The notes under the pieces: model-generated
The model's database searches: none
What the model saw: the letters and a program-made list of their open reading frames with translations, nothing else
Told to the model about the DNA's origin: nothing
NCBI GenBank assembly: GCA_963781505.1
Contig: CAWAHB010000010.1
Location: 237,547-301,546 of the forward strand
DNA length: 64,000 nucleotides
Source of the DNA: an uncultured delta proteobacterium
GTDB lineage: Bacteria; Myxococcota_A; Polyangia; Polyangiales; Polyangiaceae
Direction: 5' to 3'
Translations under genes and position numbers: made by a program
In this document: positions 1 through 64,000 of the stretch, in pieces
Numbering within the stretch: position 1 is the first letter of the stretch
How the letters are laid out: the number at the start of each line of letters is the position of its first letter

Positions 1-1848
1 ACAGGCGAAAGAAGCGCTCGAGCCAGGTGACGAGCTCCTGGGGCTGGTAGCTCGGGAAATCGGCGCGCATCAAGAGGTAGGCCTCGTAGCGGAGAACGCT
101 TGTCACGAATCGCGGCGCGCTCGATCGCATCGAGAAGCTCGTAGGGCATGAGATCGCTCTCGTCAGTCTGTTTGGACTCGAGAGGCCGAAGCTCGGCGGT
201 CGGTGCCTGGGCGGTGACCGCGGAGAGCGCCGGAATCGAGCCCACGCCCATGGGTCCGTGTGTCTCGAGCCACGAGAGCCAGCGACGCAAGAACGCCTTG
301 TCGATACCGGCGATGGGAGACAGGCCCCCAGCCGTATCGCCGTCCATCGTCGCGTACCCCACCGCGGCCTCCGAGCGATTGCTCGTCGAAAGCAAGAGTG
401 CGCCGGTCAAGTTGGCGAGCATCCACACGCCCGGGGCCCGAGCTCGTGCCTGGATGTTCTGAAGTGCGATGTCGTCGTCTTTCCAAGTGAGCGTCCGACC
501 GACGGCGTCCGACACGAGCTTCGTGTACGCCTGCACCATCGTGTCGACGTCGAGCTCGAGATGGCGAGCGCCGATGGCCTCCGCGATGGCGCGGGCAGCG
601 CTTCGGGTCACGTCGGAGCTATTTCGGGTGGACTGATACACGGTACAGAGGAGTTTCTCGGTGATGCTGCGATCGCTGTCGGCACCTTTGAGCGCGTCGA
701 TGTGACCGAGCTTGGCCCGAAGTCCCTCGGGACCGAGCTCGAGGAGCAGAAAGCGCACCATCATCGAGACGAGGCACGCGACGGCGCTGGAATCCGCCCC
801 TCCCGAGAGAGAAACGAGGAAGCCACTCGCCCGGCTCTTCCTCATGTAGTCGAAGAGCGCCAGGCAAACGGCGCGGGAAAACTCCTCTTCTTTCTCGTGC
901 GGACCGCCTTCCCAGCTTTCCGAAAGAGGGCTCGTCGCCGCCGGTACGATCTCCGGAAAGACGTGCTCGCTCGCAATGCATTCGTCGGGCGCCACGTCGA
1001 CGTGGGGGCTGAAAGCTCGAAAGCCAACCGTGTCGACTGCGCGTGAGATCGACGTCGATGGTGGCCGTGATCAGTGTGTGGTCAGCAAATGAAAATCGTG
1101 GCGCGGTCGCGATGAGCTTCCCACCGGTCGCGATCATTGCGTCGCCGTCGTAGATGGCACGGCCCGCTTCGTTGCCGAGCAGGTTGGCATACACGTAGCT
1201 CACACCGAACGCGCGGGAGCCTTCGAGCACGAGGCGCCGGCGGATGTCCTTCTTACCGAAGGCGAAGTGACTGGCCGACGGGTTCAGGATCACGTCGACC
1301 GCGTCGAGCGAGAGCTCGGCACCCGGGCGATTGGCGATCCAAGCGTCTTCACAAATCTCGAATCCGATCTTCACTCCACCGCAATCGAAGTGCACGTCAC
1401 CCAAGGGGATGTCCCTACCGAGCAGCCGAGTGTGGGTGCGATGATTGCGCGGCCAGGGCTTGAACCAGCGCGGCTCGTAGTGGATGCCGTCGCCGGCCAG
1501 AGCGCGCTTGGCAACCAGGCCGAGGATCCGCCGGTCATCCACCAGTGCGCAGGTATTGAACACCGCCTTGTTGTGCCGGACAGGGAGCCCGACGCTGACG
1601 ATGATGCCCTGGGTGTGCCCCGCGATCTCGCCCAACATTTCCGCCGCCGTGTCGAGAACGGCGGGCGCGAGAAACATGTCTTCGCAACCGTAACCGCTGA
1701 TGCAGAGCTCGGGCAGACACAAGATGCTCACGCCCTCGGACTTCGCCTTCGCGATCACATCCAGGATGTTTTTCGTGTTGGCGTCCCAGGCGAGGGGCGT
1801 CTGGTTGAGAGTCGCGGCGGCGACTTTGACGAGTCTCATCTTCCGCAA
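1..1848 (-). CDS. nadE: Glutamine-dependent NAD(+) synthetase; 3' end runs off the left edge; frame broken twice as sequenced (~1045 and ~95)
   Basis: ORF 619..1848 opens with a CN-hydrolase glutaminase domain (LCLPELCISGYGCEDMF, KIGFEICEDAW) and turns into Arg-rich text after ~270 aa. My translation of another minus frame from ~1040 gives VDTVGFRAFSPHVDVAPDE...FLVSLSGGADSSAV (SGGxDS PP-loop, ~824-780). Near 150-100 it gives QTDESDLMPYELLDAIE, so the synthetase domain continues to position 1. Confidence 0.85.
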
Positions 1849-1929
1849 ACTTCGCGAAGTTCCTGGGAACTGGCAAGGGCGCCCAATCTCGGGCCGGCAA
1901 ATGGGGGCAAGCCGTGTTGGGCCCCTTCC

Positions 1930-2347
1930 TCAATCACTCGGACGGGGGGGCAGGGCCGCGGCGAACCGCGCGTCGAAATCCGCGACTACGCGGGCGACAT
2001 CTGGGCGCGACATCACCTCCTCGATCCGCGCCGTGCCGTCTTCGAGGACTTCGCGATCCCCGCTCGAACCCATCGCATCCGGTCCTGCGCTGTTCGGATC
2101 GCGACCGATCGCCCGGGCTCTGCGCAGCGCCGCGCGGGGCAACCCTTTCACCTGGGCGAGAGCCGAAGAGAGAGCGCTGGTCACGAGGGCGGTGTCGACT
2201 CCCACCACGGCGCCATCGAACGCACTTCGCACACTCTGGGCCTGAACGAGCAGCGTCTCTGGCGCGACGAGGTATCCGCGCTCGAGCGCTCGCTCCAGAG
2301 CTCGCCCGAAGAGCAGGGACTCCGTCAGGTCGGCAGCGAAATAGCGG
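1930..2347 (-). CDS. Hypothetical protein; either 100 aa from GTG at 2232 or a 5'-truncated longer gene (frame open to 2347 with no ATG/GTG/TTG)
   Basis: ORF 1930..2232 (VRSAFDGAVVGVDTALVTSALSSALAQVKGLP...). I translated the same frame upstream as FPWLKAIRYFAADLTESLLFGRALERALERGYLVAPETLLVQAQS, which is protein-like with mostly G/C third positions. No family recognised. Confidence 0.35.
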
Positions 2348-2370
2348 ATTGCCTTCAGCCACGGGAATCA

Positions 2371-2600
2371 TGAATGCGCTCGTTGCCACCGACATGCCCG
2401 GACCGGGCACGGTATTTTTGAGCCACGATTGGCGCTTCGTCGCCCCCGTTTTCATCGGCGATACGATCACGGCGGAGGCCGAGATCGTCGAGGTGCACGC
2501 GACCAAACCCGTGACCCGCATGAAAGTCACCATCACTCGCCAAGACGGTGAAGTCGTCCTCGAGGGCGAAGCGTGGTGCTACACGTTTCGACCCGAGTAA
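2371..2600 (+). pseudogene. MaoC-like (R)-specific enoyl-CoA hydratase, C-terminal half of the hotdog fold only
   Basis: MNALVATDMPGPGTVFLSHDWRFVAPVFIGDTITAEAEIVEV...VLEGEAWCYTF aligns by eye to the second half of PhaJ/MaoC hydratases (LPGxGSIYLxQSLxFxxPVxxGD). The upstream in-frame text is Arg-rich nonsense, and the active-site Asp/His segment is absent. Confidence 0.6.
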
Positions 2601-2608
2601 TCCTCCGT

Positions 2609-3571
2609 TCACGCCTGCGCGGCGATCAACCACTCGCTGAGCGGCGTGAACACTCGCTCCTGAGCGTAGCGGCTGATGAACAGATCCGCGTGCGCGAACC
2701 AGGTGTCGTCATCCCCCACCTCGAGAACCTCGCTCGACTTGGATACTCGAGCTGCGCTCCTGGCCGCCTCGGGCGGCACGATTCCGTCCCGGTTTGCCAC
2801 GACGCAGAGCAGCGGACGATCCGCCCGGGCAAACACTTCGCTGACGTTCACTCCGTCCACGATCAAGTCTCGGGAGCGAAACCAGGTTGCGATCTCGCCG
2901 TTGAGCTTCGGGATCGGATCCTCGACGGTTTTGATGAGCTCCTCCGCCTGGGAGAGATCGACGATGTCGGTGTTCATGTAGATGGAGAGGAGCTTGGGCC
3001 AGTGCTCGGCGACCCACGGCAGAACGAAGCCTGCCACCCGGCGGGTGCCGGAAACTCGGATACGGCTCGCCAGAGCCGGTGACGCGAACACGGCGCGCAA
3101 GAGCGGGTGCGAGCCTTCCCAGCGGAGCGGAGCCCCGATTGCGACAATCGAGCCGATGCCGTGGGACTCGCGTTGATGAGCGACGTACGTGAAAACGTAC
3201 GTGCCACCCAGACTGCAGCCCACCGCATCGACGAGATCCGTGCGAGTTTCGGTATGCTCCCGCACACACCGAACCGCGGTGGCGAGATCGCCCAGCGCCA
3301 GCTCCCGAAACCCCGCGTTGCGATCGCCACCTTCCGAGCGGGACTCGCCCTGGCCGCGAAGGTTGCACGTCCACACCTCGAATCCGGCGTCAGCGAGGAA
3401 CTCGATCATGCTCGGACCGCTCGGATGAAAGCCGAGGGGCGTCGTGTTCATGCAGTACCCGGGCACGAGAAGCACCGGTCGCCGGCCGCGGACCATCCGC
3501 TCCTTCGTGACGTAGCGCCTCACGTCGAGGGCCCACCCGTCGACCTTTGGCCAGTGGCGTTCGACCTGCAT
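2609..3571 (-). CDS. Alpha/beta-fold hydrolase
   Basis: Intact 320-aa ORF with a GxSxG nucleophile elbow (AVGCSLGGTY), PVLLVPGY near the N-terminus and a late His region (FAHADLF). Confidence 0.8.
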   Translation of the reverse strand: MQVERHWPKVDGWALDVRRYVTKERMVRGRRPVLLVPGYCMNTTPLGFHPSGPSMIEFLADAGFEVWTCNLRGQGESRSEGGDRNAGFRELALGDLATAVRCVREHTETRTDLVDAVGCSLGGTYVFTYVAHQRESHGIGSIVAIGAPLRWEGSHPLLRAVFASPALASRIRVSGTRRVAGFVLPWVAEHWPKLLSIYMNTDIVDLSQAEELIKTVEDPIPKLNGEIATWFRSRDLIVDGVNVSEVFARADRPLLCVVANRDGIVPPEAARSAARVSKSSEVLEVGDDDTWFAHADLFISRYAQERVFTPLSEWLIAAQA

Positions 3572-3628
3572 CGGGGCGCCGGCTTACCACCTCGTGCTCT
3601 CGGCCGCCTGCCAACTCGCATGCGCCGC

Positions 3629-3649
3629 GCGCCAACCGAGGGTTGGCGC
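3629..3649. promoter_or_regulatory. Perfect 9-bp inverted repeat with 3-nt spacer (GCGCCAACC gag GGTTGGCGC) in the divergent intergenic region
   Basis: Read directly from the sequence. It lies between the hydrolase start (3571, minus) and the VanY lipoprotein start (3748, plus). Operator or 5'-UTR hairpin; function unknown. Confidence 0.3.
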
Positions 3650-3747
3650 CTCTCGGGGTTCGAGCGCGGATACCCGTGTTCTATCCAGGGTTTGGGAAAA
3701 GCCGGCTCGCCGAAAACGTTGGCGTCATTCCTGCTCCATGGAGCGGC

Positions 3748-5302
3748 ATGACCGCTCTCCGCCTTCTGTGCCTGATGCTCGTCATGGTCACCGGCTGTGC
3801 TCTCGAAAGCGCCGGCACGACGGACCCCGAGAGCGGTGAGGAGGTGGACGAGGCAACCCAGGAGCTTTCGTCCTTGAGCTGCTCCATGTCGAGCGCCACC
3901 GGCTACGTGAAGGGATCGGCCTTCTCGATCAAGTCGTGACGGTCGACGGTAAGAAGGTCGAGTGGAAGACTGCGAACGCGTACATGAAGATGGCGAAGGC
4001 CGCCGCCGCAGCGGGCGTGCAAATCCACGTCGTCAGCGGCTTTCGCACCATGGCCGAGCAGAAGTATCTCTACTCGTGTTACGTCAATTGCAGCTGCAAC
4101 AGCTGCAACCTCGCGGCAACGCCCGGTTACAGCAATCATCAGAGCGGTCATGCCCTCGATTTGAACACCTCGTCGAGTGGCGTCTACGGGTGGCTCAACG
4201 CTCACGGAGCGAGCTACGGCTTCAAACGAACCGTGCCCAGCGAATCCTGGCATTGGGAGTGGTGGGGGACCGATCCGGGCACGGGGCCGTGCAACGGCAG
4301 CGACAAGGACAACGACGGCGTGGCCGATGCCAAGGACAACTGTCCCGGAACGAAGAACGCGAGCCAGCTCGACACGGACAAGGACGGCAAGGGCGACGCC
4401 TGCGATGGCGACGACGACGGCGACGGAATCAGCGACGCCAAGGACAACTGCACCAAGAAGAAGAACGCCGGCCAGCTCGACACCGACGGGGACGGCAAGG
4501 GCAACGCCTGCGACGGCGACGACGACGGCGACGGGATTGCGGACGGCAAGGACAACTGTCCCCTCGTGGCAAACAAGGGCCAGCTCGATACCGACAAGGA
4601 CAAGAAGGGCGATGCCTGCGACGACGACGACGACGGCGACGGAATTGCCGACGCCAAGGACAACTGCCCCAAGAAGAAGAACGCCGGCCAGCTCGACACC
4701 GACGGTGATGGCGTTGGTGACGCTTGCCAGACGGATGATGACGGCGACGGCTTCCCCGACGCCGAAGACAACTGCCCGAAGGTCGACAACCCCGAGCAAC
4801 TCGACACGGATGGCGACGGAAAGGGCGACGCCTGCGACGACGACGACGACGGCGACGGTATCCCCGACGTGTCGGACAAGTGTCCAGACGTGGCCGAATC
4901 CCGACCAGACCGACTCGAATGGCAACGGCGTGGGTGACGCCTGCGATCACGATGCCGACGACGACGGCGTCCAGGACGACGTAGACGATGTGCCCCGACG
5001 TGGCCAATCCCGATCAGCTGGACACCGACGGCGACGGTCTCGGGGACGCCTGCGACGATGACGACGACGACGACGGCGTCCCGGACGCGACCGATCGCTG
5101 TCCGGGCGTGGCGGATACGGATCTCGAAGCCTGCCCGCCGGAATTCGAAGACGCGCCTCCGGAGTCGGGCCCGAGCACCCTAGGCGCAGCGGAAAGCGAC
5201 GCGAGCTGCAGCATGCGCTCACCACCCAGGGGAGACAGCGGATGGATGATCCTCTGCGCATTGGCGCTCTTCAGCGCCCGGACGCGTCGCCGGCCCGGCT
5301 AG
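3748..5302 (+). pseudogene. Secreted lipoprotein: VanY/M15B D-Ala-D-Ala carboxypeptidase domain + thrombospondin type-3 repeats + MYXO-CTERM-like tail; 3 frame breaks (~3933, ~4905, ~4985)
   Basis: Lipobox signal MTALRLLCLMLVMVTGC. VanY motifs [21 protein letters not shown] and ESWHWEW. Repeated DxDxDGxGDACDxDDDGDGxxDxxDNCP units. C-terminal ASCSMRSPP...[19 protein letters not shown]. The pieces lie in ORFs 3547..3939, 3936..4937, 4177..5061 and 4988..5302. Confidence 0.8.
4302..5122 (+). repeat. Array of ~7-8 thrombospondin type-3 (calcium-binding Asp-rich) coding repeats, ~36 aa each
   Basis: Periodic DNCPxxxNxxQLDTDxDGxGDACDxDDDGDG pattern across the translated frames. It also generates long spurious ORFs in the other frames and on the opposite strand. 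Confidence 0.85.
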
Positions 5303-5391
5303 CCGGTAGCTGAGCGCAGTCTGAGCCAGCGCACGCCACCCTGGGCGGGCCTGACGAGCTCTGCTACGCCTACCGCCCCGCGGAGGGCGAC

Positions 5392-7045
5392 ATGACCGAC
5401 AACTTGCAACTCGACCAGATCTACGAATTCGAAGAACAGCGCCCCGACGACGTGTGGCTCACCCAGCCCATGGGGGCCGGAAAGGTCCGCGAGCTCACCT
5501 TCCGGGAGGCCATCGACGAGGCGCGGAGAATGGCCGCGCATCTCTTGTCCCTCGACTTGCCGAAGCCGAGTCAGATCGCGATCTTTTCCAAGAACAACGC
5601 CTGGTGGATGCTCGCTGACATCGCGATCTGGATGGCGGGCCACGTCTCCGTGCCTCTGTACCCGATGCTCACGCCGGAAACGATTGGGCAGATCCTCGAC
5701 CACAGTGAGTCGCGTCTGATGTTCGTGGGCAAGCTCGATGGGTTTTCTGCGATGGAGCCCGGCATTCCGCAGAGCATGCCGCGCATCGCCTGCCGCTCGC
5801 GCCCGAGATGAGGCGCCGAGCTGGGACGAGATCATCGCCAAGACCGAGCCGGTTTCCGGCAAGCCCCGCCGCGACCGCCGACGAGATCGCCACGATCATC
5901 TACACGTCCGGCAGCACCGGTGTACCCAAGGGTGTGATGCATCGTTCGCGACGATGTGCGCCGCACGCTGCTTTCGAGAGCGTCTGACGCGGGCTCGAAG
6001 ACCGCATGCTTTCCTACCTTCCGCTCGCGCACACCTTCGAGCGCACGGTGGTCGAGACCGGCACGTTCCTGTCGGGCTTTCAGGTGTTCTTCGCCGAGAG
6101 TCTGGAAACGTTCGTCGAGATCTACAGCGCGCGCGACCCACTCTGTTCGTCAGCGTTCCCCGGCTGTGGCAGAAGTTCCAGCCCGGGGTGTTCTCGAAGA
6201 TGCCGCCCCAAAAGCTCGCGCGACTGCTGAAAATCCCCATCGTGAAGGGCATCGTCAAAAGAAGGTCCTCACTGGGCTCGGCCTGGACAGCTGCCGGTAC
6301 GCCGGCTCCGGATCAGCTCCGATTCCGGCGGAGCTCATCGAGTGGTACCGCGCGCTCGGGCTCGAGCTGCTCGAGGGCTATGGCATGACCGAAAACTTCT
6401 CGTATCTCCCACGCGACGCGCCCGGGCGAGGTCCGAGTTGGATACGTCGGACGCCCTCACGACGGCGTCGAGCAGAAGCTGAGCGAGGAGGGAGAAATCC
6501 TGGTCAAGAGCCCCGGCACGATGCTCGGGTACTTCAAGGCCCCGGAGATGACGCGGGAGATGCTCACCGAAGACGGATTCCTCCGCACTGGGGATCGCGG
6601 CGAGATCGACGAGATGGGGCGTCTCAAGATCACCGGTCGGGTGAAGGAGCTGTTCAAAACCAGCAAAGGCAAGTACGTCGCTCCCGCGCCGATCGAAAAC
6701 AAGCTCCTGCTTCACTCGGACGTCGAGATCGCATGCGTGTCGGGCTCGAGCATGCCCCAGCCGTTCGGGATGGTCGTGCTTTCGGAGGAAGCCCGGAAGA
6801 CCGCCAAGAACGCGGAGCAGCAGCAGCGGATCGAGTCGACCCTCGTATCCCATCTCGCCGACCTCAACCGGGAGCTCGATCAGCACGAGCAGCTGCACAC
6901 CGTGGTCGTCATCTCCGACGAGTGGACGATGGAAAATGGCCTCCTCACTCCCACGCTGAAGCTCAAGCGAGGCGAAATCGAGAAGAAGTACGCCCCCCGC
7001 GTGGACGAGTGGTACCGCACCAAGCAAAAGGTAATCTGGGCGTAG
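5392..7045 (+). pseudogene. Long-chain fatty-acid--CoA ligase (AMP-dependent synthetase), at least 5 frame breaks between ~5800 and ~6520
   Basis: The N-terminus is in ORF 5392..5811. My translation finds DEIATIIYTSGSTGVPKGVMH at 5880 onward. MLSYLPLAHTFERTVVE is in ORF 6006..6230 and PTLFVSVPRLWQKF in ORF 5738..6388. I translated LLEGYGMTEN at ~6370. The C-terminus TGDRGEIDEMGRLKITGRVKELFKTSKGKYVAP is in ORF 6521..7045. Confidence 0.8.
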
Positions 7046-7114
7046 CGGCGCGAATCGAGGTCGCCACAAAAGAGATTTTCGCTCCGGCCCGAGCCCGGAG
7101 CTAAGCTCTGCTTC

Positions 7115-9637
7115 ATGCTTCGGCGGCTGCCTCTGGTCTTCTTCGTATTCGCCGTCGGGTGTGGCGGTGACGACGGAGGCGACGACGGACCGCGTCCGCC
7201 CGAGCCGACGCTGGTCGCCGGCGACTACTCCCTCGACGTGCTCTACAAGTCGGGGCACATCGATCTCCGTCACGGCGATCAGGTCCTACTCAGCCTTCCG
7301 GCAGACGGCTTCGTGCTCGGCACCGTCACCGAGCTCGACGACCTCGTGAACTACGACCCGGAGCCCATTGTCGCGGGAACTCCCGGTGTATCGGAGCCGG
7401 ACGGGCTCGCGTGGCACGAGGGCCGCTCGCTTCGGGTCACGAGTGCCGACGAAAACGCCGTGGAGGTGACGATCACGCACGCCGGCGGGCTGGTCTCGCT
7501 GCTGCACCTCGGAGTGAACGGCGATGGCAGCTTCAACGCACACTTGGCTCCCGCCGATCCCGCTGCGCCCGTGGCGTTTCTCCGGGTGTCGCCGGAGATC
7601 GACGAGAGCGAAGCGCTCTACGGCCTCGGCGAGTACTTCGACGCGGTGAACAATCGGGGAAAGCTTCGGGCAATGCAGCTCGAAGCCAAAGGCAATCTCG
7701 AGAGCAGCTACAACGAAGCCCACGTGCCGATCCCCTTCGTGACCGGGACGAGGGCCTGGGGATTCTTCGTCGAAGATCCCCACCCGGCGGTTTTCGATGT
7801 CGCGATGACGGATCCGAAGCGCGTGGCCGCGACGTTCGGCCTGGGACTCGAAAGTCCCAGCGGTCTCACATTTCATTTGTTCGGAGCGGAGCATCCCCTG
7901 GACGTGACCCAGCGTTACTATGCGCTCACCGGCTCTCCCCGACTGCCCGCTCCTTGGGGGCTCGGGCCGCTCGTATGGCGCGACGAGAATGACGACCAGA
8001 CCCAATTCGAGGGCGATCTCACCGCCATGCGTACGCTCGATCTCGCGACGAGCGCGGTCTGGATCGACCGACCCTACGCCACCGGCGTGAACACGTTCGA
8101 CTTCGATCCCGTGAAATTTCCATTTCCCGACGCGATGCTACAGCTCGCCCACGACCTCGGCTTCCGAGTGTCCCTGTGGCACACGCCGTATCTCGACGAG
8201 GCCGATCCGAGCACCCAGGCTCTCCGGGACGAGGCCGCCACGAATGGCTACTACCCGCCGACCCACGGCGTCTTGCTCAACAAGTGGGGAAAGCCCGTGG
8301 ATCTGACCAACCCCAGCGCGATGACCTGGTGGAAGAGCCTCATCCAGAAGTACGTCGACATGGGCATCGAAGGCTTCAAGCTCGACTACGGCGAAGACAT
8401 CGTGCCGGGCGTGTTCGGCGCCCGCAGCGTCTGGGAGTTTTCCGACGGCAGCGACGAGCGCACGATGCACTCGCAGTTTCAGCGCTTCTATCATCGTACC
8501 TACGCCGAGCTACTGCCGGACGAAGGGAACTTTCTCCTGTGCCGCGGCGGAACCTACGGCGACCAGGTCAGCGTGAGTGTCGTGTGGCCGGGCGATCTCG
8601 ACGCGAGCTTCGCCAAGCATGGAGAGAAAGCCACCGACTCGGGAGGAGCCAGCTACAGCGCCGTGGGCGGACTTCCCGCCGCGCTGATAGCCGGGCTGAC
8701 CCTCGGACCGAGTGGGTTTCCGTTTTTCGGCGCGGACACCGGAGGCTATCGACACTCGCCGCCGGACAAGGAGCTGTTCACCCGCTGGTTCCAGGTGACC
8801 GCGCTGTCCCCCGTGATGCAAATCGGCACGAGCGCCAACGACGTGGCCTGGGAGCCCACAGCGGCCAACGGCTTCGATCAAGAGATGCTCGACTGGTACC
8901 GCGAGTACACACGCCTGCACCTCCGCTTGTTCCCGTACATCTGGAGCTACGCAAAGCGCCTGGCGACCGACGGTCGACCGATCCAGCGCGCCCTTGGGCT
9001 CGCCTACCCCGAGCTCGGGGTGCATCCCGACGACACGTTCTTGCTCGGCGACTCGCTCCTGGTCGCACCCGTCGTCGAGCGGGGCCAGACCCAGCGCGAA
9101 GTGGTGCTTCCACCGGGGAAATGGCTCGATTACTGGACCGGCGCCAGCGAAGACGGCGATCGCACCATCACCACCAACGCGCCCCTTGGCGTCCTTCCCC
9201 TGTATCTCGCGGCGGGAGGGATTGTGCCGATGCTTCGGCCGACCATCGACACCATGAGCCCGACCACCGATCCTGCCACGGTCGACAGCTTCGCGACGAC
9301 TCCCGGGATCCTCTGGGTTCGCGTAGCGCCCGGGCCGGAGTCGTCCTTCGCAGTGTACGACGGCACGGAGCTCAGTCAGAACGACGCCGGGACGACCCTC
9401 GAGCTCAGTACGAAGACGGGCAAGGTCTTCGATCAGGAGACCATGTTCGAAGTGATCGGTTTTGGTAGCGCTCCGGCGAGCGTGACAGATGGAGGCAGCG
9501 CTCTGTCGTCCCAGACCGATCTCGCCGCTCTCGAAGCCCTACCATCGGGCTGGGCGTTCGACGCGGCACTGGCTGGCGGTACGTTGTTCATCAAGGTGCC
9601 GGCCGGTGGCACCCACGCAGTTTCCGCCGCGCGCTGA
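7115..9637 (+). CDS. Glycoside hydrolase family 31 (YicI-type alpha-xylosidase/alpha-glucosidase-like) lipoprotein
   Basis: Intact 840-aa ORF. Lipobox FVFAVGCGG. GIEGFKLDYGED resembles the YicI KTDFGE nucleophile region. Also VWPGDLDASF, FFGADTGGY and a C-terminal beta-sandwich. Confidence 0.75.
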   Translation: MLRRLPLVFFVFAVGCGGDDGGDDGPRPPEPTLVAGDYSLDVLYKSGHIDLRHGDQVLLSLPADGFVLGTVTELDDLVNYDPEPIVAGTPGVSEPDGLAWHEGRSLRVTSADENAVEVTITHAGGLVSLLHLGVNGDGSFNAHLAPADPAAPVAFLRVSPEIDESEALYGLGEYFDAVNNRGKLRAMQLEAKGNLESSYNEAHVPIPFVTGTRAWGFFVEDPHPAVFDVAMTDPKRVAATFGLGLESPSGLTFHLFGAEHPLDVTQRYYALTGSPRLPAPWGLGPLVWRDENDDQTQFEGDLTAMRTLDLATSAVWIDRPYATGVNTFDFDPVKFPFPDAMLQLAHDLGFRVSLWHTPYLDEADPSTQALRDEAATNGYYPPTHGVLLNKWGKPVDLTNPSAMTWWKSLIQKYVDMGIEGFKLDYGEDIVPGVFGARSVWEFSDGSDERTMHSQFQRFYHRTYAELLPDEGNFLLCRGGTYGDQVSVSVVWPGDLDASFAKHGEKATDSGGASYSAVGGLPAALIAGLTLGPSGFPFFGADTGGYRHSPPDKELFTRWFQVTALSPVMQIGTSANDVAWEPTAANGFDQEMLDWYREYTRLHLRLFPYIWSYAKRLATDGRPIQRALGLAYPELGVHPDDTFLLGDSLLVAPVVERGQTQREVVLPPGKWLDYWTGASEDGDRTITTNAPLGVLPLYLAAGGIVPMLRPTIDTMSPTTDPATVDSFATTPGILWVRVAPGPESSFAVYDGTELSQNDAGTTLELSTKTGKVFDQETMFEVIGFGSAPASVTDGGSALSSQTDLAALEALPSGWAFDAALAGGTLFIKVPAGGTHAVSAAR

Positions 9638-9638
9638 C

Positions 9639-10556
9639 TCACTCCGCCGGAAGGAAGACTTCTTCCTCTTCGGCTTCGATGGGAATGGGGATGGGGACCG
9701 GGACTCCGCCCTCGCTGATCAGGTTCGATCGCAGCACCTTCGCCGGTGGCTTGCGCAGGTCACGCACCAGTCCGACCAGAGAAAGGAGCCGGAGCACGTA
9801 ATACGAGAGGTCGATTTCCCACCAGAAAAAGCCCTGATTTGCGCTGGCCTGGTAGTGATGATGGTTGTTGTGCCAGCCCTCGCCCATCGTCAAGAGCGCG
9901 AGCGCGAGAGAATTCTTGCTCGTGTCGGATGTCTGGTAGCGACGCCTTCCAAACACGTGGGAGAGCGAGTTGATGGTGAAGGTGCCGTGATAGAGCAGCA
10001 CCGTCGACAGGAAGAAGCCCGTGAACAGGGCGCTCGGACCGCCCAGCAGGAGCACGATGCCGCCGAGGGCAACGGGCGGAAGCAGATGCCACCGATTCAG
10101 GAATCGAAGCTCGGGGTACTTGGCAAAATCCTTGATCTTGTCGGTCTGCGTCGCGTCGTACTTGTTGCAGATGATCCACAGCATGTGGCTCCACCAGAAA
10201 CCACGACGGGGCGAATGAACGTCGAACTCGGTGTCGGAGTACTTGTGGTGATGGCGATGATGGGCCGCCCACCAAAGAGCGCCCTTTTGCGCGCAGGTCG
10301 CACCGCCAAGCGCCATCACGAACTGCATCCCGCGCCCGAGCTTGTACGTTCGGTGCGAGAAGTAGCGGTGGTAGCCGGCGGTGATGAAGAACATGCGCAC
10401 GTAGAAGAGCCCGATGCACAACAGCACGTCCCCGAGGCGAACTCCGGTCCAGATGGCACCGAGGGGCATCAAGTGCATGAGGATGAACGGGATGGACTTG
10501 ATCGTGTCCACATGCTCGTCCGGGCCTCTCTCGAGTCGACCGAAACCGTCTTCCAT
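9639..10556 (-). CDS. Acyl-CoA (delta-9 type) fatty acid desaturase
   Basis: Three histidine boxes (HRYFSH, HRHHHKYSD, HNNHHHYQ) with hydrophobic spans between them. Intact 305 aa. Confidence 0.9.
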   Translation of the reverse strand: MEDGFGRLERGPDEHVDTIKSIPFILMHLMPLGAIWTGVRLGDVLLCIGLFYVRMFFITAGYHRYFSHRTYKLGRGMQFVMALGGATCAQKGALWWAAHHRHHHKYSDTEFDVHSPRRGFWWSHMLWIICNKYDATQTDKIKDFAKYPELRFLNRWHLLPPVALGGIVLLLGGPSALFTGFFLSTVLLYHGTFTINSLSHVFGRRRYQTSDTSKNSLALALLTMGEGWHNNHHHYQASANQGFFWWEIDLSYYVLRLLSLVGLVRDLRKPPAKVLRSNLISEGGVPVPIPIPIEAEEEEVFLPAE

Positions 10557-10600
10557 GCCTTTCTTGTACGAGGCGCCACGTCAGGGCGTGGCCACAGTAC

Positions 10601-10618
10601 TGTCAGGATTTCCTGACA
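10601..10618. promoter_or_regulatory. 18-bp perfect palindrome TGTCAGGATTTCCTGACA, candidate operator ~45 nt upstream of the desaturase start
   Basis: Read directly. It lies in the 185-nt divergent region between the desaturase (start 10556, minus) and the YHS lipoprotein (start 10742, plus). Confidence 0.3.
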
Positions 10619-10741
10619 AAGGTCGGTGACTTGGACGCAGTGCGCCAAGGGGCCTTTCGTTTCTGCAATACGAAAATCCGACAAACCTGCGAAATTCCGG
10701 CCAGTGCGAGGCCCGTCGAGGCGCGCTAGGTTCCAGGCCGC

Positions 10742-11143
10742 ATGACGCGCGCCGCCTTGTGCCTATCGTTCGGTCTGGCCCTGACCGCCTGCAGCCGCTC
10801 GGAGACTGCTCCGCGAGCCGAGACCAAAACCCTGCCCGTGAGCACGGGCGGAACCTGCGGCCCGGAAGGGGAAGCCACCTCGTGCCAGCACGAAGGCTCG
10901 TGCTCGGCTTGTGGATGTGGGCACGCGCACGGAGAAGGAGCCAGCGAAGCGTCATCCGGTCCCATTCTTCCGGTGGGACAGGCCAAGATCGGCGACCGCA
11001 CGCGCTGCCTGGTGACGAACACGGTGTTTGTGGTGAAAGCCGATTCACCCGCCGTCGAGCACGCGGGAAAGAAATACTACTTTTGCTGTGAGGGCTGCGC
11101 GAAGCAGTTCCGAGAAGAGCCCCAGAAGTTTCTCGGCAGCTGA
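10742..11143 (+). CDS. YHS/TRASH-type metal-binding lipoprotein with Cys/His-rich linker
   Basis: Lipobox LALTACS. Cys/His cluster TSCQHEGSCSACGCGHAHGEG. C-terminal YHS-like GKKYYFCCEGCAKQFREEPQKF. Confidence 0.7.
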   Translation: MTRAALCLSFGLALTACSRSETAPRAETKTLPVSTGGTCGPEGEATSCQHEGSCSACGCGHAHGEGASEASSGPILPVGQAKIGDRTRCLVTNTVFVVKADSPAVEHAGKKYYFCCEGCAKQFREEPQKFLGS

Positions 11144-12036
11144 TGAGCGTCCGCGTCGTCTGCACGGCACTCGCACTGAGCACGGTCTCGTTATCGCTCG
11201 CGCGTTCGGCCGCCGCTTGCGCGGTCTGCGCTGCGGGTGACCCGACGCTGTCCCAGGCTGGATCGGAGCGGGCGTTTGCAGGGAGACTCCGACTATCAGC
11301 GGAGCTCCGGGTGGGAAGCTTACGTGTCGGGGAACACGGCGTCGACGAAGTCGAGTTACTGGAACAGCGACTCGATATCGTCACCACGTACGCCACGTCG
11401 CGCGAGCTGGCCTTCACCTTGCTCTTGCCGACGCTGCGCCGGCGTGTGACCTGGCGACAATCCGTCTCGGAACGCTACTTCGGGCCAGGAGACGCAGAGC
11501 TGAGGAGCAAGGTAACGGTTTGGCGTTCCGAGGACTCGCACCGCGAGGCGGCGATCCTGATGGGCCTGAAGGTTCCCACCGCCCTCGAGCAGAAGACGCC
11601 TGCCGGCGAGCGATTGCCAGTCGATCTTCAGCCCGGCACTGGCGCTCTTTCTCCGCTGCTCGGAGCTTTCTATTTCACACGCAGCGACATCTGGTCCGGC
11701 AGCACGAGTGCGTTCGTCTACGTTCCGGTCCCCGTCAAAGAGGACGCTCACAGCGCGACTGCCTGGCGAGCAAATGCTACTTTGCAATGTCAACCCAGCC
11801 GATCCTTCGCCTCTCGGCTCGGCGTCGTCGCTCGCATCGACGGAAGCTCGGAAACCGATGGTTCGACGGACGAAAATTCTGGTGGTTTCGTCGGCTACGT
11901 CTCGACGGAGATCGTCGTGAGCCCGGTGACGGACCTTCTGATCACCGCGGGCGCATACCACCCGGCTCTGCAAGTGTTGCGTGGTCGTCACGTCGAAGGC
12001 ACCGTCGCACTTTTGGGGCTCACACTCGATTTGTGA
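11143..12036 (+). CDS. Putative outer-membrane beta-barrel protein (MetA-pathway/transporter-like) with an N-terminal CxxC motif
   Basis: Signal peptide, then AAACAVCAAGDP. Alternating beta-strand-like sequence and aromatic/aliphatic C-terminal strands. The start overlaps the upstream stop (ATGA at 11140-11145). Confidence 0.45.
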   Translation: MSVRVVCTALALSTVSLSLARSAAACAVCAAGDPTLSQAGSERAFAGRLRLSAELRVGSLRVGEHGVDEVELLEQRLDIVTTYATSRELAFTLLLPTLRRRVTWRQSVSERYFGPGDAELRSKVTVWRSEDSHREAAILMGLKVPTALEQKTPAGERLPVDLQPGTGALSPLLGAFYFTRSDIWSGSTSAFVYVPVPVKEDAHSATAWRANATLQCQPSRSFASRLGVVARIDGSSETDGSTDENSGGFVGYVSTEIVVSPVTDLLITAGAYHPALQVLRGRHVEGTVALLGLTLDL

Positions 12037-12094
12037 GCGGACTGGACTCTCCCGGCTGCGAGTGCAAAAATGACGTCCTCTTTGGGGAGATGAG

Positions 12095-12760
12095 ATGAAC
12101 CACTTGCGCTTCGGTCTTGGATTGATGTCCCTCGGCGCCATCGCGATGGCTTGCAGCTCGTCGGGCGGCGGGAGCGGCGCGGCCCCCTGCGACGACGCGG
12201 GCCTGTGCCAAAACGGCCTCGTTTGTCAGAATGGATATTGCCTCGCAGTCGAAGCCGGCACCGGCGGCGCTGGTGGTGGGTTCGGCGGCCTCGGTGGCAG
12301 CGGAGCGACGAGCGGTGGGGGAAGCGGGGGACTCGGCGCGACGGGCGGGCTCGGCGGATCGAGCGGCGTTGGCGCCAGCGGCGGCGTTGCGGGAACCGGA
12401 GGATTCGGTGCGACCGGAGGATTTGGCGCGACCGGAGGAACTGGCGCGACCGGAGGATTTGGCGCGACCGGAGGATTTGGCGCGACCGGAGGATTTGGCG
12501 CGACCGGAGGAACCGGCGCGACCGGAGGAACCGGCGCGACCGGAGGAACCGGAGGTTCCGGTGGCTCGACCGGCACCTGGACGTGCTCGGCCACGTACTA
12601 CGGCGGAGGAGACGGGTGTGACTGCGGTTGCGGGATCGTCGATCCAGACTGCGCGAGCCCCAACGCGTCATCGTGCCTGTACTGCGACGACTCCGGCTCC
12701 TGCAATACGCAGTCCTGCCCGGGCTCGATCAACCCGACGAACAACGCGACCTGCCTCTGA
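12095..12760 (+). CDS. Secreted lipoprotein with (GATGGF/T) hexapeptide repeats and a Cys-rich C-terminal module
   Basis: Lipobox AIAMACSS, a Gly-rich linker and eight hexapeptide repeats. C-terminus WTCSATYYGGGDGCDCGCGIVDPDCASPNASSCLYCDDSGSCN. Confidence 0.7.
   Translation: MNHLRFGLGLMSLGAIAMACSSSGGGSGAAPCDDAGLCQNGLVCQNGYCLAVEAGTGGAGGGFGGLGGSGATSGGGSGGLGATGGLGGSSGVGASGGVAGTGGFGATGGFGATGGTGATGGFGATGGFGATGGFGATGGTGATGGTGATGGTGGSGGSTGTWTCSATYYGGGDGCDCGCGIVDPDCASPNASSCLYCDDSGSCNTQSCPGSINPTNNATCL
12407..12550 (+). repeat. Eight tandem near-identical 18-bp units (GGCGCGACCGGAGGAWYY)
   Basis: I counted the units directly, starting at 12407, 12425, 12443, 12461, 12479, 12497, 12515 and 12533. Only the last 3 nt (and one nt in unit 1) vary. 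Confidence 0.95.
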
Positions 12761-15700
12761 TCAGCCGGTCGCTTGGGCCACGCGCCCGTGGTTTGGCGGT
12801 GCGGGTGGCTCGGTGTTGATGCGCCCCGGTTCCGCGGGATCGTAGGCCAGGTTCGGCTGCAAATACCGCTCCGCTTGCTCGACCGAAATCGACTTGCGCC
12901 GGGCGTAATCCTCGACCTGGTCACGCCCGATCCGACCGACGTTGAAGTAACGCGCTGACGGGTGGGAAAAGTACAACCCGCTGACGCTGGCCGCCGGGAT
13001 CATCATGAAGCTCTCGGTGAGGGAAACACCAATCTGGCTCGGCGTGAGAAGCTCGCACAGCGTTTCTTTTTCGCTGTGATCCGGACAGGCCGGATAGCCA
13101 AACGCAGGTCGGATCCCACGATAGCGCTCGTCGATGAGATCCTCGCTGGTGAGCTTCTCGCCCTTGCCGTAGCCCCATTCCCGTCGAGCGCGTTCGTGCA
13201 GATACTCCGCGAATGCCTCCGCGAGGCGATCGGCCAGGGCCTTGATCATGATGGCGTCGTAGTCGTCGTATTGCTTGGCGAAGTGATCCGAAGCTTCCTT
13301 TTCGCCGATTCCGGCCGTCACCGCAAAAGCGCCGATGTAGTCCTCGACTCCGGAGCCGAGGGGCGCCACGAAGTCCGCGAGGGATCGGCACGGTCCATCG
13401 TCGTGTTTGACCTGCTGGCGGAGCATGGAGAAGCGGTGGATTTCCTGGGAGCGCTCGGCGTCCAGAAGCACGATGTCGTCGCCGTCACTCGCTGCCGGCC
13501 AAAAGCCGTACACCGCGTTGGCGCGCAGCATCTTACCCGCCACGATCCTGTGAAGGAGATCTTGAGCGTTGTCGTACAGCTCCCGCGCGACCGGACCGTA
13601 CTGCTTGTCATCCAGCACGGACGGGAACTTCCCCGGCAATTCCCACGCCGAGAAGAAGAACGACCAATCGATGTAGCGGGCAATCTCCCCGAGAGGCTGA
13701 TCGAGCATCAAACGCGTGCCAATACGCTTCGGAATTGGCACTTCACCGAATTCGAGCTTCGCGCGTTTCGCGCGGGCCTCCGCGATGGGGATGAGGGGCT
13801 TCTTTTGCTGCCCGGCGTGGGCCTGGCGCAGTCGCTCCTGGTCGGCCCGAGCTTCGGCAGCCAGGGTTACCTTCTTTTCGGCGTCGAGTAACGACGCCAC
13901 GACGTTCACCGCCCGCGATGCATCGAGCACGTGGATCACCGGGTGGTCATAGGCCGGGGCGATCTTCACCGCGGTGTGCTGGCGACTGGTGGTTGCGCCT
14001 CCGATGAGCAGCGGAACCTCGAAGTTCCTGCGCTTCATCTCCCGGGCCACGTTGACCATTTCGTCCAGGCTCGGCGTGATCAAACCGGAGAGACCGATGA
14101 GATCGGCTTGTTCGGCGATGGCGGCGTCGAGGATTTTTGAGCGGGAACCATCACGCCGAGATCCACGACGTCGTAGTTGTTGCAGCCGAGGACCACGCCC
14201 ACGATGTTCTTTCCGATGTCGTGTACATCGCCCTTGACCGTCGCCATCACGATCTTGCCGTTCTTGCTCTTGGAGCCGGTTTTTAGCTTCTCCTCCTCCA
14301 TGAACGGCTCGAGATACGCGACGCCACGCTTCATGACCCGCGCGCTCTTCACCACCTGGGGCAGGAACATCTTGCCGGCGCCGAACAGGTCGCCGACGAC
14401 CTGCATCCCGCTCATCATCGGCCCTTCGATCACGAGCAGCGGTCGTCCGAGCTTTTGCCGGGCCTCTTCGACGTCGGCCTCGATGTGCTCCACGACGCCG
14501 TGGACCAGCGCATAGGAGATCCGCTCTTCCACGGTCTTTTCCCGCCAAGCGAGATCCTGTTCCTTCTTCTTGCCGCTCCCGCGCACGGTCTCTGCGAATT
14601 CGACCATGCGCTCCGTGGCGTCGGTCCGTCGATCGAAGAGCACGTCCTCGACGCGCTCCAGAAGGTCCTTCGGGATGTCCTCGTACACCACGAGCTGTCC
14701 GGCGTTGACGATGCCCATGTCCATGCCGGCGCGGATGGCATGATACAGAAACGCCGAGTGGAACGCTTCGCGCACCGGATCGTTCCCGCGGAACGAAAAC
14801 GACAGGTTGCTGACTCCGCCACTGATCTTGGCGCCCTCGAGGTTCTCTTTGATGAGCCGCACGGCCTCGATGTAGTTGATCGCGAAGCGGTTGTGCCCGT
14901 CGATGCCCGTTGCGACGGCGAAGATGTTCGGATCGAAGATGATGTCGTAGGGGGAAAATCCCGCTTGCTCGACCAAGAGCCGGTGGGCGCGCTCGCAAAT
15001 CGCGAACTTCTGCTCCTTGCTTTCGGCCTGGCCCTGCTCGTCGAAGGCCATCACCACCACGCCCGCGCCGTAGCGCTGGACCTTCTTCGCTCTCTCGAGA
15101 AACTCCGGCTCACCTTCCTTCAAGCTGATGGAGTTGACGACGCATTTCCCCTGCACGCATTTCAACCCGGCTTCCAGCACGCTCCACTTGCTCGAGTCGA
15201 CCATGATGGGCACTCGCGAGATGTCGGGCTCGCTGGCGATCAGGTTCAAAAACAGCGTCATCGCCGCTTCGGAATCCAACATGCCCTCGTCCATGTTCAC
15301 GTCGATGATGTTGGCTCCGCTCCGCACCTGCTCGGCGGCGACTTCGAGGGCCTTGTTGTAGTCGCCGGCCTTGATCAAGTTGGCGAAACGACGGCTTCCG
15401 GTCACGTTCGTGCGCTCACCGACCATGATGAAGTTCGAGTCCGCGCCGATCGTGAGCGTCTCGAGCCCCGAGTAGCACGTTCTTGCGACCACTTCGGGAA
15501 TCGTGCGGGGCTCGATCCCTTTCACCTTGTCGGCAATCGCACGAATGTGCTCCGGGGTCGTGCCGCAGCAGCCCCCCACCACGTTGACGAGTCCCGCCTG
15601 GGCGAACTCTTGGAGGAACCCCGACGTGTCTTCGGGCTTTTCGTCGTACTCACCAAACGCGTTGGGAAGGCCCGCGTTCGGGTAACAAGTGACGAGCACC

Positions 15701-16503
15701 GGCGCGATGCGGGACAGCTCGGCGATGTAGGGCCGCATCTCCTGGGCGCCGAGAGCGCAGTTGACCCCCACGCTGAGGGGGCGACCGTGCGCGACACTGG
15801 TCCAGAACGCGTCCACCGTCTGGCCGCTGAGGGTTCGCCCGCTCTTGTCCGTAATCGTGACGCTGAGCAAAATGGGTAGCTCGATGGCCTTCTCATCGAA
15901 GACATCCCAGATGGCGTTCAGGCACGCCTTGGCATTCAGGGTGTCGAAAATCGTCTCGATCAGCAGCAAGTCCGAGCCGCCGTCGACGAGCCCTCGCACC
16001 TGATCCGCGTACGCGGCGCGGACCTCGTCGTAGCTCACGGCGCGGAAGCCCGGCTCGTTCACCCGGGGCGACAGGCTCAAGGCGCGATTCATCGGTCCGA
16101 TGGCGCCCGCCACGAAACGCGGCTGGGTCGGCGTCTTGTCACTCTGGCGAAGCGTGAGCTCCTTCGCGATGCGCGCCGCTTCGAGATTCAGCTCGTAGGC
16201 GATGGACTGGAGATCGTAGTCCGCCTGGGAAATTGCCTGGGAGCTGAACGTGTTGGTTTCGATGATGTCGGCGCCGGCATCCAGGTACGCCTGATGAATC
16301 GCCTTCTGAACGTCCGGACGCGTGAGAACGATGAGGTCGTTGTTGCCTTTGAGATCTTTCGGGTGATCTTCGAATCGCTTCCCACGAAAGTCCGCTTCTT
16401 CGAGATTGTAGCCCTGGATGGCAGTGCCCATCGCGCCGTCGAGCACCAGGACGCGCTCGCGACAAAGCTTTCGGATCTGATCGGCAACATTCGGTTCAGA
16501 CAT
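12761..16503 (-). CDS. metH: Cobalamin-dependent methionine synthase; single frame break at ~14134-14138
   Basis: ORF 14080..16539 carries the Hcy-binding ([11 protein letters not shown]), pterin-binding and B12-binding ([11 protein letters not shown]) modules. ORF 12761..14998 carries the rest from [26 protein letters not shown] through the AdoMet activation domain. On the minus strand CAAAAATCC reads GVMVPAQKS.., and one more A would give [14 protein letters not shown]. The start is taken at [12 protein letters not shown] (16503). Confidence 0.9.
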
Positions 16504-17468
16504 GATTCTTTCTTCCGTTCGTAGCGCGCTTCTCTGCAAAGGCGGTAACCACCTCGAAGTACGGCTTCTTCCGCTCTCGAGAGGTGATCCCGACTTCGCT
16601 CACGACAAGGCCGGAGGACTCGAGGAGGCGCCGGAGCGCTTTGGGCTCGAACCCAGGGTGAACGTGACCATACGCTTCGGTCACTTCCGAGTGCGAATGT
16701 GCCGCCAACGTCACCAGGGCAAGCGTCCCGCACGATCGCAATACTCGGGTCGCTTCGCTCAGGGCGAGGCGAGGCTCCGGAGCGTACGAGAGGGTGTTGA
16801 GCAGGAGCACTTGATCGAAGGACTCGGACGCGAACGGCAACTCCTGCATGTCGCCCAGGGTCACCCGGACGTTGCCAAGCTTTCCGAGTCGGCGTTTCGC
16901 AGCTTCGATCATGCGCTCGCTACGGTCGAGCAGCGTGATGCTCTTGGCGCGAGGAGCCAGGAGCGCTGCGATGGCACCGTCGCCCGAACCCACGTCGAGC
17001 ACGTCGCCGAGCTTCACGAATCCGAGAAGCCCCCGCGCCGTGGCCTCCCAGGTTCGGCCGGGCGAGTAGTGACGCTCCATCTCGCCCGCAATCGAGTCGG
17101 GCCAGGAGCTTCCACCCTTGGCTGCCCGCTTGAGCTTTTCGCACCGCGCGCGATCGGCTTCGAGCAGCGCGTCGGACACCTGGGATTCGACGAGCTCCCA
17201 TACCCGGCGGGCCGCCTCCGGCATCGCGCCATCGTTCACGGCGTAGAACGTGGAGGCGCCCGCCTTGCGATCTCCTGAGCAACCCGGCGTCTCGAAGTCG
17301 GCCGAGGTGAGTCGACACCCGGGACTGCGGAAGCTCGGTGATCGCGGTGAGCTCGGCCACGCTGAGCTCGTCTTTGGCGAGCAAAGCCATCAGGCGAACG
17401 CGGGTCGCGTCCCCAAAAACGTGCAGAAGCTCGACCGTCGAGTCGACGGTGGCGTGATATCCGTTCAT
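16496..17468 (-). CDS. Fused ArsR-family HTH regulator / class I SAM-dependent methyltransferase; single frame break at ~17275
   Basis: ORF 16920..17468 N-terminus [31 protein letters not shown] (ArsR wHTH). I translated the junction as [23 protein letters not shown], which joins ORF 16496..17239 ([19 protein letters not shown] motif). The stop overlaps the metH start (ATGTCTGA at 16496-16503). Confidence 0.8.
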
Positions 17469-17539
17469 CAGGATGGCCGGATAGTTCTATCGCCGGGCAG
17501 GAAAGGCGTCAAGTCCCCATGGTATGACGCGGAAAAGCA

Positions 17540-18889
17540 ATGCGGGCGCTGGCAGCCTCCTTCGGGCTTTCGGCCTTCCTCGCCGCCTCCGTTTGCCTCG
17601 CCGGAAACGAGGACTCGTTCCTGTTCGGCGACCAGGCATCGATGACCGGTGGAGCGGTCACCTCGTCGATTCGGGACACGGCCGCCATTTGGTACAACCC
17701 CGCCGGCCTCGGAAACAATCGGCGCGGTCGCCTGGAGCTCAGCGGGACGGCGTTCACACTGCGCTACCGCCAGATCGACAACGGGCTGGTTCTCGATTTG
17801 CCCGACGAGCGGGTGAACCGCTCGATTCGCAGCCGTGAGCTCTACGTCGTGCCGACGTTGCTCGTAGCGGCGCGCGAAGTCAGCGATGGCGTCAGCGTGG
17901 GACTCGGTCTCTTCGTGACCGAGCAGGATCTCTTCGACTTCGAAACAACCGTGCAAACGACCGATTCTCGGATCGATCTGGATCTGGCGGGTGCACTCAG
18001 TGGAACGCTGATTCGATATGAAGCCGGACCGGGAGTGGGCTGGCAGGTGACTCCGCGGCTTCGCCTCGGCGCGAGCCTCTTTGCCGTCTACGAAAACTAC
18101 CACGAGTTTCGCAAGCTCTTCGCCGACGCGACGATGACGGGAACCTACGAGTCCACGTTCTTCCAACGCCTGGTGGATGCGAAGTCCACGCGCATCGGAT
18201 CGGAGCTGGTCCTGGGCGCACAATACGACGCCGGAGACGGGTGGGAATTCGGTATCGCCGTCCGGTCGCCGCGTTGGGTGTTCTTCGAGCGCGCAGAAAC
18301 CGACAACTCGACGGCCCTCATTTCCCAGAGCCCGACGGCTCCAGCGGTGGCGTTTTCCAGCGTCGATCACACGCCGATCGGCGCCGAAGGCACGGGACTC
18401 ACTCGCCCGCCCCGCATCCACGCCGGCGCGTCCAAACGCCTGGGCCCCGTGGAGCTTTCGGCGGAGCTCGAGGTCCGCCCCAAAGCATTCGGAGGCCCGC
18501 TGGCGGAACGATCGGTCGTCAACGGGCGGTCGGGCCTGCTCTGGTACGCGGGACGGAACACGCTGCTCGGGATCGGCGTTTTCAGCGATCGCAGCGGGGC
18601 TGCGCGACCGGCGGTATTTCCGGACAGTCGGGTCGACTACTACGGGCTATCGACGGGCTGGAAGCAGAAGAACCTGGTGCGGCTCCACGATGGTGAGCAG
18701 GCCAGCACGTTGTCCTTCACCACCACGATCGCTGTTCGCTACGCTCTCGGGCTCGGGCAATCGACTCGCATCCGCTTCGACTTCCGCGATACGCCGGACA
18801 CGGGAGTCGTGGGTCGAGTCGACGACGAACGGGTCGGGGTCGTGTATCACGAACTTTCGCTGTATCTCGGAACGGGATTCGAGTTCTGA
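17540..18889 (+). CDS. Outer-membrane transport protein, FadL/TodX-like beta-barrel
   Basis: Signal peptide AFLAASVCLAG. N-terminal hatch-like AIWYNPAGLG. Alternating beta pattern and a C-terminal ...YLGTGFEF aromatic terminus. Intact 449 aa. Confidence 0.55.
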   Translation: MRALAASFGLSAFLAASVCLAGNEDSFLFGDQASMTGGAVTSSIRDTAAIWYNPAGLGNNRRGRLELSGTAFTLRYRQIDNGLVLDLPDERVNRSIRSRELYVVPTLLVAAREVSDGVSVGLGLFVTEQDLFDFETTVQTTDSRIDLDLAGALSGTLIRYEAGPGVGWQVTPRLRLGASLFAVYENYHEFRKLFADATMTGTYESTFFQRLVDAKSTRIGSELVLGAQYDAGDGWEFGIAVRSPRWVFFERAETDNSTALISQSPTAPAVAFSSVDHTPIGAEGTGLTRPPRIHAGASKRLGPVELSAELEVRPKAFGGPLAERSVVNGRSGLLWYAGRNTLLGIGVFSDRSGAARPAVFPDSRVDYYGLSTGWKQKNLVRLHDGEQASTLSFTTTIAVRYALGLGQSTRIRFDFRDTPDTGVVGRVDDERVGVVYHELSLYLGTGFEF

Positions 18890-18913
18890 GTCCGTCGGGG
18901 TATCCTCCGAGCC

Positions 18914-20704
18914 GTGAGGCGCTTGGCTTGGCTGAGTACGATGATCGTCGTCGCGTGCGCGGGTGGACCGCCCCCGACGCGACCGGCGACCACTCCGGTC
19001 ATCGACAAGCCCGCGGTCCCCGACCCAACGAGCGAGCATGGCGAGATCGGAATCGATACCGAGCCCGGATCGCGCGAGATCGTGCAACGGCTCCGTGAGG
19101 CCGACGCCGAGGCGGATGCGGGGAAGCGCTTCTCCCAGAAAGAAACCAGCCTGAAAGCCATCCGCGCGCTCGCCGATCCTCGGGGCGCGGATGCTCTGTA
19201 CGAATATGCCAGCGCCCCACGCCACACTGGGATCTCGAAGGGCGAGCTCATCCACTTCCGAACGCAAGCTGCGTTCGCGCTCGCAGAGCTCGGTGACGTG
19301 CGTGCGGCGGTCATCCTCGGGGAGCGACTGAAACAAGACCCGCTTCGGATTTACGACGCAGGAGATCCCAACCAGGCAGAGCTCCAGCGCTCCGACAACG
19401 AGCGGGTGGTGGCCGCTCGATTGATCGCAGATCTGGCCGAGCTTCACCCCGACCGCCTGGAGCAGCTCCGCCAGGCCACCGCCGAGGGCCTGGCGCACTG
19501 GATCGAAGAGCGCCCAGCGCCCCACTCGAACGCCCTCCGTGCCCGCGCGCGACTCGGGATCCGGGATGCTTCCGTGCTGCACCAGCTCGAGGACTGGTCC
19601 GATCCCAAGACGCTCCCCAAGCGGGGCCAGCAGCCACCCTTCCCCATGGAGCTCGAGATCGCAGAGTCCGCCCTGCGCTGGCTCGGTGCCTCGAAGGACC
19701 CCAAAGCCGCGAGTATCTTGAAAAAACAACTCGGGCGTCGCCCTCAACGCTTCGACGCCACCCTCAGCGGGCTCATGAGCAGCGGAAGCGCGGTTTTGGG
19801 AATGGGCCTTCGCGCGCTCGGCATGGGCGCCTCTCAGGGCCTCGCCGAGCTCGGTGATCCCCAGGCAATCCCGTCGCTGCTTCGATACGTCGATGAAGAG
19901 AAGGAAAACGAACAGAGCCGCGTCGAAGCCTGCCACGCCGTCGCGACGCTCCTGACGGACGCCCAGGCACCCGAGGTCGCCAAGCGCCTTTTGGCATTGC
20001 GCGCCCAGCAAAATGCGGGCGCGAGATTCCGTCTCGAATGCCTGGTCTCCGGGCTCGCGATCCAGAGCGTCGATCCCCTCGGCGCGCCGCTGCTGGGGCT
20101 CCTGACCAACGGCGTGGAGCCATCCATTCGTCTGGTGGCTGCCATCGCTCTGGGACGGCGCGGCCTGGATCGAGCTACCGAGCAAGCGCTCATGGACAAG
20201 CTCGGTCCCGACGCGACGGAAGCACCGATCGCCTTGTTGCTCGGCGGCTCACCGGACGCGGTAGCTCGAGTCGCAACGCTCGCGGCGAGCTCCGATGACG
20301 CGTGGGTCGCGCAGGTGAGCGACAACTTCCGGAGCTCGATCGACGCCGTCCACGCCGCGGATCTGCAGCGAGGGCACCTGTTTCGTTGGGTCGAAAACGC
20401 TCGCCGACTCGCCGGCGCCCAGCGGAGGAAGCAAGCCCTCACGTTCGCGGAGGACTGCCTGCGGGACAGAATTGCCGACGCGCCGTTCGACAGCGGTCCC
20501 GGCACCCTCACCCTCGTGGTGCTCCGCGGTCGGCTCCTGGCGATCGCCCGAAAAGCCGGTCCCGACGCGAAGCACGCAGTGGAAACGCTGGAGCTTCTGC
20601 GGGAGAGGGGCGTGCTCCTGGCGCTCGGGGAGCGATCCGATGAAACCGGCGCGCTTTGTCGCGCTGCGCTCGCGCGGCTACCCGCGCCGGCCGCGGATCG
20701 GTAG
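18914..20704 (+). CDS. HEAT/PBS-lyase-like repeat lipoprotein
   Basis: Lipobox MIVVACAGG. Repeated helical units ending in AxxALxxLGDxxA (AAFALAELGDVRAA, ASQGLAELGDPQAIPSLL, AAIALGRRGLD). Intact 596 aa. Confidence 0.5.
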   Translation: MRRLAWLSTMIVVACAGGPPPTRPATTPVIDKPAVPDPTSEHGEIGIDTEPGSREIVQRLREADAEADAGKRFSQKETSLKAIRALADPRGADALYEYASAPRHTGISKGELIHFRTQAAFALAELGDVRAAVILGERLKQDPLRIYDAGDPNQAELQRSDNERVVAARLIADLAELHPDRLEQLRQATAEGLAHWIEERPAPHSNALRARARLGIRDASVLHQLEDWSDPKTLPKRGQQPPFPMELEIAESALRWLGASKDPKAASILKKQLGRRPQRFDATLSGLMSSGSAVLGMGLRALGMGASQGLAELGDPQAIPSLLRYVDEEKENEQSRVEACHAVATLLTDAQAPEVAKRLLALRAQQNAGARFRLECLVSGLAIQSVDPLGAPLLGLLTNGVEPSIRLVAAIALGRRGLDRATEQALMDKLGPDATEAPIALLLGGSPDAVARVATLAASSDDAWVAQVSDNFRSSIDAVHAADLQRGHLFRWVENARRLAGAQRRKQALTFAEDCLRDRIADAPFDSGPGTLTLVVLRGRLLAIARKAGPDAKHAVETLELLRERGVLLALGERSDETGALCRAALARLPAPAADR

Positions 20705-20713
20705 CATCGACGG

Positions 20714-21253
20714 GTGAGCTCTCGGGTCATCGTCACCATCGGCCACTCCTGGCGAAGCCTCGACGACTTCGTGCGGCTCTTGCGCCGGGAAAAGATCGCG
20801 ACCCTGATCGACGTTCGCCGATTCGCGGGCTCGAAGCGTCATCCCCACTTCGCCTCGCGGGCGCTGGGCGATTCGCTACTGTTCGAAGGCGTTGGCTACT
20901 TCCACGAACCGGACCTCGGCGGAATGCGCAAGAGCGTTCCAGGTTCCGTCAACGATGCGCTCGACGACACATTTCGCGGTTACGCCGATCACATGGCCAC
21001 ACCGGCGTTTCGCACCGCATTCGACCGCGTGGCACGCCTGGCGGGCCGCGAGCTCGTCGCCTTGATGTGCGCCGAAGCGGATCCGGAGCGCTGTCACCGT
21101 CGCTATCTCGCCGATGCCTTTTCCGTTGCTGGCTTTCAGGTGCGTCACGTGCTCGACGAAGGGACGCGCCCCCACGCCGTGCATGTTGCGCTCACGCGAC
21201 GCGACGGGACCCTGGTGTACAAGCGACGCGGTCAGCTCGAGCTGTTCCGCTGA
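20714..21253 (+). CDS. DUF488 family protein
   Basis: VTIGHSWRSLDDFVRLLRREKIATLIDVRRFAGSKRHPHF ... LMCAEADPERCHRRYLAD, the typical DUF488 pattern. Intact 179 aa. Confidence 0.8.
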   Translation: MSSRVIVTIGHSWRSLDDFVRLLRREKIATLIDVRRFAGSKRHPHFASRALGDSLLFEGVGYFHEPDLGGMRKSVPGSVNDALDDTFRGYADHMATPAFRTAFDRVARLAGRELVALMCAEADPERCHRRYLADAFSVAGFQVRHVLDEGTRPHAVHVALTRRDGTLVYKRRGQLELFR

Positions 21254-21272
21254 CGCTCCGAACGGTCGAGTC

Positions 21273-21608
21273 TCACTCTTTGGTTGGGGCCGGAGTCGCT
21301 CCGCCCTCTTGCGCCGGAGGCGTCCAGCCCGCGGGGGGCGTCCAGCCGGCGGGAGGTTGCCACCCAGGAGGCGGCTGGAAGCCGGGCGGAAACTGCAAGC
21401 CACCGGGCTGACCGGGCTGCGCGCCCGGCTGACCGGGAGCGGCTCCCGGCGGCGGTGCTTGTTGGGGTGGCGGCTGCGCAGCGGGCGGCGGGCCCTGTTG
21501 TGGAGGCGGCTGATTTCTCGGCGGCGCTTCCTGAACCAAACAACCCTGGGCGAGGGCGCCAGTCACCAACGCGGCGGCAAGAAACTTCTCACGATCGATT
21601 TTCATCAC
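21273..21608 (-). CDS. Pro/Gln-rich low-complexity lipoprotein
   Basis: Lipobox TGALAQGC followed by PPPQQGPPPAAQPPPQQAPPPG... and three PPxGW repeats. The start codon directly follows the MurE-like stop (TGA GTG ATG). Confidence 0.5.
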   Translation of the reverse strand: MMKIDREKFLAAALVTGALAQGCLVQEAPPRNQPPPQQGPPPAAQPPPQQAPPPGAAPGQPGAQPGQPGGLQFPPGFQPPPGWQPPAGWTPPAGWTPPAQEGGATPAPTKE

Positions 21609-22880
21609 TCATTGCTCCCCGAAGCGCGCACGACACGCCGCGCTTGCGACTTCTGCATCGTCGAACTCGAGCACTCGGTCGACGATGGTTTGCGTCCTCT
21701 CGTGACCCTTCCCGGCAATCACCACGATATCACCCAGTCTTGCCTCTTCAATCGCTCGCGTGATGGCGCGGGCCCGGTCTGGATCCAGCTCGAAAACCAC
21801 TTGCCTACCCTGCGTTGTACGACCGCCTCTGGCGGGGTCTTCCTCCGGAGAAATCAGAGTGGTTTTTGCCCCACGAAGTATGTCCTCCGCGATGGCCTCC
21901 GGGCTTTCGTAGCGTGGGTTGTCGGCGGTCACGACGAACCAATCCGCACGCTCGGCTGCGACCCGTCCCATCTCGGGTCGCTTTCCGGGATCGGAATCCC
22001 CTCCGCATCCGAATACCAAAAGCACGCGTCCGCCCGCGGCGAGGTTCCTTGCTTGATCGAGAGTGCGAGAGAGCGCGTCCGGTGTGTGAGCGTAATCCAC
22101 CACCACGAACGGGTTTCGCCAGACGGGTTCGAAGCGGCCACTCGTTCCCGAAAACTCCCGAAGCCCGACAGCGATGTTCTCCGGAGAGTACCCGAGCGCG
22201 TGAGCTCCGAGCGCCGCGGCGAGTGCGTTGTCGACGTTGACCTCACCAATGACCTGGAGCACGAGCTCGCTCCCGAGAAATCCTGGATCGAGCTCGATAC
22301 GCGTCTCGGTTCGGGTCACCGAGCTCGAACGAGCACGGAGCTCGAGGGGGAGGTCCCGACATTCCTCGGGGACGTTGGCTCTCGCTGCACAGAAAGCCAT
22401 GCGCCGCGCGGAAGCAGGCGTCACTTCGGAAAGCAATGCGCTCGCCGGGTCGGCGGCGTTGAACACCGCAGTCCCCCCCCTCACGAGCTGCATGAACAGC
22501 TGTGCCTTGGCGGCCAAGTAGTGCTCGGCATCTCCGTGATAGTCGAGGTGATCCCGCGACAGGTTCGTGAACACCGCCACCCGCGCCGGCCACACCTGCG
22601 CAAACCCGTTGGCCAGAGCCCGTGAAGTGGTTTCCAGCGCGAGGGTGCGCACCCGAGCGGCCTTTGCGGCTTCGATTCCCAGCGCAAATGCTTCGGTGGT
22701 CGAACCTTCGGCGATGAGCTCGCCATTCACCCACGCTCCGAGGGTGGTGATGCGGGCCGAAGGCTCTCCCGCCGCACGCACGATGGACTCCAGCATCCCC
22801 GTGGTGGTCGTCTTGCCGTTGGTGCCAGTTACCGCCACGGTCTCGAAGGCGGCATGTAGCTCGCGACGGATCTCGGTCAT
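21609..22880 (-). CDS. MurE-like Mur ligase lacking the N-terminal UDP-binding domain
   Basis: Intact 423 aa. The P-loop VTGTNGKTTTT is only 17 aa from the start. Also SRDHLDYHGDAEHYLAAKAQLF, GRFE, VVDYAHTPDAL, VFGCGGDSDPGKRPEMG, the MurE-specific DNPR motif (TADNPRYESPEAI) and IAGKGHE. Confidence 0.8.
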   Translation of the reverse strand: MTEIRRELHAAFETVAVTGTNGKTTTTGMLESIVRAAGEPSARITTLGAWVNGELIAEGSTTEAFALGIEAAKAARVRTLALETTSRALANGFAQVWPARVAVFTNLSRDHLDYHGDAEHYLAAKAQLFMQLVRGGTAVFNAADPASALLSEVTPASARRMAFCAARANVPEECRDLPLELRARSSSVTRTETRIELDPGFLGSELVLQVIGEVNVDNALAAALGAHALGYSPENIAVGLREFSGTSGRFEPVWRNPFVVVDYAHTPDALSRTLDQARNLAAGGRVLLVFGCGGDSDPGKRPEMGRVAAERADWFVVTADNPRYESPEAIAEDILRGAKTTLISPEEDPARGGRTTQGRQVVFELDPDRARAITRAIEEARLGDIVVIAGKGHERTQTIVDRVLEFDDAEVASAACRARFGEQ

Positions 22881-25016
22881 GTAAACGAAGGCGCGGGGTG
22901 GCTATCGGCGGTCTTGATGGCCTCGCTGAGGTCGTCGTTCGTGCGCAGACACGAGTAGCAGTCGCCCATCCGCAAGAACCCGCAACCACGACGCACCGTG
23001 AGGGCGCGGAGCTTGCTGAGCGATCGCGCATCAGCGCTGGCGCGCGCCCGGGACATCACGCCACGCAATTCCGTGCACCCGCGGCTCTTGCTCAGATCGA
23101 GCGCCACCAGCAGCGCCGGCGAAGCCTTGGCACGGATGTTACTCCCGTCCACGTAGGTCTTGGCGATCTTGTTGACGTCGGCGGCGTCCTTGTTCGAGCG
23201 CGTGGTCGAATACACGTCGTAGGCGATATCGGCTCCCGTCGCACCGAGCGCCGCAAGCGCGAGATCGAGGGCTCTGGCGGTATGCTTTGCATCGAGCGCG
23301 AGGCGGCGAACGTCCAGGATGAGGGGTCGATCTTTGGCGAGCCCGGGCTCGAGCGCGAGCGCCTTCTTGAACGCCCCGAGGCTCGCGTCCCCGAGGGACA
23401 GCTTCGCGTATCCGCGTCCCAGTGCTCGCCATTCCGCGGCGCTGCGGCTCGCCTCCGGCCGCGAGTTCAACGTGTTCAGGGCATTGCGATCCCCCGCCTC
23501 GGCGAGGGCCAGATCGACCGGCGGCCCTTCAGCGGTCGTCCCGCCAGCCAGCGTACTGCCGGACGGGGATGGGGACGGGCCCGAGACGCTGGAAAGAACC
23601 AAAACTCCGATCACCGCACCCGCGAGCACGAGCATCACGGCGCCGGTCAGTGCGAGGGCCCAAACCGGGACGGGTTGCCCGCCGAGGTCGAGGTTCTTCG
23701 CCAAGATCGGCGCACGGTCGAAGATGCTGGAAACGAGCGTCGAAGGGGCTCGCGCCAGAGTGCGGGCTTGCACGCGCGCCAGGTCGGGACTCGCCACGCT
23801 GAGAACGGTGTCGGAATACTGAACGCTCTTGGCGGCTGCACTCGCGGGCGCACTCATGGGCGAAGGCGTGAGTGCTTGTCCGGACGAGAACGGTCCCGAC
23901 GCGATGGGCCGGAGCTCGTCGATGCGACGTACGACCTCGGCCGCGGTCTGCACGCGTGCATCGGGGTCTTTGGCGAGCAGTTGCATTACCAGCGCCCCGA
24001 CTCCGGGGCTCGAGGTTTTGGGGCAGCGGAGCGGGATCCATCGTCATCTGGCGGGTGAGCACCACGACCATGTCGTTGTCCGCAAAGGGACGTCGTGCCG
24101 CTGAGCATCTCGTACAAGATGATCCCCAGCGTGTAGAGGTCGGCGCGCAACGTCGACCGGAGTGCCGGCGGCTTGTTCCGGCGCCATGTACTCCGGCGTG
24201 CCGAATACCGTGCCCGCCTGGGTGAGCCCGGCCTGGGCATCGCCAAGCTCGATTTTTGCGATGCCGAAGTCCAGGACCTTCGCGATGGGCGGTTCCTGAT
24301 CCTTTTGCACCAGCATGACGTTGTCGGGCTTGAGATCGCGGTGAACGATCCCTGCAGCATGCGCCGCATCGAGCGCGGAGGCGATTTGACGCCCGATGTG
24401 AAGTGCCAGCTCCGGCGACAGCGGTCCCCGCGCCGAGAAGCTCCCGGAGGCTCTCGCCCTCGACGTACTCGAGCACGAGATAAAACGACCCGTTGTCGAG
24501 CCGACCGAAGTCTTTCGCCGTGACCACGTTGGGGTGCTCGATGCGGGCCGCGGCCACCGCTTCCCGTTCGAACCGAGCCACGACCTCGGGCAAGTAGGTG
24601 AGCTCGCGGTGGAGGATCTTCAAGGCCACCGCTTTGCGCATGAGCACGTGCTCTGCCCGATACACGACGCCCATCCCGCCGGCACCGAGCTGTTCGATGA
24701 TTCGATAGCGATCCGCCACGATGATCCCCGATGCGGGTCGGTTCGTCGTCCGAGCCGTCCGCCTCGTTACTCTTCGGATCCGCTTCCGGAATCGAAGGCG
24801 GGCGCTGCGCCCCAAGCGACACTGGGGACGCCTCCGGGAAGCTGGGTCGCCGGTCGGTTCAGAGCGAGGGGAGTCTTGGACGGACTGGACGCGCTGCATG
24901 GTCGAGAGCGGCGGCGGTTCGCCGGGCGTCGTGATGGACGGCGGCTCGCCCGGCTCCGTCTGGCCAGGCGATCCGGAATGGTGTTTCGGCAGCGGGCTCT
25001 TCAACTGAGGCCCCAT
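22877..25016 (-). pseudogene. Hanks-type Ser/Thr protein kinase with TM segment and large extracytoplasmic C-terminal domain; at least 5 frame breaks (~23990-24730)
   Basis: Kinase subdomains are scattered over three minus frames. YRIIEQLGAGGMGVVYRAEH..AVALKIL is in ORF 23529..26150. I translated [15 protein letters not shown], which continues into ORF 24044..24316 (MLVQKDQ...VLDFGIAKI...[10 protein letters not shown]). [13 protein letters not shown] is in ORF 23986..24822. The C-terminal 369 aa (ORF 22877..23986) contains the TM span WALALTGAVMLVLAGAVIGVLVL. The start at 25016 is tentative. Confidence 0.75.
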
Positions 25017-25047
25017 TTTCGCGGGCGACCGTGCCGGCGTCGAGGGC

Positions 25048-26150
25048 TCATCGCTCTCTCCGGCCGGGGAGCTGGCGGACGACGCCCGAAGGACCCGCGG
25101 ATACGCCTCGATGCAGCACGATCCGGCCTCCGGCCTCGTGGCCGTGATGAAACGCATCGGATCGCGAACCAACGCCATATCGAGCCCAGCGCACCCGGGG
25201 ATGCCGCTGGCGGAAGTACTGTTTGAGATCGCGTCCCCCACCCAGACCAGACCTTCCTTTTGATGCGCGCGTCGTTCTCTTTCGAGCTTCAGACGAAACC
25301 CGGTCATGACTCCGGCAATGAACGTCCGCCGCTCGGCGTTCTTGGTGAGGCCCCGGCGCTTCTTGTAGTCGACCCAAAGCCGGTCCGCCGTGTGGGTCAG
25401 AAACGCGTAGGCGTACTCGGCGAGCTCCAGGTTCTCGGGCGAGCCACACACCTCCAGAACGGTGCCTCGCTTGCCCTCGAGCGGGCGCCACACGGGCACC
25501 CAGATGACCTCCACGAAGAAGAAGTTCATGATGATCATGCCGAGAATGCGCAGCGGCTCACTCACCCGTCCGGTGGGCTGTCCCAGGTGTCGAAACGAGT
25601 ACACCGCGCCCGGGCGCGTCACGGCTTCGACGTTGTACTTCAGCATCAAACGCTGAGCTGCGAGCATCGCTGCGTGGGCTTCGTGCTCGTTGGGACTTTC
25701 CGCCAGAGCCAGGAGTCGGGAGATGCGCTCGAGCAACTTCGTATCGCCCGCGCTCCGCTGCCTTGCATCGGGAATGCCGGTTGCGCTCGCGTCGATGCCT
25801 CGATCTCCACACACGGCGCGAAACGCTGGCCCGTGAGAGGACTCGTCCCGCTCCCCGAGCACTTCGTCCACGAATTGGTGGGCCATCTCGTGCTTGAGCA
25901 CTTCGATGAGCACCCCCCAGCCGTGTGCGAGGAGCAACTGCCGCGAGAGCTCGAGACTGCGCGTATCACCCACCCAACGACCCAGACGAGATTCGGAATC
26001 AGTGAGACAAAACACGGGGCGCCGCAAGACTTCGCGGAAGTGCGCGGCATTGAGCTCGTCGTACGCGGATCGCAACGCCCGAATCAGAGCGCGCTCCAGG
26101 TCGACGCTCAATCTCTCGACCAGCTCGGAAGAGCTCAAGCTCATGTCCAT
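25048..26150 (-). CDS. SprT-like zinc metalloprotease domain + DUF2786 protein; one frame break at ~25230
   Basis: First 306 aa of ORF 23529..26150: HEMAH (HExxH) in a SprT-like context and LLALAESPNEHEAHAAMLAAQRLMLKYN (DUF2786-like). The tail RDLKQYFRQRHPRVRWARYG...IVLHRGV is in ORF 25048..25491. Confidence 0.7.
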
Positions 26151-26181
26151 CGCACGCTATCACCGTGCGCGTGGGTCGCAA

Positions 26182-26500
26182 TCAGTCCTGGAGCGTGCAG
26201 CTGACGCGAGCGTGGAACGTGGACGCCGGCGAGCCGCGAAACGTGACGACATCCTGAGACTCTCCCGGCCCGAGAGAGAGGTCGATGGGATCGGGATTGA
26301 CGTCCGTGCTCACCCGACAGGCCGCCGATTGCTCACAGCCGCTGTCGAGCGTCACCACGTGGTCGTAACCTGCCCCGCTGTAGATGGCTGCTAGCCCGGA
26401 CGCTGATGCACGGGGGAAACTCGGGCTTCGTTTCGCCACCGTCGCTCGTCCTGGCGCCCAGGAGCGCCATTCCGAGCGCGAGGATCGGGAGGGAGCGCAT
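26182..26500 (-). CDS. Small secreted hypothetical protein; one frame break at ~26395
   Basis: The signal peptide MRSLPILALGMALLGA is in ORF 26333..26536. The mature part GLAAIYSGAGYDHVVTLDSGCEQSAACRVSTDVNPDPIDLSLGPGESQDVVTFRG is at the end of ORF 26182..26814. Confidence 0.4.
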
Positions 26501-26590
26501 GAGGCAACCATGGGGCCGAGCCGAACGGTCTGCCAAGTTTGTGAGACCGATGGTTTTGCAGCGGGCAAAGTGGCATGCTGCCCCGCTCTC

Positions 26591-27930
26591 ATGGCAGACG
26601 ACGACTTCGCTTCGATGTTCCAGGCTGTACCCGCCGAAAGCCGCGCTCGTCGCTTGCGGGACGGCGAAGTGGTCGAAGGCACCGTCAGCCAGATCGGCGG
26701 CGACAGCGTGTTCGTGGATGTTGGGAGCACGAAAGATGCAAGGATCCCCAGCTCCCAGCTCACCAGCCGTGAGGGCGAGCTACTCCGTGAAAGTCGGAGA
26801 CCGGATTCGGGCAACGGTGGTCGACGCGAGCCCGGAAGTGGTGGAGCTCGCGGTGTCCCTCGGACGCGGCGTCGCGGATGCGGCGGAGCTCCAAGTTGCT
26901 CAGGAAACCGGAATGCCGATCACCGGCAAAGTGGTCAAAGCGGTCAAGGCCGGCCTCGAAGTCGACGTGAGTGGCGTCCGAGCTTTCTGTCCTGCGTCGC
27001 AGATCGATCTCGGCTTCGTCAAAGAGCTCGACGTGTACACCGGTCAGACGATGGAATTCAAGGTGCTGGAGGTACGTGACGGCGGACGCTCCGTGGTGGT
27101 TTCCCGGCGCGCCTTGCTGGAAGAGCAGCGCCGAGAACGCGAAGCAACCATGGGCGAATCTCTGCGTGCCCGGTACGGACGTCCGCGGCACGGTGGCTTC
27201 GCTCAATCGTCATGGTGTGGTCGTGGACATCGGCGGCATCGACGGGTTCATTCACATCTCCGAGCTTTCCCACAAGCGAGTGGAGCGCGCGGAAGACGTG
27301 GTGAACGTCGGTGACCAAGTCGAGGTCCGAGTGATCGGTGTGGAGCGAAACGAAAAAGGGGTTCGTGTTCGGCTCTCGATGAAGGCGCGGGTCGATGCTC
27401 CAGACGCCCCGGCTGCCCCCGCACCGGACGAAGTACTGACGGCCACGGTACTGCGCACGGCGTCGAGCGGCGTCGTGGTGAGCACACCCAAAGGCGAAGG
27501 TCTGATTCCGCTCCGGGAGCTCGGCCTTCCCACCGGCGGCGATCATCGACGGGCCTATCCCGTGGGTAAGACGTTCGATGTCGTCGTCTTCGATCGCGAC
27601 GGGCGAGGCCGCACCCGGTTTTCCGCGGTCGGGGTGGCGCGGGTCGAAGAGCGTCGCAACGTGAAGGAGTTTGCCTCGTCCCAGCAGGGGCTCGGAAGCC
27701 TCGGCGATCTGCTGCGGGAAAAGCTCGGCCTGCCGGAGCCACCGCCGGAGCCAGCTACTCGGCCCGAGCCCGCTCTGACCAAAGCCAGGCCCTCACCGCC
27801 CGAGGTCGACTCACCACAGGTCAGCTCACCAAGCGTCGCCGAGGCGAAGATCGTCAGCGACGCTACGTCGTCCGGTCCTCCATCGTCCCGACGTCCGGAT
27901 CCTCCGGGTGTGGTGCGGCGGAAGCGTTGA
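26591..27930 (+). CDS. S1 RNA-binding domain protein (four S1-like OB folds, Pro-rich tail); two frame breaks (~26750, ~27150)
   Basis: GEVVEGTVSQIGGDSVFVDVG (ORF 26384..27079). PITGKVVKAVKAGLEVDVSGVRAFCPASQI (ORF 26406..27314). VRGTVASLNRHGVVVDIGGIDGFIHISEL and LTATVLRTASSGVVVSTP (ORF 26971..27930). Confidence 0.75.
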
Positions 27931-27931
27931 G

Positions 27932-28910
27932 ATGCGCGCGGTCCGCTGTCACGAGCTCGTCGGTCCGAGCGGTCTTCGCGTCGACGAGATCGAGCCTCCC
28001 GACGCCGGGCGCGGGCGAGATCGCAATCGATGTCCACGCGGCGGGGGTGAACTTTCCGGACGTTCTCCTGACGCGCGGCAAGTACCAATTTCAGCCGACC
28101 TTGCCCTTCAGCCCGGGGGGCGAAGCGTCTGGCGTCGTGTCGGCAGTGGGCGACGGAGTCAAACGCTTTCAGGTTGGCGATCGCGTTGCGGCGACCATGA
28201 TATTCGGCGCGCTCGCCGAACGCGTGGTCGTTCCGGAGGCAGCGGCTTCGCGGGTTCCCGACGGGGTTTCGTACGCCCAAGCAGCCACGTTCCTCGTAAC
28301 GTACGGGACGATGTACCACGCGTTCGTCGAACGCGCTTCGCTCGCCGCGGGGGAAACAGTCCTGGTTCTCGGTGCGGCGGGAGGCATCGGGCTGGCCGCC
28401 GTCGATCTAGCCAAGGCGCTCGGCGCACGGGTGATCGCCGCAGCGTCGTCACCGGAAAAGCTCGAGGTGTGCCGCGCTCTCGGTGCCGATCTTCTCATCG
28501 ATTACTCGCGGGAAGATCTGAAAGAGCGTGCCAAGGCTCTCAGCAACGGTGGAGTCGACGTGGTGGTCGATCCAGTGGGCGGCCCGTATTCCGAAGCGGC
28601 GCTGCGTGCCACGGGTTGGAATGGTCGCTTCTTGGTCATCGGATTCACCGCTGGAGAGATCCCGAAGGTGCCGCTCAATCTGGTGCTCCTGAAGGGCTGT
28701 CAGATCGTCGGCGTGTTCTGGGGCATGGCGGTCGCGAAAGACCCCGAGAAAAATCAGCGGAACGTGGCTCACCTGTTCGGGCTCTTGGACCAGAAGACAC
28801 TCCACGTGACGATCGACCAGACCTTCCCCCTCGAGCGCGCGCAGGATGCGATCGAGCGGGTCGCCCAGCGAGAGGCACAGGGCAAGATGGTCATCGTCGT
28901 CCGGGATTGA
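27932..28910 (+). CDS. NADPH:quinone oxidoreductase / zinc-type alcohol dehydrogenase family; one frame break near ~27995
   Basis: MRAVRCHELVGPSGLRVDEIE is in the frame of ORF 27908..29170. The rest is in ORF 27927..28910 (GEIAIDVHAAGVNFPD, GETVLVLGAAGGIGLAAVDLAK). Confidence 0.8.
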
Positions 28911-28943
28911 TGGCGAGCGCCGCCAATCACGAACTTCTCGAGC

Positions 28944-29816
28944 TCAGCCGCTCACGCCCTGGAGTGCGCGGATGCGGCTTTCGATGGGGGGATGGGAGCG
29001 GAACAACGACAGGAACCCGCCCTTGCCGCCTCGAATGCCGAACGCCGCGACGGTCTGGGGAAGCTCGCTTTCTTGGTTCTCATCCAGCTGGCGCAGGGCG
29101 GAGATCATCTTCTGCGCTCCCACCAGGCGCGCGCTGCCCGCATCCGCACGGTATTCACGCCAGCGGCTGAACCACATCACGATGATGGTGGCCAGGACCC
29201 CGAGGAGGATCTCCAGCACGATCACCGTGACCCAGTAGCCAAGTCCGCGACCCCGGTTCTTGAAGACGGCCTTGTCGATGATGTTGCCAATGATGCGCGA
29301 GAAGAAGATGACGAAGGTGTTCAATACACCTTGAATCAACGCCAGCGTGACCATGTCGCCGTTGGCAGCATGGGAGACTTCGTGGGCCAGAACGGCTTCG
29401 ACCTCGTCGCGTCCCATGCCATTGAGCAGCCCCGTGCTCACGGCAATCAGCGAGCTGTTCTTGGAAGCCCCCGTTGCGAACGCGTTGGGCGCGCCGTCGT
29501 ACACCGCCACCTCGGGCATGCCGATGCCGGCTTGCTGCGCTTGGCGTCCGACCGTCGAGAGGAGCCAGTGCTCCATCTCATTTCGCGGTTGAGTGATGAC
29601 CTGCGCCCCGGTGGCCATCTTGGCCAGCGGCTTCGAGAGCAAGAGCGAGATGGCCGACCCGCCAAACCCCCAGACGACTGAAACGATCGCAAGGGGGAGG
29701 TACGTGGTGTCGAACTTGCCGAGGAGCCCCGTCATCCGGAGCACCGTGAACACCACGCCGAGCAGAACCATCACGGCGAGGTTCGTGAGCAAGAAGAGGA
29801 CGATTCGCTTCAGCAA
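28944..29816 (-). CDS. htpX: Membrane zinc metalloprotease HtpX (M48)
   Basis: Intact 290 aa with N-terminal TM helices, HEVSHAANGDM (HExxH) and a C-terminal FRSHPPIESRI. Confidence 0.9.
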   Translation of the reverse strand: MLKRIVLFLLTNLAVMVLLGVVFTVLRMTGLLGKFDTTYLPLAIVSVVWGFGGSAISLLLSKPLAKMATGAQVITQPRNEMEHWLLSTVGRQAQQAGIGMPEVAVYDGAPNAFATGASKNSSLIAVSTGLLNGMGRDEVEAVLAHEVSHAANGDMVTLALIQGVLNTFVIFFSRIIGNIIDKAVFKNRGRGLGYWVTVIVLEILLGVLATIIVMWFSRWREYRADAGSARLVGAQKMISALRQLDENQESELPQTVAAFGIRGGKGGFLSLFRSHPPIESRIRALQGVSG

Positions 29817-29991
29817 GGGTCGATTCTCCGGCTGTGGGGATTCCTAATCAGGAAGCGGTCGAGTGTCGACCTCGAGCGCGGGCGGGGACGACGCGCCGCG
29901 CCAGATGGCCTCCGGAAGGCCCGAAGGAGGCACCCACCTTGACACCGCTCGGAACATGCGAGACCGAATGTGGCTCCCCAGGCGCCGGATC

Positions 29992-32900
29992 ATGGCTTCG
30001 ACCGATTCACTCCGCCGTCGGCCGACGAGCGCCGACCGGCCTCCTCTCGAACTCGCTGAGCTCTTGCGAGGGCGACGTCTGGTCGTTCTGGGCGGCACCG
30101 GGTTTCTGGGCAAGGTCTGGTGGACCTGGCTCCTCTCTCACTTCCCCGACCTCGGGCGCATTCATCTCGTGGTGCGTCCGCGTGGAGCGCAGAGCGCAGA
30201 AGATCGATTCTGGAACGACATCGTCACGAGCCAGTGTCTCGATCCGCTACGCGCTCAGCACGGCGATCAGTTCGAGCAATTCATGCGCGAGAAGGTAGTG
30301 CCCGTCGCCGGCGACGTCGTGCAACCGTTCTGCGGCCTCGCGGTCGATCTGCGTGATGAGATTCGTGGGTCCGTCGACGTAGTCGTCAATGCGTCCGGTG
30401 TGGTCGACTTCGACCCGCCTCTCGACGAAGCACTGGAGGTCAACGCCTTCGGAGTGCAAAACCTCGTCGCTCTGGCCAGGGACCTCGGCGACGTCCGGTT
30501 GCTCGCATACCAGCACCACGTACGTGGCCGGCTCGCGGACCGGTATCATCGAAGAGACCGATCCCCGCCTCCACCCGTTTCCCCGCGCCGCGGAGCTCGA
30601 GCGCGAGCATTGGGATCCCGACCGCGAGATCGCCGAATGCATGGACGTGATCGAGCAGGCTCGCCATCGCTCGAGCGACGCCTTCCGCCAGAGCCGGTTC
30701 TTGGACGAGGCCAAGAAGAACCTGCTGGGCCGCGGGGAGCCGGCCCGAGGGGTCGTCTTGGACACCGAAGTCGAGCGAGTGAAGCGGAAATTCGTCGAAG
30801 CGCGCCTCGCCGAAACCGGCATGGAGCGTGCGAAATTCTGGGGCTTTCCCAACACTTATACCTACACGAAAGCAATCGGCGAGCAGATCATTGCGTGCTC
30901 CGGGCTCGCGTTCACCATCGTTCGGCCCGCGATCGTCGAGAGCACCGTGAAGTTCCCGTTCCCGGGTTGGAACGAGGGCATCAACACCAGCGCTCCGCTC
31001 ATCTACGCCCTTCGCGAAGGACAGACTCAGATCCCCGGTTCGGACAACTACCTCGACATGATCCCCTGCGACATGGTCGCCGGCGGCATGACCCTGGCCC
31101 TCGGGGAGCTGCTCGATGGAAGCGCGAAGGCCGTCTATCAGCTCGGTTCGAGCGACGCGAACCCGTGCACCATGCGTCGCTTCTTCGAGCTCAGCGGCCT
31201 CTACAAGCGGAAGTACTATCAGCGAACTGGGCGCGGGGGACCCGTTCTCTCGGCGCTGCAATCGCGATTCGAGGGATCGCCTCCTCAGCGGCGATCAGTT
31301 CACTCGCTTCGGTCCCCGCGCGATCGCGAGCGGCGCCCAGGCCGCGGCCAAGCTCCTGGGCCGAACCGCAAAAGGACCCGCCGCGCCCCTCTTGGCCCCC
31401 GCGGCGAAGCTACTCTCGGGGTTCGCGGATCAGCAGGAGAAGGTCGGCTCGGTCCTCGGCGCATTCATTCCGTTCACCGCCGAGTACGATTACGTCTTCC
31501 GCTGCGACAACACCCGAGCAGCCCTCGAGCGACTGAGCCCAGCCGAACGAGCCATCGTCCATTTTTCGCCGGAGAGCATCGACTGGCGACAGTGGTTCTT
31601 GGAAGTCCACGTTCCGGGCCTGGAAAAGTGGGTTTTTCCCGAGATCGAGGAGCGGATCAAGCGCCCGCGTCGAGCCCCCGAGCGTCACACGACGCTGCCC
31701 GCACTGCTCGACGAAATGGCGGAGCGCTACGACCTTGCCGTCGCGCTTCAGCGAACGGAAGCCGACGGGCTCACCCGCACGAGCTTCCGACAGTGGCGAG
31801 ATTGCTCCCAGGCGTGCGCCGCGCGACTCGAAGCGCTGGGTGTCGAGCCCGGCGACCGCGTGATCGCTGGCAGGCGCGAATCACCCCGCCTGGCCCATCG
31901 CCTTCTTCGGCATCTTGATGGCCGACGCCTCGGTGGTTCCTGTCGACGCGAACGTCGACGCCGAGGTCGCCGAGAACTTGCTGGAGGCGAGCGGCGCGAA
32001 GGTGATCATCGCGGATCGCGAGGTGCGCCGCCGAGTGCACGGCGGAATCGATCGCGATGTCGCCTGGATCGATCTCTGGGAGTCGGCACGACCGGGACCG
32101 CCGATCGAGCGGAAGCACGACGCGCGCCCCGACGATCTCGCTTGTCTCGTGTACACCAGCGGAACCACCGGCACACCGAAGGGCGTGATGCTTTCCCACG
32201 TGAACCTGACGGCGCTGGTCGCCTCCCTCGCGCCCCTCTTCCCCCTCGGCAAAGGCGATCGCGTGCTCAGCGTTCTGCCGCTGCACCACACGTTCGAGCT
32301 CACGTGCGGCCTGTTGCTCCCGCTGTCGCGCGGGATCGCGCATCGTGTACCTGGACGAGCTGTACCGCCGAACGACTCGAATCCGGGCTGAAAGCGGGCC
32401 GAATCACGGCGATGATCGGCGTTCCCGCGTTGTGGCAAATGCTCGAGCGCCGGATCAGCGCGCGCGTGGCCGAGCATGGCCGATTTGCTTCCCACGTGTT
32501 CGACTTTGCGGTGGAGCTCAATCGAAGCCTCGGCAAGAGCGTTGGCATCGACGCCGGCAAGCTGCTCTTCGGACCGGTTCACGAGGGACTCGGCGGTCAC
32601 CTTCGCTACCTGGTGAGCGGCGGGGCGGCGCTTCCAGAGCGGACGCACCATGCCTTCGCGGGCATGGGGCTGCACCTGGCCGAAGGCTATGGACTCACGG
32701 AAGCTGCGCCGGTGCATCACCGTGGCGCCAGCGGGACCACGAGCCAAGTCCGGCCATGTCGGCAAGCCAATTCCTGGAGTCGAAGTTCGCATCGATCGAC
32801 CGAACGCCGATGGCGTCGGAGAGGTGCTAGCGCGCGGACCCAACGTGATGCTCGGCTACCGTGGCGATGCGGAGAGCACGAGCCGCAGCATCGATCGCGA

Positions 32901-34227
32901 CGGCTGGCTCCGCACCGGCGATCTCGGCAAGATCGATCGACGCGGCCAGCTGGTGATCGTCGGCCGGGCAAAGGACGTGATCGTTTCCTCGAGCGGCGAG
33001 AACGTCTACCCGGACGACGTCGAAGCCAAGCTCGGCGAGATCTCGCTATCTCTCCGAGTACGCGATCGTCGGAGTCGAACGATCCTCGCGGCGGGGAGCG
33101 AGTCGCGTGCGTCGCGGTGCCGGAGCCCGACGAGGCTGGCGACGCGCGCCGAACGCCATACCCGGGCAAAACGCAGCCTGGACAAGGCCCTCTCGCGAGC
33201 TGCCCCGGCTCGATGCGCCCGGCGATGCGTGACCATCCTGGACGCTCCCCTTCCGCGGACCGCCACGCGAAAAGTGAAGCGTTCCGAAGTCCGGCGCCAT
33301 CGTAGAGCGCATTGCACCGCTTTCCGAGCGGCCGCCGCGACCGGTCGAGGGCGGCGATCTCGACGGCGCGGCGCGTGTCGTGCGGGCTGCGGTCGCCGCG
33401 ATTGCCCGCAAGCGTCCCTCGGAGCTCGACGCTGCTCTCGATCTCCGTGCCGATCTGGGTTTCGATTCCCTGATGTTGCTCGAGCTGCTGGTGGCGCTGG
33501 AGGCGCAGCTCGGTGCGCTCCGTCGATGCCGATCGCCTGAGCGCCTGCTCCACGATCGCGGAATGCGAAGCGATGGTGCGAGAGACAGGCGCCGCGATTG
33601 CGTCACGCCGCAACAGCCAGCATCGAGCGCGAGGACGAGACCCCACTCGAGCTTCCGCCGCCGCTGCGCGAAGCGGCCATGCACTGGCTCGGCCGGGCGC
33701 AGATGGGTTTTTACGACCGCGTGCTCAGGACCACGGTGACCGGTCGCGCCTTCATCCCCCACAACCGCAACACGCTGATCGCGGCGAACCACGCGAGCCA
33801 TCTCGACATGGGCCTGGTGAAGTTTGCCCTCGGTAGCTACGGACAGGGCATGGTTTCCCTCGCGGCCCAGGACTACTTCTTCGAGGGCAATCGCTGGCGG
33901 AAAGCCTACTTCGAGAACCTCACGAATCTCGTGCCGATGTCCCGCGCCGGATCGCTTCGGCAGAGCCTCCGGCAAGCCGGTGAGCTGGTCGATGGCGGGA
34001 AGACCGTCCTGATCTTTCCCGAAGGCACTCGCAGCTCGGACGGATCGATTCACGAGTTCAAGCCCGCCGTGGGCTATCTCGCCCTTACCCACGGCATCGA
34101 CGTGTTGCCGATCTATCTCGGCGGAACGCACGCCGCGTTGCCCAAGGGGGCGAGCACCCTCAAACGCCGAGATGTCTGCGCCCGAATCGGCCCGCCGCTC
34201 CTCGTCCAAGATTCTGCGACGCTCTGA
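29992..34227 (+). pseudogene. Multidomain lipid megasynthase: fatty-acyl reductase (NAD_binding_4 type) - AMP-dependent acyl ligase - carrier (ACP) domain - PlsC/AGPAT acyltransferase; ElbD-like; at least 14 frame breaks
   Basis: - Reductase: VVLGGTGFLGK (ORF 29863..31536) and FPNTYTYTKAIGE, a YxxxK motif (ORF 30389..31918).
- Ligase: LVYTSGTTGTPKGVMLSH (ORF 31915..32391), AEGYGLTEAAP (ORF 31116..33305), WLRTGDLGKIDRRGQLVIVGRAKD (ORF 32650..33540) and LPRTATRKVKR.
- Carrier: LGFDSLMLLEL (ORF 33380..33739).
- Acyltransferase: NHASHLD (HX4D) and FPEGTRS (ORF 33598..34227).
Frame order traced by hand. Confidence 0.75.
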
Positions 34228-34287
34228 CCGCACGGGCTGAGCCCGAGCGAAGCATCCCGCACGGTTGCAAACCTCGCTCGTCACGCG

Positions 34288-34722
34288 GTGCTCGCGCTGG
34301 CCCGTGGGGATCGACTGGATCTCGCTCGGGCCGCGACCTTGGAGGACGCCCTCTGCGGCGAAGTCGACGACTCCCTCGAGCCGCTCTTCCGCGAGCTCGA
34401 GAATCGCTTCGTCCCGGGCAGCGTCGACGAGCCGGTTACGTTCTACTTTTCTCTCGGAGAAAAAGAGCGATGGACCCTCACCGTGGAGCCCGCTCTTTGC
34501 ACCGTCAGCACCGGCAAGGCGGTGGACGTTGCGGACTGCGTGCTCAAGACCTCACCGGAGATGTTCCGTCGCATCGTGCGAGAAGCGTACGCACCCTCCC
34601 CGGCGGAGTTCGTTTCAGGTGCTGTGAAATCCAATAACATCGCACACTTGGTGACATTCCAGCGCGCCTTCCAGCTGGAGCTACCGAGCGACCGCCGAGC
34701 TGCGATTGGAGAGGCCGAATGA
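34288..34722 (+). CDS. SCP2 (sterol-carrier-like) lipid-binding protein, or the C-terminal domain of the preceding megasynthase
   Basis: ORF 34288..34722: VTFYFSLGEKERWTLTVEP...CVLKTSPEMFRRIVREAYAPSPAEFVSGAVKSNNIAHLVTFQRAF (SCP2-like). It is in the same frame as the AGPAT ORF and separated from it by a single TGA at 34225-34227. The stop overlaps the next start (ATGA at 34719-34722). Confidence 0.6.
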   Translation: MLALARGDRLDLARAATLEDALCGEVDDSLEPLFRELENRFVPGSVDEPVTFYFSLGEKERWTLTVEPALCTVSTGKAVDVADCVLKTSPEMFRRIVREAYAPSPAEFVSGAVKSNNIAHLVTFQRAFQLELPSDRRAAIGEAE

Positions 34723-35785
34723 CTGGCAACGGCGCTTCGAAACGCAAACGCTTCTGGGTCGCCGGGGCAACCGGTTTTCTCGGCTCGCACCTCACCGGAG
34801 TGCTCCGTGACCGCGGACACGAAGTCATCGCCACGTCGAGACGTGGCGCACCTGGTGTCGACGCGGTCGACGTTCAAGACGAAGAGGCTGTCGAGAAAAG
34901 CGCTCGCGGCGCGAACGGGGCGTTCCTCGCGTTCGGCAAGGTGAGCCGGGATCCCGACGACGCGGAGGAGCTCCACCGCACGAACGTGATTCCGGAACAC
35001 GACGGGCGATTTCTTCGCTCAAGCGGGCTGGCGTCCGACGGGTCGTCGTCGCGAGCACGAGCGGAACCATCGCCATCGGAACGGACCCCGACGAAGTCTT
35101 CGATGAAGAAAGCCCGACGCCGAGCGAGCTCATCTCGCGATTCCCGTACTACCGAAGCAAGCTATACGGGGAGCGCGAGGCACTCGAAGCCAACTCTCCG
35201 CCCGACTTCGAGGTCATCGTCGTCAATCCAAGCCTGTTGCTCGGCCCCGGCGACGAGAACGAAACTTCCACGCTGGACGTGCGACGCTTTCTCGAGCGGA
35301 GCATCCCGGCGGTCCCCGCAGGTGGCATGGCCTTCGTCGATGTCCGGCGACGCGGCCCTGGGGATGCTGCTCGCGTTCGAGCACGGCGAGCCGGGACAGC
35401 GCTACCTCTTGAACGCGAAGAACCTGACTCTGGCAGCGTTCTTTCAGCGACTTTCCCGCATGACGGGAGTTCCGGCGCCGAGGCTCCGACTCCCCGCTTC
35501 CCGACCGCTGGCTCTCTCGATCCACGAGGTCTTCAGCCGGGCGGTCCGCGCAATCGGCGGTGAGCCGCCGGTCGACTCCGGGACTATGGAGATGGCGCAA
35601 TGCTTCTGGTACTGCGAGCTCGGCCAAGGCGGAGCGGGAGCTCGGTTGGAGCGCACGGGACGTGGCCGAGACTCTGCGAGACACCGTCGACGACCTCAGA
35701 GCCCGGGGCGTCGTGCCGAGAAAACGTCCGCTCCCGGATTTCCGCGGAATCGTCAACGCCAGGCATCGCGACTCCGAATGGGTGA
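34719..35785 (+). pseudogene. NAD-dependent epimerase/dehydratase family (SDR) protein; at least 3 frame breaks (~34992, ~35347, ~35615); 3' end uncertain
   Basis: FWVAGATGFLGSHL in ORF 34719..36443. I translated VRRVVVASTSGTIAIG...FPYYRSKLYGE (YxxxK) in frame 2. GQRYLLNAKNLTLAAFF returns to the first frame. SSAKAERELGWSARDVAETLRDTVDDL is in ORF 35560..35919. Confidence 0.7.
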
Positions 35786-37136
35786 TTTCGACTGCGTCGT
35801 CGTCGGGGCGGGTTTCGCCGGTTTGGCGGCCGCCGATGTCCTCGCTCGAAGCGGCAAACGGGTTTGCGTGCTCGAAGCGCGGGACCGAGTGGGCGGACGA
35901 GTCGCGACCACGACTCTAAGGATGGCACGGTCATCGACATCGGTGGACAGTGGCTCGGCCCGTCGCACGATTGCATGTACGCGCTATGCCAAAGATACGG
36001 CAAAGAGGTGTACCCGATGTAGCCGGGGGAAAGAACTTGCTCATCCTCCGAGACAAGACCCGCACCTACCGAGGACACATCCCGCTCCGAGCGCCCATTT
36101 TCACTTTGTTCAATCTCGGTTGGGTGCTCTTCCGGCTCGATCGCCTCGCCCAGAGTGTTCCCCTCGAAGCTCCCTGGGACGAAGAACGCCGCAGCGCTGG
36201 ATCAGCGCACGCTCGGCGACTGGATCCATCAAAACGTGCGCGACCCCCATGCGCGATCGATGGTCGAAGATCGGGGTCGAAAGCGTGTTTGCCGCGCACC
36301 CCGACGAGCTGTCGCTGCTGCACGCCCTTTTTTACATGCGCTCGGGCAACAGCTTCGACTTCCTCACCCAGTCCCAGGGCGGAGCCCAGCAGGACCGGGT
36401 GAGCGGAGGCATCCAAGCCCTCGCGGAAGTGCTGGCGAGCTGACGTGAAGAAGGGCGGCGAGGTCCTGCTCGATTCCCCGGTCCGCAGGCCATCGAGCAG
36501 ACGGGACTCGGTCAGCGTCGAGCCGAGTGCGGGACGAATCCGCGCGCGGCGCGTGATTGTCGCGTTGCCACCTCCCCTGGCCGGCGAGATTGCCTTCAGT
36601 CCGGACTCTCGCCCCGAGCGCCGCGAGCTTCTGTCGCGGCTGCCCATGGGAGCGGTGATCAAGTGCGTGGCGGCGTACCGAGAGCCGTTTTGGCGCGCCC
36701 GGGGGTTGTCCGGGCAATCGGTCTGCGATCGCGGACCGGTGAACGTGACCTTCGACGCTTCGCCAAAGAGCGGCTCTCCGGGGCTGCTGTTGGCATTCAT
36801 CGAAGGTCCCGCTGCACGAGAGCTCGCGAGCTGGGACCTCTCGAAGCGACGCGGGAGCTGGTACTCGACGCGTTCGGGGCGCGCTTTGGGCGCGAGGCGA
36901 CGAGCCCCTCGACTACGTGGATCGCGCGTGGACCAAAGAGTCCTACAGCTCGGGGCTGCTACGCAGCTCTGTTTCCTCCAGGCGTCTGGACCAGCGTGGG
37001 TCATGTGGTGCGCCAGCCGGAAGGGCACGTCCACTGGGCGGGAACGGAAACGGCCAGCCGCTGGAACGGCTACATCGAGGGCGCGGTGCTCTCGGGAGAG
37101 CGCGCGGCACGCGAGGTGATGGCCAGCCGTGTGTGA
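35778..37136 (+). pseudogene. Flavin-containing amine oxidase / phytoene-desaturase-like FAD oxidoreductase; at least 7 frame breaks
   Basis: FDCVVVGAGFAGLAAADVLARSGKRVCVLEARDRVGGR (dinucleotide fold + GG motif). I translated [34 protein letters not shown] is in ORF 36445..37119. The C-terminal [26 protein letters not shown] is in ORF 36663..37136. Confidence 0.75.
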
Positions 37137-38329
37137 CAGCGTCGTGGTCGTCGGGCCCGGGCTCGCTCCTTTTCGGCAAGAACAGCGATTGCGATCCCAA
37201 CGAAGCCCAGCGCCTCTGATGGCATCCGCGCCGGAGCACACCACCGAAGGGGACCAACTGCAGGTGCACCTGGATCGGCATTCCGCAAGCGCCCACCACC
37301 TTCGCAACACTGCTCAGCCGCCCGTATTGGATGTGGGGCGCAGAGATGGGGGCGAACGAGCACGACGTGGTGATTGGCAACGAAGCGGTCTTCACCCATG
37401 CCTCTCGCCAACCGGTCGGCCTGCTCGGGATGGACCTCCTCCGGCTCGCCCTCGAACGCGCGACGAATGCCGAAGAGGCGACCCGTGTCATCGTCGACCT
37501 CCTCGAGCGCCATGGCCAGGGCGGTCGCGCTGGCTACGACGACCCCGGGTTCACGTACGACAACAGCTTTCTGGTCGCCGATCCGAAGCGGGCGTTCGTC
37601 GTAGAAACGGCGGGGCGCGAGGCCGCGATCGAAGAGGTGAAGAGCGGGGCGCGCGCCATCTCGAACGCGCTCACTCTCGAGCCCCTGCGACGGCGCGCGG
37701 CCGACCGACTTCGCGGAGCTGTCGCGGGGGCGGAGAAGCGCCGTACCTGCACGGAGACCGAGGCCGCCGGTGCCACAGCGCCCGAGGACATCGCCCGGGC
37801 GCTCCGCAGTCACGGAGCGCGCGCAGAGCCGCGCTACGATCTGGTGACGGGGGCCATGTCCGCGCCCTGCATGCACGCCGGCGGGCTCGTCGCGAACAGT
37901 CAGACGGTCGCATCGTGGATTTCCGAGCTCACGCCGAACGGGGTCCGGCATTTCGTGACCGCCACGGCCGCGCCGTGCCTGTCGGCATTCAAGCCAGTTC
38001 GACTCGATCTTCCCGTCGATCTCGGCGCACCCACGGGGATCGTGGGAGACGATGCCTTCTGGCGATTCGAAGCGCTTCACCGAGCCATCATCGGCGACCC
38101 GGCGCTGTGCTCGAGATATCGGCGCTACCGCGACGAGTGGGAGAAAAGAACCTGGAGCGGGGAGCGGAGCCGGTCGCGCGCGTTCGAAGAGTGGGACGCG
38201 TTCGTCGCCGACGCCAGCGCCGAGCTCGTAGGGACCGCTCGTGACCAGCGCCCTTGGGTCGCCCGGCGTTACTGGCAGGCGCGTCAGGCGGACGCCGAGC
38301 GAGCGGCACCCAAGCTCCCTGCCTGGTGA
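37129..38329 (+). pseudogene. Peptidase C69 / secernin-like Ntn-hydrolase (Cys2 nucleophile); 3 frame breaks (~37162, ~37215, ~37262)
   Basis: (GTG)[11 protein letters not shown], then SLLFGKNSDCDPNEAQRL (tail of ORF 36917..37219), then APEHTTEGDQLQ, then CTWIGIPQ...RPYWMWGAEMGANEHDVVIGNEAVF (ORF 37331..38329). The start overlaps the amine-oxidase stop by 8 nt. Confidence 0.7.
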
Positions 38330-38348
38330 GGGCCTTTGACGCTGACGG

Positions 38349-41300
38349 GTGCGCCGCGCATATTGCCTCTGGGTGAGCGATCGATACACGGCACCGGTTC
38401 TGGTGCGGCAGAGCAGTAGCGCCTCGGTCTATCGCGCTTACGATTCGGAGCTGGGCGAGCTCGTCGCGCTGAAGCGCGCGGCGGACGTCCAGAGCTCCAG
38501 CCGGGTCGTCTCGGAGGCCAAGCTCCTCGAGGGTCTCCAGCACCCGAAGCTACCCATCGTCATCGAGCATGGGGTGAGCGAGCTCGGTCTCGCCTATCTC
38601 GTGACCCGCTGGATCGACGGGCCGACTCTGGCGGAACGTCTTCGTGTCGGTCCGCTGCCGATCGACGACGCGGTCCCCCTCGCCCACGAGCTCGCCCGGG
38701 TTCTCGGCTATCTACACGACGCTGGCGTCGTCCACCGCGACGTGAAGCCGAGCAACATCCTCCTGGCCGGCGGCGCGACCGAGGACGTGCGCCTGGTCGA
38801 TTTCGGCATCGCGCTGTCCGGCGGGGACCAATCCGAAACCGGCTTTCCCCTCGGCACGCCGGGCTTCATGGCGCCCGAGCAAGCTCGGGGACAAGCTCAG
38901 ATCGATGCACGCGCCGATGTATTTGGGCTCGGCGCCGTGCTGTTCACGAGTCTGACCGGGCGCCCGCCGTTCGTCGGTGACGGCGTCACCGGGACTTTGG
39001 CGCGACTCTTGTTCGAGGCGACTCCCAGCTTGAAGAGTGCGCTACCGAGCGCTCCCCCATGGCTCGAGGAGGTCCTGCATCAGTTGCTCGCCAAGTCCGC
39101 CGGCGATTGTCCGAGCGACGGAAATGCGGCCGCGCGCTTGCTCGATCCTGGCTCGCGCGACGCTGCCGTGGTCTCGCTCCCCGGTTGGGCGCTCGGCGAC
39201 GCGGAACAACGAGTGGTGAGCGTGATGTGCGCGGCAGTCAGCAAGGAAGAGCCTCTGGACGACATCACGCGCTCCATGGTGCCTTCGAGCCGCACCGGCG
39301 CACTCGGGGAAGACGTGATGAGGGCAGTTCGAGCTTGCAAGGAAACGGGAGCGCGGGTCGAGCTCATCGCGGGAGACGTGATCGTTGCGTTGATCGAGCG
39401 CGGGACGGGTGCCGACGAGCGCGCGCTCGGTGCCCTGGCGTGCGCTCGCTGCTTGGAAAAGGAGCTCGGTCGGATTCCCCCGAGCGGTGGCAACCGGTCG
39501 AACCACGATTTCCGGAGGGATCCCCACGGGAGAGACGATCGATCGCGCGCTGTCCTTGCTCGAGGCCGTCCGACGCACCCATCCGCCGAAGCACGCCCAG
39601 GATCCACTTGTCGTCGATCGCACGACGGGAGCCCTGCTCTCGACGCGATTTCGGGTCGACGAGCTCGCGGACAGCGCCCTCTTGTTCGATGAGCCGGCTC
39701 GAGCGGCGCGCGAAGTGTTCGTCGGGCGCGAGGCCGAGCTTGCGCGCGTGATGGGAGACGTGACCGGGGCGCTCGAGGGTCAGGGCCCGCGGGTGGTGGC
39801 GCTCACCGGCCCCGCCGGGATTGGAAAAAGCCGCCTCTTGGCGGAAGCGGTACGCCGACTGGACGAGCGAGTGCCGGTCTGGCGAGCCGAGGGCGACGCG
39901 TTCGGCGACGCCAGACCGCTTCACGTCGCGGCCGAGCTCGTGAGAAGCGGGTTTGGGAGAAGCCGAGGGGACTCCGTCGTACGGGTTCTGCTCCGCCGTC
40001 AAGCGCGTCGCGCATTTGGCTCGCGGGATGCACGCCGATTGACGGCGTTCATTGGAGAGCTGCTGGGACTCAGCCCGACCGGCGAAGAACCGATCGAGAT
40101 CCGTGCCGCACGCCAAGACCCGATGCTGATGGCCGATCAGATCCGCGGCGCGTTTCTCGATCTGGTCGAGCACGTGTCGAAGGAGCGCGGTCTGTGTCTG
40201 ATTGTCGATGATCTTTCCCGCGTCGACCGGGCGAGCTTGGAGCTGATTCACCGCGCGTTCGAGGAGATCCCCGACGGACGGCTCGTACTCTTGACCGCAG
40301 CGCGAACCGAAGGGAAAGCCGGAGAATTTCGCCCGGACTGGCCCCATCTCGTGGAGATCGAGCTCGGTCCGCTTTCCCAAACAGAGTCGCGCCGAATCCT
40401 GACCGACCTCCTGGGCGAAAGCGACGCGGACCGCCTCGTGGACCGCCTCCTGGAACGCGCCCTTGGCAACCCGTTCTTCTTGCGGGAGCTCGGTCGCGCG
40501 TCCAAGAATCATGCAGAGCTTCCCGCGCTCGACACCGTGCTGAGTGTCGTCTCCACACGTCTGGAACGCTTGTCCGCCGATGCGCGTCGGTTGCTCCGAG
40601 CGGCGTCCTTCTATGGGACGCTGTTCTCGCTGTCCGCGCTCTCTCCTCTGACGAGGACCTCGCCGGGCCTCGCCGGATCGCTGGATGAGCTTCAGAACGA
40701 GGGTTTGATCCACCCGCGGGCGCGCTCGTACGTCGATGGCGAGCCGGCGTTTGCGTTTGCCCACGATCTCGTGCGCGAGGCGGCCGCGCGCCTGTTGACC
40801 CGCGAGGATCTCGAGCACGGGCACCGAGCGGCGGGACGCTATCTGGCGGCGCTGGCCGATGCGGATCCTCACGCGGTGGCGGAGCATTTCTTCCGCGGTC
40901 GGGATCTGGAGCGCGGGGCGGAATGGATGACGCGCGCTGCCGAACGGGCACTTGGGAAGGGCGCGCTCGCGGATTCCGAGCGATTGGCCGAGCGGGCCGT
41001 CTCCTTCGGCGCCGAGGGCGCGACGCTGGGCCGCGCGCGACTCGTCTTGGCCCAAGTCAAACGCTGGCAAGGCGTCGCCGCAGATGCTCACGCCTCGGCA
41101 CGGTCCGCGGTGGAGCTTCTGCCGGCCGGCAGCTTGGAGCTCGGGCGTGCGTTCGGCGAGCTGGCAACCGCGTGTGGGCGTCTGCGCTTCATCGACGAGC
41201 TCGAAGAGCACGCCGCGCGCATGCTCGACCTGCTCGAGCACGAGCCGAGCGGGCCACTGGTGGCCGCCGCCAGTCGCGCGATTGTTCAGCTCTATTACAA

Positions 41301-42186
41301 CGGTCGCGCAGATGCCGCGCGCGACGGTCTCGTGCGATTGGAGAGGGTCTCCCCCGAGCTTCTCGCCGCCGAACCCCTGGCCCGGGCCCGCCTGCTCGGC
41401 GCGAAGAGCGTCCGCGCGCTGTTCGCCGGCGATCCCGTTGGACAGCTCCAGCAAGTGAGCGCTGCGCGCGAGGCATTCCTCGAAGCGGGCGACCTTCGTG
41501 AGGCATGCTTGTACGAGCTCACGATTGGACACGCCTTCATCGAGCTCGGGTGCTTCGCGGACGCTGCGCGGACACTGCGCGAAGCAAGGCGCACGGCCCG
41601 GCGTTTGGGAGCTCGACTGCTCGAAAACCTCGCGACGCTGAACCTCGGCCTGGCCCTGGCTCGAAGTGGTGAGGAAGCTTTGGCGCGCGAAGCGGTCGAC
41701 CTCGAGCGTGCTGCCGTCGCGGCGGTGGAGAGCGGGGGAGACGCACGGGTGCGCTGCGCGGCGCGCTGCTATCTCGCGGAGGCTCTGATGGCGAGTCGGG
41801 ATTACGTCCATGCCGAGCTCGAAGCGCGCCAGGCGGTCGAGCTCGCGACGAATGCCTCCACCATGGCCGCCCTGGCTCAGGCCCTGCTCGCTGACGCACT
41901 CCGCCATCTCGGACGCGCCGACGACGCGGCCAGCGTTCTTTCGGAGCGGCCGGCGGCAGTCGACTCGGAGGAGAGCGAGGAAGGAGCCTTGCGCTGGCTC
42001 CTTTCGGCCGCAGAAACGGAGCTCGACCGCGGCGAGCGCCGACGAGCCACCGAAACCGTGGCCCAAGCCCACGAAAAGCTCCTGTCCCGCGCCAGTGCGA
42101 TCGTCGACCCAACGTACCGTGAAAGCTTTCTCGGTAGAGTCCGCGAACACGTCCGCATCCGCGAGCTCCACCAGAAACTTCGTTGA
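38349..42186 (+). CDS. Ser/Thr protein kinase fused to a cyclase-homology-like domain, AAA/STAND P-loop ATPase and TPR region; one frame break at the C-run 39476-39480
   Basis: VVHRDVKPSNILL, VDFGIAL and GTPGFMAPEQ (ORF 38349..39692). VVSVMCA...ELIAGDVIVAL, a class III cyclase-like core. FVGREAELARV...VVALTGPAGIGKSRLL, followed by ~650 aa of helical TPR-like repeats (ORF 39409..42186). Removing one C from CCCCC gives ELGRIPRAVATGRTTISGGIPTGE. Confidence 0.8.
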
Positions 42187-43522
42187 TCAGCGCTTGCGCG
42201 GTCGCGGGATCCCGAGTCGATCGAGCTTGTACAGCAGCGTGCGTCGCGAAATGCCGAGACGCTTCGCTGCTTCTGTCTGATTGCCCGCGCAGGCTTCGAG
42301 GGCTGCGATGATGCGCGCTCGCTCGTCATCCCCCACTTCGGGCGGAGCGGCCTGACGAGGCTCGAAGCTGCTCTGGGTTTCCTCGAGACCGAGGTGCTCC
42401 GGCTGGATCTCTCCATCGGAGAGCAGAACGGCGCGTGCCATCACGTGCCGTAGCTCGCGCACGTTTCCCGGCCATGCATGAGCGAGGAGGGCGAGCTCGG
42501 TTTCCCGGGTGAGCGCGGAGGGTTTTCGGCCGCGTTCCGCGCTCGCCGCGTCCACGAACAAGCGGGCGAGCGGAATGATTTCGTCCTTTCTGTCGACGAG
42601 GCTCGGGATCTTCACGACCACGCCGCTGAGCCGATAGTAGAGATCTTCGCGAAAGCGCCCGGCCTTCACTTCGGCGGCCGAGATCTCGATTGGTGGCCGC
42701 CACGAACCGCACGTCGACGGTCCGGGACTTGAGGGCGCCGACGCGCTGCACCTGGCGATCCTCGAGCACGCGCAGGAGCTTGGTCTGGATTTCCGGGGGC
42801 ATCTCCCCGACCTCGTCGATGAACACCGTGCCGCCATCCGCGGTCTCCAGGAGCCCGGGCTTGGTCGTGACCGCTCCGGTGAACGCTCCCTTTTCGTGAC
42901 CAAAGAGCTCACTCTCGAACAAGTTCGGGGCGATGGCTGCAGAGTGGACTCGGAGCAGCCGCGCCTCACTCCGCCGGGAGCGCGCGTGGAGGCGCTCCGC
43001 CAACACTTCCTTGCCGACGCCCGTCTGCCCGAGGAGCAATACGATGATGTCGTCGTCAGCAATCCGGTCGATGAGGGCCACGACGGGCTTCATCGCGTCA
43101 CCGAACCAGATCCGTCCGTCTTCCCCGGCTCGCGGTCGCGTCGGGACACGCCCCGCACGAACCAGAACGACGAGCTCGCCCATCTCGGCCATCACGCCAG
43201 GATCGAGCCGGGCGCGAGTGGATGGCGCCAGGCGCTCACCTCGAAGCTTGGTTCCGTTCTTGCTCCCGAGATCGGAGATGAAGAACGCCGTCGGCTCGAT
43301 GTCGATGGCGGCGTGTTCGCGCGATACCGACGGATGATCGACGCGCACATCGACTCCTTCACCGCGCCCAATTACGAGTCGACCCTTGGGCGGAAGCGGC
43401 ACGTCGAGGGCAATCCCCCCGCCGAGAACGCAGAGGATCGGCTGCGCACGCTCGGAGGTCGCTTGGAGCGTTTCGTCCGGGGCGCGGCGCGGCGCAAGGG
43501 GATCGTCGTCGGGGCGGCTCAT
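42187..43522 (-). CDS. Sigma-54-dependent transcriptional activator with N-terminal FHA domain; one frame break at ~42679
   Basis: FHA: [37 protein letters not shown]+: [27 protein letters not shown] (GAFTGA) and FIDEVGEM (ORF 42326..43924). [10 protein letters not shown] and the Fis-type [23 protein letters not shown] are in ORF 42187..43062. Confidence 0.85.
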
Positions 43523-43634
43523 GCAGCTCTTGGCGCTCGCTTCGGGAGGCTCCTCCAGCGAGGGTTGCGCTTCAAGCGCTTGTGCAATCTCCGCCTCGCA
43601 CTTCGAGCGCACAACGCGGGATCGACCCGAAAAA

Positions 43635-43677
43635 TTCCCACATTTCCGTAACTCCGCGACCTGTGTGGGATTTCCGT
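43635..43677. promoter_or_regulatory. Candidate activator-binding site: TCCCACA / TGTGGGA inverted repeat, each arm followed by the direct repeat ATTTCCGT
   Basis: Read directly: TTCCCACATTTCCGT at 43635-43649 and TGTGGGATTTCCGT at 43664-43677. It lies 15-55 nt upstream of the -24 element. Confidence 0.3.
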
Positions 43678-43691
43678 CGATCCGCCCGCCC

Positions 43692-43707
43692 TGGTCCGGA
43701 GCTTGCT
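43692..43707 (+). promoter_or_regulatory. Sigma-54 (-24/-12) promoter TGGTCCGGAGCTTGCT upstream of the subtilase gene
   Basis: It matches the TGGCACG-N4-TTGCW spacing exactly (GG at 43693-94, GC at 43705-06). It is ~65 nt upstream of the ATG at 43772, which has a GAGGAG RBS at 43759-43764. A sigma-54 activator is encoded divergently. Confidence 0.6.
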
Positions 43708-43771
43708 GAAGGTCCTGTCGAACATGCGGGCCGGCGTCGCATTTCGCGCGCCCCGAGCATGAGGAGACAAG

Positions 43772-46243
43772 ATGAGAAACTTTGGTGTTCGAACAGCTTT
43801 GATCTTGGCGATGACGGCTTTGGCGGGTGGTTGCGGCAGCTCTGGCAACTCCGACAAGTCCAACACGACGCATGGCGGCGGAATTGCCGTCGACGGATCG
43901 CTCGCGCAAAATGCCGCGACCCATCCCGCCTTCGACGCCGGCGGCCCGGCGCGACAGGAAGCGGTCGTGGTCGGTCCGACGGGCAATCGCTATCGATTCA
44001 TCGAGCTAGAGCTCGTCGTGGCGACTCACACCCAGGCCGAGCTCGACGGCATGCTCGCGCGTACCGGAGCCAAGCTCCTCGAGTCGTGGAGCTTCGACAA
44101 AACGGGTGACTCGTCCGGGCTCACCTATCATGCGGTGCGCATTGATGCTTCGAAGATCGCTCGCACCGATCTCGATACCGTGCTTGCGGCGCTCGAGTCC
44201 GCCAGCGGAGGCGTGAAGGTGTCGAGTGACGCCGGACTGGCCACCCTGGCGGCCTTCGCCTCGGAGTCCAAGCTGGGCACGCTGGTGTTCCCGAACTTCG
44301 TCCTCGATCAAGACCAGGTCCCCGACCGCACCACGACCGAGGCCGAATCCGCACTGAATTTCTCGGCGGATTACACCCGAAACGCCTTCGATTGGCCGTA
44401 CATGAAACGCGGCGGGCCCCTCGACATCGGTGTCGCGGAAGCCTGGCGCGTTCTCGCGGCCAATGATGCGATTTCCGCGCGCGTGCCGCTGCTGTTCATG
44501 GACGGCGGGTTCAAGCAAACCCCCGATCTTCCCGCCGACACGATCCTGGCGGGCGATACGGTGTTCGGCGAAGAGAACACCGCTCGATGCTGTGAGGGTA
44601 CCTGTGATTGCAAGTGGCATGGCACCGGAACGGTGCGTACGGCCGCAGCGCGGGTCGACGACGCGTACGGCGGAGCGGGATCGGGCGGGCCCGTCGTGCA
44701 ACCCGTCCTCCTGCAATCGCCGGTCGAGGATTTCTTCGATTACCTCCGCTACATCGGAGGGATCGCCGAAGGCCTGGGCTCAGCGAAAATCATCAACATC
44801 AGTGCAGGCACCACGATCGACCAATGGGTCTGCGACACCGGTGGCTTCTTCCTCGGCCCCGCAGGTCCCTGTGCACTTCCCCACGCCCTCGGCGCGTCGC
44901 TCCGCGCCGCCGGCTACCTGCTCATCGCGAGCGCCGGCAACGACGGCAACCGCGATCTGGACTCGGGAGACTTCACCATCCCGTGCGAGATGAACAGCAC
45001 GCTGTGCGTGGGCGGAATGGCCTGGAATTCACCAACCCGCGCGCCGAGCTCGTGCCGCGGCTCGAGAGGCTCCGACGGTGCCATCGACATCTGGGCACCC
45101 TGGGACGTTCTGGGTGGGCCCGGATCCGGAAACACCCGACGTGAACGAGAACACGCTGTTCAGTGGCACCAGCGCATCGGCACCGTTCGTCGCCGGCGTC
45201 GCCGCACTCGTGAAAGCGGCGCAACCCGAGCTTCGGCCCGAACGAGATTCGAGAACGCGATCCTCTCGACCGCACACATCGGCACGACCGGCCAGGTTTC
45301 GCGCTGGGTCGACGCGTATGGCGCGGTCTCGCTGGCCGCGGGCGGTCACGTCCCGCCGTTCATCCGGATCCTCCAGCCCATCGCCGGAAGCAGCTACCCC
45401 CACATCGACGGACCCGAGATGTTCTCGGCCGAGGTGGAGGACGCTGGCGATGATTTGGTCGTGACCTGGTCGGACAACGTGGACGGTGCGCTCGGTACGG
45501 GGACGACCATCACGCATCCCAGTCTGTCGTTCGGCCCTCACATGATCACGGCCACCGCCGTGTCCCATGGAGTGTCGCATTCGACGACCGTCAGCGTCGA
45601 GCGAACCAACGTCGCGCCCACGGTGAGCATTCTCTCACCAGCGGCGGGAAGCACGTTCTACGCGGGTCAGACCATCTCCCTGCTCGGACAGAGCACGGAT
45701 CCCAACGAGCCGGCTGGCCAGCTCTCGGGCTCTCAGCTCGCTTGGTATGCCGGCGCAACGTTCCTCGGCAACGGCGCCGCGGTCGACGTGCCTCCGAACA
45801 CCTTCTCCGTGGGCACGCACGTCCTCATGTTCCTCGGCAACGACGGGGCCACTACCGCGAACGCGACGCGCTCGATTCAGATCCTCCCGAACCCCGTGAA
45901 CCTGCCCCCCAACATCGGAGCCATCACGCCTGCCAACGGCACCAACCTGGGCTACGCCGACGTGCAGGTTGCCGGTGAGTGGACGAAGGCCGTCGTGCTC
46001 TCGGCGACCACGACCGACCCGGAAGGCACACTGCTGCCCGACTCCGCCTTCACCTGGAAGACGACCTACACCGATCCGAACACCGGTGTGTCGACGACCA
46101 AGACCCTCGGCACGGGCAAGACGCTGTCGACTCACCTGGTCGGCCTGTGTTTCAGTGTGCAACACGTCGTGACGCTGACCGTGACCGACGGAGTGAACCA
46201 GAGCCAAAAGAGCGTCATCTACACCGTCGAGCTGCTCTGCTAG
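43772..46243 (+). CDS. Secreted subtilisin-like serine protease (S8) lipoprotein with C-terminal Ig-like domains; two compensating frame breaks (~45105 and ~45245)
   Basis: Lipobox LAGGCGSS. Asp LFMDGGF, His KWHGTGT and Asn ASAGNDGN are in the 823-aa ORF. The catalytic Ser motif FSGTSASAPFVAGVAALV is only in ORF 45078..45464. Confidence 0.8.
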   Translation: MRNFGVRTALILAMTALAGGCGSSGNSDKSNTTHGGGIAVDGSLAQNAATHPAFDAGGPARQEAVVVGPTGNRYRFIELELVVATHTQAELDGMLARTGAKLLESWSFDKTGDSSGLTYHAVRIDASKIARTDLDTVLAALESASGGVKVSSDAGLATLAAFASESKLGTLVFPNFVLDQDQVPDRTTTEAESALNFSADYTRNAFDWPYMKRGGPLDIGVAEAWRVLAANDAISARVPLLFMDGGFKQTPDLPADTILAGDTVFGEENTARCCEGTCDCKWHGTGTVRTAAARVDDAYGGAGSGGPVVQPVLLQSPVEDFFDYLRYIGGIAEGLGSAKIINISAGTTIDQWVCDTGGFFLGPAGPCALPHALGASLRAAGYLLIASAGNDGNRDLDSGDFTIPCEMNSTLCVGGMAWNSPTRAPSSCRGSRGSDGAIDIWAPWDVLGGPGSGNTRREREHAVQWHQRIGTVRRRRRRTRESGATRASARTRFENAILSTAHIGTTGQVSRWVDAYGAVSLAAGGHVPPFIRILQPIAGSSYPHIDGPEMFSAEVEDAGDDLVVTWSDNVDGALGTGTTITHPSLSFGPHMITATAVSHGVSHSTTVSVERTNVAPTVSILSPAAGSTFYAGQTISLLGQSTDPNEPAGQLSGSQLAWYAGATFLGNGAAVDVPPNTFSVGTHVLMFLGNDGATTANATRSIQILPNPVNLPPNIGAITPANGTNLGYADVQVAGEWTKAVVLSATTTDPEGTLLPDSAFTWKTTYTDPNTGVSTTKTLGTGKTLSTHLVGLCFSVQHVVTLTVTDGVNQSQKSVIYTVELLC

Positions 46244-46265
46244 TCGGAGACCAACGAGAGAGCAT

Positions 46266-46296
46266 CAGCGGGTCCGTCATCGAGGCGGGCCCGCTG
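46266..46296. terminator. GC-rich hairpin between convergent genes (10-bp stem CAGCGGGTCC/GGGCCCGCTG, 11-nt loop), possible bidirectional terminator
   Basis: Paired by hand (one G:U). It lies between the subtilase stop (46243) and the LamG gene stop (46321). There is no U-tract. Confidence 0.35.
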
Positions 46297-46320
46297 GCTT
46301 GTGGGCATGCGTGCGCGCCC

Positions 46321-47253
46321 TCAGTCGGGACCGACGTCGAAGTTTTGCTGGATTTCCGTGGCGCTGAGGGCCCGGTCGTACACGGCGACCAGATGGATCT
46401 CACCCACCCAATCGCGATCCTCGAGAACCTCGTTGGCCAGGGCGAGCTCGTAGCTCGAATCCCAGTTGGTAAAGTCACCGATCTGGTCCTGCGTGCCGAT
46501 CTCGGTAGCGTCGACGTAGAAGGCCGTCTTCCCTGAAGACGCGCGGGTCGCGACCACGTGCGCCAGATTGGTCGTCACCGTGCCGGTCATGGTGGTCAGT
46601 GCGGGTGTGCCATTCAGACCCGCATCGTCCGTGCGCCGGACGCGAAATACCCACTGGTCCAAATCCTGAGCGAGCGTGAAATTTCGGTTCGAGCCGTCGA
46701 TGGACATCGTGACGATTCGTGTCGGCAGTCCCGCACCGTCGGTCAAGTCCACGAGTGTTCCGGGTTTTATCCATGCCTCGACGCTGATCTCACCGCTCGT
46801 GGTGCATTTGTCGAAGACCTTCTGGGCCGGGGCAAACGAACGGATCCGGACCGGAGCCGTCACGTCGACGAAGCCGGTTTTCCACGCTACGGCGCTCGGA
46901 GTGTCGATGGTCAAATTCAACGCTGCCCCGACGCCGGACACGTCTTTCACGTTCGTGCCGGACCCTTCGTCGAAGGTGTAGAGCACGACCAGCCCATCGC
47001 TCACGCGCGCCGGACCGCTGTCTCCGGCGTCGGCCAGACCCGCGCTGCCGCCCTGGGCGCTGCCTGCTGCACCGGCCGTCGCTCCAATTCCTCCCGAATT
47101 GCCACCCCCGCCGCTCAGCCCACCAGCGCCGCCCGTCGAGGCGTCGGCTGGATAGAGCTCGTGATCTTCGAACCCCAAGATGCTCTCACAGGCGACGAGC
47201 GTTGCGAAACCGAGGGGAACGAGAGCCAGGAGTGCTCGCTGCTTCGAGATCAA
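46321..47253 (-). CDS. LamG/concanavalin-A-like lectin domain lipoprotein
   Basis: Lipobox FATLVACES, a Gly-rich linker, then LVVLYTFDEGSGTNVKDVSG...ISVEAWIKP...HVVATRASSGKTAFYVDA...WVGEIHLVAVYDRALSATEIQQNF. The TTG start overlaps the upstream stop. Confidence 0.65.
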   Translation of the reverse strand: MISKQRALLALVPLGFATLVACESILGFEDHELYPADASTGGAGGLSGGGGNSGGIGATAGAAGSAQGGSAGLADAGDSGPARVSDGLVVLYTFDEGSGTNVKDVSGVGAALNLTIDTPSAVAWKTGFVDVTAPVRIRSFAPAQKVFDKCTTSGEISVEAWIKPGTLVDLTDGAGLPTRIVTMSIDGSNRNFTLAQDLDQWVFRVRRTDDAGLNGTPALTTMTGTVTTNLAHVVATRASSGKTAFYVDATEIGTQDQIGDFTNWDSSYELALANEVLEDRDWVGEIHLVAVYDRALSATEIQQNFDVGPD

Positions 47254-48248
47254 AGCTCACCGCCGATGGACAAGGTTGCGGCGCGGGGCGACCCTCGCAC
47301 GCCGAGCGCGAGGCTTGGACGAAGTGCGCCGCGTTCTGCCGATTTCGGTGCGGACAGCACGAGGTAGGTGCCGACGCCGATCGCCACCACACCGAGGCCG
47401 ATCCCGATGTTGGCGATGCGCGCGGAGCGCTTCGAGTCCTCGTGGCCAGCGATCCCTTCCTGGGTACAGAGCTTTCCGTCGCAGTGCGAGTCCGCATCGC
47501 TCTTCTGGGAAGCGGCGTGCAGACCGAAATAGCCGCCAACTCCCAGGGCGACCACTCCGACTCCACCGACGACGATGCCGATCGTCTTCTGTCCCGAGCT
47601 TGGCTTGGACTCGCTGACCGGCCAGGTTTCGGGGGTGGCTGGCGGGGGCGTCGGCCGAGCGTCACTGCTCCCCATCGCTTCCAACACCGGCACCTCGACT
47701 CGGGTCTGTCCGCTGCCGGCCGTCACATCGAACTGCTTCTTCCATGGGGTCTTGCCGGGTGCGACCGCGGTCAAAGTGTGAGAGCCCGGATCGATCGGGA
47801 GCGCCGTTCCGAGTGTTGCTCGCCCGAGCTCCTTTCCATCGAGGGACAGTGTGGGAAGCGGATCCTGCGCCTCCGCACCGATCAGGAGCTTGGGGACTTC
47901 CGGCTCGAGCTTTCGGGCACGCTCTTTCGCCAGCTTTTCCCGATCCTTTTCTCCGCTCTGTTCCGCGAGCTCCGCCGCTTCGATGAACTCCGCCCAAGCG
48001 CTGGCCACTCTTCCGAGCTCCGCGTGACAGGTGGCGAGGTGCAGCAGCGTTCCGAGCTGTGGATCGAGGCGCTGGCTCTCCTCGAACTTGGCACACGCCG
48101 CGCTCACTTTCTTCTCCTGGATCAGGGCCTGCCCATCGCGGAACAAGGCCTCCGCCATGGCTACGTCCTGGGGTGAAGCCGCGCGACCGGGTACGGCGAT
48201 CAAACCGAGAAACGCCGTGACGAGAACCGACACCAGAGCCGCCCTCAT
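47250..48248 (-). CDS. Membrane protein with N-terminal TPR-like helices, PEGA-like beta domain and two TM segments
   Basis: Start taken at MRAALVSVLVTAFLGLIAVPG (residue 123 of ORF 47250..48614), which overlaps the kinase stop as ATGA. TLSLDGKELGRATLGTALPIDPGSHTLTAVAPGKTPW. TM spans IGIVVGGVGVVALGVGGYFGL and IGIGLGVVAIGVGTYLVL. Confidence 0.6.
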   Translation of the reverse strand: MRAALVSVLVTAFLGLIAVPGRAASPQDVAMAEALFRDGQALIQEKKVSAACAKFEESQRLDPQLGTLLHLATCHAELGRVASAWAEFIEAAELAEQSGEKDREKLAKERARKLEPEVPKLLIGAEAQDPLPTLSLDGKELGRATLGTALPIDPGSHTLTAVAPGKTPWKKQFDVTAGSGQTRVEVPVLEAMGSSDARPTPPPATPETWPVSESKPSSGQKTIGIVVGGVGVVALGVGGYFGLHAASQKSDADSHCDGKLCTQEGIAGHEDSKRSARIANIGIGLGVVAIGVGTYLVLSAPKSAERGALRPSLALGVRGSPRAATLSIGGEL

Positions 48249-49726
48249 CGTCTGCCTCCCAGTGGGTCGTAAAGTGAACCGGGCTTCTTGCCCTTGGTGT
48301 TGGTATGGCGTGGCGTCGTGTGGACCGCGGGCTTGGCGAGCGGCTCGACTTCTGCACTCCCTGAGGCTGGCGGAATCGCCACCACGCTCGGTTCCGTTTC
48401 GGTCACGCTCGGAGCGGGTGCTGTCGGCGCCGGCACCTGCACGGGTGTGGCAACGTTCGACGAAACCTGGCCGATGCCTTCGACATCGCCGGTCTGGCGC
48501 CGCTCGGCAGACCTTCGGGCGACCACGAGCGCGACCACGCCGAGCACGACCACGAGCACCACGAGCGACGCCGCGACCGCAAGAATCGGTCGAGATGTCG
48601 GCTTCTTCACCCAAGAAACGATGCTAGAGGGCGAAGCAGCCGCGCCGGTGGGCAAGGAACCGCTCACCGGAGCGCCGGAGAGAACGTTCGGACGCGAAAC
48701 GCTGGCAACGTTGGCAGCAATGCGGCGAATCTCTTCCACCCCGCTGACCTCGGAATCGCGCTCGATTGCAGCGACCCGCTCCGCCCGTTCGCTCAGCTGC
48801 TGCCCCACGACGTTCTTCAGCCAGCCGGCAACTCCGACCGGCGATTCGATGCCGTCACAGCGCTCGAGATCGAGGGCCATTTCTAGGGCAGATCCGTAGC
48901 GCTTCGCGGGGTCGCGGTTGATGCCGCGCATCACCACGTCGTCGTAGGCGCGGGGTAGATCGCGTACCAGCGAGCTGGGTAGAGGCACCTCGCCCGCGAC
49001 GATGCGCCCAATGGTGGTGGAGCTGTTGTCGGACTGAAAGAGGTTCCGCCCGGTGAGCGCCTCCCAGAGCACCACCGACGCCGAATAGATGTCGCAGGAT
49101 TGCGACACCACGCCGGTCGCGATCTGTTCGGGCGCCATGTACGAGAGCTTGCCTTTGATGCGTGCTTCCTTCGTGACCGAGGCGCGGCCCTCGGCTTTGG
49201 CGACACCAAAGTCGACCACTCGAGCCAACCCGTCGGCACCGAGCAGTATGTTGTGAGGAGAAACGTCGCGATGTACGAGACCGAGCGGGCGACCCCGTTC
49301 GTCGGTCGCTTCGTGCGCGGCATGCAAGCCCTGTAGCGCTCCCGAGAGCACCGAAGCGACGATACGATGCGGCATGTTTTGGTTTTTGGCACTGAGCCGC
49401 TTCAGGATCCGGGATAGAGCTTCTCCTTGCACGTACTCCATGACCAGGAGCACCTCGTCCTCGACGGCAACCACGTCGAGTGTGGGCACCACGTTGAGAT
49501 GCCGGATGCGAGCGGCAAGCTTCGCTTCGTCGAGAAATGCCGCCACGAATTCCGCATCGCGCGCGTATTCGTCGTGAAGCTTCTTGATGGCGACCGTCCG
49601 CGAGAACCCGGCCGGCCCCATCAGGCGCCCGAAGTGCACCGAAGCCATGCCTCCGCTCGCGATCTTGTCGAAGATGGCGTAGCGACCAAAGACGCGCGGC
49701 GCCGTCGGACGTGGGTCAGTCGTCAT
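48245..49726 (-). CDS. Hanks-type Ser/Thr protein kinase with C-terminal TM anchor
   Basis: Intact 493 aa: IASGGMASVHFG, VAIKKL, LVHRDVSPHNILL, VVDFGVAKA and LSYMAPEQ. TM span ILAVAASLVVLVVVLGVVALVV. Confidence 0.9.
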   Translation of the reverse strand: MTTDPRPTAPRVFGRYAIFDKIASGGMASVHFGRLMGPAGFSRTVAIKKLHDEYARDAEFVAAFLDEAKLAARIRHLNVVPTLDVVAVEDEVLLVMEYVQGEALSRILKRLSAKNQNMPHRIVASVLSGALQGLHAAHEATDERGRPLGLVHRDVSPHNILLGADGLARVVDFGVAKAEGRASVTKEARIKGKLSYMAPEQIATGVVSQSCDIYSASVVLWEALTGRNLFQSDNSSTTIGRIVAGEVPLPSSLVRDLPRAYDDVVMRGINRDPAKRYGSALEMALDLERCDGIESPVGVAGWLKNVVGQQLSERAERVAAIERDSEVSGVEEIRRIAANVASVSRPNVLSGAPVSGSLPTGAAASPSSIVSWVKKPTSRPILAVAASLVVLVVVLGVVALVVARRSAERRQTGDVEGIGQVSSNVATPVQVPAPTAPAPSVTETEPSVVAIPPASGSAEVEPLAKPAVHTTPRHTNTKGKKPGSLYDPLGGRR

Positions 49727-49911
49727 TCAAACGTGACCGCCCAAGCAACCGAGAAGACAGTCACTTTGACAGATTAGCAGCCTTGATTGCGGTGGGCCGG
49801 AATTTCTGTCGAGGGGATCCGGGCTCCACTTCGGGGAAATTCCAGGGGGGCTCCACAAACCCGACGACTGATTGTCATCGCGGACGCAGGACTCCCGACG
49901 AGCTATGCAGG

Positions 49912-50466
49912 ATGCAGATGGCTCTCGGCGCGACGATGCATCACGTACAGGTCACGCTTTCCGACGTCGACCGCGGCGTGTACGAGAGTCTCGACTTTCG
50001 AATGGCGCGGCACCCGTCGGAGAGCGTGCGGTTCTTGGTGACGCGCACGCTGGCGTACTGTCTCGCGTTCGAGGAAGGGATCGCGTTCAGCAAGGGGGGA
50101 CTGTCCTCCGCGGAGGAAGCTCCCCTGTCCATCACGGATCGTACGGGAGTGCTGAAAGCGTGGATCGACATCGGCTCACCCAGCGCCGAGCGCTTGCATC
50201 GCGCGAGCAAGGCGGCCGAGCGTGTGCTGCTGTTCACCCACTCGGACCTCGCCCTGCTCAGGAAGGAAGCTCAGAGGAGCACCATTTTCCGGGTCGACGA
50301 GATCGAAGTGTGGCGAGTCGCGCCCGAGTTTCTGGATCGACTCGGCGACACGCTGGAGCGCAATTGGAAGCTCGAGCTCGTACGCAGCGACGGTCGCCTG
50401 TACGTGACCTCTGCGCACTCCACGCTCGATGGAGAAATCCTACGGGAGTCGCTGGGCGAGGCGTAA
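49912..50466 (+). CDS. yaeQ: YaeQ family protein (PD-(D/E)XK-like)
   Basis: MALGATMHHVQVTLSDVDRGVYESLDFRMARHPSESVRFLVTRTLAYCL matches the YaeQ N-terminal pattern. The start could be 49912 or 49918. Confidence 0.75.
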   Translation: MQMALGATMHHVQVTLSDVDRGVYESLDFRMARHPSESVRFLVTRTLAYCLAFEEGIAFSKGGLSSAEEAPLSITDRTGVLKAWIDIGSPSAERLHRASKAAERVLLFTHSDLALLRKEAQRSTIFRVDEIEVWRVAPEFLDRLGDTLERNWKLELVRSDGRLYVTSAHSTLDGEILRESLGEA

Positions 50467-50478
50467 TCGGCGCCGATT
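50465..50478. terminator. 14-nt perfect palindrome AATCGGCGCCGATT between convergent genes (weak terminator candidate)
   Basis: Read directly. It overlaps the yaeQ stop codon and lies 9 nt from the stop of the opposing gene. Confidence 0.2.
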
Positions 50479-50486
50479 CCCGGTGA

Positions 50487-51155
50487 TCACTCGAACTGGC
50501 CACCGAACGACACGGACAGTTGTCGCTCGCTCAGCGCTGCGCTGACGGAGGGCTCGAACTGCTGGACGCGATCCCGGTAGTGCTTGGCACGGGATTGATT
50601 CAGCGTGTCGATCACGAAGAACGGAAGGGCCATCGCGCCCACCCCGATGCCAATGCCTTTCCAGAGGTCCTTGTCTGCGATGAAGCCGTACGTCGCGACC
50701 CCCGCGCCGCCCAGGGTTAGCGCCAGCTCCGTCGCGCGATAGATGACGAATCGCGACGTGGTCCCGTGCATGTGATCGAGCTCTTCGCGTTTGTACGCCG
50801 CAGGGTCGTCCGTCAGCAGGCCCTCGTAGTGGTCGATCTCCGAGTTGACCTGGAATACGTAGAAGACCGCGCCGACGGCCTCCAGCGCTCCCATCGTGAG
50901 CAGCGGCCAGCCCAGGCCTCGCGCGAAGTCGGAGTCCCGCGTGACGAGGTATCCACCGCCCGCGGCTGCGGTCGTTCCGATACCAAGGACCACCCAAGCT
51001 GCCGTCTTTTCGCCACCGTAGTAGGAGCGCAGATCCTCGCGGATATCGCCTTGGGATACCCCCTGAGCGTGGCTCGGCCGTGCCATGAGAAACACGCCAG
51101 CGGCCAGGGCGGTCACGCTGACGAAGCGCCGGACGGCACCGATCTCGCTTTTCAT
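50487..51155 (-). CDS. Hypothetical membrane protein
   Basis: Intact 222 aa with a signal-like N-terminus (VTALAAGVFLMARPSHAQG) and several Gly/Ala-rich hydrophobic spans. No family recognised. Confidence 0.5.
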   Translation of the reverse strand: MKSEIGAVRRFVSVTALAAGVFLMARPSHAQGVSQGDIREDLRSYYGGEKTAAWVVLGIGTTAAAGGGYLVTRDSDFARGLGWPLLTMGALEAVGAVFYVFQVNSEIDHYEGLLTDDPAAYKREELDHMHGTTSRFVIYRATELALTLGGAGVATYGFIADKDLWKGIGIGVGAMALPFFVIDTLNQSRAKHYRDRVQQFEPSVSAALSERQLSVSFGGQFE

Positions 51156-51248
51156 TCGAACGCGATCCTCCGACGGGGACTCTAAAGCGCTCCGCGTTTT
51201 GTGTCTAACCAGCGCGAACCAAGCGTCGACCTCCCCGAAACGGTCGCT

Positions 51249-52064
51249 CTACTCCCCGAGCTGGAAAACTCGGCGTGCGTTTTCCGTCAGAAATAGCCGA
51301 CGTGCTTCGTCGTCCAAACCCAAACTGTCGAGATCCGCGAGAGCCTTGCCAGGCAGAATCATCGGGTAGTTCGAGCCGAAGAGAACCTTCTTTCTGCCGC
51401 CCGCCCGAAGGTAAGCGACGAGCTCGGGTGGGTAACGCTTCGTCGTGTACGCCGAAGTGTCGATGTACACGTTGGGATATTTGCGCGCGAGCGCGATCAT
51501 CTCTTCCGTCCATGGGTAGCCGATGTGACCGGCAACGATCGTGAGCTCGGGAAAGTCGAGAGCCACGTCATCCAGGTACGGAATGGGCCGCCCGGTTTCC
51601 AACGTCCGGAGCGGGCCCGTGTGTCCTACCTGCGTACAGAACGGGATCCCGAGCTCGATGCATTCGACGTAGAGCGGATAGTAGCGGCGGTCGTTTGGAG
51701 GAAGCCCCCAGAGCCAGGGCAGAACACGCAACGCCTTCATTCCGAGCTCCTTCACCGCCCGGCGAAGCTCGCCGACCGCGCGCATGGGGCGCGCCAGATC
51801 GACGGCGGCTACTCCAACGAAGCGGCTGGGATGTGCGCGCACGTGGGCAGCGACTTCATCGTTGTCGATGAGCGGCCCTTGGGGGCCGTGCCAGGCAGAG
51901 AGAAGCCCCACCTCGATCCCAGCGGCGTCCATGGCGCCCAAGGTGATCTCGATGGGCAGAGGCCCGGAAGGAAGCTCTTGGCCCGTCCAGCGACGGAGGG
52001 ACTCGAACATCTCGTCGCCCCAGAAACGCGGAGTGGGATGCTGCATCCACGCGTCGATCGTCAT
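51249..52064 (-). CDS. Amidohydrolase-2 (ACMSD-like metal-dependent hydrolase) family protein
   Basis: Intact 271 aa: MTIDAWMQHP..., FVGVAAVDL, VLPWLWGLPPNDRRYYPLY, FCTQVGHTG, IVAGHIGYPWTEE and LFGSNYP. Confidence 0.7.
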   Translation of the reverse strand: MTIDAWMQHPTPRFWGDEMFESLRRWTGQELPSGPLPIEITLGAMDAAGIEVGLLSAWHGPQGPLIDNDEVAAHVRAHPSRFVGVAAVDLARPMRAVGELRRAVKELGMKALRVLPWLWGLPPNDRRYYPLYVECIELGIPFCTQVGHTGPLRTLETGRPIPYLDDVALDFPELTIVAGHIGYPWTEEMIALARKYPNVYIDTSAYTTKRYPPELVAYLRAGGRKKVLFGSNYPMILPGKALADLDSLGLDDEARRLFLTENARRVFQLGE

Positions 52065-52083
52065 CTTTGCGACGCTAGCATGC

Positions 52084-52908
52084 TCACCACTCCGATTCGT
52101 CGGGGAGCGGACGACGCGGGACCTCTCCGGCTTCTGCCATGAGCTCGCTCGCGAGCCTCGGCGACGGGCCGGGGCGAAGTCGCACGATGTACGGCGCGAC
52201 CCAGAGCAGCGTGACCCGAAACACCGGGAGCACGACGATGGCCGTGCCGAGCCCCGTCCACACCGCGATGGTTAGCGGGAACGCTCGGGGAGCGAGCTTC
52301 ATCATGCTGAATGCCATCAACACAGCTGCTGTGAACAGACCTGCAGCGACTGCGACGGCTCCGGAAATCGCAAACTGTGCTGGGAACCGCGCGTTCAACA
52401 GCTCGGAAGACCGCAAGCGCACTGCCAGGTGCGCTCGCATCGAGTCCATGGCCACCGGTCGGACGCCCGCTTCTCGTTCGCGATCATCGACGCGTTCCTC
52501 GTGACGCCGAACAACGGCCAGAAGCTCCCCATCCACGGCTTCGATCTCGTGGAGATCGGCCGGGTGAGCTCTCATGCCGGGTGCCATGACTCGCCACACC
52601 GCCTTCGAGGGACGCAGCATGGTCCTGAGAACGGCCCCATCCTCGAACAGAGTGACGAGCTCCAAGCTCGGGTTTCGAGATCCAAGGACGGCTTGGCTGC
52701 GGTTGTCTGGGCTCACCCGCACTTCGTGCACGAGATGGGCCTTTCCGCGACGGTACCAAGCATGAACGTAGCCGACGGCCTGAAAACCAAGCTCGGCTAC
52801 GCCCCTTCGGACCTCCCCCGGGACGTTCGCCCAGGCGGGAGCATCCGGATCCGAAGACACGTCGGCGTACTCGAACTTCCACTTCGAAGCTCTCGGTCCT
52901 CGAGCCAC
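52084..52908 (-). CDS. Hypothetical protein with C-terminal TM segments
   Basis: Intact 274-aa ORF with protein-like composition and hydrophobic spans AISGAVAVAAGLFTAAVLMAF and LTIAVWTGLGTAIVVLPVF. No family recognised. Confidence 0.45.
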   Translation of the reverse strand: MARGPRASKWKFEYADVSSDPDAPAWANVPGEVRRGVAELGFQAVGYVHAWYRRGKAHLVHEVRVSPDNRSQAVLGSRNPSLELVTLFEDGAVLRTMLRPSKAVWRVMAPGMRAHPADLHEIEAVDGELLAVVRRHEERVDDREREAGVRPVAMDSMRAHLAVRLRSSELLNARFPAQFAISGAVAVAAGLFTAAVLMAFSMMKLAPRAFPLTIAVWTGLGTAIVVLPVFRVTLLWVAPYIVRLRPGPSPRLASELMAEAGEVPRRPLPDESEW

Positions 52909-52981
52909 CGTGTTCAGTCTACTCGAAGGGCGGCCGAATAGTCCGGCGACAGTGGCTTGTCCGGACTATGCTTGCGGTCGG

Positions 52982-54388
52982 GTGACGCGCATCGCACGGC
53001 GGCTGTTCGTGTTGGGTTTCGCGCTCGCGAGCGCAGCATGCTCGGGCGGGACGGACGGCGAAGATCTCGGCGAGATCGAGCAGAACCTCAAGCCCGCCTG
53101 CCCGCCGGCGGAAACCGTGCTCGGCATCGACATCGCGAGCTACCAGCATCCGGGCGCTGCGGCGATCGACTGGACCACGGTCGCCGCAAACCGTCGCTTC
53201 GTGATCATCAAGGCCACTGAAGACACCGGGTACGTGAACCCGTACTACGCGGACGACTCACAGAAGGCGCGCGCCGCCGGAATGATCGTCGGTGCGTATC
53301 ACTATCTCGGCTACACGACGAGCGGAGCGGCGCAGGCTCAGCATTTCTTGTCCGCCATCGGGGGCAACGTGGTCGACGGTGACTTCGCACCCATGCTCGA
53401 CGTGGAAAACTCGGTAGACTCTGCGACCCAGAGCCAGCGGGTCAGCATCATGAAGGAGTGGCTCGACACGGTGGAGCAAGCCACCGGGCGCACTCCGATG
53501 ATCTACAGCGGGAGCTGGTACTGGGGCCCGTACCTCGGGTCGCCCAGCGGCTACGGCGGCGTGTATCCCATGGTGTGGGCGGCGTATGTGAGCGGATGCC
53601 CACAGATCCCGGACGACTTTCCAGACATCGCCATCTGGCAATATCTGGGAGGGGATGAAACCACGCCGGGGATCAACGCCGCCTGCGACCAGGACCGCTT
53701 CTACGGAAATGAGTCGGACCTTTTGGCACTCGCCGGATCGAAACCGGATTTTCGTGGCGAGCCCATCGGTGCTGCCGGGCAAAGCTATCCGATCGTGGCC
53801 GACGGCGCGGTCACGGTCGAAGTCGGACAGACCGTGACCGGGTGGGTGAAGCTCGAGAACACGGGAACGCAAAGCTGGGAGCCCGGCGTGGTCTTTCTCG
53901 CACCGATCCCGCGGGATCAACCGAGCCCGTTCCAGAGCCCCAGCTGGGCCTCGGATCATCGCATCTCGACACCAACCGCTGCTGTCGCACCGGGCGAAGT
54001 GGGACAGTTCGAGCTCGACATCACCGGCTCGGAAATCGGCGATTCCATCCTGAGCTTGGGTTGGGTTGCCGATGGCATCACGTGGTTCGCCGATCCTCCC
54101 AAAGGCGGTGGGCCAACGGACGGGTACTTCGCCGTGCGGGTGAAGGTGGTGGCGGAGAGCGCGAGCGGTGGCGCTTCCGGGATGGGCGGCTCGGCCGGAG
54201 GCGTGGGGACGGGCGGAGCCGCGCAACAAACGACTCTGGTCTCCGATGACTCAGGTTGCAGTTGCCGCACATCTCCGCGCCCATTTCCGCCGAGCGCGTG
54301 GTGGTTGGGATTCTTGCTCTTCTTCGGGCTTTCTCGCCGAGCTGGAGCTCGACACAGCGCAATTGTGTTGCGACCACGGAGGCAGTAA
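52982..54388 (+). CDS. GH25 lysozyme (muramidase) lipoprotein with Ig-like (NBR1-like) domain and MYXO-CTERM-like tail
   Basis: Lipobox FALASAACSG (GTG start chosen; the ORF opens at 52910). GIDIASYQHPGAAAIDW, FVIIKATEDTGY, GAYHYL and PMLDVENS (GH25 D-x-E). C-terminal SGCSCRTSP...WWLGFLLFFGLSRR. Confidence 0.8.
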   Translation: MTRIARRLFVLGFALASAACSGGTDGEDLGEIEQNLKPACPPAETVLGIDIASYQHPGAAAIDWTTVAANRRFVIIKATEDTGYVNPYYADDSQKARAAGMIVGAYHYLGYTTSGAAQAQHFLSAIGGNVVDGDFAPMLDVENSVDSATQSQRVSIMKEWLDTVEQATGRTPMIYSGSWYWGPYLGSPSGYGGVYPMVWAAYVSGCPQIPDDFPDIAIWQYLGGDETTPGINAACDQDRFYGNESDLLALAGSKPDFRGEPIGAAGQSYPIVADGAVTVEVGQTVTGWVKLENTGTQSWEPGVVFLAPIPRDQPSPFQSPSWASDHRISTPTAAVAPGEVGQFELDITGSEIGDSILSLGWVADGITWFADPPKGGGPTDGYFAVRVKVVAESASGGASGMGGSAGGVGTGGAAQQTTLVSDDSGCSCRTSPRPFPPSAWWLGFLLFFGLSRRAGARHSAIVLRPRRQ

Positions 54389-54397
54389 GCCGCTTTA

Positions 54398-55366
54398 GTG
54401 CTCGCCGACGTCGCTCTCCTGCTCGTGGGCTCTCTCTGCTTGTACCTGGGAGCTGAGTGGTTGGTGAAAGGTGCGGCCGGGCTCGCGCGCGCCATGGGCG
54501 TGACGCCGCTCGCTGTCGGGCTGACTGTCGTCGCCTACGGCACCTCGGCTCCGGAGCTCGTCGTCAGCACCGTCGCGGCCCACGCGGGACAGACCGACAT
54601 CGCCCTCGGCAACGTCATCGGATCCAACATCGCAAACCTCGGGCTGATCTTGGGCATCACGGCCCTGATCTCTCCCCCTCACGTCGGCCCGACGATTTGG
54701 CGGCGCGAGCTCCCCATCGCGCTCGGCGCGATGCTCGCGATCCCGCTCCTCTTGCTCGACGGTGGGATCAGCCGAACCGAAGGCGTGGTGCTCCTCGGCG
54801 GTGCGCTCTCTTTCACCCTCGCCGCTCTGCATTGGTCCGGGCGGGATCGCGCGGCCGAGCCCATCGAGGAGCGACCGAGCGATAGCGTTCGGGTGGAAAT
54901 CGATCCCGTCCTGTCCGATAGCAGAGCCAAGCTCGGGGCCTTTGCCGTGCTGGGTCTGGCGGCGCTGGTCATCGGAGGCAAGGTGTTCGTGACGGGCGCC
55001 GTTGGAATGGCATCTCGCCTCGGGATGAGCGAGCGGGTCATCGGCCTCACTGTGGTCGCCGTCGGCACGTCATTGCCAGAGCTGGCCGCGTCGCTCGTGG
55101 CGGCGCTCCGAGGTCACTCCGAGATCGCAGTGGGAAACGTGCTCGGCTCGAACATCTTCAACGTGCTCTTGATCCTCGGTGCCACGGCTCTCGTTCACCC
55201 AATTGCGGCCAGCCTGAGCTCGGTACGCATCGACCTCTCCGCGCTCGGGATCTTGACGGTCGTCTCGGTGTACAGCATGCGAACGAAACGCCGGATCAGC
55301 CGACCGGAGGGCGTCGTGTTTCTGGTGCTCTACGCGGCCTTCGTGTTGTTCGTGCTCGTGCACTGA
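54398..55366 (+). CDS. Ca2+/cation antiporter (CaCA family, YrbG-like)
   Basis: Intact 322 aa, multi-TM, with two alpha-repeats: AYGTSAPELVVS and AVGTSLPELAAS. Confidence 0.85.
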   Translation: MLADVALLLVGSLCLYLGAEWLVKGAAGLARAMGVTPLAVGLTVVAYGTSAPELVVSTVAAHAGQTDIALGNVIGSNIANLGLILGITALISPPHVGPTIWRRELPIALGAMLAIPLLLLDGGISRTEGVVLLGGALSFTLAALHWSGRDRAAEPIEERPSDSVRVEIDPVLSDSRAKLGAFAVLGLAALVIGGKVFVTGAVGMASRLGMSERVIGLTVVAVGTSLPELAASLVAALRGHSEIAVGNVLGSNIFNVLLILGATALVHPIAASLSSVRIDLSALGILTVVSVYSMRTKRRISRPEGVVFLVLYAAFVLFVLVH

Positions 55367-55467
55367 CGCAATCGTTTCGCGGCTCGATGTCCACGCCGCA
55401 ATCGGTGCACCCGGCGATCGCAATCTCTCCGGAATTACGAGGCATCAATCTTGCGTAAGGGCAGGCC

Positions 55468-55902
55468 ATGACCAGCGTCGCTGAATTCACTCTCCACGTC
55501 GAACGCCGCGAGGGATACGAGCTCGCCGTTCATTTCGACAAGCCCACCTTCCCCGACCTCGTGCTCGACGAGCCCCCTCCGCTGGGAAAGGACGTTGGCC
55601 CGAACCCAGCTCGGATCCTATCGGCTGCGATTGGCAGCTGCTTGGCCGCGAGCCTGATCTTTTGTCTCGGCCGCGCAAAGATCGGAGTCGGAAAAGTGAC
55701 CGCTGACGTACAAGTCGAGCTGATCAGAAACGAGCGCAAACGCCTGCGCGTCGGCAAGGTGAGAGTGACGCTACACCCCAGCATCGAGGGCGACGCGGAC
55801 GTGACCACTTGCCTCGCGTCATTCGAGGACTTCTGCGTCGTCACTCAGAGTGTGCGCGAGGGGATCGATGTCGAAGTGAGCGTGGAACCGGTCCGCGCCT
55901 GA
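55468..55902 (+). CDS. OsmC/Ohr family protein
   Basis: Intact 144 aa: GPNPARILSAAIGSCLAASL and FEDFCVVTQSV (the paired Cys pattern of the OsmC fold). Confidence 0.75.
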   Translation: MTSVAEFTLHVERREGYELAVHFDKPTFPDLVLDEPPPLGKDVGPNPARILSAAIGSCLAASLIFCLGRAKIGVGKVTADVQVELIRNERKRLRVGKVRVTLHPSIEGDADVTTCLASFEDFCVVTQSVREGIDVEVSVEPVRA

Positions 55903-55908
55903 GCCCGG

Positions 55909-56349
55909 CTACTTGCACTTGCCCAGGCAGGCGTCGCGATCACCCGCGCACTTGGCAGGCGTCGCGCCCGACTTCTTGGCGCCGATCAAGCACGCCGCGT
56001 ACGCGATCTGACAAGACTGAACGCACTTACTCGGCAGCGCGATGCCGGCATCCACAGTGGGTGGCGGAGCTGCCGCATCGACGGTCGTGGTGGTACCCGC
56101 ATCCGTCTTTGCACCAGCGTCCTTGTTGATCTTCACGGTCGCAGTGGACGTGGTCGTTGCCGTCGTGGCGGGCTCCTCGGCCGCAGCCTCCGATGCTCCC
56201 GTGTCAGGCTCCTCGGCAGCAGCTTCGGGAACCGGGGTCTCCTCGGTGGTCGCCGGAGCGGGCTCCTCGTCCTTCTTGAACATTTTGCAGGCGACGAGCG
56301 CGCCGACCAAAACGACGAGACCACCGAATCCAAAACGCTGCTTCATCAT
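55909..56349 (-). CDS. Lipoprotein with acidic Pro/Thr/Ala-rich linker and Cys-rich C-terminus
   Basis: Lipobox VGALVACK, a low-complexity EEPAPATTEETPVPEAAAEEP linker and a C-terminal CVQSCQIAYAACL...KCAGDRDACLGKCK. Confidence 0.55.
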   Translation of the reverse strand: MMKQRFGFGGLVVLVGALVACKMFKKDEEPAPATTEETPVPEAAAEEPDTGASEAAAEEPATTATTTSTATVKINKDAGAKTDAGTTTTVDAAAPPPTVDAGIALPSKCVQSCQIAYAACLIGAKKSGATPAKCAGDRDACLGKCK

Positions 56350-56394
56350 GGCGCGCGACTCTAGCTCGGATCCAAAACCCCGGATGTGAAATCG

Positions 56395-57909
56395 TCAGGG
56401 AGTGAGCTGACCGCGGACGACGAAGGCTCCCGCCCCCGACAGAGTCTGTTGGCCTCCCGCCGGCAACGACTGGCTCGACAGGACAGAGCCGGTCTGCACC
56501 GAGACCACCTCGAGGGCGAGGGGTACGCGCGCTTCGAGCACTACGTCGTCCAAAATGCCCAGTACCAGCAAAAAGAAGTCGTTGCCCTGAGTTGCGGATA
56601 GCGCTTCGACGGCGCCCGCCGTGGGGCCTGCCACGTTCGGCCAGGTCGTGTCGGCAATCAAACCGCCGCCATCCTCGGCGAAGATACGGAATGGCGCCCC
56701 CGAATCCGTGTAGGAGTGCTTCTGCCAAGACGGGAGATCCGCGGGAACGAACGACAGGGATCCGAACGCGTCGCTTCCCGTCATCTCCCAGAGATCCTGA
56801 TCGCCGCGCACGCCGGCGCTCGAATGAAACACGTGCAGCGGAAGCCCCGAGACGTAGGTGGCAACCGCCGCTGACACGAGCTTTTCGGGATCGGATTCCG
56901 TGTTGACGGACGAGCCAAAACCGATGGGCTCGTTGTTGCTCGCGACGGGCAGCGGTGGCGAGCATTGCCAGACCCACCAGGGCTGCCAGACGGGACGCCA
57001 GTGGCCGTCGACCTGCCCGACGTCCCGGTCGAAGTGAATCGTAGCGATGTCTGCGATCGAGCCCGAATACGTCTCCAGGACGCCGCCGCAATCCGCGGAG
57101 GCTGGTGCGGACGCGGCAACGAGAATCGGCGTCTTGCCGTTGAGATATTGGGAGAGATCCCTGAGCTCCGCCAGCCCGGCCGCGCCGTCGAACCCATTTT
57201 GCCAGGACTCGTTCGCAATCTCGAAATGAATGATCTTCTGCTCACGGCCCTGCGACATGGCGACGAAGGTATCCACGAGCGCGTAACGGTCCGCGGTTTG
57301 GGGAATGTTGAACTGCCCGTCGCCGATCAGCGTCCATTCCACCCGGAGACCGTACTTGTCGTAGGCGAGGTCGGTGAATCCAGCGATCACGTCTGCGTAG
57401 TCGGGCCAATGCCAGTCGATTTCACGACCGTCCCAGAAGTCCGCGCCATTGGGATCTCCCACGACGCCGAGAGCCCGCACGTAGTGGAAACCGTGCTGGG
57501 ACAGGTAGTCGAGGTTCTGCTCGAGCCGCGCCCGGTCGTTCTTGTAGCCCCAGGCGGCCCACATCAAAGTGGCGCCGAGCGCATGGAAGCTTCCTTGATC
57601 ATCATGCAGCGAGCTCTGATCGAGGCTGACGATCCCCGAACGTTTCCCACCAGGAGTGCCCGCCACGCCGCCGATGCCGCCAGTGCCGCCCACGCCTCCA
57701 CTGCCCGCTCCACCACCGACACCGCCGGCCCCGCAATCGAAGCACGCGTCGTAACCTTTCCCATCGGATTTGCAGATCTGCACGCCCTGTTGGCCACCCG
57801 CGCAGGGGCACGCCTTTTGCGCACCAGGAATGCAGCTTTGGGTCGCATCGTCAGAGGACGAACAACCCCAGAGCGCGAGCAAGACCCACCCGAAACGTAC
57901 GGCCGACAC
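56395..57909 (-). CDS. Secreted TIM-barrel glycoside hydrolase-like lipoprotein (clan GH-A-like; family not assigned)
   Basis: Lipobox LALWGCSSS, a Cys-rich module and a Gly-rich linker. Then LGATLMWAAWG, FHYVRALGVVG and IHFEIANESWQNG (Asn-Glu acid/base-like), and later SNNEPIG. Intact 504 aa. Confidence 0.45.
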   Translation of the reverse strand: MSAVRFGWVLLALWGCSSSDDATQSCIPGAQKACPCAGGQQGVQICKSDGKGYDACFDCGAGGVGGGAGSGGVGGTGGIGGVAGTPGGKRSGIVSLDQSSLHDDQGSFHALGATLMWAAWGYKNDRARLEQNLDYLSQHGFHYVRALGVVGDPNGADFWDGREIDWHWPDYADVIAGFTDLAYDKYGLRVEWTLIGDGQFNIPQTADRYALVDTFVAMSQGREQKIIHFEIANESWQNGFDGAAGLAELRDLSQYLNGKTPILVAASAPASADCGGVLETYSGSIADIATIHFDRDVGQVDGHWRPVWQPWWVWQCSPPLPVASNNEPIGFGSSVNTESDPEKLVSAAVATYVSGLPLHVFHSSAGVRGDQDLWEMTGSDAFGSLSFVPADLPSWQKHSYTDSGAPFRIFAEDGGGLIADTTWPNVAGPTAGAVEALSATQGNDFFLLVLGILDDVVLEARVPLALEVVSVQTGSVLSSQSLPAGGQQTLSGAGAFVVRGQLTP

Positions 57910-57958
57910 CGACGCATTCTAGCTCAACCCGTCTCCCAGGATCGGTTACCTTCGGCGC

Positions 57959-59412
57959 GTGAAAACGCTGGCTCTGCTGCTCTCGCTGTCGACGTTGCTC
58001 ATCGCCTGCGGCGGCGGGACGACGCCCCCCACGATGGAAGGCCGAAAAGGCATGCTCTCCCGCACGGCCGTCGCTGCGGAGTGCGACCGTGCGTCCAAGG
58101 AGCACCTCCGGCCATTCGTGGTCGAATGGGACGCGACCAATCTCGCGACATTCGAGGCCAAGGCGCGGAGCGGAACGATCTTGGTCCGCTACCAGGGCTG
58201 CAAACTCGAACCACTCTACGAGTGCTCCAATCCGGCGCGCCCCTTCGGTGCCTATGGCACGCCCGACTTCACGAGCGGGACCGTGCAGGGCTTCGACATC
58301 GCCAACGAAGGAGAGCTCTACGCAGAGCTGCCCCTCGGCGCAGTGAAGCTCGCCGGTCGAGTGCAGGCGGGGGAAAAGTTACACCTGAAATACTTCGTCT
58401 CCGGTGTGGCCACGGCGAGCCGAGACAAGCTCTGGCGCGATCAGGTCGATCAGCTTGCAGCGTGCAAGGCTGCGACGCACTTCGTGTGGGCGTACAACCT
58501 CGGCGCGTTCGAGCTCGAGAGCAGCGAGAGTAGCGCCGCATCGGCCGAGGCCAGCGGCCTGGGCGCGGGGGTCGGTGCCAGCCGCAAGAGCTCCGAGTCC
58601 GAGCTCGGTCACGGCGGAACGATCGAGAGTTGTTCCACTCAGGAACAGCTCGCGTGCCGGGTGCCGATTCGGGTCGAGCTTCGGCCGATTGTTACCGGCT
58701 CGGCCCCGGCCGGCTGGCGTCGCCCCCGCTCGTCAACCCGGGCGCCCAGGCCGACGCGAAGGCCCAGATCGAAAGCTCGAGTGCCATCGCGGAGCTCCTC
58801 ACCGACGCTGCCAAAAAGCTGAACGAAAAGAAGGACGGCACCGCATGTCTCGAAAACCTCGCCCGGGCGTTCCAGCTCGATCCGAAGTACCGGGACAACG
58901 CGGTGGTTCGGATGATCCGCCCGCGTTGTCTCATGCGTGCCGGGCGCTGTGACGAAGGCTCCCGCGACATGCGCGACCACTTTGCCGCCGAGGACACTGG
59001 CCATCGCAAGACGGACGAGCAATTGGACGAAGACGTACGCGAATGGGCAAATCGTGAGTGCTCCGCCGCCGAAGCCAAAAATGCTGCCGATCGGTCACTG
59101 CGCATCATGCGTGAGATGGATCAGGCTTTCCCGAAGGACGCGAAGACGTGCGAAGCCCGATTCGACGAGCTCGCCAAAGAACTCCCCGGGCTCGCACGCA
59201 AGGATCGCTTCGAGCGCAATGCATGGAGCCGTGGCATCCGGCAGCTTCCGCGGCTCGTCACGTGCGTGGCCGAGGCGGGAGAGTGCAAGCGAGCATCGGC
59301 ACTCTTCGAGCGGTACTTCGTGATCGACCATCCGACGTTCAAGGACCCGCAAGCGCGAGCGAAGAAGGAATGGCCGACCTACGTGAAGAGGCAGTCGCTG
59401 TCCTGCCCGTGA
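57959..59412 (+). CDS. Hypothetical lipoprotein; one frame break at ~58710
   Basis: Lipobox STLLIACGGG in ORF 57959..58822. The C-terminal helical, Cys-containing half (AELLTDAAKKLNEKKDGTACLENLARAF...) is in ORF 58630..59412. Confidence 0.5.
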
Positions 59413-59413
59413 C

Positions 59414-60526
59414 TCAGCCAGCGCGGGCGAGAAACCGCCGAAACGGCTCCGCCAAGAGCTCGGCTCGCCAACCTTCCAGCGCACCGAGAGCAGCGCTTCG
59501 GTCTCCCGCCGCGCCGATCAGGGATCGCATCCGCTTCAGCACCCGCCCGGGAAACGCGAGCTCCGGCGCCAGCTCCAGCTCGATGCAGATCTCGGCGCGG
59601 GCCGTCGTGAGCCATGCGTCCCAACGGATCTCCTCGAACGTGGCGTAGGGCGGCGGATCGATCGGCACGAAGCTGTTTGCGTCGGCGGTCGCGGTCGCCC
59701 GCATCAGCTCGCCGGTGAACCAATCGCCCTTTTCGTTCACCCAGCGGCGGGGCACTCCCTTGATCCGCCCGAGGTCGTCCCGGGTCTCGGGAAGTCGACT
59801 GGCAATCGCCAGCAGAGTCTTGGCTTCGGGTGCGCTCCCTCGCTGGCTCGGGGACAGTCCATTGTACCAATCGACGAGAAATCTGAGCGCAGCCTGACTG
59901 TCACGGTCGAGCTGCCAGGCGTTCCGAAAACTATCGAGGCTCAATGCATCCGGTTCGGAACGTGTGGGGGACGTGAGCTCGCAAGATGCCTCGAAAACGA
60001 TCTCGCTCCGATCCCGTTCTTCGAGACGCCGGCGGAGCGCTTCGTGGAGCGCGGGAAGGTCCTCGATGTCCGCTGCCGCATACGCGAGCTGCGCTGCTGG
60101 AAGCGGGCGGCGCTTCCAATCGTCGGCTTGGTGGGGTTTGCCGGTCCTTTGCCCCAGGATCCTGAACTTGAGATACGCGAGGGACACGCTGTACTCCGCG
60201 GTGGTCAAAGCCCAGGCAACTTGCGTGTCGAACACCCGCGGTGGCGCCTCGAGCCCGAGCCGATCGACCAGCAGAGGCACGTCTTGAGAACCCGCGTGCA
60301 CCACCCAGGGCCGACCGGCGTCCGCGAGCACCGGGCGAAGAGCGCCCAGCGAGGTGAACCGCAGGGCGTCGATGAGGAACAGGGACTTTCCGTCGGAGAT
60401 CTGGATGAGACAAAGCTCCGTGCCCTCGCGCCGCGCCTCGAACTCCGTATCGATGTAGAGCGCGGCCGTCGACGCGAGGGAACTTGCCGCTTCTTCCAGA
60501 CCGCGCTGTGTATCGACGAGCCGCAT
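59414..60526 (-). CDS. rnd: Ribonuclease D (3'-5' exonuclease + HRDC)
   Basis: Intact 370 aa: ALYIDTEFEA (DxE), VVHAGSQDVPLL, QADDWKRRPL and LAYAAADIEDL. Confidence 0.8.
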   Translation of the reverse strand: MRLVDTQRGLEEAASSLASTAALYIDTEFEARREGTELCLIQISDGKSLFLIDALRFTSLGALRPVLADAGRPWVVHAGSQDVPLLVDRLGLEAPPRVFDTQVAWALTTAEYSVSLAYLKFRILGQRTGKPHQADDWKRRPLPAAQLAYAAADIEDLPALHEALRRRLEERDRSEIVFEASCELTSPTRSEPDALSLDSFRNAWQLDRDSQAALRFLVDWYNGLSPSQRGSAPEAKTLLAIASRLPETRDDLGRIKGVPRRWVNEKGDWFTGELMRATATADANSFVPIDPPPYATFEEIRWDAWLTTARAEICIELELAPELAFPGRVLKRMRSLIGAAGDRSAALGALEGWRAELLAEPFRRFLARAG

Positions 60527-60575
60527 CGAAATCGATGCATCGTACGAGATGCACGTCGCCCGAGAAAGCGGGATC

Positions 60576-61877
60576 TCAGGGCTTCAAGATCATCACTCGA
60601 CCGTTGTCGATGTCCGTCGTTACGATGTGTTTGGCGCCCACCGCAATGGACGTTGGTCGACCCGTGCCAGCCCAAACCACTTCTGCGGGCGCCATGTTTC
60701 CGTTCTCGGGGGCCCGGAGAACCCAGCCGCAAGAGCAGCAGTCGAGTCCGCTGGAGAACGTGGTTCCCATGCTGGAGACGTAGACCTGCCCGCCGCCGCG
60801 GGCGATGCCTTGATGGATCTGGAAGACTTCGTTCTGATCCAGGCCCATGGTCACGACCGTCGGAGCACCACCGGTCTTTGGCAAGCTGAAGACCATCTGC
60901 CCGGTCGTGACCAGGACGTTGTTCCCGCTCGTCACCAGGTACTGACCCAAGTCGGACAGCTTGGTCGGCGTTCCTCCCCCGAGTGCGAGGCTCACGAGCC
61001 CCGAGCTCGACGAGCCGGCCACGACAGTTGCGAACAGGTTCGACCCATCCGGCTCGATCGACAGTGGTTCGAAAGGCTTCGAAACGTCGACCTGGTCGTT
61101 CTCGAAGCTGGCGAGCTGCTTGGCGGTGCCGCCGGCAAGAGGCACCGAGTAGATGTAGTACTTCACACCAGCGGGTGGAGTCGTCGGCTCCGCGCCTTCC
61201 ACCCAAAACACTTCGCTCTGACTGAGCGCGAGCACGGCGTGCAAGCCGATCTCCCCGCCCGAGACGACGCCCGACACGCTAGCGATCTTCACGGGCGCTC
61301 CGCCGGTAGCGGGCATCCGCCAAACGCTCCGACCGGATTCCGCTCGCCAGTAGACGTAGGTGCCGTCGGTGGCCAGTGAATCCGGACCGTCGAAGGCGCC
61401 GGTCGCCGCGGGATACAGCGTGGAGTCTGCCAAGACGCCGTTGGTCTTCTGGGCGAGATCCGCGTGGTGAATGGCTCCGTTGACGAGAGCCGCCTCGGAC
61501 CAAACGATGACATCGTCACTCACGAAAGCGACATCGCGGGCGTCGGGCGCCACGATTTCGTCCTCGAGATTCTTCGTGAGCACCGGACACGATCCCGTCG
61601 TCCCGCCCGTGCCACCGGCAGCAGTGCCACCCGTACCCGTGCCGCCCGTACCGGTGCCGCCGGTTCCCGTGCCACCCGTCGACGCACCGCCGGTGGATGT
61701 GCCCCCAGCGCCGCTCCCACCGGATCCGGTTCCCCCGGAACCACCGGTTGCGCCACCCGTTCCGCCCGTATCTCGGTTGGCGCCTTCTGCACCGTGGCCG
61801 AGGGGAACGTCATCCCCGCAGCCCGTGGAACAGAGCGCAAACACCAAGACGGAACACACACAACCGAGATTTCGCAT
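60576..61877 (-). CDS. Beta-propeller repeat lipoprotein (YWTD/LDL-receptor class B-like blades) with Gly/Thr linker
   Basis: Start taken at MRNLGCVCSVLVFALCSTGC (residue 322 of ORF 60576..62840). Recurring blades: GTYVYWRAESGRSVWRMPATGGAPVKIA, SEVFWVEG...IYSVPLAGGTAKQLA, LVSLALGGGTPTKLS and MVFSLPKTGGAPTVVT. Confidence 0.55.
   Translation of the reverse strand: MRNLGCVCSVLVFALCSTGCGDDVPLGHGAEGANRDTGGTGGATGGSGGTGSGGSGAGGTSTGGASTGGTGTGGTGTGGTGTGGTAAGGTGGTTGSCPVLTKNLEDEIVAPDARDVAFVSDDVIVWSEAALVNGAIHHADLAQKTNGVLADSTLYPAATGAFDGPDSLATDGTYVYWRAESGRSVWRMPATGGAPVKIASVSGVVSGGEIGLHAVLALSQSEVFWVEGAEPTTPPAGVKYYIYSVPLAGGTAKQLASFENDQVDVSKPFEPLSIEPDGSNLFATVVAGSSSSGLVSLALGGGTPTKLSDLGQYLVTSGNNVLVTTGQMVFSLPKTGGAPTVVTMGLDQNEVFQIHQGIARGGGQVYVSSMGTTFSSGLDCCSCGWVLRAPENGNMAPAEVVWAGTGRPTSIAVGAKHIVTTDIDNGRVMILKP
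61590..61769 (-). repeat. Low-complexity Gly/Thr/Ser coding repeat (about 60 aa of GGT/GGS/GTG units)
   Basis: TGGTGGATGGSGGTGSGGSGAGGTSTGGASTGGTGTGGTGTGGTGTGGTAAGGTGGTTGS within the propeller lipoprotein. It produces Pro-rich mirror ORFs on the plus strand. Confidence 0.7.
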
Positions 61878-62012
61878 CCTCGAACCTCCTCGGGTTCGTT
61901 GATGGAGCGACGTGGAAGGTTTGATCACGAATTTTTCTCTTTTCAAAGAAGTGAATCCGTGGCGCCGTGCTCGCAACGGTGGGACGACCGTGCGCGATCC
62001 GAGAAACCCTCC

Positions 62013-63012
62013 ATGAGCCGACGCGGCATCGCAATCGCCTTCGTGCTTCTTACTGCGCGGACCGGGCTCGCCGAAACCGAAACCATTCGAGTTTCCTACG
62101 ACGCACCCGAGCTCTGTCCAGCCGAGAGCGAGTTCGAGTCCGAAATGCGGGCAAGGACGGCGAAAGTAGCGTTCGGCGAGGATGGCCGAGCGTTCGATGT
62201 GAGCGTCGAAACCGGTGAATCGGGATTCGTCGGTCGACTCGCGATCACGGAGCCCGATGGCACACGAAACGATCAATCCCTGGATGGCGCTGACTGCACC
62301 GAAGTGGTCTCGGGGCTCGCGCTGATTGCGGCGCTCGCGGTCGATCCGGAGGCGTCGACCGTTCCGCGAACCGAGCTGTTCGTACCGGCGGAAAAGCCTC
62401 CACCCACCGAGCCGCCGCCACCGCCTCGAGCCCCACCAAAACCAGCTCGCGCCATGCCACCGAGCCTGCCTGCCGCCCCCGTGCCGGCGCACCCGCTTCA
62501 CATCGAAACCGGCATCGGTCTGGTCGCGGTCTCCGGGCCGGCCCCCGAGCTCTTGATTGCCGGGCGAGTCGAGATCGAGCTTTCGACTCGGCTCGATCCC
62601 TTCGAATCCAGCGATCAGCCTCGGCGTGCTTGGAGCGCAAACCGGCATCATCGGTCGCGAGAGCGATCGCACTCGGTTTCGGTGGCTCTCGGCACGGCCC
62701 GCGGTGTGTCCCCTCGGCCGCGACGGAACCTTTCGCTGGCGCGGATGCCTGCTCGGGGACGTCGGCGTGCTCCACGGCGAAGGACGCGACAGCGAATACA
62801 TTTCGGACCGAGCCACGCGTTTCTTCGCCGCAGCAGGCATCGGAGCCCGCTCTGGGCTGTCAACCCATCGCTTTTACTTCGATATCGAGTTGGCAGGGCT
62901 TTTCAATCTGACCCGAGACCACTTCGTTTTCGAGGATCCGAGAGCTCCGATCCACGACGTTCCCGTTCTGAGCTTTTCCGGCGGATTCCTTGCCGGGGTG
63001 AAGCTCCAGTGA
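62013..63012 (+). CDS. Secreted hypothetical protein (beta-rich C-terminus), first gene of the ECF sigma unit; one frame break at ~62610
   Basis: The signal peptide MSRRGIAIAFVLLTARTGLAE and a Pro-rich linker are in ORF 61464..63047. The C-terminus AISLGVLGAQTG...FYFDIELAGLFNLTRDHFVFED...GFLAGVKLQ is in ORF 62557..63012. Confidence 0.45.
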
Positions 63013-63043
63013 TCAATTCTCGGTCGTCGTTCCATCAACGACA

Positions 63044-63619
63044 TTGACCGGACAGGCTTTGGCTTTGCTGAGCCCATCGACATCGACCGAGCGCGAGTCT
63101 CCTCGCGGTGCGGCCGAAGAGCGCCTGCGGGAGATGGTCTCGAGCTACCTGCCGAACGTGTGGCGATTCGTGCGGAGGCTCGGCGTGGCCGAGCACGAGG
63201 TAGATGACGTGGTCCAGGACGTGATCTTGGTGGTCGCGAGAAAGCTCGACAAGGTCCAGGTTGGAAGCGAGCGATCCTTCATGATGTCGACCGCATTCCG
63301 CGTGGCATCGGATCTGCGCAAGGCTCGCACACGCCGCGGCGAGGTCGACGTGGACGACGCTACCGATCTGGCCGATCCGAAGCCCGGACCCGATGCTCTC
63401 ACCGATCAACATCGCGCGCGCGAGCTCCTCGATCGCGTGCTCGACGAGCTACCAATCGATCTCCGCGCGGTCTTCGTGCTGTACGAGCTCGACGGCTTCA
63501 CCACCGCCGAGATCGCCGAGTCACTGGAGATCGCTCCCGGCACCGCGGCGTCGCGCCTTCGAAGAGCTCGCGAGACGTTCGAGGCGCGCATCGCGCGCAT
63601 CCCCCGAGGTGCCGCGTGA
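63044..63619 (+). CDS. ECF-type RNA polymerase sigma-70 factor
   Basis: Region 2 is VWRFVRRLGVAEHEVDDVVQDVILVV. Region 4 is LPIDLRAVFVLYELDGFTTAEIAESLEIAPGTAASRLRRARETF. Intact 191 aa. Confidence 0.85.
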   Translation: MTGQALALLSPSTSTERESPRGAAEERLREMVSSYLPNVWRFVRRLGVAEHEVDDVVQDVILVVARKLDKVQVGSERSFMMSTAFRVASDLRKARTRRGEVDVDDATDLADPKPGPDALTDQHRARELLDRVLDELPIDLRAVFVLYELDGFTTAEIAESLEIAPGTAASRLRRARETFEARIARIPRGAA

Positions 63620-64000
63620 CCGAGCCTAAACGCTACCTCGACAGCGGCGAGAGCAGCGTCGCGACCACATTGCTTCGCTCCGCCGAGCGCGACGGCCCGG
63701 ACGACGGGAGCATGCGCCGGGCGCTGGCGACCGTCGCGGCGGCGACGGCGATCACCGCGGCGACCGGCAGCGCGGCGGCAACGACGAGCGCCGCCCTCTG
63801 GCTCAAGTGGCTGGGCATTGGTCTCCTGTCCGGGGGAGTGGTGGCGTTTGGCGCGACGGAGCTTCGTCATCGAGAGAGCCCCCGCCTCGTCGATACGACC
63901 CACATCGAACAGGCAGCTCCAGAAGTGGCCCCGGCAGCCTCACCGCCACGACCGCCAAAGCCAGCCGACGAGCCGCCGCCCGAGCCCGAGCCCGCGAAGC
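63616..64000 (+). CDS. Putative anti-sigma factor (single TM, Pro-rich periplasmic part), 3' end beyond window
   Basis: My translation from the GTG at 63616 (a GTGA overlap with the sigma stop) gives VTEPKRYLDSGESSVATTLLRSAERDGPDDGSMRRALATVAAA...LWLKWLGIGLLSGGVVAFGA...PPRPPKPADEPPPEPEP. It is not in the ORF track because it has no stop in the window. Confidence 0.55.
   Translation, partial: MTEPKRYLDSGESSVATTLLRSAERDGPDDGSMRRALATVAAATAITAATGSAAATTSAALWLKWLGIGLLSGGVVAFGATELRHRESPRLVDTTHIEQAAPEVAPAASPPRPPKPADEPPPEPEPAK

Follow-up and report, generated by a model that had tools for sequence, protein, structure and literature searches.

Two conserved gene pairs, elbD-elbE and an amine-oxidase/amide-hydrolase pair, placed head to tail in a Polyangiaceae-type genome

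The window analyzed here, a stretch of 64,000 nucleotides from a Polyangiaceae-type (Myxococcota) genome, contains an 8.3-kb segment (29992-38329, + strand) in which four co-directional genes follow one another with zero or negative spacing. Two questions are raised by this locus: whether the four genes serve a single lipid pathway, and whether genes so often broken in frame are still functional. In our reading, to which we assign a probability of roughly 0.7, the segment consists of two independent conserved two-gene cassettes arranged head to tail, and its frame breaks are consensus errors.

Layout and frame breaks

A preliminary description of this DNA had placed five tightly packed genes here; the packing was borne out, but the number of genes is four. 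The ATGA overlap of elbD and elbE at 34719-34722 is real, and an identical 4-nt overlap occurs in three homologous contigs. Similarly, the 8-nt overlap between the oxidase and hydrolase genes (37129-37136) is also present in both of the closest oxidase-hydrolase loci, and at the middle junction both the oxidase ATG (35778) and a TGA (35783-35785) were found in the sequence. Upstream, according to the ORF layout, htpX (M48 peptidase, 28947-29816, - strand) is separated from elbD by a divergent intergenic region (29817-29967) that is probably the promoter region, in which a search for a consensus promoter found none. The same M48(-)/elbD(+) layout, with a gap of ~140 nt, is present in the contig of the closest relative.

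The count of at least 27 frame breaks given in the preliminary description agrees with frameshift-aware alignment to intact homologues, which placed 14-17 indels in elbD, 3-4 in elbE, 8 in the oxidase gene and 1 in the hydrolase gene, plus two apparent stops. The segment is, as had been claimed, the most densely broken of the window, and the same method applied to the intact homologue loci detected no internal events. A truncated ORF of 327 aa in a public database (P0121) corresponds exactly to window positions 37346-38326, so the deposited assembly already carries the breaks.

One interpretation of these breaks is that elbD, elbE and the oxidase gene are pseudogenes inactivated by real frameshifts, in a lineage that has lost its ElbD-dependent ether lipids. 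Such decay might leave some 27 indels and two apparent stops within 8.3 kb, all of which the deposited assembly carries, and also an uneven indel density: elbD, elbE and the oxidase gene together have ~4 per kb, about tenfold more than most of the window, against 0 in the adjacent htpX and ~0.4 per kb elsewhere. However, every event involves only 1-2 nt, and those in elbD are all insertions, with no larger deletion and no true nonsense codon. Frame switches of a similar kind also occur in the housekeeping genes nadE and metH and in other genes across the window. In addition, the columns that are invariant in each family are retained at the rate of intact homologues (463 of 470 in ElbD, 107 of 109 in the hydrolase and 63 of 65 in the oxidase), whereas many of them should have changed had neutral decay gone on long enough for 27 indels to accumulate. 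Consensus error is thus the more likely explanation, and pseudogenization an unlikely one, since the indels are of 1-2 nt, extend to nadE and metH and leave invariant residues as well kept as in intact homologues; the concern that this might be a dead cluster is probably an artefact. The ~27 breaks would be single-base consensus errors in a deposited long contig, mostly or wholly insertions, rather than gene-killing mutations.

The unevenness of the indel density is unexplained by a simple uniform error model. In the window copy of the hydrolase, Cys replaces one conserved Arg, that of the KNSDR motif.

The elbD-elbE pair and its assignment to ether lipids

The first gene (29968-34722, + strand) begins at ATG 29968, as in its best homologue P0001, or at ATG 29992, as chosen in the preliminary description, and ends with the TGA at 34720-34722. 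When its frames are stitched across about 17 single-base insertions, it encodes a predicted multifunctional ether-lipid enzyme of ~1,575 aa that aligns with P0001 along the whole of that protein at 83% identity. Pfam searches of the stitched protein recovered the four modules previously read from motifs, and all of these motifs were located in the three forward frames. The N-terminal domain is a FAR-type NAD(P)H reductase (NAD_binding_4; GGTGFLGK and YTYTK; 30091-31081, residues 34-363, PF07993, E 3.3e-44), followed by a weak "Sterile" C-terminal FAR domain (~31431-31637, PF03015, E 1.9e-5). Next come an adenylating acyl ligase (YTSGTTGTPKG, GYGLTE and TGDLG...GRAKD; 31713-33273), composed of AMP-binding (PF00501, E 3.5e-77, residues 573-954) and AMP-binding_C (PF13193, E 4.7e-4) parts, and an acyl carrier domain (PP-binding) with the phosphopantetheine serine in LGFDSL (33377-33572, PF00550, E 5.3e-11). 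The fourth domain is a PlsC/AGPAT-type acyltransferase (Acyltransferase; NHASHLD, of the HX4D type, and FPEGTRS; 33730-34119, PF01553, E 1.1e-19).

A fifth, C-terminal domain (34237-34719) appears to be an SCP2-like lipid-binding domain. The SCP2 module had been described as a gene of its own, an assignment that was rejected: the region is continuous with ElbD in all homologues, and the stop at 34225, which would seem to separate the two, sits between three single-base insertions. The SCP2 label itself is borne out in homologues and by predicted fold, but not by HMM search, as the window copy gave no detectable SCP2 match. PF02036 matches weakly in 14 of 18 homologous ElbD C-termini, and an AF2 model of the domain (pLDDT 86.5) retrieved SCP2 folds in Foldseek at E ~1e-5 to 1e-4 with probability 1.00. 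The predicted fold resembles human SCP2, the SCP-2L domain of MFE-2, the C-domain of the alkylsulfatase SdsA1 and UbiJ, although sequence similarity is marginal (profile against PDB, E 0.15). In ElbD-like proteins of 1,519-1,699 aa, a profile of the domain matches at the very C-terminal end. No description of such a domain was found for ElbD in the literature. We regard it as a minor lead and suggest that it may hold the hydrophobic chain.

The second gene, elbE (34719-35785, + strand), encodes a predicted epimerase (PF01370, E 7e-26) that also matches the HpnA-like TIGR03466 at 2.9e-55, under the cut-off, and shares 67% identity with the ElbE of locus L001; 3-4 frame breaks interrupt it, and where exactly it ends is uncertain. 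Comparison analysis revealed that this is a common and already known kind of gene pair. More than 1,400 ElbD homologues have the same architecture, and elbE lies downstream of elbD in 78 of 82 related loci, whose ElbD proteins are 45-74% identical to that of the window.

In Myxococcus xanthus, ElbD belongs to the elbA-E operon (Lorenzen et al., 2014, summarised in PMC9131029) and comprises a FAR1-like reductase, an acyl-CoA synthetase, an ACP and an AGPAT-like acyltransferase, with elbE, encoding an NAD-dependent epimerase, directly downstream (PMC9131029). As compared with this published description, the window shares the domain set, as proposed in the preliminary description, together with its order and the downstream epimerase/dehydratase gene; it differs in that no elbA, elbB (HAD) or elbC was found nearby, in its frame-broken raw sequence and in the SCP2-like domain of its family. 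Based on sequence, we assign the first two genes as elbD-elbE, predicted ether-lipid genes.

It might be argued that the protein is instead a synthase of wax esters, fatty alcohols or acyl lipids, with only the domain set in common with ElbD. In vitro, neither the FAR nor the AGPAT activity has ever been shown for M. xanthus ElbD (PMC9131029), and searches within the window for homologues of AGPS, elbB (HAD) and carF found none. Nevertheless, the five-part architecture and the elbE partner match the family of the genetically characterised M. xanthus ElbD, and the identity to Sorangium cellulosum homologues is 52-53%. Moreover, elbD and elbE occur in all three myxobacterial suborders, and elbA, elbB and elbC can be unlinked from them (PMC9131029). 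We therefore regard a function outside ether-lipid synthesis as very improbable.

As an elbD-elbE pair, the cassette would be expected to yield alkyl ether lipids; among myxobacteria, the vinyl-ether desaturase CarF is confined to one other suborder (PMC9131029). By analogy with published ElbD work, the ligase domain would adenylate a fatty acid and load it on the carrier domain, the FAR-type domain would turn the thioester into an aldehyde or alcohol by reduction, the AGPAT-like domain would acylate a glycerol-phosphate-type acceptor, and ElbE, an SDR, may carry out a further reduction. This chemistry parallels that of animal peroxisomal FAR1, GNPAT and AGPS, in that fatty-acyl reduction and acylation of a glycerol-phosphate-type acceptor are represented by FAR1-like and AGPAT/GNPAT-like domains; unlike in animals, these are fused with adenylation and carrier domains, and an ether-bond-forming flavoenzyme of the AGPS type is not encoded in the window.

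The adjacent oxidase-hydrolase pair

The third gene (35778-37136, + strand, ~8 frame breaks) encodes a monoamine-oxidase-family flavin amine oxidase of ~450 aa, with a full-length Amino_oxidase domain (PF01593, E 1e-69) and an N-terminal GxGxxG FAD motif, as in flavin monoamine oxidases, the putrescine and cyclohexylamine oxidases included. Among solved structures the closest is PDB 8p84 ("Monoamine oxidase", E 3.9e-113), with human MAO-A/B next (MAO-A, E about 1e-80), and the protein is 62-64% identical to the oxidases of loci L083 and L084. Mammalian MAOs have 520 aa and a C-terminal membrane anchor region, whereas the window protein is of soluble size and, by its length, lacks this region.

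The last gene (37129-38329, + strand) would encode a Cys-Ntn amidohydrolase of ~398 aa; it starts with GTG, the nucleophile Cys comes next (VCDS), a single frame break lies near 37153-37165, and there is a TGA at 37217. Its only HMM match is PF03417 (AAT, 32.5 bits), and a sequence search against solved structures found no match. The secernin/C69-like label proposed earlier is backed by the names of homologues (secernin, C69 or U34) and by predicted fold: the model of a 72% identical homologue, P0122, had a C69 dipeptidase as its best match (E 2.5e-11), with AAT and bile-salt hydrolases ranking next. With these clan PB(C) enzymes (C69/secernins, C45 AAT and bile-salt hydrolases) it shares the Cys directly after the initiator and a subsequent KNSD(R)DPNE motif, and it differs from them by a helical C-terminal extension of ~90 residues.

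The preliminary description had proposed that the four genes make up a single operon and a single pathway, in which an activate-reduce-acylate line feeds the oxidase and the amidohydrolase, so that an ElbD/ElbE lipid intermediate becomes an unusual ether or amino lipid. Their shared strand and overlapping or abutting boundaries speak for this, as does the finding of no terminator-like site above chance between the four genes, and some Cys-Ntn hydrolases do act on lipid amides. Such packing makes co-transcription of elbE with the oxidase gene plausible. However, neither the oxidase nor the hydrolase gene was found within 10 kb of elbD at any of the 82 related loci. In the closest relative (83%), elbE is followed by unrelated genes in convergent orientation, and in two others by a phosphoesterase or NFACT-R gene. 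The oxidase-hydrolase pair, in turn, recurs without elb genes: an adjacent MAO-like oxidase gene, in either order, accompanies 20 of 82 hydrolase loci, and at the two closest the oxidase gene immediately precedes the hydrolase gene, again with an 8-nt overlap. (The contig of P0122, the closest hydrolase relative, is too short to show neighbours.)

The adjacency also coincides with a rearrangement. Many relatives have the order elbD-elbE-htpX, whereas htpX lies divergently upstream of elbD in the window and in its closest relative, which indicates that elbDE has been inverted. A single pathway is accordingly a far-fetched explanation of these observations. Judged by gene order, the window copy of elbD-elbE is ordinary for myxobacteria, and the amine-oxidase/amide-hydrolase pair alongside it is a separate recurrent module; its position beside elbE would be lineage-specific, following local inversion or rearrangement, with no sign of a shared pathway.

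In this second cassette, the MAO-family oxidase would be translationally coupled to the secernin/C69-like hydrolase. We found no literature on the pairing, and the uncharacterised pair constitutes a further minor lead. Its likeliest job may be the hydrolysis of an amide conjugate to a primary amine, which the oxidase would convert to an aldehyde.

The elbD-elbE pair

The G+C content is about 65% across the whole window, and third-position G+C indicated that the forward-strand coding frame shifts repeatedly between 29992 and 38329. All of the motifs quoted for this stretch in the preliminary description were seen when the three forward frames were translated. Four proteins were stitched from in-frame pieces, joined across the frame breaks, and then scanned with Pfam. 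In the first (about 1,550 aa; 29968-34722, forward strand) the domain order is NAD_binding_4, a weak Sterile match, AMP-binding, AMP-binding_C, PP-binding and Acyltransferase, so that the profile search suggested earlier returned NAD_binding_4, AMP-binding, PP-binding and Acyltransferase on the stitched protein. An N-terminal FAR1-like NAD(P)H reductase domain (residues 34-363; PF07993, E 3.3e-44; GGTGFLGK and YTYTK) precedes an adenylation (acyl-CoA synthetase) domain (PF00501, E 3.5e-77), an ACP with the phosphopantetheine serine in LGFDSL (PF00550, E 5.3e-11) and, after the carrier domain, an AGPAT-like acyltransferase (PF01553, E 1.1e-19; NHASHLD, of the HX4D type, and FPEGTRS). This FAR-ACS-ACP-AT order appears in one polypeptide only once about 17 single-base insertions are removed; the chain is unbroken in all 120 homologues listed. 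The second gene (34719-35785, forward strand) overlaps the first in a real ATGA at 34719-34722 and encodes an Epimerase-family protein (PF01370, E 7.4e-26).

According to a published review, ElbD begins with a FAR1-like domain, after which come acyl-CoA synthetase, ACP and AGPAT-like domains, elbE is the NAD-dependent epimerase/dehydratase gene directly 3' of elbD, and the two genes occur in all three myxobacterial suborders, linked or unlinked to elbB/elbC (PMC9131029). The window protein was likened to Myxococcus xanthus ElbD (MXAN_1528/Q1DC43) through this architecture and the elbE neighbour. Both the domain order and the downstream elbE agree with the review, the earlier identification of ElbD was right, and genes 1 and 2 are accordingly named elbD-elbE, a putative ether-lipid pair by architecture and neighbour. 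The closest ElbD homologue (P0001, 1,575 aa) is 83% identical and aligns over the whole of 29968-34719. More than 1,400 ElbD-family proteins were found at E <= 1e-20, most of them from Polyangiaceae metagenome-assembled genomes, and the loci of Sorangium cellulosum So ce56 and So ce26 show 52-53% identity to the window ElbD over about 1,130-1,560 residues. Directly after elbD, elbE is present in 78 of 82 homologue loci (45-74% identity to the stitched ElbD; Sorangium cellulosum included), and in at least two of the four loci that lack it (L031, L049) the contig edge lies just past elbD. The pair in the window is an ordinary one, widespread in Polyangiaceae.

Among the window segments scanned, neither an elbB-like HAD-family gene nor an AGPS-like gene was found. 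The upstream neighbour of elbD is the M48 peptidase gene htpX (28947-29816) on the opposite strand, and a five-gene elbA-E cluster with adjacent elbB/elbC was not encountered. The missing elbB and elbC leave the elbD-elbE assignment untouched, since both may be unlinked (PMC9131029). In three inspected relatives, elbE is followed by convergent unknown genes, a phosphoesterase or an NFACT-R protein. Another lipid gene of the window, at 9642-10577 on the reverse strand and unlinked to elbDE, encodes a membrane fatty-acid desaturase with histidine boxes (PF00487); by its Pfam family the enzyme is not a plasmanylethanolamine desaturase of the CarF/PEDS1 type.

The preliminary description had counted five genes, with an SCP2 module set apart from ElbD. 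There are in fact four, as the SCP2-like stretch is covered by the full-length P0001 alignment, and the apparent stop at 34225 sits between three single-base insertions detected with a lower frameshift penalty (34207, 34223 and 34230), so that this piece is read as the C-terminal domain of ElbD. With PF02036 the window copy gave no match even at E up to 10, and 14 of 18 homologous C-termini did match (best E 1.1e-4); a profile of the domain found the SCP-2L domain of MFE-2 as its best PDB match at a non-significant E of 0.15. In an AlphaFold (AF2) model with a pLDDT of 86.5, 41 of the 42 Foldseek matches at E <= 1e-3 were SCP2-type domains (probability 1.00; target-normalised TM about 0.6), including, at E about 1e-5, an alkylsulfatase C-domain, human SCP2 and UbiJ. 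The ElbD C-terminal domain is therefore predicted to adopt the SCP2 alpha/beta fold. The domain profile drew 292 clusters from 1.84 billion representatives, and the best 150 of these comprise fragments, stand-alone proteins of about 105 aa and segments at the very C-terminal end of proteins of 1,519-1,699 aa. The stand-alone proteins were considered as candidates for ElbC and rejected, the one checked being an SCP2 protein whose marine context is unrelated. Nothing relevant on ElbD with SCP2 or "sterol carrier" was found in the accessible literature. The conserved SCP2-like C-terminus of the ElbD family is a minor lead, one that could bear on how ElbD handles a hydrophobic intermediate in ether-lipid synthesis.

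Frame breaks in the deposited contig

The many frame breaks had raised the concern that the cluster was dead. Indels were counted by frameshift-aware alignment to intact homologues, which gave 14-17 internal events in elbD, all read as insertions, 3-4 in elbE, 8 in the oxidase gene and 1 in the hydrolase gene, and no internal event in two intact homologue loci used as a control for the same procedure. An alignment of the S1/oxidoreductase gene, for which a stop-to-stop ORF had served as reference, was discarded as an invalid control. Both apparent stops are explicable by nearby indels and not by substitutions. In addition, a codon-usage Viterbi path showed similar frame switches, away from stop codons, window-wide (same-strand examples at 97/99, 1037/1039, 14137/14140, 17275/17277, 27158/27160, 39467/39469 and 42690/42692), affecting, among others, the genes for NAD synthetase (nadE, 2-1833, reverse strand) and methionine synthase (metH, 12809-16515, reverse strand) as well as a second acyl-CoA ligase gene. 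Invariant columns were kept at 463 of 470 positions in ElbD (intact homologues miss 0-7), 107 of 109 in the hydrolase (median of 2 missed) and 63 of 65 in the oxidase (0-13 missed). With events of 1-2 nt only, a predominance of insertions, no amino-acid decay and breaks in housekeeping genes too, the pattern favours long-read consensus errors over pseudogenes, and the supposed death of the cluster is probably artefactual.

A public 327-aa ORF (P0121) is identical to window positions 37346-38326 and is the product expected from a gene caller run on the broken hydrolase gene, which places the breaks in the deposited 387.5-kb contig itself. Gene calls on this contig are unreliable until it is polished. 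Indels are unevenly distributed: the stretch from elbD through the oxidase gene (29992-37136) has about 4 per kb, htpX and RNase D have none, and the remainder has about 0.4 per kb; our guess is that local low coverage or strain variation lies behind this unevenness.

Single-base indel noise seems to be spread over the whole contig. A local cluster of about six frame switches in 1.5 kb lies in the second, stand-alone AMP-binding long-chain acyl-CoA ligase gene (5353-7042, forward strand), to which ElbD homologues match weakly. The densest run outside the feature, four switches in about 400 nt (24007-24412, reverse strand), lies upstream of a Mur-ligase-like gene (21636-22895); over 21636-24725 on that strand, a Ser/Thr protein kinase frame runs straight into the Mur ligase frame (middle and C-terminal domains), either as a fusion or as two genes.

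The amine oxidase and the Cys-Ntn hydrolase

The third gene (35778-37136, forward strand) probably begins inside the end of elbE, both the oxidase ATG at 35778 and a possible elbE TGA at 35783-35785 having been found. Its product is covered by Amino_oxidase (PF01593, E 9.8e-70) from position 1 to 443 of 443 and carries the N-terminal FAD dinucleotide-binding motif VVVGAGFAGL. The best PDB match is 8p84, "Monoamine oxidase" (E 3.9e-113), for which no relevant literature was found, followed by MAO-A/B, cyclohexylamine oxidase and putrescine oxidase. The fourth gene (37129-38329, forward strand) overlaps the third by a real 8 nt at 37129-37136.

By sequence, the putative hydrolase encoded by the fourth gene falls between families C45 and C69. 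In Pfam it matched only AAT (PF03417, C45; 32.5 bits), and the NCBIfam C45_proenzyme model scored 33 bits, under its cut-off of 85; the Peptidase_C69 HMM (PF03577) gave no match to the window protein and is carried by some homologues. Names given to homologues include secernin, C69 and U34. The nucleophile Cys stands right behind the initiator (VCDSVVVV, aligned to MCD[ST]VVVV of the homologues), and the KNSD(R)DPNE family motif is present besides. The hydrolase sequence had no match in the PDB. The model of a 72%-identical homologue (P0122; pLDDT 89.9) found the C69 dipeptidase entries 5img, 5imh and 5iau as its best Foldseek matches (E 2.5e-11 to 5.6e-11), with AAT and bile-salt hydrolases next after C69 cysteine dipeptidase, so that the predicted Ntn fold appears closest to C69 enzymes. 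The window copy reads NSDCDPNE, with Cys at 37174-37176 (about residue 21) in place of the Arg that is nearly invariant in the family's KNSDR motif; the position is probably in the active site, and the substitution may be genuine or an error.

In a putative scheme for the pair, the hydrolase would cut an amide and so free a primary amine, which the oxidase would turn into an aldehyde. No literature on a pairing of secernin with amine oxidase was found. The pair recurs in diverse bacteria and is the second minor lead, a candidate amide to amine to aldehyde route.

Conservation of the two modules and probable rearrangement history

An extended operon making a novel lipid had been proposed for these genes, an idea that gains no support from conservation across loci. 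In all 82 elbD loci, oxidase and hydrolase homologues are absent within 10 kb, and the elbD-elbE pair occurs in none of 82 hydrolase loci, where the lone "elbD" match (L155) is partial (30% identity over 570 aa) and has no elbE. In the two closest hydrolase relatives whose contigs were usable (about 61% identity), the gene immediately 5' of the hydrolase gene encodes an Amino_oxidase protein, and elb genes are absent. A MAO-like oxidase adjoins the hydrolase in 20 of the 82 loci (4 upstream, 16 downstream), and in 8 of the 36 that have 1.5 kb or more of flanking sequence on each side. The identical 8-nt overlap is found in three divergent genomes, that is, in these two relatives (L083, 6644-9227; L084, 297-2829) and in the window (35778-38329), which suggests that the oxidase and hydrolase are translationally coupled. 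Judged by these comparisons, genes 3 and 4 constitute a module separate from elbDE, and a shared function of the two finds no support in conservation. A conserved third gene past the hydrolase was also considered and rejected, as the genes of about 250 aa at that place in L083 and L084 are mutually unrelated and are not in the window.

Many Polyangiaceae loci have elbD-elbE-htpX on the forward strand and, next after htpX, an S1/oxidoreductase gene in the reverse direction; htpX and S1/oxidoreductase lie just 3' of elbE in L005, L007, L009-L014, L022-L025, L029, L040 and L062, and in the window they are at 26775-29816, upstream of elbD and oppositely oriented. On both the window and the closest relative's contig, htpX is upstream of elbD and divergent, which indicates that elbDE was inverted relative to the htpX block in these lineages. 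The oxidase-hydrolase pair follows elbE in the window alone, and the elbE/oxidase adjacency is best explained by a rearrangement specific to this lineage. Repeats around the oxidase-hydrolase insert were short chance matches only, with no insertion scars. Beyond elbD-elbE, the apparent five-gene operon is probably a chance neighbour combined with sequencing noise.

With no intergenic gap between them, co-transcription of the four genes is possible. A further step would be that the rearrangement put the oxidase-hydrolase module behind elbE and that the four genes, transcribed together, were co-opted to a joint function; for example, an ether lipid bearing an amine (ethanolamine-type or N-acyl) might be hydrolysed and oxidatively deaminated to a lipid that would not arise from the elb genes by themselves. 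We consider this very improbable. Promoter and terminator matches across 29700-38600 were as numerous as expected from shuffled sequence. Directly 3' of the hydrolase gene, 38367-42177 (forward strand) encodes a protein of about 1,270 aa in which a Ser/Thr kinase, an AAA-type NTPase and a TPR-like region were recognised by eye, and the 37-nt gap ahead of it contains a consensus-like promoter match (38336-38364). Elsewhere in the window, a reading frame at 3742-5206 (forward strand) joins a VanY-type D-Ala-D-Ala carboxypeptidase domain to an extended series of thrombospondin type 3 (calcium-binding) repeats.
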